Assembly: GCA_041662205.1 (NCBI GenBank)
Contig: JBAZSZ010000002.1
Coordinates: 27,957 to 91,956, forward strand
Length of the DNA: 64,000 nt
DNA from: Minisyncoccota bacterium
GTDB taxonomy: Bacteria > Patescibacteriota > Minisyncoccia > Phycocordibacterales > UBA9973
Reading direction: 5' to 3'
Shown: one piece after another, positions 1-64,000 of the stretch
How the letters are laid out: each line of letters opens with the position of its first letter
Numbering within the stretch: position 1 is the first letter of the stretch
The notes under the pieces: generated by a model
Database searches by the model: none
What the model was told of the DNA's origin: nothing
The model's input: only the letters and a program-made list of their open reading frames with translations
Translations under genes and position numbers: made by a program

Positions 1-441
1 AATCGGCACTAAATTAAAAATACCCAGAGCTAGATTCACTATGACAATAGCTGAAGTTATAAAATAAAAACTATCAGGCAAAACAAAACTATAAGAAATA
101 CGAATGATAATACCAAACACAATGGCAATAAAAAAATTGGCTATTACACCAGCAGAAGCGACAGCTATCGTCCCCCATTTTTTATCACTCAAATTATTTG
201 GATTATAAGGTACTGGTTTTGCCCACCCAAAAAGAAAACCAGCTTGTGATAAAATCAAAACTGCTGGTAAAATTATAGAACCAAATAAATCTAAGTGATT
301 AATCGGATTTAAGGTCAAACGACCAGCGTTTCGCGCAGTATCGTCTCCAAAATATTCTGCCATGAAACCATGCGAAACCTCATGGATCACCACAGACATG
401 ATAAGGATAGCTATATAAAAAATTGCGTCAGCGCCTTGCAT
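1..441 (-). CDS. Peptidase M50 / site-2-protease-like membrane metalloprotease, partial; the 3' end runs off the window
   Basis: My minus-strand translation begins MQGADAIFYIAILIMSVVIHEVSHGF, with an HExxH motif in a transmembrane context, and continues to the window edge. It is absent from the ORF table because it is truncated. Confidence 0.5.
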   Translation of the reverse strand, partial: MQGADAIFYIAILIMSVVIHEVSHGFMAEYFGDDTARNAGRLTLNPINHLDLFGSIILPAVLILSQAGFLFGWAKPVPYNPNNLSDKKWGTIAVASAGVIANFFIAIVFGIIIRISYSFVLPDSFYFITSAIVIVNLALGIFNLVPI

Positions 442-473
442 AATGATGTTTCTAATGATAGCATAGAAAAGTT

Positions 474-725
474 ATGAAAAAAATATGTCAAATAACCAAA
501 AAAGGTTCCATTGTCGGAGGAGGATACTCTAACAGAACCCGTGCTACCAAATTCAACCCAACAGGCAAGAAACGCAAATATCCCAATCTTCAAAAGAAAA
601 GGATTTTTGTAACTGAATTAAATAAAACTATCAACATAGAAGTCACTGCCCGTGGCATGCGCACGATGAAAAAGCGAGGCACCTATGCTACTCTTCTCAA
701 GGCTGGACTAATCCAAGCTAAATAA
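474..725 (+). CDS. rpmB: 50S ribosomal protein L28
   Basis: MKKICQITKKGSIVGGGYSNRTRATKFNPTGKKR resembles the L28 N-terminus (xCxxTGK...GNNxSHAxNxTKR). Size is 83 aa. Confidence 0.7.
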   Translation: MKKICQITKKGSIVGGGYSNRTRATKFNPTGKKRKYPNLQKKRIFVTELNKTINIEVTARGMRTMKKRGTYATLLKAGLIQAK

Positions 726-757
726 AAAAACCTCACTTAAAGTGAGGTTTTTTTATT
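725..757. terminator. Bidirectional rho-independent terminator between rpmB and the DEAD-box helicase gene
   Basis: The hairpin cctcacttaaagtgagg is flanked by an A-run and a T-run. Confidence 0.6.
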
Positions 758-2089
758 TTACGCTGGCACGAAGGTTAAGGCTGTTCCCTTTTTGCCACTT
801 CGGCCAGTTCGGCCTATACGGTGCACGTAAGTGTCATAGGTTTGTGGCACGTCGTAGTTGATGACATGAGTAACATCTGGGATATCCAGCCCTCTTGCCG
901 CAACATCTGTAGCAATTAAGATATTTATTTGATCTTTCTTGAATGAATCTAAAATACGAATACGTTCTCGACTTCTTTTATCTCCATGAATTCCTCCAAC
1001 TTTAAAACCCATATGCCCAAGTTCTTTTGCTAGAGTATCCACACTATGTTTCATTTCTCTAAAAATTAAAACTTTATCTGAGCCGTCCTTTTTTAAAACT
1101 TCGTGCAATTTTTCTAATTTTTCTTCTTTTGTTTTCACTCGGATTACATCTTGATCAATATTTTTTGCTGTCTCACCAGAGATCACAGAAATAAAAACGG
1201 GTTTTTTCAAATATTGTTCTGTTAATTTCTTGATTTCTGGAGAAAGAGTCGCTGAAAAGAAAAGAGTTTGACGCTCCGCTGCGGTTTTTCCGATTATATA
1301 AACCATATCATCGCGAAATCCCATGTCGAGCATTCTGTCTGCTTCGTCGAGTACCACGGAATGACAAGTAGATAAATCTAAAACCTTTTTTTCAATCAAG
1401 TCCCGTAGACGCCCTGGAGTTCCGATAACAAAAGAAACTCCCATTTTTATTTCACGAATTTGTTTCATAATTGGTAAGCCTCCCACACAAGCTACTGAAA
1501 ACATTCCAAAACCAAAAGCAAAATTCTTAAAATCAGCTTCGATCTGGAGAGCGAGCTCACGAGTCGGCGCCATTATCAAAACTGTTTCTCTTTTACTCTG
1601 ACCTTTTGTCTTTGCGATTTTCTCAATTAAAGGCAAAAGAAATGCTGCGGTTTTACCTGTACCAGTGTTCGCCATACCGAAAACATCTTTGCCTTCTATT
1701 ACGGCATTCATGGCTTGATCTTGGATAGGACGTGGATTCGTAAACCCTGCTCTCTCAATATTTTTATGAAGCTGTGCATTAAAAGGAAAATCGGCAAAAG
1801 TGTGTTTTGCTACATATGGCTTTTCTTCCACATGCGTTCCTTTTTTAATGAAACGAGAAAAATCTATCCGTTCACCACGGGATCTTTTATTACTTGAAGG
1901 TCTCCCACCTCCAAAGCGAGGTCTAGAATTACTTCTAAATCCACCCGACTTACTAGAACTTGGTCTACTAAACTTCGCGCCAGAGCGAGAAGTACTGTGT
2001 GCAGAAGCCGAAGCTCCACGCACGAAACTGCGTTTGTTAATCATATATTTCTTTGTGTCATGGTAATCAATACCACGACATAAAGCCAT
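758..2089 (-). CDS. DEAD-box ATP-dependent RNA helicase carrying an N-terminal Arg/Ser/Gly-rich low-complexity extension
   Basis: Q-motif, Walker A (TGTGKTAAF), DEAD, SAT and HRIGRTGRSG motifs are all present. The first ~90 aa are an RS/RG-rich tract. The true start may be the internal Met in MINKR. Confidence 0.9.
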   Translation of the reverse strand: MALCRGIDYHDTKKYMINKRSFVRGASASAHSTSRSGAKFSRPSSSKSGGFRSNSRPRFGGGRPSSNKRSRGERIDFSRFIKKGTHVEEKPYVAKHTFADFPFNAQLHKNIERAGFTNPRPIQDQAMNAVIEGKDVFGMANTGTGKTAAFLLPLIEKIAKTKGQSKRETVLIMAPTRELALQIEADFKNFAFGFGMFSVACVGGLPIMKQIREIKMGVSFVIGTPGRLRDLIEKKVLDLSTCHSVVLDEADRMLDMGFRDDMVYIIGKTAAERQTLFFSATLSPEIKKLTEQYLKKPVFISVISGETAKNIDQDVIRVKTKEEKLEKLHEVLKKDGSDKVLIFREMKHSVDTLAKELGHMGFKVGGIHGDKRSRERIRILDSFKKDQINILIATDVAARGLDIPDVTHVINYDVPQTYDTYVHRIGRTGRSGKKGTALTFVPA

Positions 2090-2251
2090 AATTGATTTCC
2101 ATCACTTGCCCGCCTTTGTAGGGAGCGTCAGTCTCGTTATATTAAGCTCGTCCGCCTATGGCGTGAGTTGAGAATGATGTAAAAACAATAGCATTTCTGC
2201 TTTATTTTGTCAATGTTTTATTAATTTGGATAAAAAAGTTATACTAAAAAT

Positions 2252-3124
2252 ATGAAAGCTTACTTGGATGTTGTAAAAAATGTTTTAGAAAATGGAGAAA
2301 AAAAGACTGATCGTACAGGAACAGGAACACTTACTATCTCGGGGGTTATTTTTAAACATGATATGAAAAATGGTTTCCCATTGTTAACTACTAAAAAAAT
2401 TCCTTTCCGTTTAGTTGCTTCTGAATTGGAATTTTTTATCAAAGGAATTACAGACAAAAAGTGGTTACAAGATAGGAACAATCATATCTGGGACGAATGG
2501 TGTACTCCCCTAAAAGTACCTTATGCACACGATGAACAAACAAAAAAAAAGATGTTAGAAGAAAGAGATTTGGGAACTATTTATGGTTGGGAATGGCGAC
2601 ATTTTGGTGCTGAATATAAAGATTATCAAACAGATTATTCTGGACAAGGTATTGATCAATTAAAACGTATAGTAGAAATGTTAAAAACAAAACCGGATAG
2701 TCGACAGATGTTAGTGCTTGCCTGGAATCCAATGGACGTTGAAAAAGCAATTCCACCGTATTGTCATTATGCATTTCAAGTAACAGTTATAAACAATCGT
2801 CTTAATTTATTTTGGAACCAACGTAGTGTCGACGTAGCACTTGGATTACCTTTCAATATTGCGAGTTATGCAACTTTATTACATCTACTCGCTTTAGAAA
2901 CTGGACTAGAAGAAGGAATACTTACTGGATTTCTGGCTGACACACACATATATATAAATCATGTCGATGGATTAAAAGAACAGTTAACACGAGACCCTAA
3001 TAAATATAAATTATCACAAATTAAAACTAATAAATGGACATCTATTTTTGATTGGCAATATACAGATACAGAAATTATTAACTATGAAAGTTATTCTGGA
3101 ATTCCTTTTAAAATAGCAATCTAA
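2252..3124 (+). CDS. thyA: Thymidylate synthase
   Basis: Classic ThyA N-terminus and core: MKAYLDVVKNVLENGEKKTDRTGTGT...LPPCHYAFQ. Confidence 0.95.
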   Translation: MKAYLDVVKNVLENGEKKTDRTGTGTLTISGVIFKHDMKNGFPLLTTKKIPFRLVASELEFFIKGITDKKWLQDRNNHIWDEWCTPLKVPYAHDEQTKKKMLEERDLGTIYGWEWRHFGAEYKDYQTDYSGQGIDQLKRIVEMLKTKPDSRQMLVLAWNPMDVEKAIPPYCHYAFQVTVINNRLNLFWNQRSVDVALGLPFNIASYATLLHLLALETGLEEGILTGFLADTHIYINHVDGLKEQLTRDPNKYKLSQIKTNKWTSIFDWQYTDTEIINYESYSGIPFKIAI

Positions 3125-3126
3125 CT

Positions 3127-3618
3127 ATGATCTCCCTCATTGCAGCCATTGGTAAAAATAATGAACTCGGCAAAGACAATACTTTGCTTTGGCATCTGCC
3201 TGCTGATATAAAATTTTTTAAAGAAACTACCACACTGCACCCAGTAATAATGGGCAGGAAAACTTTTGAATCCATAGGACGCCCCCTCCCCAACAGAAGA
3301 AATATCGTAATTACCAGGGATTTGAATTATAAAAAAGATGGGGTTGAGCTTGTATACTCCCTAGGCGAAGCTTTGGATTTATTCCCAGACCCAAACGAGG
3401 AAATATTTATTATCGGGGGCGCAGAATTATATAGACAAACAATGTCTATCGCAGATAAGCTTTATATCACTCACATAGACGCTGAAGACAAAGACGCAGA
3501 TGCATTTTTCCCTGAAATTATTCCAATTGTTTGGAACGAAGTCTCACACATTGAACACGAGGCAGATGAAAAGAATATTTTTAAATATACTTTTTCAATT
3601 TACGAAAAGTTTCAATAA
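3127..3618 (+). CDS. folA: Dihydrofolate reductase
   Basis: MISLIAAIGKNNELGKDNTLLWHLPADIKFFKETT...IMGRKTFESIG. It sits immediately downstream of thyA. Confidence 0.9.
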   Translation: MISLIAAIGKNNELGKDNTLLWHLPADIKFFKETTTLHPVIMGRKTFESIGRPLPNRRNIVITRDLNYKKDGVELVYSLGEALDLFPDPNEEIFIIGGAELYRQTMSIADKLYITHIDAEDKDADAFFPEIIPIVWNEVSHIEHEADEKNIFKYTFSIYEKFQ

Positions 3619-3621
3619 ACT

Positions 3622-3978
3622 TTAAGGATCCTCGTCTGTCTTGATACGAATAAAAACATCCTTGCCCTCTGGAGATTTTTCTTTTATGTACTTTCTATGC
3701 TTATTTTTTTCTATTTTTTTAACTAATTCTTTTTCTAAATCAAAACCCATAGTTTCACACATGCCAAGGATAAAAATCATCACATCAGCAAATTCTTCCG
3801 CTACTCCAGATTGGTTTTTATTATGCTTAGAAAACGCCTCTGAGAGCTCTTCGTAAGCCCGACAAAATTCTTGAGCGATGTCGGTAGTATTGAACCCATG
3901 TTCAACTTTATTTCTCAACACTTCTTTTTGTAATTCTTTAAGATCCACCATAAAATTATTGGTCGTTATAAGGTTCAA
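3622..3978 (-). CDS. MazG-like nucleotide pyrophosphohydrolase
   Basis: Contains the EExxEL...EEFADVMIFILGMCETMGFDLE motif pair typical of the MazG/NTP-PPase all-alpha family. Confidence 0.6.
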   Translation of the reverse strand: MNLITTNNFMVDLKELQKEVLRNKVEHGFNTTDIAQEFCRAYEELSEAFSKHNKNQSGVAEEFADVMIFILGMCETMGFDLEKELVKKIEKNKHRKYIKEKSPEGKDVFIRIKTDEDP

Positions 3979-4462
3979 TTTTTTTATTTATAATTTCTAA
4001 CTTTACTCCGGCTTGCTTGAAAACAATTTTGGACTGTTTGGTTGCATGATAATCTTTTAAGGAAACAACTCTCTTAATACCTGCATTTATAATTGTTTTT
4101 GCGCAAGTATAACAAGGAACCATTTTGCAATATAATATTGATCCATCAATTGATGCACCGGAGCGCGCAGCATTTGCGATAGCGTTTAATTCTGCGTGAG
4201 CAGTTCTAAGACAATGACGAGAAACTGTTCCGTCTTCTCTGGTGAGAGTATGCATTTCATGACCTATGTCATCACAATGAGCAATACCCATAGGCGAACC
4301 GACATATCCCGTAGCAAGGATTCGTTTATCTTTCACGATTACACACCCACTTCTACCTCTATCACAAGTGCCACGAGTCCCAACCATTTCAACCATTTTC
4401 AAGAAATATTCATCCCAAGATGGTCTTTGGTATTTAGTAGTATTTTTGGCAGCCTTTTTCAT
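3956..4462 (-). CDS. dCMP / cytidine deaminase family protein (ComEB-like)
   Basis: HAELNAIANAAR...PCYTCAKTIINAGIKRVV contains the zinc-binding H(A)E and PCxxC motifs. Confidence 0.8.
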   Translation of the reverse strand: MKKAAKNTTKYQRPSWDEYFLKMVEMVGTRGTCDRGRSGCVIVKDKRILATGYVGSPMGIAHCDDIGHEMHTLTREDGTVSRHCLRTAHAELNAIANAARSGASIDGSILYCKMVPCYTCAKTIINAGIKRVVSLKDYHATKQSKIVFKQAGVKLEIINKKIEPYNDQ

Positions 4463-4484
4463 TTCTTAAATATACTCCCAAAAA

Positions 4485-4520
4485 CACAAAAAGCCAACAA
4501 CTTAATGTTGGCTTTTTTAT
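4485..4520. terminator. Bidirectional terminator downstream of rplK
   Basis: The hairpin agccaacaacttaatgttggct is flanked by an A-run and a T-run. Confidence 0.5.
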
Positions 4521-4528
4521 ATTAAAAT

Positions 4529-4951
4529 TTATATTACATCAATGCCCATAGAACGAGCGGAGCCAGCGACGATGCGAATTGCGCCTTCCATATCTTTGGC
4601 ATTCAAATCAGCCATTTTCTTTTCAGCAATTTCTCCCGCTTGTTTTTTAGTTATCTTGCCCACTTTTGTGGAAGCATTTTTCCCAGAACCTTTTTCTATT
4701 CCAGCAGCTTTTAGGATAAGTCCTGTTACGGGTGGGGTCTTCACAACGAAATCATAACTACGATCTTCGTAAACTGTAATCTTTACAGACACCTTGTCCC
4801 CAGCCATTTTAGATGTGGCGGCGTTGAATTTAGTAACGAAATCTCCAATGTTAATACCAGCTTGTCCAAGTGCGGGCCCAAGTGGTGGCGCAGGAGTGGC
4901 TTTTGCAGCAGCTATTTGTAATTTAATTTTTTTGGTTATTTTCTTTGCCAT
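4529..4951 (-). CDS. rplK: 50S ribosomal protein L11
   Basis: [22 protein letters not shown] is the conserved L11 motif. No rplA follows this gene. Confidence 0.95.
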
Positions 4952-5066
4952 ATATCTTTTGTTATTTTGTTAGATTACTATAAAGTCGTATTAATTGCAA
5001 TTTCCTTAAATTTTCTTGGCCGCCGCCAGGCGGTCGGCATACAGAAATTTATAGTCGCTTTGCTCC

Positions 5067-5612
5067 TTAAATTTTCTTAACTTGCAAGAAGTCAAGCTCC
5101 ACTGGTGTCTCGCGACCAAACATCGAAACCAGCACTTTTACCTTACCACGATCTTGATCAATAGAATTTATCTTACCCTCAAGATCCTTAAATGGTCCAT
5201 CGGTAATGCGAACTGTCTCTCCCACTACCATGTCAATATTATGCCTAGCAGTACCCGCATCCATCTTTTTGAAAAGATAATCAACTTCTTCATTTTTTAA
5301 AGGAACAGGGTTCACTCCCGCTCCAACGAAGCCAGTCACTCGTGGAGTATTGCGTACTACATACCAAGAATCATCCGTTACGATCATGTCCACTAAGACA
5401 TATCCTGGATAAATTTTTTCTTCCACTTCCACTCGCTTACCAGCTTTAATTTTTATTTTCTTTTCAACTGGGACGATCACATTGAAAATTTTATCATTCA
5501 TGCCTAGAGAATCTATGCGCTGTTTCAAATTACGAAGAACAACGTTTTCGTATCCGGCATAAGTATGAATGGCATACCAATTTCTAGTTCCTAATGTTTC
5601 CTGTTTTGACAT
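5067..5612 (-). CDS. nusG: Transcription termination/antitermination factor NusG
   Basis: WYAIHTYAGYENVV marks the NGN domain, and there is a C-terminal KOW motif. Gene order is secE-nusG-rplK. Confidence 0.9.
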   Translation of the reverse strand: MSKQETLGTRNWYAIHTYAGYENVVLRNLKQRIDSLGMNDKIFNVIVPVEKKIKIKAGKRVEVEEKIYPGYVLVDMIVTDDSWYVVRNTPRVTGFVGAGVNPVPLKNEEVDYLFKKMDAGTARHNIDMVVGETVRITDGPFKDLEGKINSIDQDRGKVKVLVSMFGRETPVELDFLQVKKI

Positions 5613-5616
5613 GTTT

Positions 5617-5802
5617 TTAAGGGGTAATTATTTTTTGTAAGCCTAGGGAGAAAATAAAATCAAAGATACCTAGGTAGTATGCAATCACCACAGATAAAAT
5701 AATAACTATCAGGGTATAGTACAAAGTCTGATTTCTAGATGGCCAAATCACGTGTTTTAATTCTGTTTTTGTCTCTTCTAAATATTCTTTAATTTTTGAC
5801 AT
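5617..5802 (-). CDS. secE: Preprotein translocase subunit SecE
   Basis: A 61-aa protein with one TM helix, in the conserved position immediately upstream of nusG. Confidence 0.7.
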   Translation of the reverse strand: MSKIKEYLEETKTELKHVIWPSRNQTLYYTLIVIILSVVIAYYLGIFDFIFSLGLQKIITP

Positions 5803-5837
5803 ACTTGTCCGCCTCTGGCGGATGATTTTTCTTTACC

Positions 5838-5866
5838 TTTTAAAAAAGCCCCCTTTCAAGGGCTCT
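5838..5866 (-). terminator. Rho-independent terminator
   Basis: On the minus strand a hairpin (agccc/gggct) is followed by a T-run, downstream of the SIMPL gene. Confidence 0.45.
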
Positions 5867-5920
5867 TTTAAGAATACTCTTTTTTTCAAAATAGTCAATC
5901 CGTCAAAGTACAGAAGATGT

Positions 5921-6790
5921 TTATCTAATCTCGTAAGTTATCGTTACATCTGAGCTGATTGTGTTCTCTCCTTGCGGAATTACAGCCGGAGCTGGTACTG
6001 CTTCTGCATTATCTTTACTAAATCCAGAAGACGAAAACATGATTGGAAAATTGCCTGATTCACTGAAAGAAGTAATTTTACCTAAACGTACTCCTAAGTC
6101 TTTCGCCAAAACTTCTGCTTTTGCTTTTGCATCATCAATAGCTTTCTTCCTTGCTTCCGCTTTTAAGGTATCTTCTTTATCAATAGCAAAATTAGGACCA
6201 TTTAAATCAGAAACGCCCGTGGTTCCAAGTCCTTGCATCACATCACCCACAGAATCTATGTTACGAATTTTTACCGTGATGCTTTCACTTGCTGTATAGC
6301 CAAGAAGCACTTGTTTTCCGGGAGGACAAAAAAAAGGAGAACTTACTGTACCAGAATTCAATTGAGCTGGTTGCGGACATACAGCATTTCTAAATTCATA
6401 CTTTGGATTAAAAGATGCATTAGTAGTCTTGATATCCTTATCCGCTACCCCTTTTTCTTTCAAAAGATCTAAGGCTTTTTTCTCTATTACCGCTACTCCC
6501 GCCTGAGCATCTTTCACTGTTTTAGCATCTTGGCTAATGGTAAAATAAATATTTGCAATATCAGGCACAGCCGTAACTTCTCCATGACCAGAGAAAGATA
6601 TAGTATTGGGTGTTTTACTTCCATCTCTAAATCCCCTGCCTTCAAATAAAGCATTCGCAGCTACAACAGCTAAAAAGACAATAAGCGCAATTCTTAATCC
6701 ACGATATAATCTAATTTTTTGTTCTTGTAGTATTTCCATATATTTGATTCCGCACTTCACCTCTCCTTGGCGAGGAAAGTAGACGAGCAA
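5921..6790 (-). CDS. SIMPL-domain (DUF541) secreted/periplasmic protein
   Basis: An N-terminal TM or signal segment is followed by GHGEVTAVPDIANIYFTISQDAKTVKDAQAG, typical of the SIMPL family. Confidence 0.65.
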   Translation of the reverse strand: MLVYFPRQGEVKCGIKYMEILQEQKIRLYRGLRIALIVFLAVVAANALFEGRGFRDGSKTPNTISFSGHGEVTAVPDIANIYFTISQDAKTVKDAQAGVAVIEKKALDLLKEKGVADKDIKTTNASFNPKYEFRNAVCPQPAQLNSGTVSSPFFCPPGKQVLLGYTASESITVKIRNIDSVGDVMQGLGTTGVSDLNGPNFAIDKEDTLKAEARKKAIDDAKAKAEVLAKDLGVRLGKITSFSESGNFPIMFSSSGFSKDNAEAVPAPAVIPQGENTISSDVTITYEIR

Positions 6791-6791
6791 G

Positions 6792-7292
6792 TTATTTAAT
6801 TGCTAATAATTCAACATCAAAAATCAATGTGGCATTTGGGGGTATTACTCTCCCAACTCCAGTAGCACCATAAGCATCCTCTGGCTTTATAATAAGAGTT
6901 TTCTTTTCTCCTACTTTCATTCCAACAATCCCTTTATCCCAACCAGGAATCACTTGTCCACCACCTAATTTAAATTCAAAAGGTTGTACATGATTAAATT
7001 TTATATCAACATTTGAATCAAAAACCGTACCATTTTCTAAACGACCGGTGTAATTCACTGAGACTGTATCCCCTGTCTTTGCTATATCTCCTGCGGGAAT
7101 AGTATTCTCGGCTGGAATTGTATTATCAGAAACATTATTTGCAATATCATTCACATTATTATTTGAAGGCATATTTTCATTATTTACTTTATTATTCATA
7201 CTAATAAAAACCAAAACTCCCAAAAAAACTAAACAAATTACTACGGCTAAAACTATATTCATATTATTTTTATTTGTATTTTCTTCTTGCAT
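6792..7292 (-). CDS. FKBP-type peptidyl-prolyl cis-trans isomerase, membrane anchored
   Basis: GDTVSVNYTGRLENGTVFDS...FEFKLGGGQVIPGWDKGIVGMKVGEKKTL is an FKBP signature. The N-terminus is a TM helix. Confidence 0.85.
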   Translation of the reverse strand: MQEENTNKNNMNIVLAVVICLVFLGVLVFISMNNKVNNENMPSNNNVNDIANNVSDNTIPAENTIPAGDIAKTGDTVSVNYTGRLENGTVFDSNVDIKFNHVQPFEFKLGGGQVIPGWDKGIVGMKVGEKKTLIIKPEDAYGATGVGRVIPPNATLIFDVELLAIK

Positions 7293-7345
7293 AACTTTAA
7301 GAATTACTTAAGCTTTTAATAACTTAATTATACACTCTAAAAAAC

Positions 7346-8401
7346 TTAAATCAAATTAACTTCGGGCACTAAATCTACGCCAAATTTTTCTTTTACGGAT
7401 ATGATTATTTTATTCGCTAATTCGAGAATCTCTAAACCAGTCGCTCCTCCATAATTTACCAAAACCAAAGCGTGTTTTTCGTGGACACCTACATTCCCCA
7501 CCTTTTTCCCCTTCCACCCACGCTGTTCAATCAACCAAGCAGCGGGGATTTTTGTTATTCCGCCTTCTTGATAATGTGGCATATCGGGATAAGTTTCCAA
7601 AAGGGTTTGTATTTTTTCTTTTTCTAAAAAAACATTCCTAAAAAAACTCCCAACATTACCAAGAACAGCTGGATCTGGCAATTTAGTTTTGCGCATAAAA
7701 GCTATAGCATTACTTATATCTTTTGAACTATTAAGCCCTATTTTATTTTTTTCCACATACTCTGAAAATCCTCTGTAATTAATATTTTTCATCGAAATTT
7801 TGCTCAGTTTTAGAGTTATGGCAAAAATAAAATATTCTCCCTTAAATTTATTTTTAAAAACACTATCATGATAACTAAACTCGCACTCCTCTTTTTTAAA
7901 AACCGTCTTTTCTTTATTTAAAATTCTATACGCTTCGACACTTTCAAGAACATCTGCCAGCTCTACCCCATAAGCTCCAATATTTTCTATCGGGGCAGCT
8001 CCGACAGTTCCAGGAATTAATGTTAAATTTTCAATACCCCAATACCCTCTATCAACAGAGAACATCACTAGATCATTCCAGTATTCACCCCCCATTGCCC
8101 GAATATAAACATTTTCAGAATCTTCTTCTGTAATATCTATCCCTTTTAATTTATTTAAAATTACTATTCCATCAAAATCTTTAGTAAATAAAATATTACT
8201 TCCTCCTCCAAGAAACATTTTTTTATTATTTTTAAATTCAGAAAGATTAAAAAGTTCTTCTAAATCTTTTTCAGATTTTACTTCCACAAAAAATTTAGCC
8301 TGAACACTGATACCGAAAGTGTTTAATTTTAAAAGGTTGTAGTTCTTAAGAATTTCCATATATATATCATATATCATTAGTGGATGGACATCTAGGCACA
8401 C
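7346..8401 (-). CDS. murB: UDP-N-acetylenolpyruvoylglucosamine reductase
   Basis: Contains the FAD-binding GGGSNILF motif and the MurB C-terminal domain. Confidence 0.9.
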   Translation of the reverse strand: MCLDVHPLMIYDIYMEILKNYNLLKLNTFGISVQAKFFVEVKSEKDLEELFNLSEFKNNKKMFLGGGSNILFTKDFDGIVILNKLKGIDITEEDSENVYIRAMGGEYWNDLVMFSVDRGYWGIENLTLIPGTVGAAPIENIGAYGVELADVLESVEAYRILNKEKTVFKKEECEFSYHDSVFKNKFKGEYFIFAITLKLSKISMKNINYRGFSEYVEKNKIGLNSSKDISNAIAFMRKTKLPDPAVLGNVGSFFRNVFLEKEKIQTLLETYPDMPHYQEGGITKIPAAWLIEQRGWKGKKVGNVGVHEKHALVLVNYGGATGLEILELANKIIISVKEKFGVDLVPEVNLI

Positions 8402-8419
8402 TTCGCATAAACTTTAGAT

Positions 8420-9778
8420 ATGATCGAGTTTCCTGATGAGGCTCTAGCTGATACAGAACAAACTGTTACGTTAGATAAAAAAATTAAAAAAAAGAAAACT
8501 CCAAAACGATTTGGGAATTTTTTGAGAATCCTTGGTCCCGGCATTGTTACTGGAGCAGCAGATGATGATCCTTCAGGTATTGCCACTTACTCTCAGGCGG
8601 GAGCACAGTTTGGTTTTATGATGCCTTGGACTATGCTCTTTACTCTTCCGCTTATGGTGTCTGTGCAAGAAGCTTGTATGCGCATAGGAGCTGTCACCGG
8701 TAAAGGACTAGCAGCAGTAGTCCGTGAAAACTATCCCAAAAAAATATTATATCCAATCGTGTTACTCGTAGTGTGCGCCAATACTCTCAACATCGGTTCA
8801 GATATTGGAGCAATGGCAGCGAGCACTAGACTCATTATTCCCAATATTCCATTTTCAGTTTTGGCGGTTGGTTTTGCTTTGCTTATTATATTATTGGAAG
8901 TACTTATACCTTATCGTACTTATATTCGTATTTTGAAATGGTTAGCAATGACTCTGTTTGCTTATTTTATTACAGCCTTTTTAATTGCCGTTCCTTGGGG
9001 AGAAGTATTAAAAGCTACACTCTTGCCTCAAATTCAATTTAATAAATCTTTTTTATATATTATCGTCGGTATTTTTGGTACAACCATTTCACCGTATTTA
9101 TTCTTCTGGCAAACGAGTAATGTTGTAGAAGACAGTATTGCTAAACATAAAATACCACAACATGGCGGTGTCCCCAAATTAACAAAATCATATTTAAAAG
9201 ATCTGCGCATCGACAATGTTGTAGGCATGTTATTTTCCAATGTTACCGCTTGGTTTATTATCGTCGTCGGAGCTGTAGTACTAAACCATGCTGGAGTGAC
9301 AAACATCAATACTGCTGCTGACGCTGCCCGCGCTCTTGAACCATTAGTGCATACATTTCCCAATGCCGGATTTTTAGCAAAACTTATTTTTGCTATTGGT
9401 ATTATTGGTATTGGTCTTCAGAGTATACCCGTCTTGGCAGGGAGTTCTGCCTATGCTGTAGCAGAAACCTTTAGCTGGAAAGAAGGATTGTTTCGTAAAT
9501 TCAAGCAATCACGTAATTTTTATTTCGTCATAATTGTAGGTACCTTGGTCGGACTGGTTTTTAATTTTATAGGTTTTGATCCTATTAAGGCACTTATCTT
9601 TACAGCAGTATTCAACGGTATAGCCGCCGTCCCCCTCATTTATTTTATCACCCGACTTTCTAGTCGAACTGATGTGATGGGTGAATACAAAAGTGGTTCT
9701 GCTTCCAAGCTCGGACTTTGGACTGCTTTTATAGTCATGGGTCTTTTTGCGATAGCTCTCTTGATATCTTTTCTTTAA
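8420..9778 (+). CDS. NRAMP-family divalent metal transporter
   Basis: GPGIVTGAADDDPSGIATYSQAGAQFGF is an Nramp signature. The protein is polytopic. Confidence 0.8.
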   Translation: MIEFPDEALADTEQTVTLDKKIKKKKTPKRFGNFLRILGPGIVTGAADDDPSGIATYSQAGAQFGFMMPWTMLFTLPLMVSVQEACMRIGAVTGKGLAAVVRENYPKKILYPIVLLVVCANTLNIGSDIGAMAASTRLIIPNIPFSVLAVGFALLIILLEVLIPYRTYIRILKWLAMTLFAYFITAFLIAVPWGEVLKATLLPQIQFNKSFLYIIVGIFGTTISPYLFFWQTSNVVEDSIAKHKIPQHGGVPKLTKSYLKDLRIDNVVGMLFSNVTAWFIIVVGAVVLNHAGVTNINTAADAARALEPLVHTFPNAGFLAKLIFAIGIIGIGLQSIPVLAGSSAYAVAETFSWKEGLFRKFKQSRNFYFVIIVGTLVGLVFNFIGFDPIKALIFTAVFNGIAAVPLIYFITRLSSRTDVMGEYKSGSASKLGLWTAFIVMGLFAIALLISFL

Positions 9779-9810
9779 TCAATACAAGGAAATTTTTATA
9801 TTTACTGTTT

Positions 9811-10425
9811 TTATTCTCTAACAGTAACCACACTCCCATCTTGATTTAATTTGATCACTTTAGATGCTTTGCCTGTGATAGCTCCTCCATCTATATACAA
9901 AGAAATTGAATTGCCAAAATATTTTTTTGCTTCATCTATGTTTTGCGCAGGAGGCATACCTTCGATGTTTGCCGAAGGTGCCACAAGCGGACCTGTTTGC
10001 AATAACAACTTTCTTAAATCTTCATTTATAGGTATTCTAAAAGCGAGAGTGTTTGTTCCTCTATGTAAAAATGAAAGTGTTTTATCTGGGCAATCTAAAA
10101 TAATACTAAGTGGCTCAGAATCTTTAATTCCGCTCAAAGCAAACAAACTTTCTTTTAATTTGCTTTGTTGTTGTTCTGATAAAACAATAGAAAACTTTCC
10201 AAGTTCACCGATATTTCCAATCAATATAATACAAGGCTTATCAGGGCTTCTTTTACGCAAAGCGTAAATATGCTCAACCACTACAAGATCCAGCGCTTTG
10301 CCGACAATCCCATACAAAGTATCAGTCGGCATCACTGCCACCCCACTATTTTGCAAAACCTTTATTAAATTTGGATCATCCCATATCATTGAAATTATTT
10401 TACTCTTAGTGTATTCTTTACACAA
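9811..10425 (-). CDS. tsaC: L-threonylcarbamoyladenylate synthase (YrdC/Sua5 family)
   Basis: MPTDTLYGIVG is the YrdC signature. The true start is probably an internal Met near 10389. Confidence 0.8.
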   Translation of the reverse strand: MCKEYTKSKIISMIWDDPNLIKVLQNSGVAVMPTDTLYGIVGKALDLVVVEHIYALRKRSPDKPCIILIGNIGELGKFSIVLSEQQQSKLKESLFALSGIKDSEPLSIILDCPDKTLSFLHRGTNTLAFRIPINEDLRKLLLQTGPLVAPSANIEGMPPAQNIDEAKKYFGNSISLYIDGGAITGKASKVIKLNQDGSVVTVRE

Positions 10426-10429
10426 GACT

Positions 10430-10846
10430 ATGAAAAGATTTTTAGATTTTTGTGAAAATACGGAAAATAAAATAAGGGTGTTCTTAAGTCGTTATCCTAT
10501 TATTTATGCCTTGATTGGAAGCTTGGGTGTAGTACTTTTTTGGCGAGGAATCTGGCACACCGCAGACGATATTAGTATGAGTAGTAGTGTCTCTCTTCTA
10601 GCTGGAATTTTAATCCTCCTAGCCACAGGATTGCTCGTCTATGAATTTATCGGAAATCGTCTCATCATCTCTGGTCTTATTGGCGAAGAAAAAATTACAA
10701 AAAAAGAAGAAGGTGAGATAAAAAAAGAAGAAAAAGAAATTGAAACAGAAGAAGCCCAGCTTAGAAATCTACAAAGTACTCTTTCAAGGCTAGAGAAAAA
10801 GCTAGACCTCATCGACGGAGAGGTAAAAAACAATCACACTAAATAA
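10430..10846 (+). CDS. Hypothetical membrane protein with a C-terminal coiled coil
   Basis: I trimmed the table ORF 10298..10846 to the internal Met (MKRFL) to avoid a 128-nt overlap with tsaC. It has two TM helices and a charged KEE-rich coiled coil. Confidence 0.4.
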   Translation: MKRFLDFCENTENKIRVFLSRYPIIYALIGSLGVVLFWRGIWHTADDISMSSSVSLLAGILILLATGLLVYEFIGNRLIISGLIGEEKITKKEEGEIKKEEKEIETEEAQLRNLQSTLSRLEKKLDLIDGEVKNNHTK

Positions 10847-11225
10847 TATTATCCGTTATTCTAAATGAAATATATCCAAGTAAGCCAAGCTGAATACTTG
10901 GGGTTAGCCCTATTCCAAGAAATGAAATAATAGGCATCAAAGAATTGTATGCCCATCTATGAGTCGAAAGAGCGTAATATTCAATACCAAAAGAAATAAT
11001 GATTCCCAAAAAAATTATCAGCCAGCTTTTATTTTTAAATGGAGCATAAAAAATAAATGGTAAAGTTATTAAAATTATAATCAAGGCATCCCAAAAAGAT
11101 GCCCTCAATAGAATAAGCTCAGTAATTTTTCCACCCATATAATTTGCATAAAAAACCGAATGCAAATTCTCCCAAACTGCATTCGAAACAAAAGCAATGA
11201 AGAATATAGAAAATATTTTTTTCAT
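10839..11225 (-). CDS. Hypothetical membrane protein
   Basis: 128 aa with four predicted TM segments. No recognisable motif. Confidence 0.4.
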   Translation of the reverse strand: MKKIFSIFFIAFVSNAVWENLHSVFYANYMGGKITELILLRASFWDALIIILITLPFIFYAPFKNKSWLIIFLGIIISFGIEYYALSTHRWAYNSLMPIISFLGIGLTPSIQLGLLGYISFRITDNII

Positions 11226-11226
11226 A

Positions 11227-11718
11227 TTAATGTATTTTTAAAAACTTTTCTTCCACATCTTTATAATGGTGAAGTAAAAAATGACAATTAAAACAAAGCC
11301 ACGCTAGGTTTAAAATAGAACTATTTTTTTTATTACGATCTATGTGGTGTACGGCTAATATTCTAAAATCTGTAGTTTTGCATATTTTGCAAATTTGAGG
11401 AATTTTATGTCTAAACATCGTGCTTCTATAAGAGTGTTTACCGTCTTTCCAGTTTGCATGTTTCGGACCAATAAAAACAGAATTTCTCCATTTTGTCTGG
11501 CAAGATTTTGTACAAAAATAAGTTTTACTTTTTGATAAACGAAGTGCTTTTACTGTTTTATATACCTCTAATCCACAAGAATGACATTTCACAATTTTCC
11601 CAGTCCTACTTCCAACACGCATACATTGTTGTGAACAATATTTAGCATGCCCTTTCTTTAGGAAAAAAGGTTTCCCATAAAATTCTTTTGAACAAATTTT
11701 GCATTTAACGATAGGCAC
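11227..11718 (-). CDS. HNH endonuclease-family zinc-finger protein
   Basis: Cys-rich, with an HNH core: AVHHIDRNKKNSSILNLAWLCFNCHFLLHH. Confidence 0.65.
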   Translation of the reverse strand: MPIVKCKICSKEFYGKPFFLKKGHAKYCSQQCMRVGSRTGKIVKCHSCGLEVYKTVKALRLSKSKTYFCTKSCQTKWRNSVFIGPKHANWKDGKHSYRSTMFRHKIPQICKICKTTDFRILAVHHIDRNKKNSSILNLAWLCFNCHFLLHHYKDVEEKFLKIH

Positions 11719-11762
11719 TCATTAATTTTATAAAATGATTTTACTTATGTAAACAAAATAAG

Positions 11763-11782
11763 TTGTGGATAATATTCCACAA
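11763..11782. promoter_or_regulatory. 7-6-7 palindrome (ttgtgga-taatat-tccacaa) containing a perfect DnaA-box 9-mer, upstream of the HNH gene
   Basis: The palindrome is read directly from the sequence, and tgtggataa is the complement of TTATCCACA. Confidence 0.3.
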
Positions 11783-11970
11783 ACCTTTTATTTTACCAAT
11801 TCAATTTTTATTGGGGGCCTATTCGGTTATGCTCCGAATCCGAGAGCTCCACAAGCTCTAGTGCTACTATTACACCATAAGCCCCATGTATGGTTATTTA
11901 TAACAATAAACGAGGAGTATATGCAAGTTTATTTGCATAATATGTGGCCAAATTACTATAAAAATGCTAC

Positions 11971-12195
11971 TTAAATAGATTTTCTAATTTTTATTAGATC
12001 GTAAACAGCAGAAAGAATAAAAATAATTTGCAAAATTGCAAAGATGGTATCTTTTAAATAAATACTATAGATCTCCAAGCACCCTCCTCCTACGATATAC
12101 AGAATATTTTGATGTTTTCTATTTTTCAACAACAAACCGACAGAAATCAAAAGAAGTCCGACAATTCCTATTAATTTGAAAATATTTATATCCAT
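11971..12195 (-). CDS. Small hypothetical membrane protein
   Basis: 74 aa with two hydrophobic helices. No homology is recognisable. Confidence 0.35.
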   Translation of the reverse strand: MDINIFKLIGIVGLLLISVGLLLKNRKHQNILYIVGGGCLEIYSIYLKDTIFAILQIIFILSAVYDLIKIRKSI

Positions 12196-12203
12196 GAATT
12201 TTG

Positions 12204-12287
12204 TGCCCAGGGGGAGATTTGAACTCCCATGCCCTTGCGGGCGCTACCACCTCAAGGTAGTACGTCTACCAGTTTCGCCACCTGGGC
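12204..12287 (-). tRNA. tRNA-Leu (anticodon GAG)
   Basis: On the reverse complement it folds as a cloverleaf: acceptor GCCCAGG/CCTGGGC, anticodon stem CTACC/GGTAG, loop TTGAGGT, a long variable arm and a GTTCAAATC T-loop. Confidence 0.85.
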
Positions 12288-12326
12288 ATATTAGGAGTAT
12301 AGCAAGAGATTAGAAAAATTAAAAAA

Positions 12327-12737
12327 CTATTCCGCCACTTCTTCGGCTACTTCTTTTTGTTCCTCTGAGTGAGTAACAGAACGCATTTTTTTGCGAACGT
12401 CTTTGACTGCCTTAGTACGAATATAGTAAAGTTTTGATCTGCGAGCGCGAGATCTTTTAGTTATTTTAATTTCCCCTATCATCGGAGAATATAATGGAAA
12501 AATTCTTTCTACTCCAACACCAGAAGCTACCTTTCTAACAGTAAAAGTAGCACCTGCCTCGGTACCGTGTTTACGAGCAAGGACTATCCCTTCAAAAAGC
12601 TGGAAACGAGACTTGCCTTTTTCGTCTATAATTTTTGACGAAACAGAAACTGTATCCCCCGCTTTAAAATTAAGCTTCTTGCGCTCCTCAATATCCACCG
12701 GACTAAATTTTATTTTATTGATTTTATTTCCTGCCAT
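12327..12737 (-). CDS. rplS: 50S ribosomal protein L19
   Basis: FKAGDTVSVSSKIIDEKGKSRFQLFEGIVLARK...RKVASGVGVERIFPLYSP matches L19. There is an acidic C-terminal tail. Confidence 0.9.
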   Translation of the reverse strand: MAGNKINKIKFSPVDIEERKKLNFKAGDTVSVSSKIIDEKGKSRFQLFEGIVLARKHGTEAGATFTVRKVASGVGVERIFPLYSPMIGEIKITKRSRARRSKLYYIRTKAVKDVRKKMRSVTHSEEQKEVAEEVAE

Positions 12738-12767
12738 AGTGGACTTAATCTAACATAAACAGCCTCT

Positions 12768-14471
12768 TTAGGCAAATTCTTGTTGATAACACTTTACGCA
12801 ATAGACTATCTCTGGTCTCTCTGGCGCATAAGAAGTCCTGATAATATCACCACATTTCATACATTCACGATCATACAATCCCGGTTTTTGTAATTTATCA
12901 AAACGAGATTTTTCCCTGCATTTTAGGCATCTAGCCGGCAATGGTAGATTCATCTTTCGTAGTAGATCAAATTCCAAGCTGGCAATTTTATATTTCCTTT
13001 CACAAGTGGCGCAAGAAATTATTTCTTTTAAGATTGATTCATCTACTTCTGCAATAGTTTCAGGTAAATCTTTTCCTGAAAGAGTAGCCTCCGCTTGTTT
13101 TTCTTCTTCATCATTCCAAGCATAGCCATCTTTCTGTGCTTCCTCTTTTGTCTTTGGAAAAAATTTACAAGCGTTAGAATTATTATAAGCAAATTTACTA
13201 AATCCAGGCTGGAAAAATTCTCCATGCGGCCAAGCTCTCCCCTTTTCATCTATGTAAGGATTCTTTTTCATATCCTCAATAATTTTTTCTTTCAAAATTT
13301 CATATTCTTTTTTATTGTATTCTTTATTTAAAATACAATGACTTTTGCGCTTAAGATTCACACAACCAAAATTATTTTTTGACGCTGTGCACCAAAGACA
13401 ATATTCTGTGTTAAGTATTTCAGGGAAACAATAGGCTGAGAATTTCGTATTGCTGACGCTGTCTCCCACACTAGCTGATTCATAAATAAGCTCGGCATTA
13501 GCTCCCCAACCGGAATAATCAAAACAGTCTTTGGTTGATTTCACACTAATAAGCTGACACCATTTGCAATTTTCTAAATGGCTAGCTATATATATTTCCT
13601 TAGAATTTTTTGATTTATAAAGATATTCTCCAGTAACATTTAGATTAAAAGTATCTCCAGTAAAAGAACGATAAGGAAATTTCTGCCAAAATATTTCCGC
13701 CTCTTTTTTAAACACATTAATACCAGAACGAGTATTTAATCTTAACTCTTTCAATTTATTCAAATATTCTTCCTTGGTATACTGAACATTAAAAATTCTA
13801 TAAGAAGCACCACGCAAATTCACACAACCGACACAGCTCATACAACCATAACAATTACGCGAAAAATACACTTCGTTACAATCATCACATTCCTGTGAAT
13901 AAAAAGTATGGTAGCATTTACGTTGGCCTATGGACTCATAACATAATTCAGAACCAAAAATTCGCAAACTATCAGCTGTATCCTTAGCTCCGTTTAAAAT
14001 TGAAGAAAAATAAACATTTTCACAATAATCTGCCGCAGTAATTAAGGTACAATTTTTTGAATAAGCTAAAGCATTGCAATATTCACAATTTTTAAGAGTT
14101 AAATAAGTAGATTCAAGTGCAACATATGGGGTTTTTTCTGAAAGTTCTTTCCATTGTGCTAAAAACGACCGATTATGATTATAATCCATCGCATATTCAG
14201 TGCCATCCCAATCATCCGCCCACCAACATGACTGACAATATACAATAATTTTCTGTGTTGATGGATACATTGAAAGTGTGCGTTTCTTACACTTGTCACA
14301 ATTTCTACAAAAGAGGGACCACCAATTAATAGAAGACATACGCCTTATCATCCGACATTCTGGACACCAAGTCGGTGCTGGCACTTTAATCTTTTCGTAA
14401 AAATTAAAATCTTCCGGTTCAATGGTAAAGTCTTTCTGACAGTTTTTACATACTTTTGTTTCAGCTTCCAT
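12768..14471 (-). CDS. Large Cys-rich protein with terminal zinc-ribbons and repeated C-x2-C-x6-8-S-[KR]-N-C modules; function unknown
   Basis: The 567-aa ORF contains more than 20 CxxC pairs. There is an N-terminal ribbon (CKNCQ...CPEC) and a C-terminal ribbon (CATCE...CLKC). Internal repeats include KNCEYCN..SKNC, NCYGCMSCVGCVN and NCKWCQ..KDC. Confidence 0.6.
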   Translation of the reverse strand: MEAETKVCKNCQKDFTIEPEDFNFYEKIKVPAPTWCPECRMIRRMSSINWWSLFCRNCDKCKKRTLSMYPSTQKIIVYCQSCWWADDWDGTEYAMDYNHNRSFLAQWKELSEKTPYVALESTYLTLKNCEYCNALAYSKNCTLITAADYCENVYFSSILNGAKDTADSLRIFGSELCYESIGQRKCYHTFYSQECDDCNEVYFSRNCYGCMSCVGCVNLRGASYRIFNVQYTKEEYLNKLKELRLNTRSGINVFKKEAEIFWQKFPYRSFTGDTFNLNVTGEYLYKSKNSKEIYIASHLENCKWCQLISVKSTKDCFDYSGWGANAELIYESASVGDSVSNTKFSAYCFPEILNTEYCLWCTASKNNFGCVNLKRKSHCILNKEYNKKEYEILKEKIIEDMKKNPYIDEKGRAWPHGEFFQPGFSKFAYNNSNACKFFPKTKEEAQKDGYAWNDEEEKQAEATLSGKDLPETIAEVDESILKEIISCATCERKYKIASLEFDLLRKMNLPLPARCLKCREKSRFDKLQKPGLYDRECMKCGDIIRTSYAPERPEIVYCVKCYQQEFA

Positions 14472-14475
14472 TTTA

Positions 14476-15216
14476 TTATTCTATAATCTTTTTAAACTCT
14501 TCTGGTATTGGAGATTCTATTTTTATAGTTTCACCTTTAAGATTCTTAAATTCTATAGATTTCGCGTGCAAAGCTAAGCGCGAGATGCCCTTGGGGCAAG
14601 GATTATCAGGATTATAGAGAGAATCACAAGCGACAGGGTGATTTAAGAATTTCATATGCACGCGGATCTGGTGCGTCCGGCCAGTTTTAGGTCTAACTTC
14701 AATATATGTAAAATTTCCAGACAGGAGCTTATGAAAATTTTTATCGGTGTGGGAACCCTTTAGGGAGGAACCGGAAAAATTTTCATAAGCTCCTGTTTTA
14801 AATCTTTTTAATACTCTATATTGAGTTATCGCCTCTCGCATTTCTCCACGCGCTCCACGACCAGCAGAATAACGTCGAAAGTCCTTTGGACTTCTCCCGA
14901 TAGGTTTATTTATTATCCCCCGTTCATTTTTTACATTTCCCGAAACAATAGCATGATAAATCTTTTTTATTTCTCTGTTCTTAAATTGACTCTTGAGAAA
15001 TTCATGAGCTTTTTTATTTTTAGCTATCAGCATTACACCAGAAGTTCCTTTGTCTAACCTATGCACTAATTCTGCTTTTGGATATTTTTTTACAGCCCAA
15101 TCTAAAATAGTTTTTTCCTTACTGGTTTTATCGGGGTGCACCAAAATCCCCGAAGGTTTATCTATGGCTAAAATATTAGTATCCTCATATAAAATTTTTA
15201 TTTTTTCTGGCATCAT
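14476..15216 (-). CDS. RluA-family pseudouridine synthase carrying an in-frame palindromic insertion
   Basis: HRLDKGTSGVMLIAKN has the catalytic Asp, and the C-terminal PKTGRTHQIRVH motif is present. Confidence 0.85.
   Translation of the reverse strand: MMPEKIKILYEDTNILAIDKPSGILVHPDKTSKEKTILDWAVKKYPKAELVHRLDKGTSGVMLIAKNKKAHEFLKSQFKNREIKKIYHAIVSGNVKNERGIINKPIGRSPKDFRRYSAGRGARGEMREAITQYRVLKRFKTGAYENFSGSSLKGSHTDKNFHKLLSGNFTYIEVRPKTGRTHQIRVHMKFLNHPVACDSLYNPDNPCPKGISRLALHAKSIEFKNLKGETIKIESPIPEEFKKIIE
14722..14795. repeat. 74-bp palindromic element inserted in frame in the pseudouridine synthase gene
   Basis: There are perfect 21-bp inverted repeats: caggagcttatgaaaattttt and aaaaattttcataagctcctg. 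They flank a 32-bp GC-rich core. The element encodes an extra peptide, GAYENFSGSSLKGSHTDKNFHKLL. Confidence 0.7.
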
Positions 15217-15854
15217 ATTTCCGCATTGTCTGCAATCAAGATATACACTGTCTTATAAACTGAATATATGAATATACAAAAAATACTCACAAAAACGAGT
15301 GGGGTTCCTGTATGCATAAAATCAGCTAAAATATTAAATAATTGTTTAATCAAATTAAGTGGACTTAGAAACAAATCCCAACTATTCCATCTTTCAAATC
15401 TTCCCAAATATACTCCAAAACTTGAAACAAAACAAATAATAAAAATTATTATCTCAGAAAATAAAATACTTAAATGATTCTTTAAATATTGATGAATATG
15501 AAAAAGAGAAATCATTCCTAAAAATAAACCGATCCAGCCAAAGAAAAAGAAAAGTAAACTATCATACCATACGAGAAGTGGAGGGCTCGAAACTATATGC
15601 ATCACATCCGTCACTAAATATGGAGCATTCGGAAAAAATAAAAGCCATAAAAAAAAGAGTGGTATAAAGATATTTATTGGTGTATCCTTTTTTATAAGAT
15701 ATAAAGATATTAAATATGGTATCCAAGCTAAAAAAAGATTCCAGATTAAATATAAAGGTGTTGTCATCCCTAATAGATCAAGACGAGTCAGATCGAAAAT
15801 AACAGCTACGATCGAAATTATGATGAGTATTTGAGTTATTTTTTTAGTTTTCAT
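15213..15854 (-). CDS. Hypothetical polytopic membrane protein
   Basis: 213 aa with about six TM helices. Confidence 0.45.
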   Translation of the reverse strand: MKTKKITQILIIISIVAVIFDLTRLDLLGMTTPLYLIWNLFLAWIPYLISLYLIKKDTPINIFIPLFFLWLLFFPNAPYLVTDVMHIVSSPPLLVWYDSLLFFFFGWIGLFLGMISLFHIHQYLKNHLSILFSEIIIFIICFVSSFGVYLGRFERWNSWDLFLSPLNLIKQLFNILADFMHTGTPLVFVSIFCIFIYSVYKTVYILIADNAEI

Positions 15855-15890
15855 AATAATTGATTTTCTGATTAAAATTAAAAACTTTCA

Positions 15891-16907
15891 TTACAAAAAT
15901 AATATCGCACTCCCAATAATCATAATGATGATAGCAATAATTTTGGGTATTAAAAAAATTTTTGTTAAGTTTTCTTTGGCAATATTTGGAAAAAATTTAG
16001 TGGTAAATATAGTTAAAAAAAGAACAATTACCGGCTGAAAACTACTTACAAGATAAACCAGAGCAACAGGAGCTAAAAGCAATGCAAAATTTGTCAAAAG
16101 ATTGCCAGCAATTGACATCAATTCGCTTACAGTATTTACAATAAAAATTGTGCTTCCTCCTTTCTTGTTCATATGGAAAAACGACTTTCGATAGTGTGGG
16201 ACAAAAAGAAAAATAAAAAAACCTGACACTCCTAAGCCAAAATATTCCCAAAAAGAAGAAATCCAAAAATTATTTCCTACTGTTACGTATTTAAAAATAA
16301 CTCCAGATATAGCTACCGCAATACATGCAAAAACCATATAAAGCACAGGCTTATGTTTAAAACCTTTTTTTTCTTTACTAAAATCTAAAGAAATCAAAAT
16401 TAAACCTAAAAAAATTATCCCTGATCCAATAAATTGATTGAGTACTAAAGTCTCCCCAAGAAAAAAATAACCTAAAATATATCCAAAAATAGGAACAGAA
16501 AGAAACCATGGAACAACTGTGGAGGTTTCTTCTATTTCTAGGGCAAATAAATATAAAACAATCCAAATAATAGTTAAAATACCACAGACAAAAAGCAAAA
16601 GTTTATCTAAAATTGGAATATTGAATATATCAGGAATGAAAATCCATATTAAAAAAGAAATAAAAATCCCAATTAAACCAGAAAAAAGAACAAGTCCACC
16701 AGAACTATGTTCTTCCTCTTTGTGGGAAAATCTAGTAACTAAATATTTATCAGCCAGATTTACTAATGCCCATAAAAATGGCGCCGCTAAAGCTATAAAA
16801 AACCATTGCATAAGGGTATTATAACATGCATAGTTAAAATATTGACCATTAATTCTTTGCTTAACTAATATAATAATATATGGAAAATATAAACAAAGAA
16901 AGAACAC
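15891..16907 (-). CDS. DMT/EamA-like transporter family membrane protein
   Basis: 338 aa with about ten TM helices and an internally duplicated architecture. Confidence 0.45.
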   Translation of the reverse strand: MFFLCLYFPYIIILVKQRINGQYFNYACYNTLMQWFFIALAAPFLWALVNLADKYLVTRFSHKEEEHSSGGLVLFSGLIGIFISFLIWIFIPDIFNIPILDKLLLFVCGILTIIWIVLYLFALEIEETSTVVPWFLSVPIFGYILGYFFLGETLVLNQFIGSGIIFLGLILISLDFSKEKKGFKHKPVLYMVFACIAVAISGVIFKYVTVGNNFWISSFWEYFGLGVSGFFIFLFVPHYRKSFFHMNKKGGSTIFIVNTVSELMSIAGNLLTNFALLLAPVALVYLVSSFQPVIVLFLTIFTTKFFPNIAKENLTKIFLIPKIIAIIIMIIGSAILFL

Positions 16908-17108
16908 CCGAAAAGCTTGAAAAAGAAAAAAGATCTTATATAAAAAGATAGAAGAAACACCTAAAACAGACCAAGAAACTTATAGTAATTTAAATTTAGC
17001 CCTAACGATTTTAACAAATTTTACTGCATAAAAAATAGATGATGCAATAAAAAATATTGAAGAAATTAGACAAACAGATATCACTGAATAATATGCTTTG
17101 CAATTTTG

Positions 17109-17180
17109 TGCCCTTGGTAGGAATCGAACCTACATCAAAGCCTTAGAAGAGCTTCGTTCTATCCATTGAACTACAAGGGC
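17109..17180 (-). tRNA. tRNA-Arg (anticodon TCT)
   Basis: Cloverleaf on the reverse complement: acceptor GCCCTTG, anticodon stem AAGCT/GGCTT, loop CTTCTAA and a TTCGATT T-loop. Confidence 0.85.
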
Positions 17181-17209
17181 TATTGCCCCGCCAAAAGCGT
17201 GGGTGTGCG

Positions 17210-17282
17210 CGGTGAGGGACTCGAACCCCCGACCTTCTCAGTGTAAATGAGTTGCTCTACCAACTGAGCTAACCGCGCATAT
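17210..17282 (-). tRNA. tRNA-Val (anticodon TAC)
   Basis: Cloverleaf on the reverse complement: acceptor GCGCGGT/ACCGCGC, anticodon loop TTTACAC and a TTCGAGT T-loop. Confidence 0.85.
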
Positions 17283-17452
17283 ATATTTATTGACAAAAGA
17301 ACTAAATAACCAACATTAAGTTAACGACCTACCAAAACAGCTAACCGCGCAAATATTTATACTTTTAAAAAAACAAATATATATTTAAACTAACATTTTT
17401 ACAACAAGGGGTCAACGTATCTATACAAATTCTTTTATGATATCATTAAAGA

Positions 17453-17809
17453 ATGGCACATGAATACATTGATATAAAAGATGATAAAAAGTCTTTAGCT
17501 CTAAACACTATCAAATATAATACTGAAGATATATTTCGCAGGTATGGGAAAACACCGCTTGAATCACTGGATAATAAAACAAAAGAAGCTCTAAAGAGGT
17601 CTATAGCAACAATAATAACAACTCATCTTTCTCCTATAAGAAACGATGATTATTTTAAGAAAAACCCTGGAATGATAACAAACAACATACTCGAAATAAA
17701 GAAAAATATGGAATCAAGCCATGGAGCAACTGCTGGTAAACTTTTTATAGAAGCAGTAGAACTATCCTTAGGTGAAAAGGGGCTCAATACTATTATAATA
17801 AATCAATAA
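17453..17809 (+). CDS. Hypothetical protein
   Basis: 118 aa, soluble, with no recognisable motif. Confidence 0.35.
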   Translation: MAHEYIDIKDDKKSLALNTIKYNTEDIFRRYGKTPLESLDNKTKEALKRSIATIITTHLSPIRNDDYFKKNPGMITNNILEIKKNMESSHGATAGKLFIEAVELSLGEKGLNTIIINQ

Positions 17810-17818
17810 TTAGAAAAA

Positions 17819-18130
17819 TTAGAACGAAGGGTCAGCGACGGGTGCAGAAGAATTTAATATTTCCGCCGACTTCTTTTCTCTTTCAGAAAAATAATTTAAT
17901 ACTTTTTTGATACGCTCTTTGTTGATCATAGGAGATTGTCCGCTATCATTTGTATTCGATAAAATGTGATCTTGGTTTATTTGCATAAAAATACGATAAC
18001 TAAAAAGAAAAGATAGAAAAATTATTACAACGGCGCAAAAGAGAACGATTCTCCAATAAAAATGTGTATGAAAAATAAAATCTTTCTTCTTAAAACTTTT
18101 TTCTTTTTTAAATAAGTTTATTTTTATCAT
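17819..18130 (-). CDS. Small membrane protein at the distal end of the pilMNO operon
   Basis: 103 aa with one TM helix. Its stop overlaps the upstream pilO-like start by 4 nt. Confidence 0.4.
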   Translation of the reverse strand: MIKINLFKKEKSFKKKDFIFHTHFYWRIVLFCAVVIIFLSFLFSYRIFMQINQDHILSNTNDSGQSPMINKERIKKVLNYFSEREKKSAEILNSSAPVADPSF

Positions 18131-18654
18131 GGGATAAAGCTTAAAAGTTGTATTTTAAAAACGGCCTCCCAATTTGAATCTTTAGTATTTGTCTCAGACA
18201 CAGTAAGTTTTTTTATATCCATCGACAGAAACTCAAGTTCATAAGGAGAATTTTCTAAAAGAGTCAAAAATTTATAAATAGCTTCAAATCTGCCTGATAT
18301 TTTCAATCCAACTATTAATTCTGAATTATTTTCTTTCGAATCAACTGAATTTATCTGAATAAAAACTCCAACTTCTGATGCTACCTTTTCTATTAAATTC
18401 AAAAAAGGAACAATATCAGAACTTTTAACAAAATGACTATCAAGTAAAACCTTGTCAGGAGTAATTTCTTGAAGAGATTGGTTGAGAGACGCAATATTGT
18501 TACGCCTAAATGTTTCTGTTTGTAAATTTATCGTATCTTGTTGTGTTTTTTGATTATGATCATTTATTTCTTGATAAAAAAACAAAAAAACAAAACCGAA
18601 CAGCAAAAATGTTAAGGAGGTAAATATTAATATTTTTTGAAAATTATTTTTCAT
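18127..18654 (-). CDS. Type IV pilus assembly protein PilO-like
   Basis: N-terminal TM helix followed by a periplasmic domain. It is translationally coupled to pilN and pilM. Confidence 0.5.
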   Translation of the reverse strand: MKNNFQKILIFTSLTFLLFGFVFLFFYQEINDHNQKTQQDTINLQTETFRRNNIASLNQSLQEITPDKVLLDSHFVKSSDIVPFLNLIEKVASEVGVFIQINSVDSKENNSELIVGLKISGRFEAIYKFLTLLENSPYELEFLSMDIKKLTVSETNTKDSNWEAVFKIQLLSFIP

Positions 18655-18657
18655 ATT

Positions 18658-19200
18658 TTATGCAGGAATTAAACTCAAATTAAAATTAATATTGGATCCT
18701 TTCACAAAATTTGAAATCGGTAAATTGACATTTTTGAAAGCTAGGCTATTTTCTAATGCCTCACGAAACAAAAGCAGAACTTCCCGAGACGGCGACACTC
18801 CGCTAATGTTTATTTTTCTTCCACTTATTCCTTTGTTTTCATATGAAATATAAGTGATTTTAATATCAGATCTTTTATTTAAAAGAATGGCATTGATTAC
18901 TTTAACAGAAAGAGGAAATTTATTTTTTTCAAAATTTTCAACTAAAATAATTTTATTATTTATATCTTTTACTAAGGCAAGAGAGCTTTCTTCTGCAGTA
19001 GGCAACGGTTCTAATTTTTGATTCTCTAATTTTGCGACAATTAAAGAATGTTTCATAGAAGAAATAAAATAAGACGGTAATAAAGAAACAAAAGCGACTA
19101 GAATACAAAGGTCCAACATAACTACAAACAAAACTGCAAGTCTATAATAAAAATCTATAACTATTTTCTTTTTTTCTTCTGTTGGAATTAAATTAATCAT
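18658..19200 (-). CDS. pilN: Type IV pilus assembly protein PilN
   Basis: The N-terminus MINLIPTEE resembles the conserved INLLP motif, followed by a TM helix. It sits immediately downstream of pilM. Confidence 0.6.
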   Translation of the reverse strand: MINLIPTEEKKKIVIDFYYRLAVLFVVMLDLCILVAFVSLLPSYFISSMKHSLIVAKLENQKLEPLPTAEESSLALVKDINNKIILVENFEKNKFPLSVKVINAILLNKRSDIKITYISYENKGISGRKINISGVSPSREVLLLFREALENSLAFKNVNLPISNFVKGSNINFNLSLIPA

Positions 19201-19205
19201 TTATT

Positions 19206-20303
19206 TTAATTATTACTATCAAAGTCTCCTAAGGCTAATCCTATCGCCGTAGCAAATGAAAGCGACTGCTTGAAACTCATTTCTGGAATATAATTTTTTG
19301 TATCTGATATATTGATCCAGACATTTGCCATCTCCACAGTATTTTTCATACTGACAGAAATATAATCAGCCAACCCTATCAAATTGGAATCTCCACCACA
19401 AAAAATTATTTTTTTTATCAGTGGATTATTTTTCCCCTCCTCATCTTTATGCGTCTGCCAATATAAAAAATGCTTTACTATTTCATCACGCAAGATAGAA
19501 ACACTATTTAGGAGCACTGCGAATATTTCTTTATTGTCTGTATTTCTCTCCAACCCATACTTTTCTTTATTTTTTTCTGCTTCTTCAAAGCTGATATTAA
19601 AGTTTTTCTGAATCATCTGAGTCAGCGTCACCCCTCCTAAATCAAGAGTAGATGTAAATACCACAATCCCTTTTGAAACAATAAAAATACCAGTCCGTCT
19701 TTTGCCAAAATCCACAATCATATAAGTATCCATATCTCCTTTTTTAACAACCGCCCTAGAAACTGCTTGTGCCTCCAATTCAAATGATTTAACTGATATT
19801 CTTGATTGCTTAAAAATTGATAAATAATTTTCAATTATATTTTTGGGAACAGCAGTAACTTGAACTTCCAAATTTTGAATATTTTCACTGACTAATTCAT
19901 AATCAAAAATAGCATCCTCAGCCGATATTGGTACATGGTCTTCGAGGGCAAACTCTATTCCTTCTCGAACATTTTTCAAACCTGTTTTTTCTAATTTGAG
20001 CGCAAAAAGATACGCTTGTTCTTCCGGTAGAGAAACACGTACAGATTTTATTTTTTCCTCTTTTCTCATTAACGTTAAAATTTCCTCCATTTTTTTTGAG
20101 TTTTTAATCTTTCCAGACTCAATAACCCCGAGAGGGATGCTTCTCTCTCCATATCGCCCTACCCTAATGCCATTTTTAGTAGAAACAAGTTCAACAAATT
20201 TTAACGATTCATCTGAGATATCTAAACCAAAAAAAGGTTCTGAAAGAAATTTAGGTAGAGGAAAAAATCTTAAAAAGAATTTATTAAATAAATCACCAAG
20301 CAT
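19206..20303 (-). CDS. pilM: Type IV pilus assembly protein PilM (actin-like ATPase fold)
   Basis: DISDESLKFVEL...DFGKRRTGIFIVSKG...LDLGG matches the PilM family. Confidence 0.8.
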   Translation of the reverse strand: MLGDLFNKFFLRFFPLPKFLSEPFFGLDISDESLKFVELVSTKNGIRVGRYGERSIPLGVIESGKIKNSKKMEEILTLMRKEEKIKSVRVSLPEEQAYLFALKLEKTGLKNVREGIEFALEDHVPISAEDAIFDYELVSENIQNLEVQVTAVPKNIIENYLSIFKQSRISVKSFELEAQAVSRAVVKKGDMDTYMIVDFGKRRTGIFIVSKGIVVFTSTLDLGGVTLTQMIQKNFNISFEEAEKNKEKYGLERNTDNKEIFAVLLNSVSILRDEIVKHFLYWQTHKDEEGKNNPLIKKIIFCGGDSNLIGLADYISVSMKNTVEMANVWINISDTKNYIPEMSFKQSLSFATAIGLALGDFDSNN

Positions 20304-20346
20304 ATTAATAATTATATCAATAAACGAGGAGCATAAACAAGCTTGA
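20304..20346 (-). promoter_or_regulatory. Copy a of a conserved promoter-like motif (TTGTTT-atgCTCCTCGTTTattga-TATAAT) immediately upstream of the pilM ATG
   Basis: The same motif occurs at 11900-11936 (minus) and 53856-53890 (plus). The -10 ends 7 nt before the ATG, which would give a leaderless transcript. Confidence 0.35.
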
Positions 20347-20363
20347 TGCTCTATTTATTTATT

Positions 20364-20819
20364 TTATCCCTCTATTTGTCGGGATCTTCGATCTAAGTAT
20401 CTTTGTAAAATGAGCGCGGCTGCCGATGCATCTACTCGGCCAGACTTTATTTGCTTTACCTTACTATGAGACTGTGAAGGATTAAAACTTTTTTTATTAA
20501 TACCTATTTTTCTAGCCTCTACCGAAGTCAAAAATTCTTTTTGTTTATGCACTGGCAATTTAAAATGCTCTTTTAATTCTAAGATAAAAACCTCAATCCT
20601 ACCGGACAAAGCATTTAATTTCCCTGAAAAATCAACAGACTCTCCGACTACGATTTCCATCACTTTTTCTTTTTTTATTATGTCGTTGAGCTTTTTAAAA
20701 GTATTTGAATCATTTAAAACAATTTCTTTTGGAAAAGCCAAGGTCCCGTTTTCATCCGAGATTGCTACCCCAATTCTTTTTGTTCCATAATCAATACCTA
20801 AAAATCTTCCTGTAGTCAT
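20364..20819 (-). CDS. ruvX: Holliday-junction resolvase-like protein RuvX/YqgF
   Basis: LGIDYGTKRIGVAISD is the YqgF signature. I took the start at the internal Met in MTTGR. Confidence 0.85.
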   Translation of the reverse strand: MTTGRFLGIDYGTKRIGVAISDENGTLAFPKEIVLNDSNTFKKLNDIIKKEKVMEIVVGESVDFSGKLNALSGRIEVFILELKEHFKLPVHKQKEFLTSVEARKIGINKKSFNPSQSHSKVKQIKSGRVDASAAALILQRYLDRRSRQIEG

Positions 20820-20866
20820 ATTGGGAATATAGCACAAAAATTTATTTCTGGTATAATGTTTATATT

Positions 20867-21118
20867 ATGATGAATCAATATAATGTTTTGTTTGCAAATA
20901 GTGGTTGGGGTTGGGGATTATTATTACCAATTTTAATATGGTCTCTGTTTTGGAAAGGTTGTGCTCTATGGACAGCCTCCAAGAATAATCAAAAAGGGTG
21001 GTTCCTCGCTCTTCTTGTATTAAACACCGTTGGGATTTTAGAAATTATTTATATTTTCTATATTGCAAAAAAGAAGTGGGCTGACATAAAAGAAATTCTG
21101 ACTGTAAGTAAAAACTGA
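20867..21118 (+). CDS. Small hypothetical membrane protein
   Basis: 83 aa with two TM helices. Confidence 0.35.
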   Translation: MMNQYNVLFANSGWGWGLLLPILIWSLFWKGCALWTASKNNQKGWFLALLVLNTVGILEIIYIFYIAKKKWADIKEILTVSKN

Positions 21119-21214
21119 AGTTAAATAAAAAAAACAAAAAAAATACTCCAAACAATTGGGGTATTTTTTTGTTTAAACTTGAAAAAAGAATGGAATTACA
21201 GTAATGTAAACAAC

Positions 21215-21299
21215 GGAGGTGTCGCATAGAGGCTTAGTGCATCGGTCTTGAAAACCGAAGTCCTGAAAGGGACCGTGAGTTCGAATCTCACCACCTCCG
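21215..21299 (+). tRNA. tRNA-Ser (anticodon TGA)
   Basis: Acceptor GGAGGTG/CACCTCC, anticodon stem TCGGT/ACCGA, loop CTTGAAA, a long variable arm and a TTCGAAT T-loop. Confidence 0.85.
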
Positions 21300-21337
21300 C
21301 AAAAATTAGTAATTAAAATTCTTTCTTGTATAACTTT

Positions 21338-22582
21338 CTATTCATATCGCATAGCCTCAACAGGATCCATTTTGGCAGCTGATTTGGCAGGAAAAACTCC
21401 AAAAGAGATTCCAATTATCGCCGAAACACTAAAGGCAAGCACAATAGCATAAAATGGCACAGAAAATGTCCACGCGAGATTTGCTCCTTTAGCAATAAGT
21501 GAAATAATAAATCCTAAAAATGATCCAAACCCTATTCCAATTATTCCTCCTAAAATAGTGACCAGCACCGCCTCTACTAAAAACTCTTTTAAAATATCCG
21601 ACTCTCTGGCTCCTAGAGCTTTTTTTAATCCGATCTCTGCTGTCCGCTCCGTCACCACCACATACATTATATTCATAATTCCAACACCACCAACTAAAAG
21701 AGAAATAGTGGCGATAGCAATAAGCAAAAAAGTAATTCCATCAAAAATGACATTAAAGGTTTCCAAGGCTTGTGCTTGCGTTTGAACAATAAAATCATCT
21801 TTAGCTGAATCATTTATATTATGATTATTTCGCAAAGCAATTTTTATTTGTTCTGCAGTTGCTTCAGCATCATTTATATCATTCAAGGCCACTATCCCGA
21901 CAGAGATATAATCAATTCCGAGCAATTTTTTCTGAGCCGTATTGAGCGGAATAAAAACAATTCCATCATTTTCAGAAAGCGCTCCCTGTGGGGCATAAAC
22001 ACCAATCACTTGAAAATTTAAAGCGCCAAGCTTAAATAATTTTCCCACAGGATCATCTTGCCCAAAAAGATCTTCAGCAATAGTAGAACCAAGTATAGCC
22101 ACTTGCGCCCCACTTGAATCTTCAGCCTTAGTAAAAAATCTTCCGGTAGAAAGTTTTGTTTTATCTATATTGAACCTATCTGCTCCGACTCCATAATATA
22201 TTGCGCTTTTTTTATTATTTCTATAAAGAGAAACAGCTTGACCGGTAATAATGCCATAACTCCCAACAACATTTTGTAATTTATTTATGCTGTCTAAATC
22301 TCTTTGTTTTAAACTGGTGATGACAACCCCGACTACCGCTCCTCCGGGTCCATCTGTCGCTTCGCTCCGTTTCTTTGTAGCAGAAGGAATATGTGTTTGA
22401 ACAAATAAAGTATTACTTCCAAGCGTAGCAACTTGAGAATCAATGAGCGAACGAAAACCAGCTCCGGTAGATAGCACTAAAACAACTGTCCCAATGCCTA
22501 TGATAATACCAAGCATTGTTAAAACAGTTCTGCCTTTATTGGCTCTCAGTGCTTTAATAGATTGTTTAAGTATTTTTATCAT
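21338..22582 (-). CDS. ABC transporter permease, FtsX/MacB family
   Basis: N-terminal TM helix, a large extracytoplasmic domain, then a C-terminal 3-TM FtsX domain. Confidence 0.8.
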   Translation of the reverse strand: MIKILKQSIKALRANKGRTVLTMLGIIIGIGTVVLVLSTGAGFRSLIDSQVATLGSNTLFVQTHIPSATKKRSEATDGPGGAVVGVVITSLKQRDLDSINKLQNVVGSYGIITGQAVSLYRNNKKSAIYYGVGADRFNIDKTKLSTGRFFTKAEDSSGAQVAILGSTIAEDLFGQDDPVGKLFKLGALNFQVIGVYAPQGALSENDGIVFIPLNTAQKKLLGIDYISVGIVALNDINDAEATAEQIKIALRNNHNINDSAKDDFIVQTQAQALETFNVIFDGITFLLIAIATISLLVGGVGIMNIMYVVVTERTAEIGLKKALGARESDILKEFLVEAVLVTILGGIIGIGFGSFLGFIISLIAKGANLAWTFSVPFYAIVLAFSVSAIIGISFGVFPAKSAAKMDPVEAMRYE

Positions 22583-22591
22583 AAATATAAT

Positions 22592-23863
22592 TTACTCATA
22601 ACGAAGCGCATCGATCGGATTCAGTCTAGAAGCTTTTAATGAAGGATAGAGACCAAAAATAACACCAGTCAAAACAGACACACCAACAGCCAAAAGAATA
22701 GAAGATATTGAAATAACAAAATCCCAATCAAAATTTAAATATTTCATAAGTACTGCCATTAAATATGAAATTATCACACCGACAATAATACCAATCATTC
22801 CGCCAATCAAAGTCACAGCTCCAGCTTCAAGTAAAAATTGCTTCATAATAACAGTGTTCGTTGCGCCTACTGCTTTTCTTAAGCCAATTTCCCGTGTTCT
22901 CTCCGCTACGGTTGCCAGCATAATATTTAAAATTCCGATACCTCCTACAACCAGAGCAATCGCCGCCATCGATGTTAAAAACAAACTAAGAGCATCAGTA
23001 ATAGTTTTTAAAATATCTACAGCTGTTGCTTGATTTCTCACAGTAAAATCAATATCATCATCAGTCAGTATGTGATGCCTTTGTTTCAATACACTCGTTA
23101 CGTCATTTATAGTTTGATCTATATTGAGAGCTGAGTCCACTTTTATATTTATTGCCTGCAAATAATGTATGCCTAAAAGCTGACCTTGCGCAACGGAAAG
23201 TGGTACAAAAATTTGATCATCTTGATCCTGAAAAAAAGCGCTACCTCTCTTTTCTATAACTCCAACAATCCTCAAGGGCACTCCGCCTGCATTTGTTTGA
23301 GAACTATTTTTAACTTTTACAACTTGTCCAATCGGATCTACTCCCGTGCCAGCAAATAAAGCATCTGCAACCTTGGAACCCAAGACTACGACTTTCGCTC
23401 CTCCCCTATTTGCTGTTTCATCAATAAATGTTCCAGAGCTCATTGTAAAATTAACCACACTGGCATATCCATAATCAGTACCGATGAAACTCGTATCTGT
23501 ACTTTTATTTTGCCAAAGTACAGTACCTGCTCCACGAACCATGGCATTCACTGCCACTGCATGTGGAACTTGAACTGATGAACGTAAAATCTCAGCATCT
23601 GACTCCACTAAAGTAGTAACGACAACACCAAAAACTTGCGCCGGTGGGCCCTTTGGATCACTTTTGCCAGGTTGAATAGAAAGAAGATTAGAACCAAGCT
23701 TATTTACTTGTCCAAGAACAAGAGACTGCGCTCCAGCACCGAGAGATATTATGATTATCACCCCTGCCACACCAATAACAATCCCAAGCATAGTCAAAAA
23801 AGATCTTCCTTTTCTAGAAAGCAGATTACGAATGGTCATTTTTATTATTGAAAAAAAATTCAT
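22592..23863 (-). CDS. ABC transporter permease, FtsX/MacB family (second copy)
   Basis: Paralogue of the adjacent permease with the same architecture. Confidence 0.8.
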   Translation of the reverse strand: MNFFSIIKMTIRNLLSRKGRSFLTMLGIVIGVAGVIIIISLGAGAQSLVLGQVNKLGSNLLSIQPGKSDPKGPPAQVFGVVVTTLVESDAEILRSSVQVPHAVAVNAMVRGAGTVLWQNKSTDTSFIGTDYGYASVVNFTMSSGTFIDETANRGGAKVVVLGSKVADALFAGTGVDPIGQVVKVKNSSQTNAGGVPLRIVGVIEKRGSAFFQDQDDQIFVPLSVAQGQLLGIHYLQAINIKVDSALNIDQTINDVTSVLKQRHHILTDDDIDFTVRNQATAVDILKTITDALSLFLTSMAAIALVVGGIGILNIMLATVAERTREIGLRKAVGATNTVIMKQFLLEAGAVTLIGGMIGIIVGVIISYLMAVLMKYLNFDWDFVISISSILLAVGVSVLTGVIFGLYPSLKASRLNPIDALRYE

Positions 23864-23864
23864 T

Positions 23865-24581
23865 CTATTTCTTTAGCTCTCCATCACCTTTTGCTATCGT
23901 TCTTTTCAAAACTTTTTCATCTCCAACAATCATTCCATCTTTAATATAAATTATTCTCTTGGCATGATTCGCAGTATCCATCTCATGAGTCACTAGAATA
24001 ATAGTATGGCCTCTATCATTTAGTTTCTGTAAAATTTCTAAAACAGCGTTCCCAGATTTTGAATCGAGGTTACCGGTAGGCTCATCGGCAAAGATAACAG
24101 CTGGATCGCAAACCAAAGCTCTCGCTATAGCCACGCGTTGTTTTTCTCCTCCAGAAATTTGATTCGTAAAATAATCCAAACGATGGGAAAGACCCACATC
24201 TGCTAAAGCTTTCTTTGATAAATTATCATGATCTTTTTTTTTACTATAAAGTAATGGTAATTTCACATTGTCTAAGACGGTAGTGCGCGCAAGCAGATTA
24301 AAGGATTGAAAAACGAAACCAATACGCTCGTTTCGTAGTTTCGCCAGATAATCTTTGTCAAAATCTTTTGTGTCCTGCCCTTCAAATTCATAAAGACCTG
24401 AGGTAGACTTGTCTAAAAAACTCAAAATATGCATGAGTGTTGATTTGCCGGATCCAGATGGGCCCATGATTGCCACAAATTCTCCTTGTTCCATACTAAA
24501 ATCAACTCCACGAAGAACGGACGTGACTATTCCCCCACTTTCGTAATCCTTTGTTAAATTTTCTATTTTTATCAAAGGCAT
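23865..24581 (-). CDS. ABC transporter ATP-binding protein (MacB/LolD-like)
   Basis: Walker [13 protein letters not shown] signature [15 protein letters not shown] and Walker [10 protein letters not shown]. Confidence 0.9.
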
Positions 24582-24598
24582 AATCTAAAATTTAAAAT

Positions 24599-26065
24599 CT
24601 ATTTTACAAAAGTTACTATCTCCTGCCCCACACTCAATCCAGATGTAATTTCCGTCAGCCCTCCATCCGCTTCAAGCCCAGTTGCTACTTCTACTTCACT
24701 ATAAGTTTTATTTTTTGGATCATTAATTACTCTAACAATATGTTTGCCATTCTTATTTATTACTGCACTATTTGGAACGACTAAAACGTTTTTTTTCTCC
24801 GCCACTTTTATCGTCATATTGTCAGTCATACCAGGTTTAATTTCTGGAATTTTTTCTAAACTGCCGGTCACTTTATAATTAACCACGCCAGAAATAATAG
24901 TTGAAGCGGGATTTATCGTAAGTACTTTAGTTATAAAATGCTTATCAGGACCAAGCGCATCAAAAGTATTATCAATAGATTGACCAGGAGCGACAGCTGC
25001 AATATCAGCTTCACTAACCAAAGCCTCAGTGTGCAACTCTCCCACATTTAGTAATTTCATCGCCACTTTTGTTGCTGATGCTAATTCTCCAACTTTTATA
25101 TCCACTTCTGTAATCGTCCCATTAGAAGGAGCAATCAGTCTAGCTTTCTTTATGTTTAAATTAATACCATCCACACTAGCTTGAGCTTGGGCTATTTGAG
25201 CATCAACTACCGAAGAACCAAAACTTCCCACATTCGCTTGCGCCACCGCGATAGCAGAATCCCGAGTCTGCAAAGCAAGCTGATAAAGGTTGTAATTTGT
25301 ATTATAGTTCGAAGCATTTTTATTAGGTATATTTATTTTAAATTCTACTCCTGCTTGTAGAGTTTTTGTTTTATCAAAAGACAAAAAAAGTCCACAGCTT
25401 CCTATGGGTCTAGAAATATCCGTCAAAAGAAAAGCTCCTTGTTCCAACCCAGAGTAATTTACAGAAATACCACTTGTTGAACCATAAGTTTTTATATTAT
25501 AAGTTCCTTCTTGATCACAAGCGTAAGTCCCAGAAACTAAAGGAGTATCCGAACCACTAAGATCACCCACCGCAACAGCAGTGAGAATTGAATTGAGAAG
25601 AGTACGATGAGCATTTGAAACTAAAATATTTTGTTCCGCAGTCACATTTGCAAGATTTTTTTTTGAAGCAAATGCGCGCTGCTCTGCAAGCACCAGACCA
25701 GCTTGTGCATTATGCAGTTGTGCTACAAGATCACTTGTGTCTTGTTCCGCTAACAACTGCCCAGCAAAAACCACATCTCCTTCTTTTACTAAAACTCTCT
25801 TAACTACACCACTCGATTGCCAACTTAAATTCAAATCCGTAGAACTCACAACTTGCCCAGTGACAAGGACCGTTTTTTCTATATCCTGCTGTTTAACTAG
25901 ATTAGTTTGAATATTATTAGTATCGGATTTTTTGCCAAAAAGAAACCAGCCTCCAAGCAATAAAAGTAATATTACCAAGGCCCATATAATCTTTTTCTTA
26001 GTAAAGAATGTTTTTATCTTCATTAAAATTTGGATCATTTTCATTTTTTTATTATATATAAACAT
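24599..26065 (-). CDS. HlyD/MacA-like periplasmic adaptor subunit
   Basis: N-terminal TM anchor, a coiled-coil hairpin and a beta-barrel C-terminus. It is the first gene of the ABC efflux operon. Confidence 0.7.
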   Translation of the reverse strand: MFIYNKKMKMIQILMKIKTFFTKKKIIWALVILLLLLGGWFLFGKKSDTNNIQTNLVKQQDIEKTVLVTGQVVSSTDLNLSWQSSGVVKRVLVKEGDVVFAGQLLAEQDTSDLVAQLHNAQAGLVLAEQRAFASKKNLANVTAEQNILVSNAHRTLLNSILTAVAVGDLSGSDTPLVSGTYACDQEGTYNIKTYGSTSGISVNYSGLEQGAFLLTDISRPIGSCGLFLSFDKTKTLQAGVEFKINIPNKNASNYNTNYNLYQLALQTRDSAIAVAQANVGSFGSSVVDAQIAQAQASVDGINLNIKKARLIAPSNGTITEVDIKVGELASATKVAMKLLNVGELHTEALVSEADIAAVAPGQSIDNTFDALGPDKHFITKVLTINPASTIISGVVNYKVTGSLEKIPEIKPGMTDNMTIKVAEKKNVLVVPNSAVINKNGKHIVRVINDPKNKTYSEVEVATGLEADGGLTEITSGLSVGQEIVTFVK

Positions 26066-26106
26066 TTATTAATAACAAGTCTAAATAAATATGGTACAAT
26101 TACTTT

Positions 26107-26601
26107 ATGGAAATCTTGGAAAGATCAGATGAAAAACTAATTTGGTCTGCTTTAGAATATGAAGAGAAATATCGAACTTCAGATTGGTTTTGGGCACTCG
26201 GTGTCATCGTGGTTACGAGCTCTATCGCCTCGATTATTTTTGAAAATTATTTTTTTGCGGCGTTGATTATTCTCTCTGGAATCCTGCTCGGATTTTTCGC
26301 CATCAAGAAACCTGATACCGTTACCTATGAATTAAATAAAAAAGGATTAATCATCCGACATCGCCTTTACCCCTATGAAAATATAAAATCTTTTTGGATT
26401 CAAATCGGTGAGCACCCTGAGACGAACATCAAGCCAATACTTTTCATCCATTCAGAAAGAGCCTTTATGCCAATTCTTGCAATTCCGATAAATGAAACGA
26501 TCGTGGAAGATATCCACTCCATAATGCTTTCAAGAGATATTGCTGAAGTAGAAATGAAAGAGCACGCTTCAGAAAAAATAATGGAAGCTCTAGGGTTTTA
26601 A
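26107..26601 (+). CDS. Hypothetical membrane protein (possible bacterial PH-domain protein)
   Basis: Two TM helices followed by a small soluble domain. Confidence 0.4.
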   Translation: MEILERSDEKLIWSALEYEEKYRTSDWFWALGVIVVTSSIASIIFENYFFAALIILSGILLGFFAIKKPDTVTYELNKKGLIIRHRLYPYENIKSFWIQIGEHPETNIKPILFIHSERAFMPILAIPINETIVEDIHSIMLSRDIAEVEMKEHASEKIMEALGF

Positions 26602-26637
26602 TAGACTTTTTTTCAAAAACTGGTAATCTTCAAAGAT

Positions 26638-26709
26638 GCCTTCGTCGTTCAATGGATAGGACGCAACTTTGCGGAAGTTGTGATGCAGGTTCGATTCCTG
26701 CCGAGGGCA
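26638..26709 (+). tRNA. tRNA-Arg (anticodon GCG as read; uncommon)
   Basis: Acceptor GCCTTCG/CGAGGGC, perfect 5-bp anticodon stem CAACT/AGTTG, loop TTGCGGA and a TTCGATT T-loop. Confidence 0.7.
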
Positions 26710-26930
26710 CAAAATAAATTTTTTTCTAAAAATTCAAATTTAATCACAAATTTAATAACTTTTTATAAAGATAAAGAGAAATAACTCTGCACCTTGTAAA
26801 TCTTCACCCAAACCCCATGCATTGACATTTTTGTCAAGGTATGATACAATCCTATTTGAAGAGAAGTTCTCTGTAAAAAAAATAAATAGGGTCGTAGACC
26901 CTAAAAAAATTCAAGAAAGGAGAAAATATC

Positions 26931-27800
26931 ATGAAAAAGTTGATATTTCTCGCCATCCTTGCGGTGGCAACAATGTTTTTCTCCGCGCCGGTTGGCGCGG
27001 AGGTAGACCACTGGAAAACGGGAGATGAGTGCCTGGCGGCACCAGTTACCGCCATGAACTATTTTCCAACAATCCTTAGCAAGCAAACGCCTGCTAAGGG
27101 TGAAATTGCAGGAGGGTTTCCCAGCCCCCGCTGCGTAAAAATGGACCTACCCGACAGATGGGGTGGTATAGGCTGGGTTCGCATCGGAAGTGATCGCAAA
27201 ATCATTTTCGATGAGAAAACTGGCAAGCCACTCCGGCTTGCCGAGTGTAACAACAAAATTTATGAAGTTGTTGCGCTACCCGCAGTCGCGGGTACACCAG
27301 GAGCAACAGGAGCCCCCGGACCACAAGGTCCTCAGGGTATCCCTGGTCCCCCTGGACCAGCCGGTCCTGCAGGAAGGGATGGATATGACGGTCGTGACGC
27401 AAGTTACGACCAAGAGTACGAACAACCCTCCCAAGTCCCAGCTTTTTTAGGAGGAGTTCTGGGAGGAATAGTTGGGGGTTATGTAAACCCCAACTATGGC
27501 CAGCAACAGCAGTATCGCACCGGTAGCCACCGCCGTGTTGGCGGAGGTTACCGTGGTGGCAATTATCGCCACCAACGGCAATACCAGCCGAGGCAGTCAC
27601 ACATGCGGCAGCATAATGTACGGCCGCCTCACCAACCGCAACCGCGGTTCGTCGGAGTTCCTCCAGGAGGAAGAACCGGTCCCGCCATTAACATTGGTGG
27701 CACCCCTCCTCCTTCAGGAGGAGGCGGAGGCGGCCGTGGCCCCGGTGGCAACACCGGCGGCGGAAACGGTTCCGGTGGTCGCACCGGAAACGCATTCTGA
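26931..27800 (+). CDS. Secreted collagen-like (Gly-X-Y repeat) protein with a Gly/Arg/Gln-rich low-complexity tail; GC-rich gene
   Basis: A signal peptide (MKKLIFLAILAVATMFFSAPVGA) is followed by GTPGATGAPGPQGPQGIPGPPGPAGPAGRDGYDGRD and later a GGGYRGGNYR...GGGGGGRGPGG tail. An RBS (aggag) lies upstream. Local GC is far above the window norm. Confidence 0.7.
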   Translation: MKKLIFLAILAVATMFFSAPVGAEVDHWKTGDECLAAPVTAMNYFPTILSKQTPAKGEIAGGFPSPRCVKMDLPDRWGGIGWVRIGSDRKIIFDEKTGKPLRLAECNNKIYEVVALPAVAGTPGATGAPGPQGPQGIPGPPGPAGPAGRDGYDGRDASYDQEYEQPSQVPAFLGGVLGGIVGGYVNPNYGQQQQYRTGSHRRVGGGYRGGNYRHQRQYQPRQSHMRQHNVRPPHQPQPRFVGVPPGGRTGPAINIGGTPPPSGGGGGGRGPGGNTGGGNGSGGRTGNAF

Positions 27801-27848
27801 TTTATCGATAACATTCTTCAATTTTTATTTCGAAGAATGCCATCACCT

Positions 27849-27890
27849 AGGGGAGGTTTGTGTGTTTTTATACACAAACTTCCCCTACTT
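27849..27890 (+). terminator. Long RNA hairpin downstream of the collagen-like gene
   Basis: aggggaggtttgtgtg-ttttta-tacacaaacttcccct forms a 16-bp stem. It has two G-U pairs that are only valid on the plus-strand RNA. Confidence 0.4.
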
Positions 27891-28023
27891 TCCAAAGTTA
27901 TTAATCTAGAATTTATTATCTATGATTTATAATTCCGGAAAGTAGAAATGTCGAATTTTTACTTTAAATTATAATTAAATTAGCTCTATTGACAACAAAG
28001 AGCTACTATGCTAAAATAAGAAT

Positions 28024-30027
28024 ATGAAAAATATATACACAAAATTTTTAATATTAAGTATCTTCGTGTTTTTTGGTTTTTTTAATATGGTAACTCCAGC
28101 TTCCGCCATGACTTGCGGCAGCGCCACTTTGACTGGAGACGTTATTACAGGTACCCCGCCTGCTCGTGCCCGATTTACCTATGGTACAGATTTTAATACT
28201 GTAGCAAATGGTGGAGGAACACCGACGACAGTCCAGACTTTTTTCTCAGACGGACCTATTCAGCAATTTATTTCTGGTCTAGCTGAAAATACCACTTACT
28301 ACTTTAGATTAGAAGTAACAAATAATTTTGGAACAGCACTTTTGAATATTAATAATTTTACCACTCCAAGTTGTCAGGTTCCAGTTCCACAAAATCCTAC
28401 CGTCACCATTTCCGCTAATCCTTCTTCTATTCAGGCTGGGCAAAGTTCTGTCTTGAGTTGGAGTTCTCAGAATGCGACTTCTTGTTCTATTTCTCAACTT
28501 GGAAGTGTTAGTCTCTCAGGAAGCCGAAGTGTTTCTCCAGCAAATACCACTACCTATACTATTACTTGTACCGGTTCTACGGGCTTGAGTGCTTCCGCTT
28601 CCGCTACTGTTTTTGTAAATCAAGTGCAACAGCAAAACCCTACCGTTAATATTTCCGCTAATCCTTCCACTATTCAAGCTGGACAGAGTTCTGTTCTAAC
28701 CTGGAATTCTCAAAATGCTAATTTTTGTTCTATCTCCCAGCTTGGTGGTAGTGTCGCTCTCTCTGGAAGTCAAACCGTTTCTCCTTCCTTTACCACTACC
28801 TATACTATTACTTGTACCGGTTCTACGGGCTTGAGTGCTTCCGCTTCCGCTACTGTTTTTGTAAATCAAGTGCAACAGCAACAGCCAACGGTTAATCTCT
28901 TTGCTAGTCCCGTAAATATTCAAACTGGACAAAACTCCACACTTTCTTGGAGTTCTAGCAACACTTCTTCTTGTTCCGCTTTCTGGACAGGTAGCACCGC
29001 TACGAGTGGCTCCGGTATTGTCGTACCAAACGTTACCACTACTTACAGTATTACCTGTTTCGGTACTAATGGACAGCAAGTTTCCGCTTCCGCTACTGTT
29101 TTTGTAAATCAAATACAACCAATTAATAATCGACCTACCGTAGTAGTTTTCTCTGACCAAGTCAGTGTACCTTTTAATGGATCAGCTACTATTCGCTGGA
29201 TCACCACTAATGCAACCTCTTGTTTTGCAAGCAATGGGTCTACCGGCTGGGCAGGAGTGAAAAGTATTGGCCCCGGAAGTTTCTTCACTGGATCCTTAAC
29301 AAGTACTAAAACTTATACACTTACATGTAGTAATAGTGTAGGATCTGACACTGATTCAGAAACCATAACCGTTCGCGCACAAACAATCAACAATCCAAGA
29401 CCTACTCCAACCTCCCTCGTACTCATCACTTCTTCTATTGATCGAAATCAACCAATAGTTCCTACTATTGATAACACGAGACCACGCCCAGGAGATGAAA
29501 TTAATTACACTGTAAGTTACCAAAATATCGGCACAGGATCGATTACCAATCTCAGATTGCAAGTAAATCTTCCTTTTGAAGTAGATTATCTATCTTCAAA
29601 TCCAAGCAACCCAACTATTTCTGGCAACACTTTGGTTTTCAACTTAGGTACGCTTCGAGCAAATGGCCAAGGCACAGTAACCATCAGAACACGAGTAAGA
29701 GAAAACATTCCTGCTGGAACAAACTTAAACTTCCCTGCTACTTTAAGCTATGTTGATCCTTCTGGTAATCCCCAATCAGTAAATGCAAATGTTTCCGCAC
29801 AAGTATTTAGCGCACCAGAAAATCAAATTGTCGTACCTCTCGGAGCAAATGTTTTCGGAGCTGGATTTCTTCCAACAAATATATTCGGCTGGCTCTTACT
29901 TCTTGCTCTCATACTTCTACTAGCATTTCTAGCTAAACACCTTTTTGATCAATCTTTCCGTAAAAAAACTACGGTGATTACTGATCAACCATCAGGTAAG
30001 AAAGTTACGACTACTACCTTAGAATAA
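28024..30027 (+). CDS. Large cell-surface protein with tandem ~81-aa Ig-like/DUF11-like repeats and a C-terminal TM anchor
   Basis: Signal peptide, then 3-4 repeats of NPTV.ISANPS.IQAGQSSVL.W.SQNA..CSISQLG...SVSP..TTTYTITC, then a TM helix (IFGWLLLLALILLLAFLA) and a basic tail. Confidence 0.75.
   Translation: MKNIYTKFLILSIFVFFGFFNMVTPASAMTCGSATLTGDVITGTPPARARFTYGTDFNTVANGGGTPTTVQTFFSDGPIQQFISGLAENTTYYFRLEVTNNFGTALLNINNFTTPSCQVPVPQNPTVTISANPSSIQAGQSSVLSWSSQNATSCSISQLGSVSLSGSRSVSPANTTTYTITCTGSTGLSASASATVFVNQVQQQNPTVNISANPSTIQAGQSSVLTWNSQNANFCSISQLGGSVALSGSQTVSPSFTTTYTITCTGSTGLSASASATVFVNQVQQQQPTVNLFASPVNIQTGQNSTLSWSSSNTSSCSAFWTGSTATSGSGIVVPNVTTTYSITCFGTNGQQVSASATVFVNQIQPINNRPTVVVFSDQVSVPFNGSATIRWITTNATSCFASNGSTGWAGVKSIGPGSFFTGSLTSTKTYTLTCSNSVGSDTDSETITVRAQTINNPRPTPTSLVLITSSIDRNQPIVPTIDNTRPRPGDEINYTVSYQNIGTGSITNLRLQVNLPFEVDYLSSNPSNPTISGNTLVFNLGTLRANGQGTVTIRTRVRENIPAGTNLNFPATLSYVDPSGNPQSVNANVSAQVFSAPENQIVVPLGANVFGAGFLPTNIFGWLLLLALILLLAFLAKHLFDQSFRKKTTVITDQPSGKKVTTTTLE
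28393..29125 (+). repeat. Three tandem ~246-bp coding repeats; units 1 and 2 share an identical 82-bp stretch
   Basis: ctatactattacttgtaccggttctacgggcttgagtgcttccgcttccgctactgtttttgtaaatcaagtgcaacagcaa occurs at both 28555-28636 and 28799-28880. Confidence 0.7.
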
Positions 30028-30090
30028 TAAGCAATAAATAAAACTAAGTAAATTATTTAATTTTTTAAAAAGATAATTTACTTAGTTTTT

Positions 30091-31356
30091 TTATTTTCTA
30101 ACAGAATAATTACCCATGGCTATCCATTTATAAGTGGTCATTTCTTTGGCTCCCATCGGACCACGAGCGTGGAGCTTGGAAGTAGCAATGCCAATCTCTG
30201 AACCAAGTCCGAATATGGCGCCATCAGAAAATCTAGTAGAAGCATTGACATACACTACCGCCGCATCCACTTCATCTAAAAATTTTTGGCAATTCTGCTT
30301 ACTCTCAGATAGAATTGCTTCCGAGTGTTTAGAGGAATATTTATTAATATGCTGGATAGCTTCGTCAACATTAGAAACAATTTTTACTGACATTTTTTGA
30401 CTTAAGAATTCCCTTCCAAAGTCTCCTATTGTCGCCTTTTTCAAAAGACTAGCCGGATAACTTTTTCTTAATATTTTAAAACTTGATAAATCAGCAAAAA
30501 TTTCTACATTCTTTTGGATTAAAAATCCAGCAAGTATTGGCAGAAATTTTTGCGCTACTTTCTGATGTACTAATAATGTATCCAAGGCATTACAAACGCT
30601 GGGACGTTGTGTTTTAGCATTAAAAACAATCTTGGCAGAAGCATCGAGCTTGGCAGATTTGTCCACAAAAGTATGACAAACTCCAGCCCCTGTTTCAATT
30701 ACCGGCACCGTAGCATTATTTCTCACAAAATTTATTAAATTAGAACTTCCACGCGGAATAATAACATCCACTAAACCTTCAGCTGAAACAATATCCAAAA
30801 CAACATCTTTTATTTTTGGATCTATAAATTGAACTACTTCAGGACTAGCCCCAGATAATACTAAAGCATTTTTTATAATTTTATGCAGAATTACACAGCT
30901 TTCTCTTGCCTCTTTCCCCCCTTTCAGAATCACCGCATTGCCAGACTTGATACAGATAGCAGCCACATCCGTGGTTACATTGGGCCTTGATTCGTAAATA
31001 ACACCGATCACTCCTATCGGCACTCTTTTTTTGCAGATCTTAAGTTCTTTATTCTCTATGTTATCGCGACAATCAAAAATTTCACCAATTGGATCTTTCA
31101 TCTTTATCAAACTTTCAATTTCTTTTGCCATACTTTCAATGCGTACATCATTCAATAAAAGACGGTCCCGCATCGGATCATTTAAAGTAATTTTTTTTAA
31201 ATCTTTCAAATTTGCTTTAATAATTAATTTTTTATTTTTACGTAATTCTTTGGCTAAATTTTTCAAAATTAAAGTTCTCTGAGCGTAGGATAAAAGACTG
31301 AATTTTTTAGAAGCTTTTTTGGCTTTATTCAATTGTTGTAATATTTTTTTATTCAT
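30091..31356 (-). CDS. proA: Gamma-glutamyl phosphate reductase
   Basis: Aldehyde dehydrogenase fold with the ProA C-terminus (VYVNASTRFSDGAIFGLGSEIGIATSKLHARGPMG). Confidence 0.9.
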   Translation of the reverse strand: MNKKILQQLNKAKKASKKFSLLSYAQRTLILKNLAKELRKNKKLIIKANLKDLKKITLNDPMRDRLLLNDVRIESMAKEIESLIKMKDPIGEIFDCRDNIENKELKICKKRVPIGVIGVIYESRPNVTTDVAAICIKSGNAVILKGGKEARESCVILHKIIKNALVLSGASPEVVQFIDPKIKDVVLDIVSAEGLVDVIIPRGSSNLINFVRNNATVPVIETGAGVCHTFVDKSAKLDASAKIVFNAKTQRPSVCNALDTLLVHQKVAQKFLPILAGFLIQKNVEIFADLSSFKILRKSYPASLLKKATIGDFGREFLSQKMSVKIVSNVDEAIQHINKYSSKHSEAILSESKQNCQKFLDEVDAAVVYVNASTRFSDGAIFGLGSEIGIATSKLHARGPMGAKEMTTYKWIAMGNYSVRK

Positions 31357-32117
31357 TATTTGTTTTGACCTAATTCCTGTGCTCTTTTGTATGCAGAGAG
31401 AACAGCTTTTGACACAATTCCGCTGAAATTTTCTTTCTGAAAAATATTCAGAGCGGCTTCTGTAGTGCCACCTTTTGAAGCAACTTTTTTTATAAGAGAA
31501 GAATAATCGCTCTCTTTACTCAAAATAGCAGCAGCTGAAAAAGTTTTTTCTACGAGTTGCTGGCTTTCATTTTTATTCAATCCAAGATTATCGCAAGCTT
31601 TTATTAAACAATCTGCTAAAAGAAAAAAATATGCTGGCCCACTACCAGAGATGGCTGTTACTTTATTTATAGTATCTTCATTTTTAACTTCAAAATTTTC
31701 TGTAATTTTATTTATGAAATTTTTAACTTTCTTTTTCTCCAAAAGAGATATACCTACCCCTCTCCAAGCCGCAATGCCATAACCCACTGAAAGTCCTAAA
31801 TTTGGCATCATTCTTATGATCTTTTTGTGACCAGAGAGATGTATGAGTTCTTTGATTGATACACCAGCCATAATTGAAATTAATATTGTTTTTTTGTTTA
31901 AATAATTTTTAATTTCCACAAAAGCTTCTTTTGCTTCTTGTGGTTTTACCGCAAAAATAATAAAATCAGATTTTTTTACTTTCTCAATAAAATTCTTTAA
32001 ATTTGGCTTATCTTTATCAATGCTAAAAACAGCAATTTTAGGATCTTTTTTAGAAATCGCTTTAGCAATAGCTTTGCCCATCGTACCAAAACCAATAATT
32101 GTTACTTTTGTACTCAT
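31356..32117 (-). CDS. proC: Pyrroline-5-carboxylate reductase
   Basis: Rossmann motif IIGFGTMGKAI and the P5CR C-terminal dimerisation domain. Confidence 0.85.
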   Translation of the reverse strand: MSTKVTIIGFGTMGKAIAKAISKKDPKIAVFSIDKDKPNLKNFIEKVKKSDFIIFAVKPQEAKEAFVEIKNYLNKKTILISIMAGVSIKELIHLSGHKKIIRMMPNLGLSVGYGIAAWRGVGISLLEKKKVKNFINKITENFEVKNEDTINKVTAISGSGPAYFFLLADCLIKACDNLGLNKNESQQLVEKTFSAAAILSKESDYSSLIKKVASKGGTTEAALNIFQKENFSGIVSKAVLSAYKRAQELGQNK

Positions 32118-32122
32118 AAAAT

Positions 32123-32881
32123 TTATTTCCTCTTTTGAGCTAAAAATCTTGTGCCTGAAAAATTTTCACTGATAGCTTTTATTATCGTTCCTCTTTTTTC
32201 CCCATTACCAACGAGTGTTTCTATTCCTTTCTTGGTAGCATAATCAACAGAGGTAATTTTGGCGCACATTCCCCCTACCCCGAGATCAGACTTTCCGACT
32301 GAACATACTGCTTTTATCTTAGCATCGATTTTACACACATTTTTTATTAATTCTGCATCCTTATTGTGATCAGGATTGTCTGTAAAAAGTCCATTTTGAT
32401 TTGTTAAAATCAAAAGCTTGTCCGCTTTTAATCCTACCGCCACCATGGCGCTCAACATATCGTTGTCATTTACTCTCAGATCTTCTCTCTTCATAACATC
32501 ATTCTCGTTTATAATTGGCAAAACTTTATGTGAGAGCATCGCTTCTATATTCAAAACAAAATTATTAAAATGCTCTTTGTTTGTAAAGTCATCACTCAAT
32601 ATAAGAATTTGACCGACAATAATTTTATATTTTTTAGCTTCATTAATATAATTATGCATTAACATCGGCTGACCGACAGATGCAGCTACTTTCTTCTGAA
32701 GTGGACTTGAAAAATTAACCAGTGGTAACCCTGTACCGATGGCACCAGAGGTCACTAAGATAATTTCATGTCCAAGTTTTAAAAGCTCAGCAATTTCTTT
32801 AATAATTTGCCTAATTCGCTCCTTTTTTAGTCCTTTTTTATCAGAAATTACTTGAGTACCGATCTTTATTACTATACGCAT
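32123..32881 (-). CDS. proB: Glutamate 5-kinase (no PUA domain)
   Basis: Amino-acid kinase fold with MRIVIKIGTQVISDKKG. Gene order is proB-proC-proA. Confidence 0.85.
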   Translation of the reverse strand: MRIVIKIGTQVISDKKGLKKERIRQIIKEIAELLKLGHEIILVTSGAIGTGLPLVNFSSPLQKKVAASVGQPMLMHNYINEAKKYKIIVGQILILSDDFTNKEHFNNFVLNIEAMLSHKVLPIINENDVMKREDLRVNDNDMLSAMVAVGLKADKLLILTNQNGLFTDNPDHNKDAELIKNVCKIDAKIKAVCSVGKSDLGVGGMCAKITSVDYATKKGIETLVGNGEKRGTIIKAISENFSGTRFLAQKRK

Positions 32882-32947
32882 ACAATTACTTTATATTAAT
32901 AAGGTATTATCTGCAAATGCATAATAGTGATATACTAAGAAAAATAT

Positions 32948-33628
32948 ATGCCTAACGAAACAACTGAAAAATACCCAATGAGAATAAATAAGTATCTTGC
33001 TTTAAAAAAAATCTCCACAAGACGTGGCGCTGATCTTCTGATAAAAAACAAAAAAGTATTTATTAATAAAAAATTAGCTGTTCTCGGTAGTCAGGTAAAT
33101 GAAAACGATTTAGTAGAAGTAAAAGGCGCAAAGCCCACAGAATACAAATATTTTGCTTACAACAAACCAAAAGGAATTGAAACAGATTCTCCTAAAGAAG
33201 GGCTTTTCCCTTTGGGAAGATTAGATAAAGCTTCTCATGGACTTTTAATCCTTACTAATGATGGACGCATCACTGATCAACTGCTAAATCCAAAATACTT
33301 TCATGAAAAAGAATATGTCGTCCGCACGAAAGAAAAACTCCGCTCAAATTTCAAACAAAAAATGGAAGCGGGGGTAGATATAGAAGGCTACATGACAAAA
33401 CCATGCAAAGTAAAAATAATGAGTGAAAATACTTTTAAAGTAATTTTAACTGAAGGCAAAAAACACCAAATCCGCCGAATGTGCGCCAACCTTTTCCAAG
33501 AAGTCGCTGACTTGAAACGCGAAAGAATCTTGAATATCAAACTAAATAACTTAAAACCAAACGCTCTGAGAGAAATAAAAGGAGAAGAATTAACTATTTT
33601 TCTAAATCAAGTACTTCATCAATCCTAA
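32948..33628 (+). CDS. RsuA/RluB-family rRNA pseudouridine synthase with an S4 domain
   Basis: S4-like N-terminus (RINKYLALKKISTRRGADLLI) and a GRLDKASHGLLILTNDG catalytic motif. Confidence 0.8.
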   Translation: MPNETTEKYPMRINKYLALKKISTRRGADLLIKNKKVFINKKLAVLGSQVNENDLVEVKGAKPTEYKYFAYNKPKGIETDSPKEGLFPLGRLDKASHGLLILTNDGRITDQLLNPKYFHEKEYVVRTKEKLRSNFKQKMEAGVDIEGYMTKPCKVKIMSENTFKVILTEGKKHQIRRMCANLFQEVADLKRERILNIKLNNLKPNALREIKGEELTIFLNQVLHQS

Positions 33629-35114
33629 TTTGTTTTACAAATTCAGGCACGTGAGAAACTAAAATCATCGCTCCTTTGTATTCATCTAATGCTTTAGCGA
33701 TTATTGGCAAATGACGGAAATTTATGTGATTTGTCGGCTCGTCTAAGATTAAAAGTCCAGGTTTTTGGAGTACCAGCCTTGCAAAAGCTACTAGCCCTTT
33801 CTGTCCCTCTGAAAGACTCCCTATTTTTGTACGAATAAATTCTCCAGTAATTAAAAACCCTGCGGCTATAGAACGCATCCTCTCTTCATCTAATCTTTCT
33901 CCTCCTTCGCGCATAGCGTCTGCTAAAGATTGATAAACTGTATCTTCAAAATTAAGAGTAGAAAAATCTTGTCGATAATACCCTATCCGAATTCCTTCTC
34001 TTACTTTTTCGCCATCAGCATGACCACTCGCGAGTCTCTCCAAGAGAGTTGTTTTACCAATACCGTTCGGACCCTGTAACAATAAATGATGATTTTTATT
34101 CAAAGAAATTTTGGCTTTATGTTTTACAATTTTTCCATTTTTCATCGTAGTAAAAGAAGAAATATTTAAAATTTCTCCAATCAAATCTGGTTGAGAAGGA
34201 ATAATAAAAGGTCTGATAGCTTTGTCTTCTTTTCGCACGTCCACCATCTCCTCTTCCAATTCTTCCGCTTTTTCGCGCATCCGTTTGGCCACCAAACGCA
34301 ACCTTCCACCTTTGTAAGCAAAAACATTGGCTTGATCTTTTTTTGCTTGAATTTCCTTTTGCAATTGGGCATTTTTCATATTTTCTTTTTCTACCCGAGC
34401 AGTGATGTCTTTAACCACATTAAAATAATTACCGACATATTGTTCAATCTTTTTTGTATAAACATCTAAATAAAGCACCCCTTGCGTAAAAGCATTTAAA
34501 AATTCTGCATCATGAGAAATAACTAAAACTGTTTTTTTATAATCAATTAAGAATTTTGTTAGATGCGCTATCCCAGCTTTGTCCAAATTATTCGTTGGTT
34601 CGTCTAGGAGAAGTAAGTCTGGATCTTGGATAAGGGCTGAAGCTAAAAGCAAGCGAGCTTGTTGCCCGCCAGAAAATGTTTTTATAATCCTATCATGAAT
34701 CTTTGTATGTCCTTTCAAATTTACAACTTCTAAAACTTCATCGATCCTTGGATCAATATTATAAATCTTAGCTAATGTTTTATTTTGAAAACACTTCTCA
34801 AAAAATTCTCTTACTGTTAAACTTAATTCTTCTCTAGGAATAACTTGCCTAGATGAGGCAATAGTAATTCCATTCACAACATTTATAATTCCTGATTCTG
34901 GAATATTTTTCCCTAAAATAAGGCCAAAGATGGTGCTCTTGCCTGCACCATTTTGTCCCATAAGAGCAAATTTTGACCCACGCCTCAAAGTAAAAGACAC
35001 CTGCTCTAAAATAGGCTTATTCACCCCCCACTCAAATGAAACTTTATCAAATCTAACTATTGTTTCTTGAGTCTTTTGAGTTTTTTGATTATCTTTCATT
35101 TCTTTAGACATCAT
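33594..35114 (-). CDS. ABC-F family ATPase (two ABC domains, no TMD)
   Basis: Two Walker A motifs (GQNGAGKST and GPNGIGKTT) and two signature motifs with a linker between them. Confidence 0.85.
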   Translation of the reverse strand: MMSKEMKDNQKTQKTQETIVRFDKVSFEWGVNKPILEQVSFTLRRGSKFALMGQNGAGKSTIFGLILGKNIPESGIINVVNGITIASSRQVIPREELSLTVREFFEKCFQNKTLAKIYNIDPRIDEVLEVVNLKGHTKIHDRIIKTFSGGQQARLLLASALIQDPDLLLLDEPTNNLDKAGIAHLTKFLIDYKKTVLVISHDAEFLNAFTQGVLYLDVYTKKIEQYVGNYFNVVKDITARVEKENMKNAQLQKEIQAKKDQANVFAYKGGRLRLVAKRMREKAEELEEEMVDVRKEDKAIRPFIIPSQPDLIGEILNISSFTTMKNGKIVKHKAKISLNKNHHLLLQGPNGIGKTTLLERLASGHADGEKVREGIRIGYYRQDFSTLNFEDTVYQSLADAMREGGERLDEERMRSIAAGFLITGEFIRTKIGSLSEGQKGLVAFARLVLQKPGLLILDEPTNHINFRHLPIIAKALDEYKGAMILVSHVPEFVKQIRIDEVLDLEK

Positions 35115-35282
35115 CGTACATTAGCCTATTTTAAACAAAATAGCGAGTGAAAATACTACTTGCTTGACAAATTGGGTTGTTTTGTGACATACTTAAGAAA
35201 CAAAGTAGGTGCAAGGAGAGTTTTAAAGAGTCGATTTCTTAAGTATATCTATTTGTATTTAATAATTTTAACCAAAAAATCA

Positions 35283-35483
35283 ATGACCGGTACAATAAAA
35301 AAGATGGTAAGTGAAAAAGGTTTTGGCTTTATAACAGCTGAAGGACTACAGAAGGATTTATTCTTCCACAGTAATTCTCTTGTTGGCGTAACCTTTGATG
35401 AACTCAAAGAAGGTGATACTGTTTCTTTTGAAACAGAAGAATCTCCAAAAGGATTGAATGCTACAAACGTACAACGCGTGTAA
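35283..35483 (+). CDS. cspA: Cold-shock protein (CspA family)
   Basis: MTGTIKKMVSEKGFGFITAEG has the RNP1 motif KGFGFI. The table ORF 35160..35483 is trimmed to this Met. Confidence 0.85.
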   Translation: MTGTIKKMVSEKGFGFITAEGLQKDLFFHSNSLVGVTFDELKEGDTVSFETEESPKGLNATNVQRV

Positions 35484-35496
35484 TATTCTCTAAATA

Positions 35497-35523
35497 AAAA
35501 AAGCCCCAAACGGGGCTTTTTTT
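35497..35523. terminator. Bidirectional rho-independent terminator
   Basis: aaaaaagccccaaacggggcttttttt. Confidence 0.6.
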
Positions 35524-35535
35524 ATTTATATATTT

Positions 35536-35814
35536 TTATTGAGTAAATTCTTCTCCCTTCGCCCACTTTTTTAATATATCATAATCAGTATCTCCGCAAA
35601 TAAATTTCTTCGTTTTTGTATTATAGAAAAAAGGAACTCCTCCGCACAATTCTCCGTTATCAATCTCGAGTAAACGCTTTTCATTTTCTTTATTGTGCCA
35701 AACTTCCAAACCTTCAATCTTTATCCCCTCCTCTTTTTCTAGACGTTCCACTAGCTCGTGCATATTTACGCAATGAGGGCATTCTGTTCCATAAAATTCA
35801 AGTAAATGATTCAT
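35536..35814 (-). CDS. Glutaredoxin/thioredoxin-like small redox protein
   Basis: CPHC active site within YGTECPHCVNM. Size is 92 aa. Confidence 0.7.
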   Translation of the reverse strand: MNHLLEFYGTECPHCVNMHELVERLEKEEGIKIEGLEVWHNKENEKRLLEIDNGELCGGVPFFYNTKTKKFICGDTDYDILKKWAKGEEFTQ

Positions 35815-35843
35815 AAAATTTAAAAGAAATTAGAATTTGTTGT

Positions 35844-35919
35844 TTAGAAAGCCTTGCGACCAGCTACCGAGCCGAGCAGTTCGCTGGCGTAATAACGCCA
35901 GATAGATTGCTTTATAAAT
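35844..35919 (-). repeat. GC-rich ~75-nt intergenic element, copy 1, 16 nt 3' of rpsT; candidate structured RNA or REP-like element
   Basis: Near-identical to 37691-37764. Hairpin ctggcg-taataa-cgccag and shared termini ttagaaagccttgcg / gatagattgctttataaat. Confidence 0.5.
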
Positions 35920-35935
35920 AACAAATTCGAATTTC

Positions 35936-36199
35936 TTACTTAACTAATTTTGATAAGCGAGATTTCTTACGAGCGGCGTTATTTTTCTTTATTACTCCTT
36001 TTTGCGCTGATTTATCGATAGCCTGAAAAGCGCTTGGGAGCATCTTTTTAGCTTCAGCTTTACCTGTTTCTTTATTTGTTTTAACAACTTTCTCGATTTT
36101 CTTGATTATTTCCTTCATCACCTTCTTGCGTTGGTCATTAAAAGCCTTCTTTCGAAGAGAACCACGAATTGCTTTTTTAGCTGATTGTGTTATTGGCAT
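35936..36199 (-). CDS. rpsT: 30S ribosomal protein S20
   Basis: MPITQSAKKAIRGSLRKKAFNDQRKK resembles the S20 N-terminus. Basic and all-alpha. Confidence 0.85.
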   Translation of the reverse strand: MPITQSAKKAIRGSLRKKAFNDQRKKVMKEIIKKIEKVVKTNKETGKAEAKKMLPSAFQAIDKSAQKGVIKKNNAARKKSRLSKLVK

Positions 36200-36252
36200 A
36201 TATGTAATATATCAAAAAACCCAAAAAAATGCAATTATGTTATGATTATTCT

Positions 36253-36819
36253 ATGATTGGAAGCATTAAGGGAAAAATTATATTAAAAACAGAAAAATTT
36301 TTAATTGTAGAAACTGGCGGAGTCGGCTATAAAATAAGTGTCTCGCCAGATATACTATCTAAGACAAAAAAAATAAATGAGGAAATATCCCTTTGGACAC
36401 ATACTCAAGTTCGCGAAGATGCTTTAGATTTGTATGGATTTTTGGAACGCCCAGAATTAGAATTTTTTGAATTGCTTTTGAATGTATCTGGTATAGGACC
36501 AAGATCAGCTTTAGCAATTTTAGGAATTGCTTCCATCGAAACGTTAAGAAAAGCAATAGGAACTGGAGACACCAGCTATCTCACAAAAATATCTGGAATC
36601 GGTAAAAAAACTGCAGAAAGAATTGTAATTGAATTACGTGATAAAATGGGAACAGAGTTAGAAGGAAGTTCCCTCCGTGAAGAATTAGATGCCTTAGAAG
36701 CACTGAAATCTCTCGGTTATTCTCAAAATGAGGCACGCGAAGCATTGAAAAAAGTTTCTCCTAATGTAAATACCAATACAAAAATACGTGAAGCGTTAAA
36801 AATTTTAGGTGGAAAATAA
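36253..36819 (+). CDS. ruvA: Holliday junction DNA helicase RuvA
   Basis: MIGSIKGKI...VETGGVGYKI is the RuvA N-terminus, with HhH motifs (VSGIGPRSA, ISGIGKKTAE). Start taken at the internal Met. Confidence 0.85.
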   Translation: MIGSIKGKIILKTEKFLIVETGGVGYKISVSPDILSKTKKINEEISLWTHTQVREDALDLYGFLERPELEFFELLLNVSGIGPRSALAILGIASIETLRKAIGTGDTSYLTKISGIGKKTAERIVIELRDKMGTELEGSSLREELDALEALKSLGYSQNEAREALKKVSPNVNTNTKIREALKILGGK

Positions 36820-36820
36820 A

Positions 36821-37672
36821 ATGCCTGAATTACCAGAAGTAGAAACGACAGTGCGAGGTCTTAAAAAGACTATAGTGAATCTTGTAATAAAAAACGTCTG
36901 TACTGACTTAGTAACAAAAGATAAGCGTAAACATGATAGTGTAGCCAACCCTAAATTTTTCAAAATTTTTAAAAAAGAAATTCTAAACAAAAGAATTCTA
37001 TCAATAGAAAGACGTGCTAAAAATATCCTAATAAACTTATCAGGAAATAAAACCATTTTGATTCACCTGAAGATGACTGGATATTTGTTTTATGGCAAAG
37101 ATCCAAAAATAAAATTTGCCCATGTTGTTTTTACACTCTCAAATAAACATTATTTAGTTTTTTCGGATATACGTAAATTTGGGAAAATCACTTTATTTGA
37201 TACTAAAATTGCGCATGATAGTAGACACTTAAACAATATCGGGCCAGAACCTCTTGATAAAAATTTTACTTTAAAAAAATTAGAAGAATGCTTAAATAAA
37301 AAACTAAACGGAAAGATTAAAACAGTTTTAATGGATCAAAGTGTTATTGCTGGTATTGGTAATATTTATTCGGATGAAATACTTTGGCGCGCTGGCGTGC
37401 ATCCAGAAAGAAAAGTTTCCAGTTTAAAAGAAAAAGAATTTAAATTAATTTTCAAAGCCATTAAAGAAACTCTAAAAAAAGGCATAGATTTCGGTGGAGA
37501 TTCAATGTCAGACTATAAAAATATTTACGGCTTGCCCGGTAAATTCCAACTACATCATGAAGCGTACAGACGCACTGGAGAAAAATGTCGAAAGAAAAAT
37601 TGTAAAGGAATAATAATAAGAAAAATAATAAACAGCCGCAGCGCGCACTTTTGCTATGTGCATCAGAAATAA
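36821..37672 (+). CDS. mutM: Formamidopyrimidine-DNA glycosylase
   Basis: The N-terminus MPELPEVET has the catalytic Pro2. There is an H2TH motif and a C-terminal zinc finger. Confidence 0.9.
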   Translation: MPELPEVETTVRGLKKTIVNLVIKNVCTDLVTKDKRKHDSVANPKFFKIFKKEILNKRILSIERRAKNILINLSGNKTILIHLKMTGYLFYGKDPKIKFAHVVFTLSNKHYLVFSDIRKFGKITLFDTKIAHDSRHLNNIGPEPLDKNFTLKKLEECLNKKLNGKIKTVLMDQSVIAGIGNIYSDEILWRAGVHPERKVSSLKEKEFKLIFKAIKETLKKGIDFGGDSMSDYKNIYGLPGKFQLHHEAYRRTGEKCRKKNCKGIIIRKIINSRSAHFCYVHQK

Positions 37673-37690
37673 AATAAGAAAATATAAAAT

Positions 37691-37764
37691 TTAGAAAGCC
37701 TTGCGCAGCCGGGTAGGCGAGCAGTTCGCTGGCGAAGCTTCGCCAGATAGATTGCTTTATAAAT
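37691..37764 (-). repeat. GC-rich ~75-nt intergenic element, copy 2, 30 nt 3' of the TrmH-family gene
   Basis: Hairpin ctggcgaagcttcgccag. The loop and stem differ from copy 1, but pairing is preserved. Confidence 0.5.
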
Positions 37765-37794
37765 TTTTATATTTTCTTATTTTAAATACTAAAA

Positions 37795-38274
37795 TTATAA
37801 AATCCCAAAAAGCGTTATCCCTAAAGCTACAGAAACATTTAGGGATTCTTTTTTGCCCCGCATGGGAATTTCAGCGATTATGTCGCATTTTTTAAGATTA
37901 ACTTTAGAAATTCCGGCTACCTCTTCCCCTACTAAAAATGCATTTTTATCTTTTATTTTTACTTTTTTATAATCAATAGAGTTTTTATTTTGCTCTATTC
38001 CAATAATCAAATATTTTTCTTTCTTTAATTTGGCTAAAAGTGGTGAAATATTTTTTTTCTGCTCCCAAGACACAAATTCTTCTGCCCCTAATGCTGATTT
38101 TGCTAAGTCTCCCCTTTTCCTCCCGAATCTATCCAGAGGCGTCGGTGTGTAACCCGTCAAATAGATCTTATCTATACCCGCCGCGTCAGCTGTCCGAAAC
38201 ATCGCTCCAACGTTCTCCACGCTTCGGATATTATGTAAGATTACTATATTCTCTTTTTGATTTTCTTTTTTCAT
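37795..38274 (-). CDS. SpoU/TrmH-family RNA 2'-O-methyltransferase
   Basis: SVENVGAMFRTADAAGIDKIYL...NVSVALGITLFG are the SPOUT motifs. Confidence 0.8.
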   Translation of the reverse strand: MKKENQKENIVILHNIRSVENVGAMFRTADAAGIDKIYLTGYTPTPLDRFGRKRGDLAKSALGAEEFVSWEQKKNISPLLAKLKKEKYLIIGIEQNKNSIDYKKVKIKDKNAFLVGEEVAGISKVNLKKCDIIAEIPMRGKKESLNVSVALGITLFGIL

Positions 38275-38292
38275 TATTTTCTACATTTATTT

Positions 38293-39498
38293 TTATAAAA
38301 AGTTTTTATTCCGCATATTTTTGTGATACGCGATGGCAAATCTATGTGCTTCACTGTTCGCTAATAGAATTTCCCTTTTATATTTTAATCCAAAATCCCT
38401 ATCTCCCATGATGGCTTTCGGTTTATGGCGTTCATCTTTAACTACAGAAACTACAGGGATATTTATACCCATTTTTTTTAATATATTTTTTACTACATTT
38501 ATTTGCGCCACACCACCATCTACAACTATTAAATTTGGGAACATCCATTCTCTGTGAATTAACCTCCTTTCTAAAACTTCCGCCAGCGCACCAGTATCAT
38601 TTGCTTTATTCTGAGTCTTGATCTTAAATTTTCTATATTCATTCTTTGCCACTTCTCCGTCTTCTAAAACTGTCATTACCCCAACCATATTTTTACCAGC
38701 CATATGAGCTATATCATAAGATTCAATTCTAAAATTCCCCCTCTCCTTGATAAGGAGAGGGTTGGGGTGAGGTGAATTTTTTATCAACGCTACATCATTT
38801 ATGTGCTGCAAGGCGAAGAGTTGTTTTTTTAATTCTTGTGCTTTCTCAAATTCTTTCTCTTTTGCTTTTTGCATCATCAATTTTTTCAAATCCTTTACAA
38901 TATCTTTCTTTTTACCATTAAAGAAAAGTTTCAAATATTTAATATTGTCCAAATAAATTTTACTCGGAGACAATGCATCTGGAGTTAATCCAAGTTGCTT
39001 ATAAAATTCATAATTTTGTTTTTTACTAGATTTATCATCAATGAAAGGAAAAATTTTACGTAAAATTTTTAATGCCTCATGCAACTGTGTACCGCTAGTA
39101 AATGGACCGAAGATACTACCTTTGTAATTTTTTAAAACTCTGCCTCTGACTACCAATACCCTTGGTAATTTCTCTTTTGTAATACAAACATAATTAAAAC
39201 TTTTATCATCTTTTTCTTTCGTATTGTAATATGGCTGATATTTTTTTATCAGATTCGCTTCTAAAATAATTGCTTCTAAAACAGAGTCAGTGACTTCCCA
39301 TTTTATATTATCTGATTTAAAAACCATATCTAAAACAAGCGGACCTCTGGTATTTATTAAGTCCTTACTAAAATAACTCTTTATGCGATCTCGTAGAGAC
39401 GTCGCTTTACCAATATATAAAATCTTCTTATTTTTTAAAAAAAAATATACACCGGGTTTATCTGGTAATTTCAATTTTTTTAATGTACCTATTTCCAT
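38293..39498 (-). CDS. uvrC: Excinuclease ABC subunit C, short form lacking the C-terminal HhH
   Basis: GIY-YIG N-terminus (KPGVYFFLKNKKILYIGKATSLRDR), a UVR-like helix pair and the UvrC RNase-H-like endonuclease domain (LIVVDGGVAQ). Confidence 0.8.
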   Translation of the reverse strand: MEIGTLKKLKLPDKPGVYFFLKNKKILYIGKATSLRDRIKSYFSKDLINTRGPLVLDMVFKSDNIKWEVTDSVLEAIILEANLIKKYQPYYNTKEKDDKSFNYVCITKEKLPRVLVVRGRVLKNYKGSIFGPFTSGTQLHEALKILRKIFPFIDDKSSKKQNYEFYKQLGLTPDALSPSKIYLDNIKYLKLFFNGKKKDIVKDLKKLMMQKAKEKEFEKAQELKKQLFALQHINDVALIKNSPHPNPLLIKERGNFRIESYDIAHMAGKNMVGVMTVLEDGEVAKNEYRKFKIKTQNKANDTGALAEVLERRLIHREWMFPNLIVVDGGVAQINVVKNILKKMGINIPVVSVVKDERHKPKAIMGDRDFGLKYKREILLANSEAHRFAIAYHKNMRNKNFL

Positions 39499-39504
39499 AT
39501 AATT

Positions 39505-42156
39505 TTATCTTTTCAACACTCTTTTAAGATATTTTCCAGTATAACTCTTTGCATTGTTCGCTATTTCTTCAGGCGTACCTTTGGCAACAATCTTGCCTCC
39601 ATTTACTCCACCCTCTGGGCCAATGTCTATAATATAGTCGGAGCTTTTTACAATATCAAGATTATGTTCAATCAAAACGATAGTATTCCCATGAGATACT
39701 AATTTATTTAAAACTTCCAAAAGTTTTTGCACATCATCATAATGAAGCCCCACGGTCGGCTCATCTAAAAGATAAATTGTTTTTTCTAAATGCGGTCGAT
39801 AAAGCTCACTACTAATTTTTACCCGTTGCGCTTCCCCTCCAGAGAGCGTGGTAGCTGATTGTCCGAGCTCTAAATAACCAAGGCCTACATCAGATAGAGT
39901 TTGAAGCCTGTCAGAAATTGCGGGAATATCTTTAAAAAAGATTAACCCATTTTCTACAGTCATGTGTAACACTTCATAAATATTTTTTTTCTTATATTTT
40001 ACAGTAAGCGTCTCTTTGTCAAAACGTTTTCCATTACAAACATCACAAGTCACATAAACTGTGGGTAAAAAATGCATTTCAACGGCTATTTCCCCATTAC
40101 CCTCGCAAGCTTCACATCGTCCGCCTTTTACATTAAAAGAAAAACGATTCGCTTTCCAGCCTCGCAAACGAGCTTCTTCTGTAGAAGCAAAAAGGTCCCG
40201 AATGTGCGTAAAAGCACCAGTATAAGTGACAATGTTTGAGCGTGGGGTCCTGCCAATCGGCGACTGATCAATTAAAATGACTCTTGATAAATATTCAGTT
40301 CCAGAAAAAGAAGAACAATTAAATATTTTTGCCGTACGATATTTTCTTTCAAAACGGGCTTGAAGATTTTTATAAAGAATCTCATACATTAGAGAACTTT
40401 TTCCAGAACCAGAAACTCCAGTAATAGAGGTCATCACTCCGAGTGGCACTTCTACATTTAAATTATTTATATTAAAAATATTTCCGCCTACTATGCGAAG
40501 TACGCCTTTCGGATGGCGTCGCTTATTTGGAATTTCTATTCTAGTTTCATCCCGCAAGTAACTAAGCGTACGAGAATTATTCGTATTCTTTTTTGCAGTT
40601 AATAAATCTTCAAGATAACCAGAAACAATAACTTCTCCGCCGTGCACTCCAGCCTTAGGGCCGATATCCACTATAAAATCCGAAGCATAAATAGTATCTT
40701 CGTCGTGTTCTACAATTAAGATGGTATTACCAAGATCACGCAAGTTTTGAAGGGTTTTAATCAAGCGATCATTGTCTCTTTGATGAAGTCCGATAGTCGG
40801 CTCATCTAACACATAAAGCGCACCGACGAGCCTAGAGCCAAGCTGAGAAGCTAAGCGTATACGTTGCGCTTCTCCACCAGAGAGAGTGTTTGCCTTGCGA
40901 GATAATTGCAAATAATCTAAACCCACATCCAGCATAAATTGGAGCCTGGCTTCTATCTCCTTTACCACTGGCACAGATATTTCTTTCTCTTGTTCTGAAA
41001 GTTTTAAGTTTTTAAAAAAATCGTGCGCATCTTTTATGGAAAGAGAAGATAATTCTAAAATATTTACCTTCCCCGAAACCAGGTTTAGGGACTTTTGTTT
41101 TTTGCTATCTGCCCCTAAACCTGGTTTCGGGGAAATAGAAGAATACAAAAACACATTTAGCGCTTCAGGACGTAATCGCGCTCCATGACAAACTTCACAT
41201 GGTTCATCTCCCATAAAATATTTTGAACCAAGACCGTTACATTCCGGACAGGCACCATAAGGTGAATTAAAAGAAAATAATCTAGGCTCTACTTCTGGAA
41301 AAGAAAAACCATCATTCTTGCAAGCAAATTTTGATGACATTATAAACTCTTCAGCACCAATCTTTATAGCTACCAAACCATCTGATTCAAGAAGTGCCCG
41401 TTCTAGAGCTTCAGCAAGGCGCATTCTACTATTATCTTTATTATCTTCAAACTCATGTACTGCAAAATGATCAACAAGAATATCAATATTGTGAGCTTTG
41501 TTTTTTGAAAGAGTTATTTGTTCGCGAAGCTTTTTCATTACCCCATCAAGACGAATTTCTGCAAAACCTTTTCCAAGTAAATCATAAAGTAATTGATAAT
41601 ATTCGCCCTTTCGTCCGCGCACTATCGGGGAAAAAATACTTATTTCAGTTTCATCCCATTCTACTCCCATAACTTTTTTATTTTTCTTAGAATTTTTACC
41701 TAAGGTATTAATTTTTTCTAAAACAAAATTTAAAATTTCTTCGTTAGAAAGTTTTTTAATTTCCTCACCGCACAAAGGACAATGCGGGTGCCCAATGCGT
41801 GCATACATCACTCGCAGGTAATCATAGATTTCTGTAATCGTCGCCACTGTCGAGCGTGGATTGTTTGAACGAGATTTTTGGTCAATCGAAATTGCTGGTG
41901 AAAGACCTGTGATCTCATCCACGTTAGGCTTTGGCATTTGATTCAAAAATTGTCGAGCATAAGAAGAAAGAGATTCCACATATCGGCGTTGACCTTCAGC
42001 AAAAATGGTATCAAAAGCCAGAGACGATTTTCCGGAACCAGAAACCCCAGTAATGGCTATCATCTTGTTACGTGGCATTTCCAATGAAATATTCTTCAGA
42101 TTATGCGTCCGTGCCCCTTTAACTATTATTTTATCTATATTTTGTTGATTTTTCAT
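39505..42156 (-). CDS. uvrA: Excinuclease ABC subunit A
   Basis: Two ABC ATPase modules, zinc fingers ([25 protein letters not shown]) and conserved UvrA signatures throughout. Confidence 0.95.
41067..41136. repeat. ~70-bp palindromic element inserted in frame in uvrA
   Basis: Inverted repeats ttccccgaaaccaggtttaggg(ac) and (g)cccctaaacctggtttcggggaa flank a T-rich spacer. It encodes an extra [21 protein letters not shown] segment. E. coli UvrA has no such stretch after ARLRxEA. Confidence 0.65.
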
Positions 42157-42266
42157 TTAAATTTATCTATATAACAGTTAATACACCCACCAATGTTCAT
42201 AGGGGGTGTCAATGACTTTCTTTATAATATTAAGTAAGAATATTATAACACAAAATAGTAAAAATA

Positions 42267-43343
42267 CTAATTATTTTGGTATGGAGTATATTCTATTTCA
42301 AAACCAAGCTTGGCAGCTTCCGTTTTATATTTTTCTATTAAATCATCGAGTGTTTGGGTCTTTTTATAATCAGAACCTGCTCTAGTATAACTACTAATTT
42401 TATAACCAGTTTCATTTATCCCATTCATTCCCTCAATAGTTTGAATGTATTGTTTAGAAATTTTCTCAAGTTCTACCATTGCAACTTTTTCCAGCTTTTC
42501 GCCCAAGGCATGAGTCTCTGGATTTTGTTTTAAAATTTGCATAATTTTTTCCTGATGAATACCAATTGCATATTTTTTAAATAATTCTTTTTCTTCATTT
42601 GAAAAAGACTCAGTGATTTTAGTACCTATTTCAGGAATTTTTTCAATCAGTTCTTTGTATTTCTTAAACGTCTCAGTATTTTTATCACTTACTCTGTATT
42701 CCCAGACACCAGTTGCATCAAAAACTTTTCCATTTATTTTTATTTCTTTCTCTTCAAGAGAACGGAAAATCTGGGCCATGCCCTGAAAATCAACAATACT
42801 TGGTGCCATTGGGGGTGGTTGTAATTCACCTGACTGCATCTTTTTTATTTCTTCATCATCATATCCAACACTTGAATAAACAGAAATTGGATGTGTGTGA
42901 GTTAAAAATACATCTTTAATTTTTTGTTCTTCACAAAATTTTTCTATTTCTTCTAAAGGAACTACCCCATTATCTCCATTATTTTTAAAATCATTTGGTG
43001 TAAAATAGGAATCTTCATTTTCCTTACTCAAAAAAGCCTTCTCATTTTTATCTAAAAAAACAAAACCTTTTATGATTTCAGAATTTACTGGTAAATTTTC
43101 TTTATTACTTACAGTAGCGGGTGTTTCTATAGAAACAGTAGATGAAATATTCCCTCTGTTATTTTCTCCGGGTTCTTTTGCTGTACCACTCTCCACTTGT
43201 TGTCCAGCTGCCTCACCCAAAGAACCATAAGTTAATAAAGCACTAATTAGACTAGCTCTAAGAAATTTTTTTACTGTTTCTGATATGCTCAAAGAATTTT
43301 CTGGTTTTTTTATTGGTTTTATTACAGGGAATCCTTCATTCAT
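42267..43343 (-). CDS. Hypothetical secreted/membrane-anchored protein between uvrA and uvrB, with a possible JAMM-like HxHP..S..D motif
   Basis: N-terminal hydrophobic segment and a low-complexity linker. The segment FLTHTHPISVYSSVGYDDEE resembles the HxHPx5-6Sx2-3D pattern of JAMM/MPN/RadC proteins. Confidence 0.5.
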   Translation of the reverse strand: MNEGFPVIKPIKKPENSLSISETVKKFLRASLISALLTYGSLGEAAGQQVESGTAKEPGENNRGNISSTVSIETPATVSNKENLPVNSEIIKGFVFLDKNEKAFLSKENEDSYFTPNDFKNNGDNGVVPLEEIEKFCEEQKIKDVFLTHTHPISVYSSVGYDDEEIKKMQSGELQPPPMAPSIVDFQGMAQIFRSLEEKEIKINGKVFDATGVWEYRVSDKNTETFKKYKELIEKIPEIGTKITESFSNEEKELFKKYAIGIHQEKIMQILKQNPETHALGEKLEKVAMVELEKISKQYIQTIEGMNGINETGYKISSYTRAGSDYKKTQTLDDLIEKYKTEAAKLGFEIEYTPYQNN

Positions 43344-43372
43344 CTAATAAATATACCATAAATAATAAGTTA

Positions 43373-45679
43373 CTATTTCTTTTCCAATTTCAAACGAAGT
43401 ACTCCAATTTCGTCTCTTAAGATCGCCGCTGTTTCAAAATCTAACTCTTTTACCGCTTTATTCATTTCTTTTTCCTTCATTTTAATTATTTTTTCGTAAA
43501 TTAAATTACCAATTTCTTCATCAGATAAATAAGACTGTCCAAGACTGGTGTTTGGTATTTTTTTATTAATTTTTTTATCTTTTTTAAATTCTTTCGCATA
43601 AGCCCGCTTGAAAACTTCTAGATCAAGCTTGAGTTCCGCATTCACCACTTTGCCATGCTCACTCTCCATTTCTTCAGTAATGTCTTTTATCTTTTTTATA
43701 ATTGTTTTCGGAGTAATGCCATGCTTTTTGTTATAAGCAAGCTGAATGTTTCTACGACGAGCAGTTTCCTTTAGAGCATAATCCATTGCTCCCGTCATGA
43801 TATCAGCATAGAGAATAACCTTTCCCTCACTATTGCGAGCTGCGCGACCAATAGTTTGGATTAAGGATGTTTCGGATCGTAAAAATCCAGCTTTATCAGC
43901 ATCCAAAATTCCAATCAGAGCAACTTCTGGCAAATCGAGCCCTTCACGCAACAGATTAACTCCGACCAAAACATCAAATTCTCCTTTTCGAAACTGAGTC
44001 AGAATTTTAATTCTATCCATCGTCTTTATATCACTATGTAAATATTCTGCTTTTATTTTTTTATCCTTCAGATAAACAGAAAGGTCTTCTGCCATTTTTT
44101 TTGTTAGTGTTGTAGCCAACACTCTGAAACCTTTTTTAATTGTTTTTTCTGTTTCACTTATAAAGTCTTGAATTTGACCAGGGTAGTGCTCAAGATGATG
44201 CTCAGAGGAGTATTCGCTACGACCAGAAAGAACTTTCCCTTCCAAGATAGAGTGCGAACGACGGCGAGTATCATCTTGAGCGCTACCTTCAGAAACGGGA
44301 CGAACTATGGTTTCTGGATCTACCAGTCCGGTTGGGCGAATTATTTGTTCTACTATTTGTTCGCTTTCTTTTCTTTCCACATCACTCGGGGTCGCACTCG
44401 TATAAATCACTGGACCAATTCGTTCTTGAAATTCCTTATATTTAAGTGGTCTATTGTCTTTGGCTGAAGGTAAACGAAAACCATATTCGACAAGAGTGTT
44501 TTTACGTGAAGCATCACCAGCGTACATTCCATTTAATTGAGGCAAAGTAACATGCGATTCATCAATAATGGTAAGGAAATCTGGAACATACTCAGAGGAG
44601 TATTCGCTACGACCAGAAAGAACTTTCCCTTCCAAGATAGAGTGCGAACGACGGCGAGCATGTTCCTGGTTTTCTACATGGGGGAAATAAGACAACAATG
44701 TCTCTGGCGGTTCACCTTCTTCTTTTCCAGATAAATGCCTAGAATAATTTTCTATCCCATTACAATATCCAACTTCTTTTATCATCGCTAAATCATAATT
44801 TGTCCTCCTTTTTATGCGCTCAGCTTCTAAAAGTTTTCCTTCTTTTTCAAATTTCTTTAACTGCTGTGCCAATTCTTTTTTAATTTCAATAAGCGCTTTT
44901 TTCTTTTTTACATCTTCTGTAATAAAATGCTTTGCTGGAAAAATAAAAATATTTTTTTCTTCTCTAATTATGCGCGAAGAAGTTGGATCAACTTTTGTTA
45001 TTTTTGAAATGCTCCCGCCAAGCATTTCAACCTGGTACATAACACTTTCAGACACTGGCATAAATTCTACCCGAGAACCAATAGAGCGAAAAGTTCCCGG
45101 ACTGAGGTCTGCATTAGTACGTTCAAAATAAATACTAATTAATTTTTTCATTAAAGTAAGGCGATCTATTTTCATTCCTATCTCAAGTTTTAAATTAACT
45201 TTTTCATATTCTTCTGGAGAACCCAAACCATAAATACAGGAAACTGAAGCTACTATTATCACATCCCGTCTTGTTAAAAGTGCTTGGGTGGAAGCATGAC
45301 GAAGCATATCTATTTCTTTATTTATAGATGCATCTTTCTCAATATAAGTATCTGAAGCGGGCACATAAGCTTCTGGTTGATAATAATCATAATAAGAAAC
45401 AAAATAATTCACCGCGGAATCTGGAAAAAATTCTCGAAACTCTTGCGCTAGCTGAGCGGCGAGAGTTTTGTTGTGGGCGATCACTAAAGTCGGTTTATTG
45501 TACTGCGCTATCACGTTCGCCATAGTAAAAGTCTTGCCTGTGCCTGTAGCTCCTAGGAGTGTCTGCTTCTTCATCCCCTTAGACAGGCCTTGCACTAATG
45601 CTGAAATAGCCTCGGGCTGATCTCCGGCAGGCTCAAAAGGTTTATGTAATTTAAAGATACTTCCTTGATTTTTCAACAT
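43373..45679 (-). CDS. uvrB: Excinuclease ABC subunit B, with two in-frame repeat insertions
   Basis: Conserved GDQPEAI, GATGTGKTFTMAN and DESH motifs plus a C-terminal UVR domain. At 768 aa it is longer than typical UvrB (~660-670 aa). Confidence 0.95.
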   Translation of the reverse strand: MLKNQGSIFKLHKPFEPAGDQPEAISALVQGLSKGMKKQTLLGATGTGKTFTMANVIAQYNKPTLVIAHNKTLAAQLAQEFREFFPDSAVNYFVSYYDYYQPEAYVPASDTYIEKDASINKEIDMLRHASTQALLTRRDVIIVASVSCIYGLGSPEEYEKVNLKLEIGMKIDRLTLMKKLISIYFERTNADLSPGTFRSIGSRVEFMPVSESVMYQVEMLGGSISKITKVDPTSSRIIREEKNIFIFPAKHFITEDVKKKKALIEIKKELAQQLKKFEKEGKLLEAERIKRRTNYDLAMIKEVGYCNGIENYSRHLSGKEEGEPPETLLSYFPHVENQEHARRRSHSILEGKVLSGRSEYSSEYVPDFLTIIDESHVTLPQLNGMYAGDASRKNTLVEYGFRLPSAKDNRPLKYKEFQERIGPVIYTSATPSDVERKESEQIVEQIIRPTGLVDPETIVRPVSEGSAQDDTRRRSHSILEGKVLSGRSEYSSEHHLEHYPGQIQDFISETEKTIKKGFRVLATTLTKKMAEDLSVYLKDKKIKAEYLHSDIKTMDRIKILTQFRKGEFDVLVGVNLLREGLDLPEVALIGILDADKAGFLRSETSLIQTIGRAARNSEGKVILYADIMTGAMDYALKETARRRNIQLAYNKKHGITPKTIIKKIKDITEEMESEHGKVVNAELKLDLEVFKRAYAKEFKKDKKINKKIPNTSLGQSYLSDEEIGNLIYEKIIKMKEKEMNKAVKELDFETAAILRDEIGVLRLKLEKK
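44191..44278. repeat. In-frame palindromic element in uvrB, copy A
   Basis: The 68-bp core (ctcagaggagtattcgctacgaccagaaagaactttcccttccaagatagagtgcgaacgacggcgag) is identical to 44591-44658. Its flanks caagatgatg / tatcatcttg are mutually inverted. It encodes RRRSHSILEGKVLSGRSEYSSE. Confidence 0.7.
44581..44669. repeat. In-frame palindromic element in uvrB, copy B
   Basis: Same 68-bp core. Its flanks ctggaacata / catgttcctgg are mutually inverted, but they differ from the copy A flanks. Confidence 0.7.
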
Positions 45680-45722
45680 ATTTCTTATACTATCATAAGA
45701 TATTGATTTTTTAAGAAAATAT

Positions 45723-45795
45723 GCGCCCGTAGCTCAGCTGGTAGAGCAGATCCCTTTTAAGGATAAGGTCGTTGGTTCGATCCCAACCGGGCGCA
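45723..45795 (+). tRNA. tRNA-Lys (anticodon TTT)
   Basis: Acceptor GCGCCCG/CGGGCGC, anticodon stem GATCC/GGATA, loop CTTTTAA and a TTCGATC T-loop. Confidence 0.9.
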
Positions 45796-45805
45796 CAGCG
45801 TTAAA

Positions 45806-45836
45806 AAAATCTGCAGTAATGCAGATTTTTTTTGGG
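45806..45836. terminator. Bidirectional terminator after tRNA-Lys
   Basis: aaaaaaatctgcagtaatgcagatttttttt. Confidence 0.6.
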
Positions 45837-45846
45837 ATTATAAATA

Positions 45847-46212
45847 CTAAGCTTTAATTCTTTCTCTTAATATCAATGACAAATCAACTCTATCACATAT
45901 CTCCATAGCTTGGGCAGCTATTTCAAGGAGAGAATTAATATCCATCGGGTCTTCATCGATTAAACGACCCGCCTCAATAGAAATTTTGTCTAATTTTTTA
46001 ATTTTTAATTCGTCTTCTGTTGTCACCTTTTCTTTAAAAGGTACTCCAAAAACGGTATTGTTTGGATATTTATCAGAAAAACTTTTTGGTTTGCCTGGTT
46101 TTTCACTTATATGGTTGAGAAACATAAAAAACGAAATATACTCATTGGGATAATCACCCCTCATAAGTTCCGCCACACCATATCTTTTACTTTCGTAGGG
46201 TTTATTTTCCAT
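45847..46212 (-). CDS. Hypothetical protein
   Basis: 121 aa with no recognisable motif. It is the first gene of the islet next to tRNA-Lys. Confidence 0.4.
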   Translation of the reverse strand: MENKPYESKRYGVAELMRGDYPNEYISFFMFLNHISEKPGKPKSFSDKYPNNTVFGVPFKEKVTTEDELKIKKLDKISIEAGRLIDEDPMDINSLLEIAAQAMEICDRVDLSLILRERIKA

Positions 46213-46424
46213 GCCTTAATTATTAATCGATTATTGCTTACTAGATAATACCAAATTTTTTCTCCTTCTGTATAGCATTCAAAAAAAATCCTGTCGCACA
46301 AACTTTCCATATACGAACAGTCGAAGAAAATAGTTATAATGTTCTCCTGTTATTCGCACAACGTAAAGAAAAACAAAACCCCGCCTAGACGAGCTTGGGG
46401 CTTTGTCTAAAACGGGGTTGATAC

Positions 46425-46739
46425 TTAAGGCAACATTAATGCGATAGCCTTATCACATACCTCCCTACTTGTGTTAAGGATATTAATATAAAATATTTCC
46501 ATTCCTTTTGTAAAATCTTTTTTTACAGTTTCATTTAGAGGAACTAGGGGTTCCTCTTTTGAATAATCGGAAGATACAGAAATTCCAATTTTCAAAAAAC
46601 AAAAGCGGATTCCCTCGGCTGTTGCTTGGGCACTGTGTTGGCTCACAAAATCGTGGAAGCCCTTATATCCCCTGGTTCCATTTTTGTGAAGACATACAAA
46701 ATACTTTTTACCGTCATACCTGATTTCAATTCGCATCAT
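46425..46739 (-). CDS. Hypothetical protein
   Basis: 104 aa in a higher-GC context. It overlaps the plsY stop by 14 nt. Confidence 0.4.
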   Translation of the reverse strand: MMRIEIRYDGKKYFVCLHKNGTRGYKGFHDFVSQHSAQATAEGIRFCFLKIGISVSSDYSKEEPLVPLNETVKKDFTKGMEIFYINILNTSREVCDKAIALMLP

Positions 46740-47472
46740 TGATCTCCTTTTGTTCTTCAGGTTCTGTTCCCGCTCTTATACGAGCGATGTTTTCTAGGTG
46801 TAAGAATGTGATAAAAATTAATGAACTGAAACCTAGAATTTTGATCTCATATCCTCCGTCAAAGATTACCGCGAGCGAGGCAATGATTAAGCAAGCGGTT
46901 AATGAACGAACAGATGACATCCTGCAAAATCGAGCCAGCGGCATGGAGCGAAATTTTTTCCCATAAAGGGCAATCAGTACATAGCAAAGCAACGCTACGA
47001 GTGTAATTTTGGGAGCTATCACCAAGAATACTCCCAGAGATGTAGCAACTGCTTTTCCTCCGCGATGCCCCATGAGCAGATAAAAAAACGGGAACGCATG
47101 GCCTATCATAGCGAGAAAGCCAGATAGAGCAACTGCCCAGAGAGGAAAATGAAAAGCGAGTGCTCCAGCTACTACCATGGCTCCTTTTGTGGCATCTAGT
47201 AAAATTGTCAGAGCTTTACCTTTTCCTCCAACTCCAGCAACTCTCCCAACATTTGTTCCGCCAGGGCTGTGACTTCCGCATCTGAAGAGATAAAAGATGC
47301 TTACCTTTTCACCGTGTTTGCGTTTGAACCACCAAACGACAATGGGCCCCCAGAGGAACGAGCCAAGTGTATAACTCACCCACCACCACAACAAAAACAA
47401 CCCCCATGAATCAGAAATCAAACGTGAGCTTTCCATCATTACTCCTTTCGTAAGGTTATGTGCAAATTGCAC
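46726..47472 (-). CDS. plsY: Glycerol-3-phosphate acyltransferase PlsY
   Basis: GSHSPGGTNVGRVAGVGGKGKALTILLDATKG...HAFPFF are PlsY signatures. There is an N-terminal extension, and GC is higher than in the surroundings. Confidence 0.75.
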   Translation of the reverse strand: MQFAHNLTKGVMMESSRLISDSWGLFLLWWWVSYTLGSFLWGPIVVWWFKRKHGEKVSIFYLFRCGSHSPGGTNVGRVAGVGGKGKALTILLDATKGAMVVAGALAFHFPLWAVALSGFLAMIGHAFPFFYLLMGHRGGKAVATSLGVFLVIAPKITLVALLCYVLIALYGKKFRSMPLARFCRMSSVRSLTACLIIASLAVIFDGGYEIKILGFSSLIFITFLHLENIARIRAGTEPEEQKEINDAN

Positions 47473-47675
47473 GGGTTTATATATGAAAAGAACTACACCT
47501 GTTTAGCATAATCTAGCAACAATGGTGGTTTTGTCAAACATTTATTTCAAGCACACTTCGACTCATTACATTCGCTCAGTGTAAACAGAAACAATGAAAG
47601 GCAGTTCACATATTGTGCTCTGCCTTTTTTTTAATTGGGAAAACAAATTGGCTATTTGCTCCCCGTCGTGATTGT

Positions 47676-48044
47676 TTAAGATACCTGGAAACTCTCGAAC
47701 TCAGATTCGGGAGAGCTATTCTGCGTCAGCATCCTGTCGACGAAATCATCGTACTTCTTCATGAAATCGTCATAAGACATCTCCTGACAAGAAACTCCCG
47801 TCAGGTTAGTGTCTCTGCTATAGCAGGCGACGTAAATTTTTCCTGCCTTTTCGGTCCAGTCTCCGCCTTTTGCTAAGTCCTCCTCACTGTGAACATATGC
47901 CCTCTCAATACCAAGCTGGTTTGGACCTACCTTTGAACCGCGAGTGCTGTGTTTTACGAATCTTTTTCCTCTACTGAGAAAACGATTACCTTTCCCATCC
48001 ATTTGGACGACGTAACCTGCGACTAATACTGAAACTTTTGTCAT
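47676..48044 (-). CDS. Hypothetical protein
   Basis: 122 aa and soluble, in a higher-GC context. Confidence 0.4.
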   Translation of the reverse strand: MTKVSVLVAGYVVQMDGKGNRFLSRGKRFVKHSTRGSKVGPNQLGIERAYVHSEEDLAKGGDWTEKAGKIYVACYSRDTNLTGVSCQEMSYDDFMKKYDDFVDRMLTQNSSPESEFESFQVS

Positions 48045-48153
48045 TGGCGTCTCCTCTTTTTAAATTGTTTTTAGTTTCAGGAACAAATAGCCAAAAATAC
48101 TTTACTATAAAAGTACGATATTGTAAATAAATACTAGATATTCTAGGGATTAT

Positions 48154-48825
48154 TCAAAAAGCCTCAAGTAAAAACTGCTCAAAGGCAGACTCGGCATCAA
48201 TACCTTTTTTGCGGGCTTCAGGGAGAAGATAAGAAATACGAGAAGCAAAAGTTTTGAGTTGCTCGGGTGAAAATTTATTAAAATTATTTTTTAAAAGCAT
48301 ATCTTTGATTTTCCAGAAAAGCACACCAATAATTTCTTCCATAATTACTCCGGCATCCATCGCTTGTCTGAAATAAATCCAAGTATTTAATTTGTCTTTA
48401 TTCGCAAAAGCATTGGCTACTAAAAAATTATCAAATTTCTCCAACTTTACTTTTGGTAATTCAAAAATATTGAGCTGAACTTTTTTTGACCCAACTTTTT
48501 TAAAAGCATCAAGTATTGGCTTATTTAACTTCCCTTCTAAAAATATAAAAAGATTATCCGACTCAGCCATTTGTTTTAATTTATCTAAAACAAAATCTCT
48601 CGTTTCCTCATACTCAAGAATATTTTGAAAAACTACCACTGATAAAGCTGAGAAAAGACTGGCTCCGGAATAAAAGCTCTCTATTTGGATAGGATTAAAA
48701 TCATTTCTATTTATAAAAAAAATCTCCGAAGAAAGTATCCCTGCCTGTTCAGGTAGAACTTTTATGAATTTTTCATAATTTAAAATTTTATTTTTAGAGT
48801 CATCTCCAGAAAAAAGGTATAACAT
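48154..48825 (-). CDS. Possible DNA polymerase III delta subunit (HolA-like), short
   Basis: The N-terminus MLYLFSGDD resembles the HolA YLLYGED start, and the gene sits next to polA. The assignment is weak. Confidence 0.3.
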   Translation of the reverse strand: MLYLFSGDDSKNKILNYEKFIKVLPEQAGILSSEIFFINRNDFNPIQIESFYSGASLFSALSVVVFQNILEYEETRDFVLDKLKQMAESDNLFIFLEGKLNKPILDAFKKVGSKKVQLNIFELPKVKLEKFDNFLVANAFANKDKLNTWIYFRQAMDAGVIMEEIIGVLFWKIKDMLLKNNFNKFSPEQLKTFASRISYLLPEARKKGIDAESAFEQFLLEAF

Positions 48826-48846
48826 AAATATTCAACAAAAAAATGA

Positions 48847-49338
48847 TTAAAGTTTGACAGACTTTATGTACTCTAAATAAGGCTCTCCGTATTTCGCAGT
48901 TAGAATTTTTTCTTCTTTTTCTAAAAAGGCAAACTTTACTACTAAAGAAGAAATGAGCGCAAAAAAAATAACAAAAAAAGAATTCGCTATAATACCGAAT
49001 CCCACTACCATCAGAAAAATTCCAAGATTGGTTGGATTTCTAACATAATGATAAGGTCCATGGGAAAAAGATTCTTTTGTGATATTTTCATCAGGTAAAT
49101 GATGTGAAGTATATTGTGCCCAAAATATCAACGCACTACCGAATATCAAAAAAACAACACCAGCCCCTGTCAACAACGTAGAATCTGTAAAAATTTTAAT
49201 ACTAAATACTATATCTAAAAAAACAGCAAATAAAAATAAAACGAGCTGGGTAGCGTGTGAATGCGCTAAAATTTTGTGTATATTTTGTTTTTGAATACTG
49301 TCTTTATTATTGCTTTCCATATTTATACTATAACACAA
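48847..49338 (-). CDS. Isoprenylcysteine carboxyl methyltransferase / phospholipid methyltransferase family membrane protein
   Basis: GPYHYVRNPTNLGIFLMVVGFGI resembles the ICMT/PEMT motif. About four TM helices. Confidence 0.6.
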   Translation of the reverse strand: MCYSINMESNNKDSIQKQNIHKILAHSHATQLVLFLFAVFLDIVFSIKIFTDSTLLTGAGVVFLIFGSALIFWAQYTSHHLPDENITKESFSHGPYHYVRNPTNLGIFLMVVGFGIIANSFFVIFFALISSLVVKFAFLEKEEKILTAKYGEPYLEYIKSVKL

Positions 49339-49343
49339 TTATA

Positions 49344-51818
49344 TCATTTTACTTCCTGTAGATTGTCTCCAAAACCATAGTGTACTTCTAATGGAATGTC
49401 CGTTTTATAATGTAAATATGATTTTTGCAACACTCCCTCCATGGCCTCTTTTATTATTTTTTCAGCTTTTACTAATACACTTTCTTCCACTTCGTAAACT
49501 AATTCATCGTGGATTTGAAGTATTAAATGAACACTCTCTAATAAACCAGCTTCTTTCAGACCTTCTTCTGCATACCTGATAGCTAATTTAATAATGTCGG
49601 CTGCTGTTCCTTGGAGGGGGGCATTGGTCGCAGTCCGCTCTGCCATGTTTTTCAAAAATGGAATTCTGGAATTTATATTTGGGAAATTTCGGCATCTACC
49701 AAATAAAGTTTCAGTATAAGAATTTTTTAATACGAACTTTTTTACTTCTTCTAGATAATCCCGTACACCAGAAAATTGATTAAAATAATTATCATAGAAC
49801 TTTTGTGCCTCTTCGCGTGTTCCACCTAAGTTTTTTCTTAAAGCAGAAACTCCCATACCATAAATAATTCCAAAATTTATAACTTTGGCTTTACGTCGCA
49901 TTTCTTTGTCCACTTTTTCTATCGGTACACCGAAAACAAATGAAGCCACTCCCGCATGAATATCTTTTTTCTCATAAAAAACTTGGGTCATTTTTTTATC
50001 CCCTGAAAGCATTGCCGCTACCCGTAATTCAATCTGGCTATAGTCAAAAGCAACGAGCTTAAAACCTTTTGGTGCAATAAAACCACCTCGGATTCTCCTA
50101 CCAAGCTCTGTTTTAATTGGTAAATTTTGTAAATTAGGATCCTGTGAGGCAAACCTTCCCGTCGTGGTGCCATTTTGTAAAAATTTAGCATGTAAACGAT
50201 TACCAGCGTCTACCATTTTGGGTATAACATCAATATAAGTAGAGAGTAATTTTTGCAACTCTCGATAAAATAATATTTCTTTTATAATTGGATTTTCTTC
50301 TTCTAATTCTTCCAATACTGACACCTTGGTAGAAAATCCACCACTCGCATTTTTCTTTATTTTGTTTTTCCCTGGTGCTTTCATTCCCATTTTGCCAAAA
50401 AGCACTTCTCCTAATTGTTTAGGTGAATTTATATTAAATTCTGTGCCTGCTTGCTCATATATTTTTTTAGTCAAAATATCTAATTCTGTATGATATTCAA
50501 CTGACAATTTTTCAAAATATTTTTTATCTATTAAAATTCCATAATCTTCCATCTCTTTTACTATAGGAATAATAGGTTTTTCTATTTCTTCATAAACTTT
50601 TTCTAAATTATTTTCTTTTAATTTTTTGAAAATATATTCATAAGCTGTTTCAAAAGAGTTCGTGTGAGTAAAAAATAAAATATCTTCCAAATTTGGATTT
50701 GGAAGATCAGAATTAATGAGCCAGAGAGCGATACTAGCTTCTTGAAGTTTTTGTGGGTCTACGTTAGAAGAAGACTCCAGAGAATTTTTGAGCTGGTCTG
50801 GTTGAGCCCGCTCATTCAAAGAATCCTGTGCGGGCGACCCGAGGACCCGAGAAAATTCTGCTGGAGTCTTCTTCTCACCATTCTCAAAAAAATTTTTCAG
50901 CCGTGTTAATAAACTTCTAAATTCAAAAGTTGAAAAAACTTGTTCAATTTTTTTAAAATCTACACTTTCCCAAAAAGTTTTTGACGGCATTGTAAAATCT
51001 ATTGGTGTATCGGTTCTGATGGTCGCCAAAATCTTTGAAAACAAAGCTTCTTCTTCGTTGTGTTTAAGTAATTCAATCATCCTAGGACTGATGCCCGCTT
51101 TTTTAAAAATTTCTTCATCTTGTTTAATTTTTTTGTAAATTTCTTCAATAGTTCCAAATTTTGAAATTAAAATTTCAGCTGTTTTTTCACCAACTCCTTT
51201 TATGCCAATAATATTATCTGAAGGGTCTCCACGTAGGCCTTTATAGTCCGGTAAAAGTTTCGGCTTAAAATGAAACCGATTTACCATGGCATCTTCATCA
51301 TATAAAATAGTATCGTTGATTCCCTTTTTCAAAGTGTAAACCTGTACTTTTTTACCATCTACCAATTGCATAGTATCCATATCACCTGAGGCAATAATAA
51401 TTTTTATATTTTTATCTTTTTTATATTTCTCCACAATTGTTCCCAAAACATCATCCGCTTCAAAGCCAGGCGCATCATATATCGGTATGTCAAAAGCCTC
51501 AAAAATCTGACGGGAGTTTTTTAATTGAATTATTAAGGCATCCTCTGTCTTTGCTCGGCCTGCCTTGTATCCATCATGAGCTTCATGTCTAAAAGTTTTT
51601 TGGGGTAGGTCATAACAAGCCACAATATAATCTGGCTTTAATTCGGTAATTATTTTCATCAACATACTAGAAAGTCCATACAACGCTCCTGTCGGCTCAC
51701 CCGAAGATGACAGAAACTCTGGTAAGGCATGATACGCGCGGTGGATTATGGCATGGGCATCTAGTAATACTAAAGTTTTACTATTATTTATGTCACTATT
51801 TATTTTGGTTTTTGGCAT
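49344..51818 (-). CDS. polA: DNA polymerase I (5'-3' exonuclease plus polymerase; the 3'-5' exonuclease region is replaced by a linker)
   Basis: N-terminal 5'-nuclease fold, then polymerase motifs DYSQIELR (A), RRKAKVINFGIIYG (B) and QIHDELV (C). Confidence 0.95.
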   Translation of the reverse strand: MPKTKINSDINNSKTLVLLDAHAIIHRAYHALPEFLSSSGEPTGALYGLSSMLMKIITELKPDYIVACYDLPQKTFRHEAHDGYKAGRAKTEDALIIQLKNSRQIFEAFDIPIYDAPGFEADDVLGTIVEKYKKDKNIKIIIASGDMDTMQLVDGKKVQVYTLKKGINDTILYDEDAMVNRFHFKPKLLPDYKGLRGDPSDNIIGIKGVGEKTAEILISKFGTIEEIYKKIKQDEEIFKKAGISPRMIELLKHNEEEALFSKILATIRTDTPIDFTMPSKTFWESVDFKKIEQVFSTFEFRSLLTRLKNFFENGEKKTPAEFSRVLGSPAQDSLNERAQPDQLKNSLESSSNVDPQKLQEASIALWLINSDLPNPNLEDILFFTHTNSFETAYEYIFKKLKENNLEKVYEEIEKPIIPIVKEMEDYGILIDKKYFEKLSVEYHTELDILTKKIYEQAGTEFNINSPKQLGEVLFGKMGMKAPGKNKIKKNASGGFSTKVSVLEELEEENPIIKEILFYRELQKLLSTYIDVIPKMVDAGNRLHAKFLQNGTTTGRFASQDPNLQNLPIKTELGRRIRGGFIAPKGFKLVAFDYSQIELRVAAMLSGDKKMTQVFYEKKDIHAGVASFVFGVPIEKVDKEMRRKAKVINFGIIYGMGVSALRKNLGGTREEAQKFYDNYFNQFSGVRDYLEEVKKFVLKNSYTETLFGRCRNFPNINSRIPFLKNMAERTATNAPLQGTAADIIKLAIRYAEEGLKEAGLLESVHLILQIHDELVYEVEESVLVKAEKIIKEAMEGVLQKSYLHYKTDIPLEVHYGFGDNLQEVK
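50767..50875. repeat. ~109-bp palindromic element inserted in frame in the polA interdomain linker
   Basis: Arms gaagaagactccagagaatttt and aaaattctgctggagtcttcttc are inverted with one indel. The GC-rich core has a nested gcccgc/gcgggc inverted repeat. It encodes GEKKTPAEFSRVLGSPAQDSLNERAQPDQLKNSLESSS. Confidence 0.6.
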
Positions 51819-51855
51819 TGTATAAATTATACCATTTAGGATATACTTTAATATA

Positions 51856-53553
51856 ATGGCTTTATTTGATGAAGAAAAACAAAATAAACAATTAGATGAA
51901 TTGCATAAACAAGAAGAAGAGCAATTAGTAGCAACACTAGCAGAATCAAAATACGGCTTACCTTATATTGATCTTTCTCGTTTGGGAATAGACAATGAAG
52001 CGCTTCGTGCCATATCTGAAAAAGATTCTAGAGAACTAAAGATAGCGCCTTTTAAACTTTTTGGAAAAAATATTTTTGTGGCCCTGCATTCCCCCACCGA
52101 TGATCTAATAAAAAGATTAAAGGATGATCTAGAAAGACATAACCTCGTGCCGACTTTTTATATGGCATCTACCGCTAGTATAAATAAAGTCTGGGAAAGA
52201 TATAAAGAACTTTCAATGGCGGAAAATTCTATCGTTGGGGGAATAGATATTTCTGGGGAAATCTTGAGAGAAACTTCAAAAAAAATAGATAAAATGCAGG
52301 ATATCCAGAAAATGGTTACCGAAGCGTTAGAAGGAAATAAAATTCATAAAATTTCTCGTCTGCTTGAAATAATTTTAGCCGGCGCAATTGCTATAAAAGC
52401 CTCTGATATCCACATCGAGCCAGAACAAAACAGGGGTAGATTAAGATTGCGTCTTGATGGAATACTTCAAGATATAAACTTTTTTGGATTGGATGTTTAT
52501 CATCTACTTAATTCTCGCATTAAATTATTAGCTGGGATGAAGCTAACATCCAAGATAGCCCAAGACGGGCGTTTTAGTATTGTTGAAGATAAAGAAGAAA
52601 TAAATATTCGTGCTTCTCTTATTCCTGGTGCATATGGGGAATCAATAGTAATGCGTATTTTGGATCCAAAATCCATCCAAGTAAAACTCGAAGAGATAGG
52701 AATAGAACCTTTCCTTTTTTCTATTATCCAAGAAGAAATTGCAAAACCAAATGGACTTATTTTAGTCACTGGACCGACTGGTTCCGGAAAAACCACTACT
52801 CTTTATGCATTTCTTCGAAAAATTTACTCTCCGGAAATAAAAATAATAACCATCGAAGACCCAGTCGAATATCATTTACCCGGAGTAACTCAAACCCAAA
52901 CCAATGAAGAGAAAGGTTACACTTTTGTCGAGGGCTTACGTTCTGCTCTACGCCAAGACCCAGATGTCGTAATGGTTGGAGAAATTCGTGACAAAGAAAC
53001 CGCTGAGATCGCCGTCCAATCAGCACTCACTGGGCATATAGTTTTCTCTACTTTACATACTAACAATGCAGCTGGGGTCATCCCCCGTCTAATTGACCTT
53101 GGGGTAAATCCTAAAATATTAGTTTCTGCTTTATCTCTTTCTATCGCTCAACGATTGGTTCGCAAATTGTGTGCTTTTTGTAAAAAAGAAAAAGTACCTA
53201 CTGAAGAAGAACTAAAAACTATTAAATTAGTTATGGAAAGTATAAAAAATGAAGGAAAAAGTCTTTCTAATTATAATATAAATCCGGATGCACCGATAAA
53301 ATTATTTTCAATTACAGGTTGTGACAAATGCAATATGACTGGTTATAAAGGACGCATTGGTATTTTTGAAGCAATAAAAACTGATGAAACTATTGAAAAA
53401 ATAATGCCTGAAAATCCAAGCGAAAGAGAAATAAAAAAAGTAGCAAGTACCCAAGGAATACTTTCTATGCGCCAAGATGGCATTGTTAAAATAATAAACG
53501 GTATTACTTCTTTTGAAGAAGTGCAAAGCGTGGTTGACTTGAAAGAGGAATAA
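51856..53553 (+). CDS. pilB: Type IV pilus / type II secretion assembly ATPase (PilB/GspE family)
   Basis: N-terminal MshEN-like domain, Walker A GPTGSGKTTT, Asp/His boxes and a CxxC...CxxC tetracysteine motif. Confidence 0.9.
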   Translation: MALFDEEKQNKQLDELHKQEEEQLVATLAESKYGLPYIDLSRLGIDNEALRAISEKDSRELKIAPFKLFGKNIFVALHSPTDDLIKRLKDDLERHNLVPTFYMASTASINKVWERYKELSMAENSIVGGIDISGEILRETSKKIDKMQDIQKMVTEALEGNKIHKISRLLEIILAGAIAIKASDIHIEPEQNRGRLRLRLDGILQDINFFGLDVYHLLNSRIKLLAGMKLTSKIAQDGRFSIVEDKEEINIRASLIPGAYGESIVMRILDPKSIQVKLEEIGIEPFLFSIIQEEIAKPNGLILVTGPTGSGKTTTLYAFLRKIYSPEIKIITIEDPVEYHLPGVTQTQTNEEKGYTFVEGLRSALRQDPDVVMVGEIRDKETAEIAVQSALTGHIVFSTLHTNNAAGVIPRLIDLGVNPKILVSALSLSIAQRLVRKLCAFCKKEKVPTEEELKTIKLVMESIKNEGKSLSNYNINPDAPIKLFSITGCDKCNMTGYKGRIGIFEAIKTDETIEKIMPENPSEREIKKVASTQGILSMRQDGIVKIINGITSFEEVQSVVDLKEE

Positions 53554-53586
53554 GATGTACCTTGTTTGTTGAAATAAAAAAAGATG

Positions 53587-53760
53587 ACTAGCAACACCGT
53601 AGAATGTTGCTAGTCAAGATGGCAGAGAGCTAAGAGCTCTCTGCCGGGGGAGGGATTTTTTTCTTTTTTTTCTTTTTTTTCTTGGGAGGTTTTTTCTCCC
53701 AATTTAATGGTCCGTTGCACATAATGGACCACCTCCTTTTTTCTTTTAAAATTTAAAAAC
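53587..53760 (+). terminator. Four tandem strong hairpins with T-runs downstream of pilB
   Basis: gactagcaaca..tgttgctagtc (11 bp), ggcagagagct-aag-agctctctgcc (11 bp) followed by a T-run, ttgggag..ctcccaa, and ggtcc..ggacc followed by a T-run. Confidence 0.5.
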
Positions 53761-53855
53761 TATTTCTTTTAAGATAATACTATTATGTTTGAAAAAGTAA
53801 ATAGGAAATATAGAGTACTATATTTCGACGGCACTCGGACATTAAACAAATAAAT

Positions 53856-53890
53856 TTGTTTATGCTCCTCGTTTGTCGAAATAAAAAAAG
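53856..53890 (+). promoter_or_regulatory. Copy c of the promoter-like motif (TTGTTT-atgCTCCTCGTTTgtcga-AATAAA)
   Basis: Shares 19 contiguous nt (ttgtttatgctcctcgttt) with copy a. Confidence 0.3.
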
Positions 53891-54217
53891 CATTAATCTC
53901 TAAACAATCCTTTCAGAGCTGAGCTCCAAAAGTAATAAAATATTATAGGATAGCCCCAGAAACTAATAAAAGCTCCAAAACGTCCTATGCAAATTCATAT
54001 AACCTATGGCTGATTGCTTAGAGATTAATGCCTTATTTAAATATCAATAAAAAACTTCTAACAATATTATACTATATGCTAAAGCAAGCAAATGCTATAA
54101 TGTTGATAGCTATGTTGATACCCTGTTGATAAATGTACTACATATACAACATAGCATATAAAAAAATTAATGTCAACCCCCATCATTAGTAAATGATAGA
54201 TTTAACAAAAAACCCTT

Positions 54218-55243
54218 ATGAAAAAAGACAAAGAACAAGATAAGAAAAAAGAAACAACGGATAATTCATTTCTAGATCAAACTCTCCGTCCTACCAAATG
54301 GAATGAATATATCGGTCAAAAACACATAAAAGACAACGTTAAAATCTTGCTACGGGCAGCTCTTGAACGTGGACATATTCCTGAACACATTCTTTTTTAT
54401 GGACCTCCTGGATTAGGAAAAACTACTTTGGCACACTTAATCGCCAAAGAAACGGGCAGACAAATGAAAATCACTTCTGGACCAGCAATTGAAAAAGTGG
54501 GTGACCTAGCTTCTATCCTGACGAATCTAGCTTCCGGTGACATTCTTTTTATAGATGAAATTCATCGACTCAATAAAATGGTTGAAGAAATACTCTACCC
54601 TGCTATGGAGTCTGGGGTTTTAGATATTATTATCGGTAAGGGTCCCTCTGCGCGCACCATCCAGCTCGACCTACCACCCTTTACTTTGATAGCTGCCACT
54701 ACTCGAGTAGCGATGGTTTCCTCCCCGCTTCGTTCCCGTTTCTCTGGCGGAGTTTTTCGCTTGGAATTTTATTCCAATGAAGAAATTGGAGAAATTGTAA
54801 AAAGATCAAGTGATCTTTTGAAAATAACTTTAGAAGAAGATGCCTTAAAAGAAATCGCTAAAAGAAGTAGATTCACCCCTCGTACAGCAAATTATTTTTT
54901 GAAGCGTTGTCGTGATTTTGCTCAAGTAAGTAAAAAAAATTTAGATAAAAAAACAATTAGAGAAGCTCTCGACATGCTCGCGATCGATGACATTGGTTTA
55001 AATTCTTCAGATAGAAAGTTTTTAGAAATATTAATTGAAAAATTTGGTGGCGGGCCTGTAGGATTAAAAACTGTCGCTGCAGCGATGTCAGAAGAAGAAG
55101 CAACCGTAGAAGAAGTGATAGAACCATATTTAATCCAACTTGGCTTATTAGAACGCACTGCTCGCGGAAGAATAGCTACAAAGAAAGCATATGTACATTT
55201 AGATTTTCAGTTACCTGAAGAAAAACAAAGTAAATTAATCTAG
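54218..55243 (+). CDS. ruvB: Holliday junction DNA helicase RuvB
   Basis: AAA+ Walker A GPPGLGKTTLA, Walker B ILFIDEIHRL and a winged-helix C-terminus. Confidence 0.95.
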   Translation: MKKDKEQDKKKETTDNSFLDQTLRPTKWNEYIGQKHIKDNVKILLRAALERGHIPEHILFYGPPGLGKTTLAHLIAKETGRQMKITSGPAIEKVGDLASILTNLASGDILFIDEIHRLNKMVEEILYPAMESGVLDIIIGKGPSARTIQLDLPPFTLIAATTRVAMVSSPLRSRFSGGVFRLEFYSNEEIGEIVKRSSDLLKITLEEDALKEIAKRSRFTPRTANYFLKRCRDFAQVSKKNLDKKTIREALDMLAIDDIGLNSSDRKFLEILIEKFGGGPVGLKTVAAAMSEEEATVEEVIEPYLIQLGLLERTARGRIATKKAYVHLDFQLPEEKQSKLI

Positions 55244-55265
55244 GCAAGGCCTAGATAAAAATATT

Positions 55266-55772
55266 ATGAGAATTTTAGGAATAGATCCAGGATATGAGAG
55301 GTTGGGAATTGCTGTACTAGACCCCGTCACTCATGAGCGACGGGGTGAAAAACAACACACCGTTGTTTTTTCTAAATGTTTTAAAACTTCAGCTAAATTA
55401 GAATTCAATGAAAGATTGAAATTAATCGGTGAGGAAGTAAAAAAAATAATAAAAAAATATAAACCAGAAGTTTTAGCTATTGAAACTTTATTTTTAAATA
55501 CTAATCATAAGACTGTTATGAAAGTCGCCGAAGCACGAGGAGTAGTGATTTACGAAGCCTCCTGCGCGAGGCTTGAAATATTTGAAGCTTCTCCTCCCCA
55601 AATAAAAATAGCCACTACTGGTTATGGTAAAGCCAATAAAGAACAAATAATCAAAATGGTAAAAATTTTAGTGGATATGAATAATAAAATTTCCCCGCTG
55701 GGGCGGGAATCTGATGATGAACTAGACGCTATCGCAATAGCACTGACGGCTTCTGCTTGTATGAGACCTTGA
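55266..55772 (+). CDS. ruvC: Crossover junction endodeoxyribonuclease RuvC
   Basis: MRILGIDPGYERLGIAVLD has the catalytic Asp, and the protein has an RNase-H-like fold. Confidence 0.9.
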   Translation: MRILGIDPGYERLGIAVLDPVTHERRGEKQHTVVFSKCFKTSAKLEFNERLKLIGEEVKKIIKKYKPEVLAIETLFLNTNHKTVMKVAEARGVVIYEASCARLEIFEASPPQIKIATTGYGKANKEQIIKMVKILVDMNNKISPLGRESDDELDAIAIALTASACMRP

Positions 55773-56483
55773 GATAATGTTCATCAACCTAGAAAAGTTT
55801 TAAAATGCAGAATCATTGCTATAAAAATAGAAAAAATGTTATTTCTATTTACTTTTTTACCTTTTATCACTAAACCGCTACCAGTAATTATCAAAAAGGC
55901 ATTACATTTTTTACAAGAAAAATCATCAAAATCGTGCGGATATTGAATCTTACATTTACTAAAATAAATCATTTTGAAAAATTTCGGGTTGAATAAACAA
56001 AATACCGCCTTGTCGGCGGGAAAACCTCATGAATAATCCTCAAATAGAGAACAAAGAAACACAAGATCTATTTTTTATTTTAATTTAACAACTTAATAAG
56101 GTTAATTTATAATTTTTAATTATCTTTTATTGCTCTCGTAAATTCCGTCTACATATAATAACAAATTTTTTTTAAAAACAAAAGAAAAGATAAAATATTC
56201 TTTTTAATTATATTATTTCTGCTTTTTTGTGATAAATTACAATATTATTTAGAGTTATCCACACTTGCTATTGCCAAGCTTTTTATATTTTGATACAAAG
56301 TAGGCATTAGTAGTTTATTTAATATAAAAATAAATTTTTATGTATGATGAGGATGAAGAAATAAAAGATAATTTTAAGTTTGGGGTAGATGAGGACGAAC
56401 CTTTAGATATGTTGGACGAAATAAATGATTTTGGTTTAGACGAAGAAGACCCGGATAGAGATGGATAGTGTTGTAAAGTAAAA

Positions 56484-56510
56484 ATCCGCCGTGAGTGGCG
56501 GATTTTTTTA
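56484..56510. terminator. Bidirectional terminator downstream of tyrS
   Basis: aaaatccgccgtgagtggcggattttttt. Confidence 0.6.
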
Positions 56511-57686
56511 TTTTATTCTTATGAATCTATGCTTACCGATCTTATAAGCTCCAGGAGATGCAATAATTTTAAAATCAGTAATTTTTTCTTCTCCATTTTC
56601 ACTAAGTCTTTTAACTGCCCCTCCGTCAACGAGTCTTCGCCACTCACTCATAGAAGCTACAATTTTTTTTAATACTAAAATTACACCAAGGTTACCTGAC
56701 CCTTTTATTTCTATTTCTTCCATTTCTTCTGGAATTTCCTTTTTTGAAAAGGTATTTATGAAGTTTTCTTGAGCTTCTTTGGCTTTTTTCTCCCCGTGAT
56801 AAATTTTCACAATCTCATGTGCAAGTCGCATCTTAGCATCACGCGGATTTATTTGTTTTATTTTTTCTATTTCAGACACTGAAACACGAGTACAAATTTC
56901 AAAAGCTAAATTAATTAATGAATCTGGCCAACTCATTATTTTTCCAAACATATTATCTGGAGCATCTGCCAAAGTGACCATATTGCCCTCACTCTTTCCC
57001 ATTTTTTTACCAGTTGGATCTACTAAAAGTTTCGTTGTTAAAACATATTTTTCTTTTCCTCGATTTTTCATCATCGTGCGACCGACAAGCATGTTGAAGG
57101 TTTGATCATTGCCACCGATTTCCATATCTACATTCATTGCAACTGAATCATAACCTTGCATTAGTGGATAAAAAAATTCATGCAAATAAATTGGTTGCCC
57201 TTCTTTCATTCTTTTTTCAAACATATCTCTTTCAATCATTTGTTGTAAGGTAAATTCAGAAGCAATCTCCATCCCTTCTTCAAAAGAAAGTTTGGAAAGC
57301 CATTTGCTGTTAAATTTAACTTGTACTTTTTTCATATCCAAAATTCTACCGGCTTGTTTGGTATATTGTTTTAGATTTTCTTTTATTTCTTTTACGGAAA
57401 GCTGTTTTCTGGTGGCTGTTTTATCAGTAGGATCACCTATCCTTCCAGTAAAGTCCCCAATGAGTAAAATTACTTTATGTCCCAAATCCTGCAATTCGCG
57501 CAATTTAAGAAGTGTAGCGCCATGTCCGATGTGAAGAGATGGTCCAGTAGGATCAATGCCATTGTAAATGGAAAGCATTTTACCAGACAAAAAAACTTTT
57601 TTTACTTCTTCTTTTGAAGGATAAACATTTTCTACACCACGATTTAGGGCGTCATCAATTTTCTTTTCATCTGTGACAACTTTCAT
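56508..57686 (-). CDS. tyrS: Tyrosyl-tRNA synthetase
   Basis: HIGH motif (PSLHIGHG), KMSKS-like KKMGKSEGN and a C-terminal S4 domain. I took the start at the internal Met in MKVV, to avoid overlapping the divergent PBP gene. Confidence 0.9.
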   Translation of the reverse strand: MKVVTDEKKIDDALNRGVENVYPSKEEVKKVFLSGKMLSIYNGIDPTGPSLHIGHGATLLKLRELQDLGHKVILLIGDFTGRIGDPTDKTATRKQLSVKEIKENLKQYTKQAGRILDMKKVQVKFNSKWLSKLSFEEGMEIASEFTLQQMIERDMFEKRMKEGQPIYLHEFFYPLMQGYDSVAMNVDMEIGGNDQTFNMLVGRTMMKNRGKEKYVLTTKLLVDPTGKKMGKSEGNMVTLADAPDNMFGKIMSWPDSLINLAFEICTRVSVSEIEKIKQINPRDAKMRLAHEIVKIYHGEKKAKEAQENFINTFSKKEIPEEMEEIEIKGSGNLGVILVLKKIVASMSEWRRLVDGGAVKRLSENGEEKITDFKIIASPGAYKIGKHRFIRIK

Positions 57687-57714
57687 ATTTCTGGATTCTA
57701 CCACATTTTCTGCT

Positions 57715-60246
57715 ATGATTAAAGAGATGAAGAGATTTCGCATAAAAGACAAAAAAGTAAAGAATTTATTACTGCTTGGCGGAGGCCTTTTTGTTTTTGG
57801 GATTGGATTTGTTGTTGTGATGTTATCTTCTTTGAGTATTCCTGATTTTCATTCATTTGAAGAAAGAAAAATTATGAATTCTACCCAAATATATGACCGC
57901 ACAGGGGAAATTTTACTTTACGATATTCACCAAAACATAAAAAGAACCGAAGTGCCTTTTGAGCAAATGGGTTCAAATATAAAAAATGCGACTGTGGCCA
58001 TCGAAGATGCTGAATTTTACACTCACGGTGGAATCAAAATAACTTCTACCATCCGAGCTCTTTTTTCTAATTTATTTCATATTGGGGTAGGTGGTGGTGG
58101 TTCGACCATAACTCAGCAATTAGTAAAAAATACTCTTTTAACAACAAAAAGAAGTTATATTAGAAAAATAAAAGAATGGGTTTTGGCAATTAAAATAGAC
58201 AACTCTATGTCTAAAGATAAAATCCTAGAAGCTTATTTAAATGAAATTCCCTATGGAGGAACTATTTATGGCATAGAAACTGCAAGTAAAACTTACTTCA
58301 ATAAAAAAGCATCTGATTTAACGCTAGCTGAAGCAGCGTATTTGGCATCTATCCCAAATTCTCCAACAAAACTTTCTCCGTACGGAAAAAATAGAGTTAG
58401 TTTAGATGCAAGAAAAAATTTAGTATTATCTAGAATGCTAGACCTTAAATTCATCACCAAAGAAGAATATGGCCAAGCAAAAAGTGAAATAGTTACTTTT
58501 ATTCCACAAGCCATCTTGGGCATCAAGGCGCCACATTTTGTTTTTTGGATTAAAGATTATCTTGAACAAAAATATGGAACTGATGTAGTGGAAAACGGCG
58601 GGCTGAAAGTTACCACTACCATAGATACAGACCTACAAGACAAAGCTGAGCAAATTGTAAAAGATGGCGCATTCCAAAACGAAAAAGATTGGAACGGAAG
58701 CAATGCGGGATTAGTAGCGATAGACCCAAAAACAGGGCAAATTTTGACGATGGTCGGCTCTAGAGATTATTTTGATAAAAATATTGATGGTAATTTCAAC
58801 ATAGCGACAGCCAACAGACAGCCAGGGTCCTCTTTTAAGCCTTTTATTTACGCCACAGCCTTCAATAAGGGCTTTACCCCAGACACAGTACTATTTGACC
58901 TACCGACAGAATTTCAATCAACCTGTGATCCTTATGGAAAGGCTCTTCCTGGTCATAGCCAACAAGATTGTTATAAGCCCGACAATTATGATGGAAAATT
59001 TCGTGGACCACTGAGCCTGCGGGATGCACTAGCACAATCAATAAACATTGTCGCAGTAAAACTTTTCTATTTAGCTGGACTTTCTGATTCATTAAAAACA
59101 GCAAAAGATATGGGGATCACTTCTCTAAAAGATATTAATCAATATGGTCTCACTCTCGTTATTGGGGGTGGAGAAGTTTCACTTTTGGATATAACGGGGG
59201 CTTATGGAGTTTTTGCAAATGATGGAGTTAAAAATCCTTATACCGGGATTTTAAAAGTGGAAGACTCTCGCGGAAAAGTTTTAGAAGAATTTCAGCCCAG
59301 AACACAAGAAATCCTACCTAAAAACACCGCTTTAATTGTTTCAGATATTCTTTCTGATGAAAAAGCTCGTGAGCCAACTTTTGGAGTGCATTCTGTTTTA
59401 TATATTCCCAATAAAGATGTGGCTGTAAAAACTGGAACGACAAATAATAATAAAGATGCTTGGACTATTGGGTACTCTCCTTCAATCGTCGTCGGTGTTT
59501 GGGCTGGAAATAATGACAACAAACCAATGAAAAAGGGTGGTGTGTCAGTAGCAGGACCGATTTGGAATAAATTTATAAATGAAGCCCTGAAAAAAATGCC
59601 TGTTGAAAGTTTTGAGAAACCAGATCTAGTAACTGATCCAACTAAAGTAAAACCAATTCTTCGTGGACAATGGCTCGGAAATGAAAACTTTTTTATAGAT
59701 AAAATCTCTGGGCTCTTGGCAACTACTTTTACACCAAAAGAAACCTTGCAAGAAAAAGTAATAACAAATGTACATTCAATTTTATACTGGGTGGATCGAA
59801 GTGATATTTTAGGGGAAGCTCCTCTGGGGGGAGGAGATAATAACTCTCAATTTAATCACTGGGAAATACCAGTACAAAACTGGTGGGCACAAAATAAAGG
59901 AAAATATCCAACAACGACTTGGAATGAAAAACCAAATGAATCAGACAACGTACATACCCCCTCATCAAAACCAATAATCTCAATTCTTGAACCAAATAAT
60001 ACAAATACCTACTCCCTTGATCAAAAAATAAATTTAAGGATCTTAAGTTCTGGAATTTTTCCTTTACAAAAAATGGATATTTTTATAAATGGAGTGTATT
60101 TAGAAACAGTAAAATCTCCTTTTAACTTTTCTTTTACGCCCAAGGAGTTGGGAACCATCCAAAATGATAATGAGTTAAAAATAATCTCTTATGATACTAT
60201 TTTTAATAACAGTGAAACTAATTTAATTTTTAAAGTAAGCCAGTAG
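57715..60246 (+). CDS. Class A penicillin-binding protein (bifunctional transglycosylase/transpeptidase)
   Basis: TM anchor, GT51 motifs (EDAEFYTHGGI, GGSTITQQL) and transpeptidase motifs SSFKP, SIN and KTGTT. The start was chosen at an internal Met. Confidence 0.85.
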   Translation: MIKEMKRFRIKDKKVKNLLLLGGGLFVFGIGFVVVMLSSLSIPDFHSFEERKIMNSTQIYDRTGEILLYDIHQNIKRTEVPFEQMGSNIKNATVAIEDAEFYTHGGIKITSTIRALFSNLFHIGVGGGGSTITQQLVKNTLLTTKRSYIRKIKEWVLAIKIDNSMSKDKILEAYLNEIPYGGTIYGIETASKTYFNKKASDLTLAEAAYLASIPNSPTKLSPYGKNRVSLDARKNLVLSRMLDLKFITKEEYGQAKSEIVTFIPQAILGIKAPHFVFWIKDYLEQKYGTDVVENGGLKVTTTIDTDLQDKAEQIVKDGAFQNEKDWNGSNAGLVAIDPKTGQILTMVGSRDYFDKNIDGNFNIATANRQPGSSFKPFIYATAFNKGFTPDTVLFDLPTEFQSTCDPYGKALPGHSQQDCYKPDNYDGKFRGPLSLRDALAQSINIVAVKLFYLAGLSDSLKTAKDMGITSLKDINQYGLTLVIGGGEVSLLDITGAYGVFANDGVKNPYTGILKVEDSRGKVLEEFQPRTQEILPKNTALIVSDILSDEKAREPTFGVHSVLYIPNKDVAVKTGTTNNNKDAWTIGYSPSIVVGVWAGNNDNKPMKKGGVSVAGPIWNKFINEALKKMPVESFEKPDLVTDPTKVKPILRGQWLGNENFFIDKISGLLATTFTPKETLQEKVITNVHSILYWVDRSDILGEAPLGGGDNNSQFNHWEIPVQNWWAQNKGKYPTTTWNEKPNESDNVHTPSSKPIISILEPNNTNTYSLDQKINLRILSSGIFPLQKMDIFINGVYLETVKSPFNFSFTPKELGTIQNDNELKIISYDTIFNNSETNLIFKVSQ

Positions 60247-60487
60247 GAGCCCTTTTACCAAAAGATGTTTCTAATTTTGATAGGATTTGCTCTTGTTTTA
60301 AAAAAACTTCGTTTTTATAAATTGGTTTAATATTTAAATAAATTATATTATTTTTTATTTGGATATCCTGAGATTTTATTTCTATTTTAATAATTTCAGA
60401 AATAGTTTTTCTAATCACTTCTTTTTTAGCTTCTTCTCCTAAAAGGATATGACTAAATCTAACCAATAAATCTTTAATCTCAATCAT
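60230..60487 (-). CDS. Small hypothetical protein downstream of dnaN (possibly DUF721/DciA-like)
   Basis: 85 aa. Its position after dnaA-dnaN is where DUF721 genes commonly sit. No motif confirms it. Confidence 0.3.
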   Translation of the reverse strand: MIEIKDLLVRFSHILLGEEAKKEVIRKTISEIIKIEIKSQDIQIKNNIIYLNIKPIYKNEVFLKQEQILSKLETSFGKRAPTGLL

Positions 60488-60488
60488 G

Positions 60489-61586
60489 CTATCTATTCAT
60501 CGGCATTATTAGATAAGTAAATGATGGGTCAGAAACAGGAGAAATAACCATAGGACGGGAAGCCCCAGATAATTTTATAGAAACACTATCGGTATTAATT
60601 GATTGGAAACAATCTAAAAAATACTTATAATTAAAACTTAATTCAACAATTTCCCCTTTAAGAACAGCGTCTAAATATGTTCTATTTTCTCCAATATCAT
60701 TATTAGCAGAGGAAAGTTCTAAAACTTTTTCTTTAGGTGAAATCTTTAAATTAACTTGATTAAATTTATCTGAAAAAATATTAGAAAGTTTTAACGCATT
60801 TAATAAATCTTGTTTGAGCACCACAGCATCCGTCAGTGAATCTTTTGGAATGATTTGTTTATAGTCTGGGAAAATTCCATCAATGATTCTTGAGGTTAAG
60901 TAAATATTATCAGAAGAAAAAGAAATTTGATTTTTATTAAAACAAACTTTTATAATACCTTTAAATTCTCCAAAAACTTTTAATATTTCTCCTATGTTTT
61001 TATATGGGATAAGAATCCCTAAAATTTCCTCAAGTCCTTTTACTTTAACTTTTTTTTCAGCCAACCTAAAAGAATCTGTGGAAACAAAAATTAAATTATC
61101 CTCATTGGTATAAACAAAAACACTCGAGATTTCAGGCTTAATATCTGAAACAGATGAGCTATAATAAACTGCTTTGATACCATCTATTAATTTAGATGAC
61201 TCTATTTCAAAACTACTTCCTGTAACTTTTGGTATTGTCGGAAAATCTTCATGAGGTTGGCTTTTGATTTTAATTTGGCTTTTTTTTGTTTTAATTAACA
61301 AATTACCGTCAATATTTTCAAAAAAAACATTTTCATTTTGAGAAACATTTGAAAAAACAGCATTTAAAATTAACCCTGAAACGGCAAGGGTCCCCTCTTT
61401 TTCTATTTTAGCTGGAATTTCAATTTCAATTCCAAGATTTAGATTAGTGGATCTAAGTTTCAATGAGTTATTAGAGGCAATCAATAAAATTGAACTTAAA
61501 ATTGGTAAAGTTAAATTTTTACCAGTAACCCTTTCTACTTGTGAAATAGCATTTTTTATTTTCTCCACAGAGCATTCTAGTTTCAT
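60489..61586 (-). CDS. dnaN: DNA polymerase III beta subunit (sliding clamp)
   Basis: 365 aa with a three-domain clamp architecture. It lies immediately downstream of dnaA. Confidence 0.9.
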   Translation of the reverse strand: MKLECSVEKIKNAISQVERVTGKNLTLPILSSILLIASNNSLKLRSTNLNLGIEIEIPAKIEKEGTLAVSGLILNAVFSNVSQNENVFFENIDGNLLIKTKKSQIKIKSQPHEDFPTIPKVTGSSFEIESSKLIDGIKAVYYSSSVSDIKPEISSVFVYTNEDNLIFVSTDSFRLAEKKVKVKGLEEILGILIPYKNIGEILKVFGEFKGIIKVCFNKNQISFSSDNIYLTSRIIDGIFPDYKQIIPKDSLTDAVVLKQDLLNALKLSNIFSDKFNQVNLKISPKEKVLELSSANNDIGENRTYLDAVLKGEIVELSFNYKYFLDCFQSINTDSVSIKLSGASRPMVISPVSDPSFTYLIMPMNR

Positions 61587-61731
61587 ATGTTTATATTTTA
61601 TATATTTAAATTATTAATAATATTAAGTGTGTTAATAAGTGTATAAGTATTTTTAATGTTGTTTTTTGTTATTGTTTTTTTTAATTTTAATTTTAATTAA
61701 AGGCTAATAACTTTCTAATAACTATTTTAAA

Positions 61732-63069
61732 TTATTTAAACATAATTCTGATTTGTTCTAATTCTTGTATTAACTGTGGATCATTTTTTAAATCTTCTTT
61801 TATTTTTACACATGAATGCATCACTGTTGTATGGTCTTTTCCACCTAATTTTTGTCCTATAAGTGGATAAGAAACACTGAAATCTTCCCGAAGTAAATAC
61901 ATTATAATTTGTCTAGTTTTCACTATTTCTTTTTTTCTAGTTTTTTCATAAATAGAGTTTTCTTCTAATTTATAATATTCAGCCACAATTTTTACAACAT
62001 CTTTTATTGCCATATTCTTTTTTGGCTTCATATTGTTTTTTAATAGATTTTTAACTTCTGCAAGAGAAGGAGCCTTATTTTTTAAGCGATATTGGCAAAC
62101 AATAAGATTAAGACTGCCTTCGAGCTCACGAACATTTCCTTGGATTGATGTCGCAACATATTCTATTATATCCTCCTCAAGGACTATGTTGAGCTCACGA
62201 AGCCTCACTTTTATAATTGCGATACGAGACTCATATTCTGGTTCTATGACGTCTACGATCATTCCGGCAGCAAAACGGGATTTTAAACGATCAGCTAATT
62301 CTGGAATATAATTAGGATGCTTATCGGAAGAAAAAATAATTTGTTTGTTGTTTTCATAAAAAGTATTAAAGGTGTGGAAAAGTTCTTCCTGAATTTTTTC
62401 CATTTTACCAATAAATTGAATATCATCTATAATTAAAAGATCATACTTTCGATATTTTTCTTTAAAAGAATTTGCTTTATTGCTTTGAAGAGAGTTTATA
62501 AAATCTGTTGCAAACTTTTCTAAAGTCATATAATGTACTTTTTTATCAGGATGCTTGTCTTTTATTGAATTTCCTACAGCTTGAATTAAATGAGTTTTCC
62601 CAAGACCAGTACCACCGTAAATAAAAAATGGATTATATTTAGTTCCTGGTGATTCTATTATTGCTTGAGATGCGGCGTACGCGAGTTCATTAAAGGTTCC
62701 CACAATAAAGGAATTGAAATGATAGCGTGGATTTAGATTATTTTCTGGATTTATATATAAATCTCTCAAAGGCAGTTCTTTTTCAATAGTTTCACTTATT
62801 ATTACTTCTTGTTTAGAATTTTCTATTTTTGTAATAACATATTCCACAGCTCGCATATTTTCATAATTTTCGGCTATAGTTTTGGTTATGAGTTTATGGT
62901 ATTTATTTATAAGCCAATCCCGGACAAATTCATTTGGTACCCCTATATAAACAATCCCATTCTCTTCTTTTGCAATAGATGTGTTCTTAAACCAAGTACT
63001 AAAATTGGCTTTAGACATGTCAGACTCGATTCTCAGTAAGCAACTCTTCCACAATTGGTTTGTGTTCAT
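61732..63069 (-). CDS. dnaA: Chromosomal replication initiator protein DnaA
   Basis: AAA+ Walker A GGTGLGKTHL, Walker B LLIIDDIQF and a C-terminal DnaA-box-binding helix-turn-helix. Confidence 0.95.
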   Translation of the reverse strand: MNTNQLWKSCLLRIESDMSKANFSTWFKNTSIAKEENGIVYIGVPNEFVRDWLINKYHKLITKTIAENYENMRAVEYVITKIENSKQEVIISETIEKELPLRDLYINPENNLNPRYHFNSFIVGTFNELAYAASQAIIESPGTKYNPFFIYGGTGLGKTHLIQAVGNSIKDKHPDKKVHYMTLEKFATDFINSLQSNKANSFKEKYRKYDLLIIDDIQFIGKMEKIQEELFHTFNTFYENNKQIIFSSDKHPNYIPELADRLKSRFAAGMIVDVIEPEYESRIAIIKVRLRELNIVLEEDIIEYVATSIQGNVRELEGSLNLIVCQYRLKNKAPSLAEVKNLLKNNMKPKKNMAIKDVVKIVAEYYKLEENSIYEKTRKKEIVKTRQIIMYLLREDFSVSYPLIGQKLGGKDHTTVMHSCVKIKEDLKNDPQLIQELEQIRIMFK

Positions 63070-63125
63070 AGTTTCATATTATACTATTAATAAAATAGAA
63101 GGCATCTTTTAAAGCTTATTAACTC

Positions 63126-63146
63126 TGTTGATAAGCTGTGGATAAA
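63126..63146. promoter_or_regulatory. Two adjacent DnaA boxes in the dnaA/rpmH intergenic region (candidate oriC or dnaA autoregulation site)
   Basis: tgttgataa (one mismatch) and tgtggataa (perfect) are complements of TTATCCACA. They lie 57-77 nt upstream of the dnaA start. Confidence 0.5.
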
Positions 63147-63259
63147 AAACTTAACCTCTCCTAGCCTTCCCTTGTTAGGGGAGAAAGAATTCTGAAAGTC
63201 CCCTTGATAAGGGGGATTAGGGGGTTGTATTTTTATATTTTTTATTATAGACTAACTTT

Positions 63260-63394
63260 ATGTCAGTTACATACCAACCTAAAAAAAGAAAAAGAGCAAG
63301 AGCCCATGGTTTTTTAGTTAGATCTAGAATAAAGACCGGAAAAAAGGTTCTAAAAAGAAGACGCCAAAAAGGTAGAAAAAAATTGGCGGTTTAA
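63260..63394 (+). CDS. rpmH: 50S ribosomal protein L34
   Basis: My translation [44 protein letters not shown] matches the L34 pattern. The ORF is shorter than 60 aa, so it is absent from the table. Confidence 0.85.
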
Positions 63395-63396
63395 CC

Positions 63397-63720
63397 ATGC
63401 TACCTAAAAAGAATAGAGTAAACACCAAAGAAGTAGATAAAATCTTCAAGGAGGGTAGATTTCTTGTTTCTTCTAGTTTTACCTTTAAATACTTTAAAAG
63501 CGCCAATAAAGGGGTAAAAATTTCTTTTATAGCTCCAAAAAGTGTCGCCAAGCTCGCTGTTAAGAGGAATTTGCTACGACGTCGAGGATATACAGCTCTT
63601 GCCAAATATATAGATCAATTCCCTGCTGGGCTTATGGGGGTTTTTATATTTAAAAAATATCAAGACGATATTTCTATAATCAAAGATGAAATCAAGAACA
63701 TATTTAAAAAAATTAATTAG
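63397..63720 (+). CDS. rnpA: Ribonuclease P protein component
   Basis: Basic 107-aa protein immediately after rpmH. It has the RNR-like basic motif KLAVKRNLLRRR. Confidence 0.85.
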   Translation: MLPKKNRVNTKEVDKIFKEGRFLVSSSFTFKYFKSANKGVKISFIAPKSVAKLAVKRNLLRRRGYTALAKYIDQFPAGLMGVFIFKKYQDDISIIKDEIKNIFKKIN

Positions 63721-63901
63721 TTTTTATCAAAAACATATTTCTATTTTCTTAAAACCAAGTTGTGTTTTTTATCCTTCTTGTTCAGAATATACAAAACAAG
63801 CAATAGAAAAATATGGTGTATTAAAAGGTATTTATTTAGGATTTTTGCGTATTTTGCGCTGTCATCCTTGGCAAAAGAACCATATAGATCCAGTGAAATA
63901 A
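63686..63901 (+). CDS. yidD: Membrane protein insertion efficiency factor YidD
   Basis: YPSCSEYTKQAIEKYG...RCHPW is the YidD signature. Gene order is rnpA-yidD. Confidence 0.8.
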   Translation: MKSRTYLKKLISFYQKHISIFLKPSCVFYPSCSEYTKQAIEKYGVLKGIYLGFLRILRCHPWQKNHIDPVK

Positions 63902-64000
63902 CAGACGTCGGGCATCAGGATTCCTAGATGTTCGACGCTTTGAGAATAGCATTTTTTTACTTTTTCATATAGAATGAGGAAATGTTCTCATATATTTGGA

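Follow-up and report, generated by a model that had tools for sequence, protein, structure and literature searches.

How does a perfect palindrome come to lie in frame inside an intact uvrA gene, and what keeps it there? The genomes of CPR bacteria, or Patescibacteria, are tiny and gene-dense with few recognisable mobile elements, and in the literature on CPR, Patescibacteria and Parcubacteria we found no description of palindromic, in-frame or hairpin elements of such kind. The stretch of DNA analysed here, called the window, comprises 64 kb and stems from the metagenome-assembled genome of a Candidatus Paceibacterota (CPR) bacterium. We consider it probable (about 0.7) that the palindrome in uvrA belongs to a small family of selfish, non-autonomous palindromic repeats found in the genomes of Paceibacterota (CPR).

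A perfect hairpin in frame within uvrA

The palindrome consists of two 22-nt arms that are 100% complementary and separated by 22 nt, giving an element of 66 nt or 22 codons (Table 1). If one G.T mismatch is allowed the stem grows to 24 bp, since a G.T and a C-G pair can form between the outermost two spacer positions at either end; 18 nt then remain as the loop. This geometry agrees with the initial annotation, which had described 20-bp perfect repeats that extend to about 24 bp with one mismatch and flank a short T-rich spacer; its T-rich strand is the + strand, whereas the coding (-) strand is A-rich. The 5' arm is itself quasi-palindromic (CCCC-GAAACC-A-GGTTTA-GGGG). The element occupies codons ~341-362 of uvrA, in a turn eight residues past the last Cys of zinc module 2, and three of the six frames through this copy are free of stops. 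The translation of the ORF, which Pfam identifies as UvrA, also bears out that the element is in frame within an intact gene, that the encoded peptide was quoted correctly, and that it follows the zinc-finger CxxC...ARLRPEA motif. The window's UvrA is devoid of the ~120-aa insertion domain. An AlphaFold2 model of the whole protein, built from a 40-sequence alignment, had a mean pLDDT of 40 and a pTM of 0.26 and was unusable for a fold search or for judging loop exposure.

Table 1. Parts of the uvrA element (window positions) and copies with near-identical arms in other Paceibacterota species.
Feature	Position or copy	Strand or context	Description
Host gene uvrA	39505..42156	-	883 aa, intact; Pfam: UvrA_inter, ABC_tran
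5' arm	41113..41134	-	coding strand TTCCCCGAAACCAGGTTTAGGG, codes for (I)SPKPGLG; + strand CCCTAAACCTGGTTTCGGGGAA
A-rich spacer/loop	41091..41112	-	coding strand GCAGATAGCAAAAAACAAAAGT, codes for ADSKKQK(S)
3' arm	41069..41090	-	coding strand CCCTAAACCTGGTTTCGGGGAA, codes for (S)LNLVSGK; + strand TTCCCCGAAACCAGGTTTAGGG
LepA-like GTPase copy	L017	in frame	arms 45/46 as in the window
MurD-like ligase copy	L006	in frame	arms 45/46 as in the window
Class-V aminotransferase copies	L019 and L004	in frame	arms 45/46 as in the window
Intergenic copy (one)	L024	between genes	arms 45/46 as in the window

An inverted repeat might arise by chance, or be an artefact of assembly or amplification; foldback artefacts are known in amplified DNA, and the source is a metagenome-assembled genome. 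Chance is ruled out by shuffling controls. Folded as RNA the element has an energy of -45.9 kcal/mol (z = -7.9), and folded as DNA one of -26.7 kcal/mol (z = -8.2); none of 200 shuffles did as well in either case. Matches to the 20-mer arm with up to three mismatches, of which 0.01 were expected in shuffles, were seen three times (both arms). By our base-composition estimate, the chance expectation in 64 kb is ~1e-6 for perfect 22-nt inverted repeats whose arms lie at most 40 nt apart. Against an artefact stands the location of the repeat away from the ends of a 186-kb contig, where it is in frame in an otherwise intact gene. Assembly error is excluded because independent assemblies of different studies (NCBI, ENA, JGI, Logan) contain the same arms in the same arrangement. 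For practical purposes both readings are refuted.

The uvrA turn is empty or variously filled in close orthologues

About half of 120 close UvrA orthologues (85-91% identity) have an empty site, FL-TDKNKK-VNIL, and in L034 the site is empty at the DNA level; in solved UvrA structures nothing more than a GG turn is found at the position of the insert. Conservation of the segment in UvrA without a palindrome, which would speak against an inserted element, is thus not what the orthologues display. In the remaining orthologues this loop is occupied by palindromes of at least four different kinds; among them, besides the type present in the window, are three different ones in the same turn of L035, L037 and L038. 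L036 has a non-palindromic insert there (TADVLGDNGKAHKSK). The loop is hypervariable and, in many orthologues, rich in Lys. Judged from these alignments, the uvrA turn is a hot spot for palindromes.

In a neighbour-joining tree of the 120 UvrA sequences the filled orthologues are scattered among empty ones, and the tree is star-like, offering no choice between one ancient gain and several gains. A single ancient insertion followed by many losses may account for the seven copies with a common A-rich loop. Filled and empty sites are too diverged for the exact junctions to be read. From copy to copy the uvrA-site peptides change in a non-conservative manner (SPKPGLG, SPRPDLG, SPRSDLW, SHRSDLW). 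Among close relatives UvrA is 858-939 aa and UvrB 696-795 aa long.

Near-identical arms recur in unrelated genes of other species

Outside uvrA, the window's arms are matched at 45 of 46 positions in copies with 3-6-nt loops, which stem from representatives of three other GTDB species and lie in frame in unrelated genes and once in intergenic DNA (Table 1). An arm without any further copy would have made chance symmetry plausible; such copies exist and, together with the empty orthologue sites, they support the proposal of the initial annotation that a palindromic element was inserted and kept in frame. At the orthologous uvrA site, where the host genes are 73-80% identical in DNA, the arms differ at several positions each, from which we conclude that the window's arms resemble non-orthologous copies of other species more closely than their own orthologues. 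The only gene common to the window and the genomes with identical arms is 32-50% identical, which is a weak measure of genome distance because this gene has no Pfam family.

Copies of 66-68 nt with a similar long A-rich loop are present in uvrB as well as uvrA of L030 and L031, the loop of the uvrB copies being AGATAATAAAAAAGAAAA, and these copies suggest vertical descent at each site. Because a similar loop is found in uvrB, the A-rich loop belongs to the element; the idea that it represents native TDKNKK codons to which an arm was added at either end was rejected on the same ground. The initial annotation had also ascribed the same architecture and in-frame behaviour to an element in the window's uvrB. 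That repeat is indeed in frame, and elements of the uvrA type do occur in uvrB of related genomes, but it is of another kind, namely an 81-nt unit present twice, with one copy in a long imperfect hairpin.

Copies with exact arms number one in the 64-kb window and three in SO_2016_GW1_104, the best-sampled genome, and related subfamilies add further copies per genome; lengths within the superfamily range from 36 to 68 bp. Within 216 kb of Paceibacterota DNA, a sample skewed toward the uvr loci that were fetched, 20 of 23 GC-rich hairpins lie inside long stop-free ORFs. A metagenome scan with the two-arm pattern returned nothing beyond contigs of SO_2016_GW1_104, and three scans of viral contigs gave no match to the two-arm pattern, the single-arm pattern or the short family. 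Searching with the encoded peptides (a 56-aa concatenated query) yielded 124 word-sharing candidates, none at E <= 10.

Arm complementarity points to maintenance at the DNA level

Across the seven uvrA-site copies 94% of the cells are paired and both sides have changed at 12 of 24 pairs, which none of 500 shuffles reached; sliding the 3' partners by 1-3 columns resulted in much lower pairing values. Compensation is strictly of the Watson-Crick type, as the 324 arm-core pairs of 17 copies comprise 321 Watson-Crick pairs, two A.C, one other and no G.T, and the 17 inner pairs display no one-sided (wobble) changes. The 321 Watson-Crick pairs without a G.T point to pairing being kept at the DNA level. 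A conserved G.T adjoins the loop; it would be a G.U on the sense strand only and leaves some room for a role as RNA.

Each arm, moreover, is symmetric on its own, with 80% paired, double changes at 8 of 20 pairs and self-palindrome scores that are mostly 0.7-1.0 (range 0.40 to 1.00). The general arm design is CCCC-5/6 nt-N-reverse complement-GGGG, and the termini TTCCCC...GGGGAA recur across subfamilies; the inner arm varies by subfamily (GAAACC, GAGGTC, TATGTC, AAAGAC) with the structure kept. Singlet modules exist as well (L005, L011), and the single-module relative in L011, AAAAACCCCGAAACCTGGTTTCGGGGTTTTT, resembles a bidirectional terminator. For the window's copy an intrinsic terminator was rejected, as it lies in the middle of an ORF and no T-run follows the stem.

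The MurD-like copy is read in another frame than the copies in uvrA, the LepA-like gene and the aminotransferase genes (SPKPGLG..LNLVSGK). Independence of codon position, proposed in the initial annotation as a sign of selection on DNA or RNA, is borne out by the use of two frames and by orthologous peptides that change freely with arm complementarity kept. On this comparison of copies, what is conserved depends neither on codon position nor on reading frame, and conservation does not act at the protein level.

Alternative functions of the hairpin

The stability of the predicted RNA hairpin and the strong covariation among the seven orthologous copies would also suit a functional element of the uvrA mRNA, such as an RNase III site, a stabiliser or an inter-domain translational pause, which selection would preserve through its pairing as RNA. 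In the uvrA and uvrB copies it is always the sense strand that carries the A-rich loop, and the conserved closing G.T would be a G.U on that strand alone. Selected RNA helices, however, normally pass through wobble intermediates, and neither the arm cores nor the inner pairs contain any. Identical arms moreover turn up in genes of other kinds, in a different reading frame and in intergenic DNA; half of the close orthologues have no insert at all, and in others the site is occupied by unrelated palindromes. A search of the window against Rfam 15 reported only tRNAs at gathering score and, at the element, only sub-threshold miRNA-precursor models on both strands. We therefore regard an RNA function as unlikely. 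Much the same holds for a host signal in the DNA, in which each symmetric arm would bind a dimeric protein (a nucleoid, segregation or repair factor) or act like a DNA-uptake signal. The covarying two-fold symmetry of the arms, their recurrent ends and the identity of 22-23-nt arms between species would fit such a signal, as would the many copies in the genome-maintenance genes uvrA, uvrB and uvrC, although the uvr loci are those that were fetched and searched, so that the sample is biased toward them. The freely varying inner arm with its conserved structure suits recognition of structure better than a sequence-specific operator, and the very low number of copies seen and their patchy presence among close relatives also argue against a host signal, which we hold to be improbable.

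Least probable among the functional readings, and very doubtful in our view, is an adaptive extension of the protein, in which a Lys-rich UvrA loop would be functional and the palindromic DNA incidental or a relic of its origin. The Lys-rich, hypervariable loop of many orthologues, including the non-palindromic insert of L036, is consistent with it, and as the window's UvrA has no insertion domain, additional basic residues close to the DNA-binding region could play a part. Yet the orthologous peptides differ non-conservatively at perfect DNA complementarity, a different gene reads the same DNA in a different frame, and orthologues with an empty site are common.

How a selfish palindrome might persist in coding DNA

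In the selfish-repeat reading, which we prefer, the unit would be a REPIN-like doublet of two inverted ~21-nt quasi-palindromic modules, TT-CCCC-GAAACC-N-GGTTT-A-GGGG-AA, built around a loop of 3-6 nt or an A-rich one of 18-22 nt. The element is probably mobile, and its copies would land, or be retained, at many places in very gene-dense genomes. Survival within a gene would require a net insertion that is a multiple of three, a stop-free frame and a permissive surface loop, the permissive place in uvrA being the turn right after zinc module 2. There the element would be transcribed and translated as 22 extra residues without destroying UvrA, presumably as an extension of a surface loop, and it would bring the host no benefit. 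Its palindrome could be kept as DNA by a propagation machinery that needs a hairpin in ssDNA, or by rapid correction of arm mismatches through hairpin-templated repair or template switching, and both routes may operate. Precedents for hairpin-dependent propagation are REP/REPIN sequences with their Y1 transposases and the ends of IS200/IS605 elements. Among nearly all ORFs of at least 90 aa in the 64-kb window, Pfam detected no transposase, integrase or HUH/Y1 enzyme, only housekeeping genes. The flanks of six copies contain no clear target-site duplication; in L017 there is a 9-nt partial duplication of the arm itself.

Relation to known repeat systems

Rickettsia palindromic elements (RPE; Ogata et al. 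2000) are in-frame insertions in Rickettsia genes, as summarised in PMC10969869. Like the element described here, they are dispersed palindromic repeats of small, AT-rich, gene-dense bacterial genomes, lie in frame in unrelated housekeeping genes and are absent from orthologues, are translated, as is presumed for the uvrA element, into an extra peptide at tolerated positions, and form several families per genome. RPEs are ~100-150 bp long and known only from Rickettsia, whereas the uvrA element measures 66 bp (36-68 bp in the superfamily), resides in CPR/Paceibacterota and is conserved as DNA, with two frames in use, rather than as a family-specific peptide. It differs further in being a perfect hairpin of two quasi-palindromic modules. 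We see no sign of sequence relatedness to RPEs, the separation from RPE-1 to RPE-10 being based on length and host.

That modular design is shared with REPINs, doublets of REP sequences that form hairpins in ssDNA or mRNA (Bertels & Rainey 2011, PMC3116915): in both, two inverted short imperfect palindromes and a spacer make up one long hairpin, and the doublet is the conserved unit alongside singlet modules. REPINs are, however, extragenic, have tens to hundreds of copies per genome and are accompanied by a single-copy RAYT (Y1/HUH) gene. In our case most hairpins, the window's copy in uvrA included, are intragenic and in frame, copies with these arms are few in the DNA scanned, and no RAYT gene is found within 64 kb, roughly a tenth, of the source genome. 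By analogy, then, the element closely resembles the Rickettsia palindromic elements, while its host belongs to a phylum new for such repeats and its two palindromes are combined in the manner of a REPIN.

GC-rich hairpins of organelles (fungal double-hairpin elements, GC clusters and sponge mitochondrial hairpin repeats; PMC2800124) are likewise short, reside in AT-rich compact genomes, invade coding regions repeatedly and independently, and have no transposase of their own. They are organellar, have other sequences, and some are bypassed or intronic rather than translated. All intragenic copies of the present element, in contrast, are stop-free and in frame.

Bacterial MITEs are derived from IS elements and have terminal inverted repeats and a target-site duplication. 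The uvrA element resembles them in being small and non-autonomous, in its terminal inverted repeats and in the in-frame fusion with host ORFs that MITEs occasionally undergo. It differs in consisting of little more than the inverted repeats. No clear target-site duplication was identified in the flanks compared, and no parent IS with matching ends among the ORFs of the window.

A possible wider superfamily and its consequences

More tentatively, Paceibacterota, and perhaps CPR bacteria widely, might harbour an undescribed REPIN-like superfamily built on the general arm module, almost exclusively intragenic, which would return repeatedly to the same tolerant loops in essential proteins (UvrA, UvrB, UvrC, LepA-like, MurD-like) and move between loci and species by a hairpin-dependent mechanism at the DNA level without a recognisable transposase. 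We regard this extension as possible but doubtful. If it were true, much of the length variation and many of the extra loops of CPR proteins, which are known for length differences that lack an explanation, would stem from these elements. In-frame palindromes recurring at the same loops of core repair and translation genes offer a candidate mechanism for the length variation of UvrA and UvrB, and the family would provide a second bacterial case of the 'selfish DNA in protein-coding genes' known from Rickettsia. The strict Watson-Crick compensation offers a natural experiment on whether perfect palindromes are kept by hairpin-templated correction or by selection for transposition, a question that REPINs pose as well. 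On the practical side, the inserts confound orthologue alignment and domain annotation in CPR genomes, and they could serve as strain-level markers.

A perfect palindrome lies in frame within uvrA

As the initial annotation had proposed, a palindrome lies in frame within an intact uvrA gene. Its arms are perfect over 22 nt, and its total length of 66 nt corresponds to exactly 22 codons (coordinates are listed in the table). The stem can be extended to 24 bp via one G.T and then a C-G pair, leaving a loop of 18 nt, and the encoded residues lie eight residues past the final CxxC in zinc module 2. The GC content of the window is low (~34%). Arms with up to three mismatches were observed three times in the window, as compared to 0.01 expected, and from base composition we ourselves would expect ~1e-6 such repeats per 64 kb. 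The element folds more stably than any of the shuffles, its z-scores being -7.9 for RNA and -8.2 for DNA.

A protein identical to the encoded UvrA is found in a Candidatus Paceibacterota MAG (MFA6177730.1, 186-kb contig). As the nearest homologues are annotated as Paceibacterota, Nomurabacteria, Minisyncoccia or Patescibacteria, the source is a bacterium of the Candidate Phyla Radiation (CPR). The insertion domain of ~120 residues that lies between the two CxxC halves of zinc module 2 in solved UvrA structures is missing here, query residues 312-347 aligning across chain residues 305-432. By our reading of the flanking conserved motifs the element site falls on the GG turn of ...GARLKKESLAVTIGGKNIYEV... 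in solved UvrA; HMMER misaligned the palindrome-encoded residues against these structures, and the AlphaFold model of the window UvrA was too poor for use (mean pLDDT 40).

Table. Positions of genes, palindromes and other repeats in the window and in loci of other Paceibacterota/Patescibacteria genomes (L numbers)
Sequence	Position	Strand	Feature	Remarks
Window	14710-14807		inverted repeat in RluA-type pseudouridine synthase	ORF 14476..15216
Window	17205-17278	-	tRNA-Val
Window	17257-17305, 17329-17377		49-nt direct repeat	76% identical
Window	28024..30027		tandem-repeat host ORF	667 aa
Window	28390-29119		tandem repeat, three to four units	about 243-246 nt, 79-99% identical
Window	35870-35919, 37715-37764		50-nt intergenic repeat	88% identical
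Window	38293..39498		uvrC	flanks uvrA
Window	39505..42156	- (coding strand)	uvrA with repeat	883 aa; Pfam UvrA_inter and ABC_tran
Window	41069-41090, 41113-41134		palindrome arms	22-nt gap
Window	41200-41290		place of missing insertion domain	UvrA residues about 300-325
Window	42267-43343	-	358-aa ORF between uvrB and uvrA	no Pfam match
Window	43373..45679	-	uvrB	flanks uvrA, one extra ORF between
Window	44198-44278, 44588-44668	-	81-nt repeat in uvrB	94% identical
Window	44182-44203, 44266-44287		arms of ~105-nt imperfect hairpin	contains one 81-nt copy
Window	50763-50878		inverted repeat in polA
Window	60489-63069 and about 63100-63700	-	dnaN and dnaA	right window end
L035			uvrA palindrome	GAGGTCGGACCTC-10 nt-GAGGTCCGACCTC
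L037			uvrA palindrome	CCTCCCCCTT-ggt-AAGGGGGAGG
L038			uvrA palindrome	GTTCCCAAAAGACGGTCTTT-10 nt-AAAGACCGTCTTTGGGGAAC
L017			doublet, EF-Tu-type (LepA-like) GTPase gene	18-residue peptide
L019, L004			doublets, class-V aminotransferase gene (orthologous copies)	18-residue peptide
L006			doublet, MurD-like ligase gene	other open frame, 17-residue peptide
L024			doublet between genes	no peptide
L019	5119-5169, 5835-5879		aminotransferase-gene palindromes
L004	5482-5518, 5084-5128		aminotransferase-gene palindromes
L005	554-629		match to 50-nt intergenic repeat	91%; Nomurabacteria

The uvrA site is an insertion hot spot

In an alignment of 120 UvrA orthologues (85-91% identity, 858-939 aa) about half have the empty short loop ALNVFL-TDKNKK-VNILEL, and the remaining ones carry highly diverse inserts at exactly the same turn. 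The DNA of the site was fetched and examined for eleven orthologues. It is empty in L034 (ACGGACAAAAACAAGAGAGTG) and holds a Lys-rich, non-palindromic insert in L036, which is among the closest relatives of the window on the UvrA tree. L028-L033 contain a window-type element with the same A-rich loop, GCA(A/G)AT..AAAAAACAAAAGT, and different arms, and L035, L037 and L038 each have their own different palindrome. Filled orthologues are scattered amid empty ones in the star-like NJ tree. Judged by this comparison of orthologues, the window palindrome is an insertion, as read in the initial annotation, and its site is a hot spot. A second hot spot follows UvrA residue 154, where 39 of the 120 orthologues have 8-34 extra residues, including symmetric-looking peptides such as KNFSGLLQPAAGTFPVQNSSS; the window UvrA is empty there.

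The element belongs to a dispersed family

The search for further copies suggested by the initial annotation was successful. The degenerate arm CCCKAAACCWGGTTTMGGG was searched for in a single genome of each GTDB species, which yielded seven Paceibacterota or Patescibacteria loci, plus chance singletons in unrelated phyla. Five of the seven are complete doublets, i.e. two inverted arms around a loop, here of 3-6 nt, with arms identical or nearly identical to those of the window (TTCCCCGAAACCAGGTTTAGGGG / CCCCTAAACCTGGTTTCGGGGAA): L017 and L019 agree at 45 of 46 positions, and L004 and L024 show a few differences each. L005 and L011 each hold a single module, a perfect palindrome of 21 nt, that of L011 looking like a bidirectional terminator. 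Three of the six frames through the window copy are stop-free; by our reading of the arm sequence, TAG and TAA occur in the third frame of the sense strand.

The long-loop form also occurs in uvrB of L030 and L031 (66-68 nt), with the loop kind of the uvrA copies of the same genomes, and we thus rejected the A-rich loop as native uvrA sequence. Shorter relatives, (A/G)AGGTCGGACCT(T/C)-10/11 nt-inverted copy, are present in uvrA, uvrB, uvrC and the aminotransferase gene. Of the 23 GC-rich hairpins with arms of at least 12 nt in 216 kb of Paceibacterota DNA, 20 lie within long ORFs, all 20 being stop-free. The module shared by the hairpins is CCCC-5/6 nt-N-reverse complement-GGGG. In L019 and L004 one and the same class-V aminotransferase gene holds two or three different palindromes of this superfamily, e.g. 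AGCCCCTATGTCAGACATAGGGGA-gtt-TCCCCTATGTCTGACATAGGGGCT, one of them adjoined by a small extra hairpin, TGTCAAGG-TTAA-CCTTGACA.

Pairing is maintained while the sequence changes

The compared uvrA genes are just 73-80% identical in DNA, yet every copy has near-perfect arms. In the alignment of seven orthologous uvrA-site copies 94% of the cells of the long helix are paired, and 12 of its 24 pairs show two-sided changes, a value reached by none of 500 shuffles; sliding the 3' partners gave far lower pairing values. No one-sided changes were found in the 17 inner pairs, and L029 exhibits a matched 2-nt shortening in both arms. The two-fold symmetry within each arm covaries as well, to a lesser degree, with pairing in 80% of the cells and compensation at 8 of 20 pairs. 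The arm cores of 17 copies comprise 321 Watson-Crick pairs, no G.T, two A.C and one other mismatch. Decay is seen in L004: compared with the orthologue L019 (90-96% identical), one of its arms differs by two changes near the outer end, and neither is compensated.

At 45 of 46 positions the window arms agree with copies at non-orthologous sites of three other species, and they differ from each orthologous uvrA copy at several positions per arm. As they are closer to non-orthologous than to orthologous copies, pure vertical descent at the uvrA site does not account for them. The arm pattern requires that the element was transposed or transferred recently, that the uvrA copy was converted by another copy, or that a single master sequence is under very strong constraint. 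The uvrB copies of L030 and L031, on the other hand, are closer to each other than to the uvrA copies of the same genome, indicating site-wise vertical inheritance. Both vertical inheritance at sites and movement or conversion-type processes thus seem to operate. No mobilising enzyme was found in Pfam scans of nearly all window ORFs of at least 90 aa, which comprise housekeeping genes only (including dnaA, dnaN, ruvABC, fpg, polA, uvrABC and ribosomal protein genes), and scans of viral contigs did not find the motif in phage.

Nature of the element and relation to known families

We consider the window element to be a selfish, probably mobile palindromic repeat (probability about 0.7). Inside genes it would survive only where frame, length and protein structure permit, and in UvrA it would be translated as a loop extension. 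That the hairpin is instead a functional mRNA structure is unlikely, its stable fold as RNA notwithstanding: selected RNA helices normally tolerate, and evolve through, G.U pairs, and since the arm cores lack these, the strand-symmetric, strict Watson-Crick pairing fits better with a DNA-level constraint or a copying process. Candidates would be template switching at quasi-palindromes and correction templated by the hairpin; E. coli genetics has firmly established both. That the palindrome serves the host as a signal in the DNA, recognised by a dimeric protein, is equally unlikely. An adaptive peptide is even less likely, the arms being read in another frame in the MurD-like ligase gene. Artefact or chance deserves virtually no credence, as the arm excess, the fold z-scores and the composition-based expectation together exclude a chance origin.

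The element behaves like the Rickettsia palindromic elements, which, according to PMC10969869, are in frame, multi-family and located in housekeeping genes, but its size and host exclude membership, and a relation in sequence is not apparent. The closest architecture is that of REPINs, inverted doublets of imperfect palindromes that form a hairpin in ssDNA or mRNA (PMC3116915); the window element, however, differs in being intragenic, and its copy number seems to be low. There is also a resemblance to mitochondrial GC-rich hairpin elements (e.g. PMC2800124). As regards MITEs, no clear target-site duplication was seen in the flanks of six copies, and no parent IS among the window ORFs scanned. 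We assign the element to none of these families. Full-text literature searches turned up no description of such an element in CPR bacteria, and the element would extend 'selfish DNA inside protein-coding genes' to this radiation. The compensatory evolution of the element is unusually clean and of DNA type, and such elements suggest a general source of protein length variation in CPR bacteria.

Other repeats and genome context

The window uvrB carries an unrelated second in-frame repeat family, the 81-nt unit at two sites, encoding ...RRRSHSILEGKVLSGRSEYSSE...; a related peptide (TRRHSHSVLEGKDLSGRSKDSS) is found in uvrC of L036. At the first uvrB site L030 and L031 have a uvrA-type palindrome in place of this repeat. 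uvrB and uvrA are adjacent in L028, L030, L031, L032, L035, L036 and L037, and the spacer of L038 contains a Gp49/HTH toxin-antitoxin-like pair and a 656-aa ORF without assigned function. Together with the 358-aa window ORF this suggests that the uvrB-uvrA spacer is an insertion site for accessory genes.

The inverted repeats in polA and the RluA-type gene are AT-richer (arms of 27-33 nt, 81-85% complementarity), that of polA being located in a linker of variable length compared with L036. The 50-nt intergenic repeat contains a small hairpin, CTGGCG-6 nt-CGCCAG, and might serve as a promoter, as a leader or as a small RNA motif. The tandem repeats lie in a DUF11/CLIPPER-like surface-type protein, and the 49-nt direct repeat overlaps tRNA-Val at its 5' side and may have been left behind when part of a tRNA was duplicated. 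Finally, the + strand has a negative GC skew between 1 and about 52 kb, where most genes are on the - strand; given this strand bias and the position of dnaN and dnaA, the window is probably just beside the replication origin, in which case uvrA would run in the direction of replication.

What the first reader, a model, noticed from the sequence alone, without database searches (positions are those of the whole stretch)
43373..45679. uvrB carries two in-frame copies of a palindromic mini-element with an identical 68-bp core
An identical 68-bp sequence occurs at 44201-44268 and again at 44591-44658, inside a single intact 768-aa UvrB ORF. Each copy adds about 25-30 residues (RRRSHSILEGKVLSGRSEYSSE) at a different point of the protein, one before the DESH box and one inside the GQIDD region. 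Each copy is flanked by about 10-nt arms that are inverse complements of each other. These arms differ between the two copies (caagatgatg/tatcatcttg versus ctggaacata/catgttcctgg), so each copy as a whole is a long imperfect palindrome. The elements are GC-richer than the gene around them. This is the behaviour of Rickettsia palindromic elements, which insert into ORFs without destroying them. Together with similar elements in uvrA, polA and the pseudouridine synthase, it suggests an undescribed family of in-frame palindromic elements in this lineage.
Basis: seen in the sequence. Interest (0 to 1): 0.8.

Follow-up and report, generated by a model that had tools for sequence, protein, structure and literature searches.

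The report
In-frame hairpin repeats inside CPR uvrB
The uvrB gene of this ultra-small (Paceibacterota) bacterium carries two translated copies of a short hairpin-forming repeat, and this repeat recurs at a few tolerant spots in repair genes of related genomes, each time inside a stem partly copied backwards from the neighbouring host codons.

Summary
An identical 68-bp core sits at 44201-44268 and 44591-44658 inside one intact 768-aa UvrB ORF. Each core lies between locus-specific inverted arms of 19 nt and about 17 nt. The two segments (33 and 36 residues) have no counterpart in solved UvrB structures or in about 70 outgroup genomes.

The host is a Candidatus Paceibacterota (CPR) bacterium. 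Among 120 close UvrB relatives, about half carry an insert at each of the same two sites, in a very patchy pattern. The insert is often this core family and sometimes an unrelated hairpin family. A DNA scan of metagenomes found the same core in PolA, UvrC, UvrA, IleRS and a CCA-adding enzyme, and in intergenic DNA.

All 36 in-gene copies are in frame and free of stop codons. The core shows no codon periodicity, so the nucleotide sequence is what is conserved, not the peptide. Where it could be checked, one arm includes native host codons and the other is their inverted copy.

My best reading is a selfish, translated, RPE-like hairpin repeat. I infer that it spreads and is maintained by template switching and fold-back synthesis rather than by a classical transposase. 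It is not an RPE or MITE by definition. I found no description of it in the literature.

The parts
43373..45679 (-). Intact uvrB ORF (768 aa) that hosts both elements
44201..44268 (-). Core copy A (protein site 2), 68 bp, read as RRRSHSILEGKVLSGRSEYSSE
44182..44200 (-). Copy A, 3' arm in gene sense (CATCATCTTGAGCACTACC, codes HHLEHY). It runs into the host Tyr codon of YPGQ and is homologous to the native HYPGQ codons that form this arm in L096
44269..44287 (-). Copy A, 5' arm in gene sense (GGTAGCGCTCAAGATGATA, codes GSAQDD), the inverse complement of the 3' arm with 17/19 Watson-Crick pairs
44591..44658 (-). Core copy B (protein site 1), 68 bp, identical to copy A
44574..44590 (-). Copy B, 3' arm in gene sense (TATGTTCCAGATTTCCT, codes YVPDFL). 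It includes the universally conserved host D-F-L codons
44659..44675 (-). Copy B, 5' arm in gene sense (AGAAAACCAGGAACATG, codes ENQEH), a degenerate inverted copy of the 3' arm (13 WC + 1 G.T of 17)
44582..44680 (-). Codons 334-366: the 33 residues with no counterpart in solved UvrB (between residues 330 and 332 of 9gy7_E). AF2 predicts coil with pLDDT below 50
44183..44290 (-). Codons 464-499: the 36 residues with no counterpart in solved UvrB (at residue 428 of 9gy7_E). AF2 predicts coil with pLDDT below 50
50763..50878 (-). polA hairpin with 27-nt arms and a different 62-nt GC-rich core. It sits in the linker where other genomes carry the uvrB-type core
41069..41134 (-). uvrA hairpin with 22/22 perfect arms and a 22-nt spacer. 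It belongs to another family, also seen at UvrB site 1 of P0073
14710..14807 (-). Pseudouridine synthase hairpin with 33-nt arms and a 32-nt core. The 5' arm is native codons (KRFKTGAY); the insert is 25 aa relative to PDB 11wx_A

Best explanation
The two 68-bp repeats are copies of a short hairpin-forming repeat (the 'core') that behaves as selfish, tolerated DNA in Paceibacterota.

Shown:
- The core recurs at a small set of permissive positions in conserved proteins: UvrB sites 1 and 2, the PolA inter-domain linker, the UvrC linker, UvrA, IleRS and a CCA-adding enzyme. It also occurs in intergenic DNA.
- Each copy sits at the tip of a 15-23-bp stem that is specific to its locus.
- Where the neighbouring host sequence is universally conserved, one arm is native host codons and the other arm is their inverted copy.
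- In-gene copies are always in frame and free of stop codons. They add about 33-36 hydrophilic residues that are predicted to be disordered.
- The core is conserved as nucleotide sequence, not as peptide.
- Copies within one genome tend to be more alike than copies at the same site in different genomes.

Inferred:
- The core is copied to a break or stalled fork by template switching (a templated insertion). Its self-complementary ends then snap back and prime about 20 nt of synthesis on the adjacent flank, which makes the locus-specific stem.
- The same arm-to-arm templating later repairs mismatches and produces apparent compensatory changes.
- The hairpin tip is fragile, so occupied sites are hit again, swapped with other hairpin families, or deleted.
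- The 100% identity of the two copies in this window is a recent copy or gene conversion between two sites 390 bp apart. The sister genome L001 has an almost identical site-2 core but a diverged site-1 core.
For: Repeat and ORF.

Lineage-specific insertions: the query aligns to solved UvrBs in blocks 9-333, 367-463 and 500-670. Non-CPR outgroups read YFPDDFL and RPxxGQIDD with nothing between.

Patchy occupancy: 59 of 120 relatives have an insert at site 1 and 50 of 120 at site 2. States are intermixed along the host tree, and several unrelated families use the same sites.

Dispersal: a metagenome DNA scan gave 32 loci. Hosts were confirmed by Pfam as PolA, UvrC, UvrA, IleRS and a CCA enzyme, and three copies are intergenic.

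Arms:
- 15.3 of 18 Watson-Crick pairs on average, against 7.5 for mismatched partners.
- 23 of 24 arm pairs show changes on both sides. 243 cells carry double changes against 81 in shuffles (0 of 500 shuffles reach this). 82% of cells are paired against about 40% when the partner is slid.

Host-derived arms:
- The site-1 3' arm runs through GAT TTT TTG (D-F-L).
- In L102 and L096 the site-2 3' arm is CAT TAT CCT GGA CAG ATT (HYPGQI), 18/18 paired.
- In L111 and L117 the 5' arm includes host VSEG / VSAS codons.
- In the pseudouridine synthase the 5' arm is native KRFKTGAY.

Maintenance: orthologous site-2 stems of the window, L001 and L003 differ by three compensated pair changes, and L001 and L003 have no uncompensated change.

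No bias toward the mRNA strand in arm mismatches: G.T 15 against A.C 26.

Nucleotide-level rather than peptide-level conservation:
- Column entropy is 0.54 / 0.59 / 0.52 by codon position.
- Host four-fold sites are only 31-56% identical, while cores of the same genomes differ from the window core by only a few of 68 positions (2 for L001 site 2, about 5 for L101 site 1; sequences).
- Copies in the CCA enzyme have a 1-nt indel that changes the peptide of the 3' half, yet the host frame is restored.

Translation: all 36 in-gene copies are in frame and stop-free, although the scan was blind to frame. The two antisense copies have lost the TAG that the reverse strand of the window core carries.

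Concerted evolution: 6.3 differences within a contig against 11.7 at the same site between contigs.

Precedent: fold-back inverted duplications of about 5-34 bp and templated insertions at breaks (PMC11724301); template switching that creates and maintains hairpins (PMC8794818).
Against: - No step of the mechanism has been observed. The order of events is unknown: core first and then arms, or a hairpin first and then the core.
- No clean before/after pair of a fresh insertion was found.
- Some arms cannot be traced to host sequence (polA, window site 2 beyond the TAC codon). In the uvrA-type family the arms appear to travel with the element.
- The strong conservation of the core and the three compensated changes in orthologous stems could equally mean selection for a function.
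- The near-exclusive use of one reading frame (29 of 36 copies plain sense in one phase; all 36 enter the core in the same phase) and the concentration in NER genes and polA (33 of 36) are explained only by assuming tolerance and proximity.
- The copy set was retrieved with a fixed DNA pattern, which inflates apparent core conservation.
- Whole genomes could not be searched for a transposase.
Confidence: 0.55

Rival explanations
1. It is a classical non-autonomous transposon (MITE / RPE type). The whole palindrome, arms included, is mobilised by a transposase encoded elsewhere in the genome, and the arms differ only because old copies have diverged.
For: The element is dispersed over several genes and intergenic DNA. 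Short conserved termini (CTC...GAG, often ATG/CAT) flank the core. Inner-arm motifs such as GATGATG/CATCATC are shared by copies in different genes. The uvrA-type family keeps its arms between uvrA and uvrB.
Against: Arms are nearly perfect within a copy yet unrelated between loci, which divergence alone cannot produce. Arms include universally conserved host codons. There is no direct target-site duplication beyond chance (3.76 against 3.36 nt). No transposase domain was seen among the ten window ORFs scanned or in the domain annotations of the fetched flanks. The core is absent from viral contigs.
Confidence: 0.17
2. These are ancient insertions at a handful of sites, inherited vertically, with no mobility today. 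Similarity within a genome and stem complementarity come only from gene conversion between copies and between arms, and the patchiness comes from repeated deletion.
For: Orthologous arms are homologous across genomes: at site 2 in the window, L001, L003 and L096, and at site 1 in most genomes. Deletion derivatives that keep only tails or arms are common (P0111, P0038, P0080, P0064). Even distant CPR UvrBs have a 6-7-aa extra loop at site 1.
Against: Several distinct junction types exist at site 2 (L102/L096, window, L111, L098, L104), and antisense copies are nested in older sense copies. The same core occurs in seven different host positions and in intergenic DNA. Unrelated families replace one another at the same sites in close relatives.
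Confidence: 0.15
3. The insert is kept for the host's benefit. Either the peptide is a functional module of the repair proteins, or the mRNA/DNA hairpin is a regulatory signal shared by the NER genes and polA.
For: 33 of 36 in-gene copies lie in uvrA, uvrB, uvrC or polA. Almost all use one reading frame. The core is much better conserved than host synonymous sites. Stems show compensated changes.
Against: Variation shows no codon periodicity, and a frameshifted version is tolerated. Distribution is patchy even among sister genomes, and the core is replaced by unrelated sequences. Intergenic copies have the same architecture. Stem mismatches show no excess of G.U on the mRNA strand. No Rfam family matches. 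The four genes are neighbours within about 13 kb, so proximity can explain the enrichment.
Confidence: 0.08
4. The hairpins are intervening sequences that are removed from the mRNA (intron-like, or cut by RNase III and religated) or bypassed by the ribosome, so they are not part of UvrB.
For: Long, perfect stems of 21-26 bp would be RNase III substrates. CPR genomes are known for introns in rRNA and tRNA genes (PMC13011429).
Against: All 36 in-gene copies found by a frame-blind DNA scan are in frame and stop-free, and antisense copies have lost their stop codon. The stems contain essential host codons (DFL, YPGQI), so excision at the stem base would delete them. Rfam gave no match of any kind, so no group I/II intron or ribozyme.
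Confidence: 0.04
5. The 68-bp identity is an assembly artefact.
For: The sequence comes from a metagenome-assembled contig, and no reads are available.
Against: The ORF is intact and in frame through both copies. The flanking arms differ. The sister assemblies L001 (JGI) and L002 (ENA), and also L013 and L088, carry elements at both sites.
Confidence: 0.01

Closest known systems
Rickettsia palindromic elements (RPE; Ogata et al. 2000, 2002; summarised in PMC2229807)
   Same: Both are short hairpin-forming repeats in a small AT-rich genome. Both are inserted in frame in conserved housekeeping genes and also in intergenic DNA, and in both several families coexist. RPE inserts have been shown to be translated (gmk, PMC2229807); translation is inferred here from frame and stop-codon statistics.
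   Different: RPEs are 105-146 bp and their roughly 12-bp terminal inverted repeats are part of the repeat consensus. Here only a 68-bp core is shared, and in this family the 15-23-bp stem is locus-specific and partly host-derived. The taxon is different (Paceibacterota). Sequence similarity to RPEs was not tested. Insertions here recur at the same few sites and are exchanged between families.
Bacterial MITEs (Correia, ERIC, RUP, Nezha)
   Same: Small size, stem-loop potential, occasional in-frame fusion with genes.
   Different: MITEs are defined by conserved terminal inverted repeats, a direct target-site duplication and a partner transposase. The first two were tested here and not met. The third could not be tested.
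REP / REPIN elements with RAYT transposases
   Same: Palindromic repeats that form hairpins and are homogenised within a genome.
   Different: REPs are 20-40 bp and extragenic, and carry a conserved GTAG/CGTC tag. Here most copies are intragenic and no conserved tetranucleotide tag is seen in the arms. Presence of RAYT was not tested.
Mitochondrial GC clusters, 'byp' elements and repetitive hairpin-forming elements (e.g. PMC2800124)
   Same: GC-richer hairpin elements that invade AT-rich reduced genomes, including coding regions.
   Different: From my own knowledge, byp elements are skipped by the ribosome and need not be in frame. Here every in-gene copy is in frame and stop-free.
Fold-back inverted duplications, templated insertions at breaks and short template-switch mutations (PMC11724301, PMC8794818)
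   Same: An inverted copy of the sequence next to the junction, in the 5-34-bp size range. One-step creation and 'compensatory' upkeep of stems.
   Different: Those are sporadic mutations made of local sequence. Here a specific, conserved core is repeatedly placed at the hairpin tip and spreads between loci and genomes.

Membership tests
Rickettsia palindromic elements (RPE) | The repeat consensus includes its own terminal inverted repeats, so the whole 105-146-bp palindrome is the repeated unit | tested here: not met
   Only the 68-bp core plus 3-7 nt is shared. Arms differ between loci while pairing within a copy.
Rickettsia palindromic elements (RPE) | In-frame insertion in conserved protein genes without destroying the ORF, plus intergenic copies | tested here: met
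   All 36 in-gene copies are in frame and stop-free; 3 copies are intergenic.
Rickettsia palindromic elements (RPE) | Sequence similarity to an RPE family consensus; occurrence in Rickettsia or Wolbachia | not tested
   No RPE consensus was available in the tools. The host is named Candidatus Paceibacterota.
Rickettsia palindromic elements (RPE) | The insert lies in a surface or non-core part of the host protein | tested here: inconclusive
   The inserts fall between aligned blocks of solved UvrB and are coil with pLDDT below 50 in an AF2 model of only moderate quality, mean pLDDT 63.5.
MITE | Conserved terminal inverted repeats recognised by a transposase | tested here: not met
   Only CTC/GAG and often ATG/CAT are conserved. 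Outer arms are locus-specific.
MITE | Direct target-site duplication | tested here: not met
   The longest direct repeat across the outer boundaries averages 3.76 nt, against 3.36 nt in mismatched controls.
MITE | A cognate autonomous IS or transposase in the genome | not testable with these tools
   Only 64 kb plus 10-kb flanks could be read. No transposase domain was seen in the ten window ORFs scanned or in the annotated flanks.
REP / REPIN | A 20-40-bp extragenic palindrome with a conserved GTAG or CGTC tag; RAYT gene present | tested here: not met
   Most copies are intragenic and there is no conserved tag in the arms. RAYT was not tested.
Self-splicing introns, ribozymes, rRNA-type intervening sequences | A recognisable catalytic or intron RNA structure, with no constraint on frame or stop codons | tested here: not met
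   No Rfam match at gathering score or at E up to 1. Every in-gene copy is in frame and stop-free.
Fold-back / template-switch inverted duplication | One arm is native flanking sequence and the other is its exact inverted copy, tens of nt long | tested here: met
   UvrB site 1 (DFL codons); site 2 in L102/L096 (HYPGQI, 18/18 paired); L111 and L117 (VSEG / VSAS); pseudouridine synthase (KRFKTGAY)..
Fold-back / template-switch inverted duplication | Microhomology at the switch points | not tested
   No unscarred empty site from a sufficiently close relative was available.

The most novel reading that the evidence does not exclude
Paceibacterota harbour a guild of hairpin 'core' sequences that have no transposase. 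They propagate by hijacking replication and break repair (templated insertion followed by snap-back synthesis), and each builds its own stem from the host flank. Once a hairpin is made it becomes a fragile landing pad that is repeatedly re-hit, exchanged between core families, inverted or trimmed. This would be a continuous, lineage-wide source of new disordered linkers in otherwise highly conserved repair and translation proteins.
Probability: 0.35. Interest if true: 0.8.

Novelty: new variant of a known kind. Interest (0 to 1): 0.72.

Why it matters
Protein-coding palindromic repeats have been regarded as a peculiarity of Rickettsia and Wolbachia. Finding the same behaviour in the Candidate Phyla Radiation shows that it is a recurrent outcome in small AT-rich genomes. 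Here it occurs across many genomes, with several families and re-used hot spots.

The locus-specific stems built from host codons leave a readable trace of how the insertions are made and maintained. That turns the long-open question of how such elements move into something testable with population metagenomes, or with a simple break-repair assay.

There are practical consequences too. These inserts inflate and diversify conserved marker proteins in CPR genomes. They can mislead alignments, phylogenies and structure prediction, and they create intragenic repeats that can confuse assembly.

Tried and rejected
- The single genome-contig scan with UvrB was swamped by the generic motif YYDYYQPE and returned mostly distant UvrBs. 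It was useful only as a source of outgroups.
- A peptide-profile search for the insert failed. The first attempt was too short. A doubled profile then gave 108 candidates, none significant. I draw no conclusion from this.
- Rfam found nothing at gathering score or at E up to 1. Viral contigs gave no match.
- I first took the uvrA 3' arm to be native uvrA sequence because HMMER aligned it to solved UvrA. Comparison with L001 and L003 shows the whole hairpin is an insert, so I withdrew that claim.
- The idea that the common 'empty' alleles YFPKTG/KSG-FLT are excision footprints rests on 5-bp inverted repeats only. It remains a weak lead and is not a result.
- DNA for P0073 could not be fetched.
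- The AF2 model is only moderate (mean pLDDT 63.5), so I did not run fold searches on it.
- The predicted internal fold of the core relies on many G.U pairs and shows little covariation. I do not claim a conserved core structure beyond the TTCGC/GCGAA helix.
Full report
**Observation.** The + strand carries an exact 68-nt repeat at 44201-44268 and 44591-44658. None is expected by chance, and these are the only two copies in the window. Both lie in one intact 768-aa ORF (43373..45679, minus strand). This ORF is 100% identical to a database protein named excinuclease ABC subunit UvrB of Candidatus Paceibacterota, from a 186-kb contig.

In gene orientation each core reads (A)RRRSHSILEGKVLSGRSEYSSE. 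Copy A (protein site 2) is flanked by 19-nt arms, GGTAGCGCTCAAGATGATA / CATCATCTTGAGCACTACC. Copy B (site 1) is flanked by about 17-nt arms, AGAAAACCAGGAACATG / TATGTTCCAGATTTCCT.

Copy A folds as a strong hairpin as RNA and as DNA on both strands (z from -2.6 to -5). Copy B folds only weakly. GC rises to 0.47-0.50 over the elements.

**The segments are insertions.**
- Against solved UvrB structures the protein aligns in blocks 9-333, 367-463 and 500-670. Residues 334-366 and 464-499 have no counterpart.
- Non-CPR outgroups read YFP(D/E/K)DFL and RPxxGQIDD with nothing between. Other CPR lineages have only 6-7 and about 5 extra residues at these places.
- An AF2 model of moderate quality (mean pLDDT 63.5) predicts coil with pLDDT below 50 for 339-362 and 466-496.
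- Independent assemblies from other samples also have both sites occupied, which argues against an assembly artefact.

**Distribution in relatives.** The 120 closest UvrBs (77-91% identical) range from 697 to 808 aa. Almost all of the length variation lies at these two sites: 59 carry an insert at site 1 and 50 at site 2.

Many inserts belong to the same family (consensus xxLRxSHSVLEGQxxSGRSEDSSE). Others are unrelated hairpin-coding sequences, for example SSFSGSLSGVAT..SSACETPRKRKL, FVNGLAGVGDPGNRGPEQK, TLGRSGDDGQRKFSAENFRGESE and PLLNKEG..HPNPLLSKERG. There are also trimmed versions that keep only arms or a tail of the core.

Along a host tree the states are thoroughly intermixed, even between sister sequences, so turnover is fast.

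**Dispersal.** A frame-blind DNA pattern built from conserved core positions found 32 metagenome loci. With the loci fetched earlier this gives 39 distinct copies. The counts include a few near-duplicate assemblies of the same locus (L001/L002, L084/L093).

| Host position | Copies |
|---|---|
| UvrB site 1 | 9 |
| UvrB site 2 | 12 |
| PolA, linker between the 5'-3' exonuclease and polymerase domains | 9 |
| UvrC, before the RNase H-like domain | 2 |
| UvrA | 1 |
| IleRS-type synthetase | 1 |
| CCA-adding enzyme | 2 |
| Intergenic | 3 |

Hosts were confirmed by Pfam, and the intergenic contexts were checked separately. The core is absent from viral contigs and matches no Rfam family.

**The copies are translated, but the peptide is a passenger.**
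- All 36 in-gene copies are in frame and free of stops, although the scan did not select for this.
- The two antisense copies sit at UvrB sites 1 and 2, in the same phase as the sense copies. They have lost the TAG that the reverse strand of the window core contains.
- Core variation shows no codon periodicity: entropy is 0.54 / 0.59 / 0.52 at codon positions 1 / 2 / 3 in the columns not fixed by the search pattern.
- Host four-fold sites are only 31-56% identical between the same genomes, yet the cores differ from the window core by only a few of 68 positions (2 for L001 site 2, about 5 for L101 site 1; sequences).
- In the CCA-enzyme copies a 1-nt indel changes the reading frame of the 3' half of the core, and the host frame is restored afterwards.

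What is conserved is therefore the nucleotide sequence.

**The arms.**
- Across 34 aligned copies the 18 positions next to the core form 15.3 Watson-Crick pairs on average, against 7.5 for mismatched partners.
- 23 of 24 arm pairs change on both sides. There are 243 double-change cells against 81 in shuffles (0 of 500 shuffles reach this), and 82% of cells are paired against about 40% when the partner is slid.
- The arms are unrelated between host positions, and intergenic copies have them too.
- Where the flank is universally conserved, one arm is native host sequence. Examples are the site-1 3' arm running through the D-F-L codons; the site-2 3' arm of L102 and L096, which is CAT TAT CCT GGA CAG ATT (HYPGQI, 18/18 paired); the 5' arms of L111 and L117, which include VSEG / VSAS; and the pseudouridine synthase of the window, whose 5' arm is native KRFKTGAY.
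- Synonymous differences in the host arm are mirrored in the other arm: CCCGACTTCC with GGAAGTCGGA in L001, and CCGGATTTCC with GGAAATCCGG in L013.
- Orthologous site-2 stems of the window, L001 and L003 differ by three compensated pair changes.
- Mismatches show no excess of G.U on the mRNA strand (15 G.T against 26 A.C). The pairing therefore looks like a DNA-level process rather than selection on mRNA structure.
- No direct target-site duplication is seen.

**Concerted evolution and nesting.** Copies on one contig differ by 6.3 positions on average. Copies at the same host site on different contigs differ by 11.7. The window pair differs by 0, L013 by 1, L101 uvrB/polA by 2 and L088 by 3.

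L001, the sister genome of the window, has a site-2 core that differs from the window core at 2 of 68 positions, but its site-1 core has diverged (13 differences within L001). The identity in the window is therefore best read as a recent copy or conversion from site 2 to site 1.

Several inserts are composite. A new element, which may be antisense or of another family, is followed by the 3' tail of an older core (..SEDSSK..SEYSSK, RSEDSYEHVP). The junction lies near the tip of the old hairpin.

**Other hairpins in the window.** The window also has in-frame hairpins with other cores in polA, uvrA, a PseudoU_synth_2 gene and ruvC, and two further intergenic hairpin elements, one of them a two-copy family. 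Coordinates are given under parts and Noticed in passing.
- The polA site is the same one that carries the uvrB-type core in other genomes.
- The uvrA-type peptide reappears at UvrB site 1 of P0073.
- The two-copy intergenic family has the same architecture of a shared core and locus-specific arms.

**Interpretation.** The behaviour matches what was described for Rickettsia palindromic elements: in-frame, hairpin-forming, tolerated in conserved proteins, and present in several families (PMC2229807). The defining features of RPEs and MITEs are not met, because there are no conserved terminal repeats and no target-site duplication.

The locus-specific stems that contain host codons are the signature of fold-back copying. 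My proposed route is as follows.
1. The core is copied to a break or stalled fork by template switching.
2. Its complementary ends snap back and prime about 20 nt of synthesis on the adjacent flank.
3. The end is rejoined.
4. Later arm-to-arm templating keeps the stem paired.

Fold-back inverted duplications of about 5-34 bp and templated insertions at breaks are documented in yeast (PMC11724301). Template switching is known to create and maintain hairpins (PMC8794818). All of these mechanistic steps are inference.

The concentration of copies in uvrA, uvrB, uvrC and polA may reflect their proximity, since they lie within about 13 kb in the window. It may also reflect that they have tolerant inter-domain linkers.

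Rival readings are listed separately with the evidence for and against each. They are a true transposon, purely ancient insertions with conversion, a host function, and removal at the RNA level.

**Novelty.** Four full-text searches that combined CPR, Patescibacteria or Parcubacteria with palindromic, MITE, hairpin or in-frame terms found no description of this phenomenon. I rate it a new variant of a known kind. It consists of protein-coding palindromic repeats outside the Rickettsiales, with a host-templated stem and shared hot spots as new features.

Noticed in passing
window 35824-35937 and 37670-37784: An intergenic repeat family. A core of about 70 nt (TAGAAAGCCTTGCG...GAGCAGTTCGCTGGCG-loop-CGCCAGATAGATTGCTTTATA) sits inside locus-specific 21-23-nt inverted arms on either side of the ruvA-fpg gene pair. 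The inner hairpin loop differs between the two copies (TAATAA against AAGCTT). The architecture is the same as in the uvrB elements.
   Followed up: partly
window 50763-50878 (polA, minus strand): In-frame hairpin with 27-nt arms and a 62-nt GC-rich core (peptide EFSRVLGSPAQDSLNERAQPDQL). It lies in the exo/pol linker, exactly where at least 8 other genomes carry the uvrB-type core. A related peptide sits at UvrB site 1 of P0028.
   Followed up: partly
window 41069-41134 (uvrA, minus strand): Perfect 22/22 inverted repeat around a 22-nt spacer, read in frame as [23 protein letters not shown]001 and L003 carry a different small insert (SDLKGSRGPTS) at the same place. The window-type peptide recurs at UvrB site 1 of P0073, and the L001-type peptide recurs at UvrB site 2 of P0101 and P0113.
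   Followed up: partly
window 14710-14807 (PseudoU_synth_2 gene): 33-nt arms (85% complementary) around a 32-nt GC-rich core. The insert is 25 aa relative to PDB 11wx_A. The 5' arm is native codons KRFKTGAY and the 3' arm is their inverted copy.
   Followed up: partly
window 55310-55357 (ruvC): A 28-nt near-perfect palindrome (ACCCCGTCACTCATGAGCGACGGGGT) coding DPVTHERRGE near the N-terminus of RuvC. It may be a small in-frame hairpin insert in a beta-hairpin loop.
   Followed up: no
window 53882-54039: 28-nt inverted arms (89% complementary) enclosing 102 nt, in the intergenic region between the type II/IV secretion ATPase gene and ruvB. It may be another element of the same architecture.
   Followed up: no
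L103:4416-4484 and L115:862-930 (CCA-adding enzyme): These copies have a 69-nt core. A 1-nt indel near the apical loop shifts the reading frame of the 3' half (..LEGQEIKESQRILLQA..), and the host frame is restored after the element.
   Followed up: partly
L104:364-431, L106:4740-4807; proteins P0028, P0038, P0111, P0080: Nested or trimmed inserts. A new copy, antisense or of another family, is followed by the 3' tail of an older core, with junctions near the tip of the old hairpin. This suggests that the tip is a preferred break or insertion point.
   Followed up: partly
window 38293-51818: uvrC, uvrA, uvrB and polA lie within about 13 kb, with ruvA, fpg, ruvB and ruvC nearby. 33 of the 36 in-gene copies of the core found anywhere lie in uvrA, uvrB, uvrC or polA.
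   Followed up: partly
L003:10001-12232, L116:10001-12247 (UvrB site 1 'empty' alleles): The common empty alleles YFPKSGFLT and YFPKTGFLT contain 5-bp inverted repeats (AAATC..GATTT, TAAGA..TCTTA) that involve the FLT codons. In L003, AAATCAGGA equals the outer 5' arm of occupied alleles. These may be deletion footprints, but the evidence is weak.
   Followed up: partly
window 28390-29119 (ORF 28024-30027): Tandem repeats of about 245 bp (79-99% identical) inside a 667-aa ORF. Unrelated to the hairpin elements.
   Followed up: no
window 39505-42156 (uvrA): Compared with solved UvrA (9gxk_A), about 127 residues (chain 305-432) are replaced by about 34 residues. This CPR UvrA therefore seems to lack most of the region after the first zinc module.
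   Followed up: no

What the first reader, a model, noticed from the sequence alone, without database searches (positions are those of the whole stretch)
50767..50875. A palindromic element is inserted in frame in the polA linker
Arms of about 22 bp are inverted, and a GC-rich core carries a nested gcccgc/gcgggc palindrome. The element sits where the 3'-5' exonuclease domain of Pol I would be, and it contributes about 38 residues to the interdomain linker without disrupting the ORF. Three of the four affected genes are DNA repair or replication genes. That is either a coincidence of gene length or a hint of target preference.
Basis: seen in the sequence. Interest (0 to 1): 0.7.

Follow-up and report, generated by a model that had tools for sequence, protein, structure and literature searches.

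The report
Coding palindromic repeat in polA linker
A 116-base GC-rich hairpin-forming repeat, one of a family scattered through the genomes of tiny Patescibacteria, sits in frame in the flexible linker of DNA polymerase I and is read as about 38 floppy amino acids, much as the palindromic elements of Rickettsia are, but here the hairpin stays paired as it evolves and the site turns over quickly.

Summary
Window 50763-50878 is a 116-nt palindrome (57% GC in a 34.5% GC genome). It lies in frame in polA (49344-51818, minus strand) of a Candidatus Paceibacterota MAG and encodes residues ~314-352. AlphaFold predicts that stretch to be disordered, between the 5' nuclease domain and the rest of the protein.

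It is not ancestral linker. In 71 close PolA relatives the same site is empty (51-93 nt, AT-rich, unstructured) or holds one of several unrelated palindrome families, in either orientation. One close relative (87% identical PolA) carries this same element inverted at the same site.

The conserved core (CTCGGGTCCTCGGGTCGCCC...GGGCTCAACCAGACCAGCTCG) recurs in at least 31 places in 19 Patescibacteria assemblies. About a dozen copies are intergenic. The rest lie in polA, leuS, ligA, a uvrD-like gene, mnmA and tsaD, in several frames.

The core is 95% conserved where polA third codon positions are 46% identical. The outer arms diverge but stay complementary, with compensated changes inside one clade. 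No target-site duplication, transposase, Rfam, phage or plasmid match was found.

Verdict: a selfish coding palindrome resembling the Rickettsia palindromic elements (RPEs) but in a new phylum, with maintained arms and hot-spot turnover. It is a new variant of a known kind. How it moves is unknown.

The parts
49344..51818 (-). polA, the host gene. It encodes a Taq-like DNA polymerase I of 824 aa with a 5' nuclease domain and a family A polymerase domain, and no recognisable 3'-5' exonuclease domain.
   Evidence: ORF list, translation and Pfam hits PF02739, PF01367 and PF00476. The best solved relative is Taq polymerase, 1bgx/1taq. The closest database protein is 100% identical and named DNA polymerase of a Candidatus Paceibacterota MAG.
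50763..50878 (-). The whole 116-nt palindromic element, in frame. It encodes about residues 314-352 of PolA.
   Evidence: Inverted repeat I1; fold of -55 kcal/mol with z = -4.8; outermost pair in the Watson-Crick-only fold gives 116 nt; z = -12.2 in the window scan. AlphaFold pLDDT is below 50 for residues 313-350.
50766..50780 (.). Copy-specific outer arm AGAAGAAGACTCCAG (plus strand). It pairs with 50861-50875.
   Evidence: Sequence. This arm sequence is absent elsewhere in the window. Other copies of the family have different but equally complementary outer arms.
50861..50875 (.). Copy-specific outer arm CTGGAGTCTTCTTCT (plus strand). It is the partner of 50766-50780, and base 50860 is bulged.
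   Evidence: Sequence and pair counts on alignment A1.
50781..50859 (-). The family-conserved part. On the coding strand it reads AGAATTTTCTCGGGTCCTCGGGTCGCCCGC - apical region - GCGGGCTCAACCAGACCAGCTCAAAAATTCT, an imperfect hairpin with conserved asymmetric internal loops.
   Evidence: nhmmer hit to the family profile at 50782-50858, E = 1e-20. The 18-mer GGCTCAACCAGACCAGCT recurs in 31 true copies in Patescibacteria MAGs. The core has 95% mean pairwise identity, against 46% at polA third codon positions.
50812..50829 (-). Apical region between the nested GCCCGC/GCGGGC stem. This is the variable module of the family.
   Evidence: Centres differ between copies, for example TGCTG, CCATTAAGTCCGAGG and GCACAGGATTCTTTGAATGAGC. 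Some copies carry an extra nested hairpin here (L043 and L067).
44156..44287 (-). A second palindrome family (F2, peptide RRRSHSILEGKVLSGRSEYSSEHH) in frame in uvrB, at the site after 'RPVS'. It is the same class of element but a different family.
   Evidence: tblastn of the PolA linker cassettes of other genomes hits here. Inverted repeat I9. The host is UvrB by Pfam.
44558..44692 (-). A second F2 copy in uvrB, at the site after 'LLSYFPH'. It is 97% identical over 74 nt to the copy at 44198-44271.
41069..41134 (-). An orphan in-frame palindrome in uvrA, with perfect 22-nt arms.
   Evidence: Inverted repeat I7, z = -9.7, and no other blastn hit.
38738..38774 (-). A short palindromic element of family E (peptide SPHPNPLLIKERG) in frame in the uvrC-like gene.
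   Evidence: The host carries GIY-YIG and the UvrC RNase H domain.
14710..14807 (-). An orphan in-frame palindrome with 33-nt arms in an RluA-like pseudouridine synthase gene.
   Evidence: Inverted repeat I1, z = -8.3, Pfam PF00849, and no other copy.

Best explanation
**What it is.** Window 50763-50878 is one copy of a dispersed, GC-rich palindromic repeat family of about 110 nt, called F1 here. As far as the scans reach, the family is confined to Patescibacteria.

**How it is carried.** It entered the unconstrained linker that follows the 5' nuclease domain of a Taq-like DNA polymerase I. It survives there for three reasons: its length keeps the frame, its GC-rich sequence has no stop codon in that frame, and the 38 extra residues form a disordered tether the enzyme tolerates. 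In this it behaves like the Rickettsia palindromic elements (RPEs), as non-coding selfish DNA read through as protein.

**How it differs from decaying RPEs.** The palindrome is kept alive at the DNA level.
- An asymmetric imperfect core is conserved far beyond synonymous sites.
- The outer stem changes sequence but stays Watson-Crick complementary.
- The element can flip between its arms.
- The polA linker, like sites in uvrA, uvrB and uvrC, is a hot spot where occupants are gained, lost, nested and replaced quickly.

**Shown here:** family membership, multi-copy dispersal, in-frame read-through, disorder of the insert, presence/absence and orientation polymorphism, core conservation, and arm complementarity with compensated changes.

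**Inferred:** that it is selfish and mobile; that the arms are kept matched by hairpin-templated conversion or template switching rather than by selection for a host function; and that the core is the part recognised by whatever moves it. The moving mechanism itself is unknown.
For: **Insertion rather than ancestral sequence**
- 120 PolA homologues at 77-100% identity have different cassettes, or almost none, at this site.
- In 71 loci, linkers of about 90 nt or more mostly have 38-61% GC and fold with z of about -3 to -10. The shortest linkers (51-93 nt, for example L030, L048, L049, L053, L063, L068, L079) have 21-46% GC and z near 0.

**Repeat family**
- The 18-mer of the core gives 44 hits in 185,579 species genomes, where about 17 are expected by chance (my arithmetic). 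Of these, 31 also carry the partner arm.
- The 31 lie in 19 assemblies, nearly all labelled Paceibacterota, Nomurabacteria or Saccharibacteria, with at least 6 copies in one genome.
- About 12 are intergenic, for example beside efp, recA and ftsK. The others sit in polA, LeuRS, LigA, a UvrD-like helicase (two copies), MnmA and TsaD, in three sense frames and in antisense.
- nhmmer profiles find 102 places in 1.5 Mb of loci.
- A second family has two copies in this window's uvrB that are 97% identical over 74 nt. In other genomes the same family occupies the polA linker, in both orientations.

**Translated and tolerated**
- All 77 polA loci examined keep an open frame across the linker.
- AlphaFold pLDDT is below 50 exactly at residues 313-350, between confident helices 301-312 and 355-368.
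- Taq polymerase aligns on both sides of the insert but not across it.

**Maintained palindrome**
- Flank-to-flank Watson-Crick pairs have a median of 23, against 7 in chimeric controls.
- On 14 polA copies, 95.6% of cells are paired and 20 of 36 pairs have changes on both sides. None of 500 shuffles reaches this, and slid controls pair 27-50%.
- Inside one clade with homologous arms, 5 pairs show compensated double changes.
- Core identity is 0.95, against 0.46 at polA third codon positions.
- Mismatches are 13 A.C against 7 G.T, so there is no wobble bias toward the mRNA strand.

**Inversion and turnover**
- L066 (87% identical PolA) carries the same element as an exact reverse complement between normally oriented flanks.
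- At least 40 state changes are needed on a tree of 71 PolA sequences. The window's nearest neighbours carry F2, inverted F1, the short F1 form inverted, or nothing.
- Chimeric linkers exist, such as F2 followed by the right half of F1 (P0010) and others (L041, L025, L006).
Against: - Movement was not observed, and no target-site duplication stands out: the observed distribution is close to the null, with only a slight excess of 3-nt repeats.
- No transposase or HUH enzyme gene lies next to the copies that were examined.
- Only one F1 copy lies in these 64 kb, so multi-copy status in this particular genome is not shown for this family.
- Very strong conservation of the core, and paired arms, are also what a host-useful structure would show.
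- The pair statistics on all 14 polA copies cannot by themselves separate in-place covariation from independent insertions of different palindromes, because fixed-length flanks were cut around the core. Only the six-sequence clade addresses this.
- The tree used for turnover is a quick neighbour-joining tree, and the 'other' state lumps several families, so the count of 40 is rough.
Confidence: 0.72

Rival explanations
1. A structure kept for the host's benefit. Either the mRNA or the DNA hairpin does something useful. It might pause the ribosome at a domain boundary so that the 5' nuclease domain folds first. Or it might act like REP/BIME elements, as a protein-binding, transcript-stabilising or terminating structure. 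On this view the extra peptide is a by-product.
For: - Core identity is 0.95 where synonymous sites are saturated at 0.46.
- Arms stay complementary, with compensated changes.
- The conserved asymmetric internal loops look like a recognition structure.
- Coding copies sit at domain boundaries or loops.
- Intergenic copies sit between housekeeping genes, as REPs do.
Against: - Close relatives do without it, or carry an unrelated palindrome or the inverted copy at the same site. A gene-specific function is therefore hard to sustain.
- There is no wobble bias toward the mRNA strand (13 A.C against 7 G.T), which argues against selection on the mRNA fold.
- No Rfam family matches.
Confidence: 0.15
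2. A home-grown palindrome. The hairpin arose in place in an unconstrained linker through template-switch (quasi-palindrome) mutations during replication, with no mobile element involved.
For: - The copy-specific outer arms and their perfect complementarity are what template switching produces.
- The uvrA and rluA palindromes of this window have no other copy in the DNA held and could be of this kind.
- The mechanism is discussed for the coding palindromes of Nematomorpha (PMC6649704).
Against: - The same 40-80 nt core, with the same asymmetric loops, is found in at least 31 places in 19 assemblies, in unrelated genes and in spacers. It cannot have arisen independently each time.
- Template switching may well explain the growth and upkeep of the outer stem, but not the origin of the core.
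Confidence: 0.06
3. Ancestral linker, or a remnant of the lost 3'-5' exonuclease domain, whose symmetry is accidental.
For: The segment lies where Taq polymerase has its linker and vestigial exonuclease domain.
Against: - The shortest linkers of relatives are 51-66 nt and unstructured.
- Occupants differ in family and orientation among PolA proteins that are 85-90% identical.
- GC content is 57% against 34.5%, and the fold z-scores are extreme.
Confidence: 0.01
4. The segment is not translated but is removed or skipped, as an intein or a translational bypass element, like the byp elements of Magnusiomyces mitochondria.
For: GC-rich hairpins inside genes of an AT-rich genome resemble byp elements (mentioned in PMC6649704).
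Against: - All 77 polA loci examined keep the frame and lack stops across very different occupants. A skipped element would not need this.
- 38 residues with no Pfam hit is far too small for an intein.
Confidence: 0.03

Closest known systems
Rickettsia palindromic elements (RPE-1 to RPE-10)
   Same: They are palindromic repeats of about 100-150 bp, dispersed in a small AT-rich genome of a host-dependent bacterium. Several families are found both between genes and in frame inside unrelated housekeeping genes, where they add a peptide at a structurally permissive place. No transposase or clear transposition signature is known. (Summary of Ogata et al. in PMC10969869.)
   Different: - The phylum and the sequences are unrelated. 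The one Rickettsiales hit of the 18-mer scan lacks the partner arm.
- RPEs are reported to lose repeat identity with time (PMC6649704, citing Ogata). Here the core is 95% conserved, the arms stay paired with compensated changes, the element is found inverted at the same site, and one site is repeatedly re-occupied by different families.
Coding palindromes of Nematomorpha mitochondrial genes
   Same: They are inverted repeats inside translated genes whose arms are actively kept matched. Gains and losses between species are dynamic. Arm conversion or template switching has been proposed, and a parasitic character is suspected (PMC6649704).
   Different: Those repeats are perfect, up to 284 bp, have no shared family core, and both arms encode conserved protein. 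Here there is a shared conserved core, the element is an added disordered segment, and copies also lie between genes.
MITEs and REP/BIME elements of bacteria
   Same: They are small non-autonomous repeats with inverted symmetry. Intergenic copies lie between housekeeping genes, and occasional in-frame fusions are known (PMC10969869, PMC3733652).
   Different: - No target-site duplication was found.
- The outermost arms are copy-specific rather than conserved terminal repeats.
- At about 110 nt the element is much larger than the 20-40 nt of REPs, and many copies are inside genes.
- No partner transposase or REP-associated tyrosine transposase (RAYT) was seen near copies.
GC clusters, double-hairpin elements and byp elements of fungal mitochondria
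   Same: They are GC-rich hairpin elements that invade AT-rich genomes, coding regions included. (From my own knowledge; byp elements are mentioned in PMC6649704.)
   Different: Those are organellar, and byp elements are skipped by the ribosome. Here the frame is always preserved, so read-through is expected.

Membership tests
Rickettsia palindromic elements (RPE), as a kind | Palindromic repeat of about 100-150 bp able to form a stable hairpin | tested here: met
   The element is 116 nt and folds at -55 kcal/mol with z = -4.8. The family median is 110 nt.
Rickettsia palindromic elements (RPE), as a kind | Many dispersed copies per genome, in spacers and in unrelated genes | tested here: inconclusive
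   Met for the family in other genomes: at least 6 copies in assembly CAZQSY01, 3 within 2 kb of L105, and hosts polA, leuS, ligA, a uvrD-like gene, mnmA and tsaD. In this genome only 64 kb are visible, with one F1 copy, although a second family has two copies.
Rickettsia palindromic elements (RPE), as a kind | In-frame insertion that adds a peptide at a structurally permissive place | tested here: met
   The ORF is open through the element. pLDDT is below 50 at residues 313-350, between confident helices. The frame is kept in all 77 polA loci examined.
Rickettsia palindromic elements (RPE), as a sequence family | Homology to RPE consensus sequences and occurrence in Rickettsia | tested here: not met
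   The exact 18-mer scan of 185,579 species genomes found true copies only in assemblies labelled Patescibacteria or unclassified, plus one low-GC contig filed under Burkholderiales. The single Rickettsiales hit lacks the partner arm. Caveat: this is an exact-word test, and no RPE consensus was available for a direct alignment.
MITE | Direct target-site duplication flanking the element | tested here: not met
   The distribution of adjacent direct repeats matches the shuffled-partner null, apart from a slight excess at 3 nt (5 observed, 1.5 expected).
MITE | Terminal inverted repeats conserved between copies and shared with an autonomous insertion sequence | tested here: not met
   The inner arms are conserved, but the outermost 12-16 bp differ from copy to copy. 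No transposase lies next to the copies examined. Whole genomes were not searched.
REP/BIME | Extragenic imperfect palindrome of 20-40 nt with a GTAG or CGTC tag, partnered with a REP-associated tyrosine transposase (RAYT) | tested here: not met
   The size is about 110 nt and many copies lie within genes. No such tag is seen at the foot of the stem on reading the copies. Presence of a RAYT was not testable without whole genomes.
Rfam RNA families | Match to a curated covariance model | tested here: not met
   Only tRNAs reach the gathering threshold in the window. Nothing credible appears at E up to 10 on 50700-50950.
Intein or bypass element | Segment removed after or during translation, so the frame need not be kept | tested here: not met
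   The frame and the absence of stops are always kept across different occupants. The segment is 38 residues with no Pfam domain. Removal itself is not testable with these tools.

The most novel reading that the evidence does not exclude
The palindromes may be a previously undescribed kind of structure-specific mobile DNA in Patescibacteria. On this reading a conserved asymmetric hairpin core is recognised by an unknown enzyme acting on single strands or cruciforms. The unit that moves or is copied is 'whatever is paired', so each copy grows its own outer stem. Elements insert preferentially into existing palindromes at a few permissive sites. This would produce nested and chimeric occupants, flips at the same site, and rapid replacement inside essential DNA-repair and replication genes. 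A second non-excluded version is that the hairpins have been adopted as translational pause sites at domain boundaries.
Probability: 0.2. Interest if true: 0.85.

Novelty: new variant of a known kind. Interest (0 to 1): 0.66.

Why it matters
Selfish DNA that lives inside essential protein-coding genes has essentially one bacterial textbook case, the Rickettsia palindromic elements.

This finding shows the same lifestyle in Patescibacteria, an unrelated and very large radiation of genome-reduced bacteria. Several families share hot spots in polA, uvrA, uvrB, uvrC, ligA and aminoacyl-tRNA or tRNA-modification genes.

It adds three features that the Rickettsia case does not offer:
- a core held nearly invariant while synonymous sites are saturated;
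- stems that change sequence but stay paired;
- flips and replacements at one codon-level site among close relatives.

That makes two questions testable with metagenomic population data that already exist: how short palindromes are maintained (conversion or selection), and how they move.

There are practical consequences too. These inserts inflate and diversify linker regions. They will confuse orthologue alignments, domain-boundary calls and primer design for these lineages. Their peptides (FSRVLGSP..., RRHSHSVLEG..., PSPLxGEG...) will appear as spurious 'motifs' in protein clustering.

Tried and rejected
None beyond the element itself. The 'four genes' carry different palindromes.
- **Source contig lookup** by exact PolA sequence: not on record.
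- **Peptide searches for other host proteins.**
  - A 51-aa concatenate of two cassette peptides found no candidate sharing words, which cost one search.
  - The 40-aa window peptide against 1.84 billion representatives returned only one hit, a polA fragment. Short disordered peptides are poor queries, and the DNA pattern scan was far more informative.
- **Ungapped measure of outer-stem length.** The first attempts failed because of the conserved internal loop and a 1-nt bulge. They were replaced by counting flank-to-flank pairs in a Watson-Crick-only fold.
- **Target-site duplications.** No convincing signal.
- **Mobilising enzyme next to clustered copies** (L105, L113). Only housekeeping genes were found: efp, recA, ftsK, a Sua5/TsaE fusion protein and tsaD.
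- **Rfam** at gathering and at permissive thresholds: nothing.
- **Phage, plasmid and viral-contig searches:** no match.
- **Literature searches** for such elements in Patescibacteria/CPR: nothing relevant.
- **Rejected readings:** remnant of the exonuclease domain, intein or bypass element, and assembly artefact. The same architecture is seen in dozens of independent assemblies.
Full report
**1. The observation**

The region was read directly.

- Inverted arms lie at 50763-50789 and 50852-50878: 27 nt, 81% complementary without gaps, 62 nt apart. With one bulged base (50860) they give 15 + 8 perfect pairs.
- The nested GCCCGC/GCGGGC stem is there.
- Local GC peaks at 57.5% in a window that averages 34.5%.
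- The coding-strand transcript folds at -55 kcal/mol, z = -4.8, and none of 200 dinucleotide shuffles folds as well.
- In a Watson-Crick-only scan of the whole window it is the strongest hairpin inside any gene (z = -12.2).
- It lies in the 824-aa ORF 49344-51818 (minus strand). That ORF has the two 5'-3' exonuclease domains and the family A polymerase domain, and no 3'-5' exonuclease hit.
- The frame runs through the element, which encodes residues ~314-352.

**2. Organism and position in the protein**

- The PolA is 100% identical to a protein of a Candidatus Paceibacterota MAG. Its relatives are labelled Paceibacterota, Nomurabacteria or Patescibacteria.
- The best solved relative is Taq polymerase. 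Residues 16-304 align to Taq 14-282 (5' nuclease) and 402-819 to Taq 423-826 (polymerase).
- The 97 residues between them stand in for Taq's 140-residue linker plus vestigial 3'-5' exonuclease domain. The element begins about 10 residues after the last helix of the nuclease domain.
- AlphaFold2 with a 34-sequence alignment gives pLDDT below 50 exactly for residues 313-350, between confident helices 301-312 and 355-368.

The insert is therefore a disordered tether.

**3. It is an insertion, and the site is a hot spot**

- An alignment of 120 PolA homologues (77-100% identical) shows that the stretch between RLKNFF and KLQEAS holds quite different cassettes in different relatives, or almost nothing.
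- I fetched 80 polA loci from metagenomes and extracted the linker DNA.
  - Linkers of about 90 nt or more mostly have 38-61% GC and fold with z of about -3 to -10.
  - The shortest linkers (51-93 nt) have 21-46% GC and z near 0.
- On a quick tree of 71 PolA sequences at least 40 changes of occupant are needed.
- The window's nearest neighbours carry a different family (L002), the same element inverted (L066), the short F1 form inverted (L001), or nothing (L053).
- Chimeric linkers exist, such as family F2 followed by the right half of F1 (P0010; L041, L025 and L006).
- All 77 polA loci examined keep an open frame across the linker.

**4. It belongs to repeat families shared between genes and genomes**

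- tblastn of the PolA cassettes against the window showed that cassette C of other genomes' PolA (ARRHSHSVLEGQ..SGRSEDSSEH) is the element present twice in this window's uvrB, at 44156-44287 and 44558-44692. Cassette D is the same DNA read on the other strand.
- The two uvrB copies are 97% identical over 74 nt.
- Cassette B (ESFGAGLAGVGDPENRGPEKTLL) is the reverse complement of cassette A' (EFSQVLGSPGPQTPARPFENSL).
- The window's own element (type A) shares its arms with A' and differs in the apical module.
- The almost invariant 18-mer GGCTCAACCAGACCAGCT was scanned over one genome for each of 185,579 species. It gave 44 hits, where about 17 are expected by chance (my arithmetic).
  - 31 of them also carry the partner arm GGTCCTCGG.
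  - These lie in 19 assemblies, nearly all labelled Paceibacterota, Nomurabacteria or Saccharibacteria, with at least 6 copies in one assembly.
- About a dozen are intergenic, for example in three successive spacers around recA, between efp and ftsK.
- The rest lie in polA (ten, two of them inverted), LeuRS, LigA, a UvrD-like helicase (two copies), MnmA and TsaD. They use three sense frames and antisense.
- Profile searches find 102 places in 1.5 Mb of fetched DNA, but only this one in the window.
- There is no match in phage, plasmid or viral collections, and none in Rfam.

**5. Anatomy of the family**

Seventy unique copies show three layers.

1. A variable apical module, sometimes with an extra nested hairpin.
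2. A conserved imperfect core, CTCGGGTCCTCGGGTCGCCC ... GGGCTCAACCAGACCAGCTCG, whose asymmetric internal loops are the same in all copies. It is flanked by TTTT/AAAA.
3. An outer stem whose sequence differs from copy to copy but is complementary within each copy.

- Flank-to-flank Watson-Crick pairs have a median of 23, against 7 when the left flank of one copy is joined to the right flank of another.
- The whole palindrome has a median length of 110 nt (range 68-143).
- No target-site duplication stands out.
- Some copies within one genome share outer arms (three in CAZQSY01, and L083 with L105). Outer arms can therefore travel with the element.

**6. The palindrome is maintained**

- On 14 polA copies of type A, 95.6% of cells in the proposed structure are paired and 20 of 36 pairs have changes on both sides. 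None of 500 shuffles reaches these values, and sliding the partner by 1-3 columns drops pairing to 27-50%.
- I cut fixed-length flanks around the core, so this result alone cannot tell in-place covariation from independent insertions of different palindromes.
- Inside one clade whose outer arms are plainly homologous (L031, L038, L036, L050, L035, L115), 5 pairs show compensated double changes. Two sequences are caught with mixed arms.
- Mean pairwise identity is 0.95 in the core, 0.78 in the apical region and 0.58 in the outer arms. Flanking polA codons show 0.72, 0.85 and 0.46 at positions 1, 2 and 3.
  - The core is thus constrained at the nucleotide level, or homogenised between copies.
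  - The outer arms drift at about the neutral rate yet remain paired.
- Mismatches are 13 A.C against 7 G.T. There is no preference for wobble pairs on the mRNA strand, which points to a DNA-level, strand-symmetric process rather than selection on the mRNA fold.
- L066, whose PolA is 87% identical, has the same element as an exact reverse complement between normally oriented flanks. That is the expected outcome of recombination or template switching between the two arms.

**7. Explanation**

The best reading is a selfish, GC-rich palindromic repeat that survives in genes only where an extra disordered segment is harmless and the frame is kept. That is the lifestyle described for the Rickettsia palindromic elements (PMC10969869).

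- Dispersal, presence/absence, orientation changes and nesting are shown.
- Mobility itself, the enzyme, and the way the arms are kept matched are inferred.
- Arm-to-arm conversion by template switching, as proposed for the coding palindromes of Nematomorpha mitochondria (PMC6649704), fits two results: drifting but paired arms, and no strand bias in mismatches.
- The main rival is a host-useful structure. It is supported by the conserved core, but weakened by the free replacement of the occupant among close relatives.
- A purely home-grown palindrome is excluded for the core by its recurrence elsewhere.
- An ancestral linker and a skipped segment are both excluded by the orthologue data.

**8. 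Target preference**

- In this window the clear coding palindromes are in polA, uvrA, uvrB (two), uvrC and an rluA-like gene.
- The four repair or replication genes make up about 15% of the coding length. Five of six events falling there has a probability of about 4e-4 under a length-only model. This is my arithmetic, it is post hoc, and the sample is tiny.
- Other long genes carry none: PBP1 (857 aa), a DUF11 protein (667 aa) and a secretion ATPase (565 aa).
- Hosts elsewhere mix DNA enzymes (LigA, UvrD-like helicase) with translation-related ones (LeuRS, MnmA, TsaD).
- Length alone does not explain the pattern. Tolerance, meaning floppy linkers and probably low expression, is as good an explanation as targeting.

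**9. Novelty**

Full-text searches found nothing on coding palindromic repeats in Patescibacteria/CPR.

- The kind is known (RPEs).
- The phylum, the sequence families, the maintained arms, the conserved asymmetric core, the flip at the same site and the hot-spot turnover are new variations.
- RPEs, by contrast, are reported to lose repeat identity with time (PMC6649704).

Noticed in passing
window 53890-54035 (intergenic, between the secretion ATPase gene 51856-53553 and ORF 54218-55243): A segment of about 145 nt closed by a 19-bp stem (GCATTAATCTCTAAACAATC / GATTGCTTAGAGATTAATGC). It is 78-96% identical at the syntenic position in about 55 polA loci, which is more conserved than the neighbouring coding DNA. 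A few pairs covary. There is no Rfam match. It is a candidate conserved small RNA of these bacteria.
   Followed up: partly
window 53571-53720: Just after the ATPase gene stop there are several strong hairpins and long T-runs (z = -13.4 in the fold scan). They are probably stacked terminators. Only weak Rfam hits below threshold were found.
   Followed up: partly
window 26931-27800: An ORF with up to 75% GC in a 34.5% GC genome. It has a signal-peptide-like start followed by collagen-like Gly-X-Pro triplets and no Pfam hit. It looks like foreign or fast-evolving DNA.
   Followed up: no
window 44156-44287 and 44558-44692 (uvrB): Two copies of a second coding palindrome family (peptide RRRSHSILEGKVLSGRSEYSSE) at two different sites of one gene, 97% identical over 74 nt. 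In other genomes the same family fills the polA linker, in either orientation.
   Followed up: yes
window 41069-41134 (uvrA) and 14710-14807 (rluA-like gene): In-frame palindromes with perfect 22-nt and near-perfect 33-nt arms, with no other copy in 1.5 Mb of related DNA. They are either private families or palindromes made in place by template switching.
   Followed up: partly
window 38738-38774 (uvrC-like gene); also L107 (ligA), L054, L017 and L053: A short element family read as SPHPNPLLIKERG, PSPLQGEGRGGEV or TSPPAPLLSGEGGQR, recurring in uvrC, uvrB, ligA and the polA linker of different genomes.
   Followed up: partly
window 37660-37795 and 35843-35919: An AT-rich intergenic inverted repeat with a second copy in the window (83% identity) and copies in a dozen related loci. 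It is a separate, non-coding repeat family.
   Followed up: no
L111 (polA of a Nomurabacteria MAG): This polA carries the F1 element inverted in the linker, plus two further inserts inside the 5' nuclease domain (LRPHLTSPYVPSKNRGGTLSLTKGGGG and KKPARPDGRSGGDEDF). polA therefore has more than one permissive site.
   Followed up: no
L021 10862-10993 (polA linker) and L056 3034-3073: A short AT-rich palindrome (AAGACACAAGAAAAGAATGTTCTTTTGAATGTGTCTT) without any GC-rich core. It is either the footprint left after loss of a core or a bare target hairpin.
   Followed up: no
window 61732-63069: dnaA is here, so the window lies next to the probable replication origin.
   Followed up: no
L083 (contig JAMPXW010000002.1): A true F1 copy sits on a 33% GC stretch filed under a Burkholderiales MAG. 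The contig is probably mis-binned.
   Followed up: no
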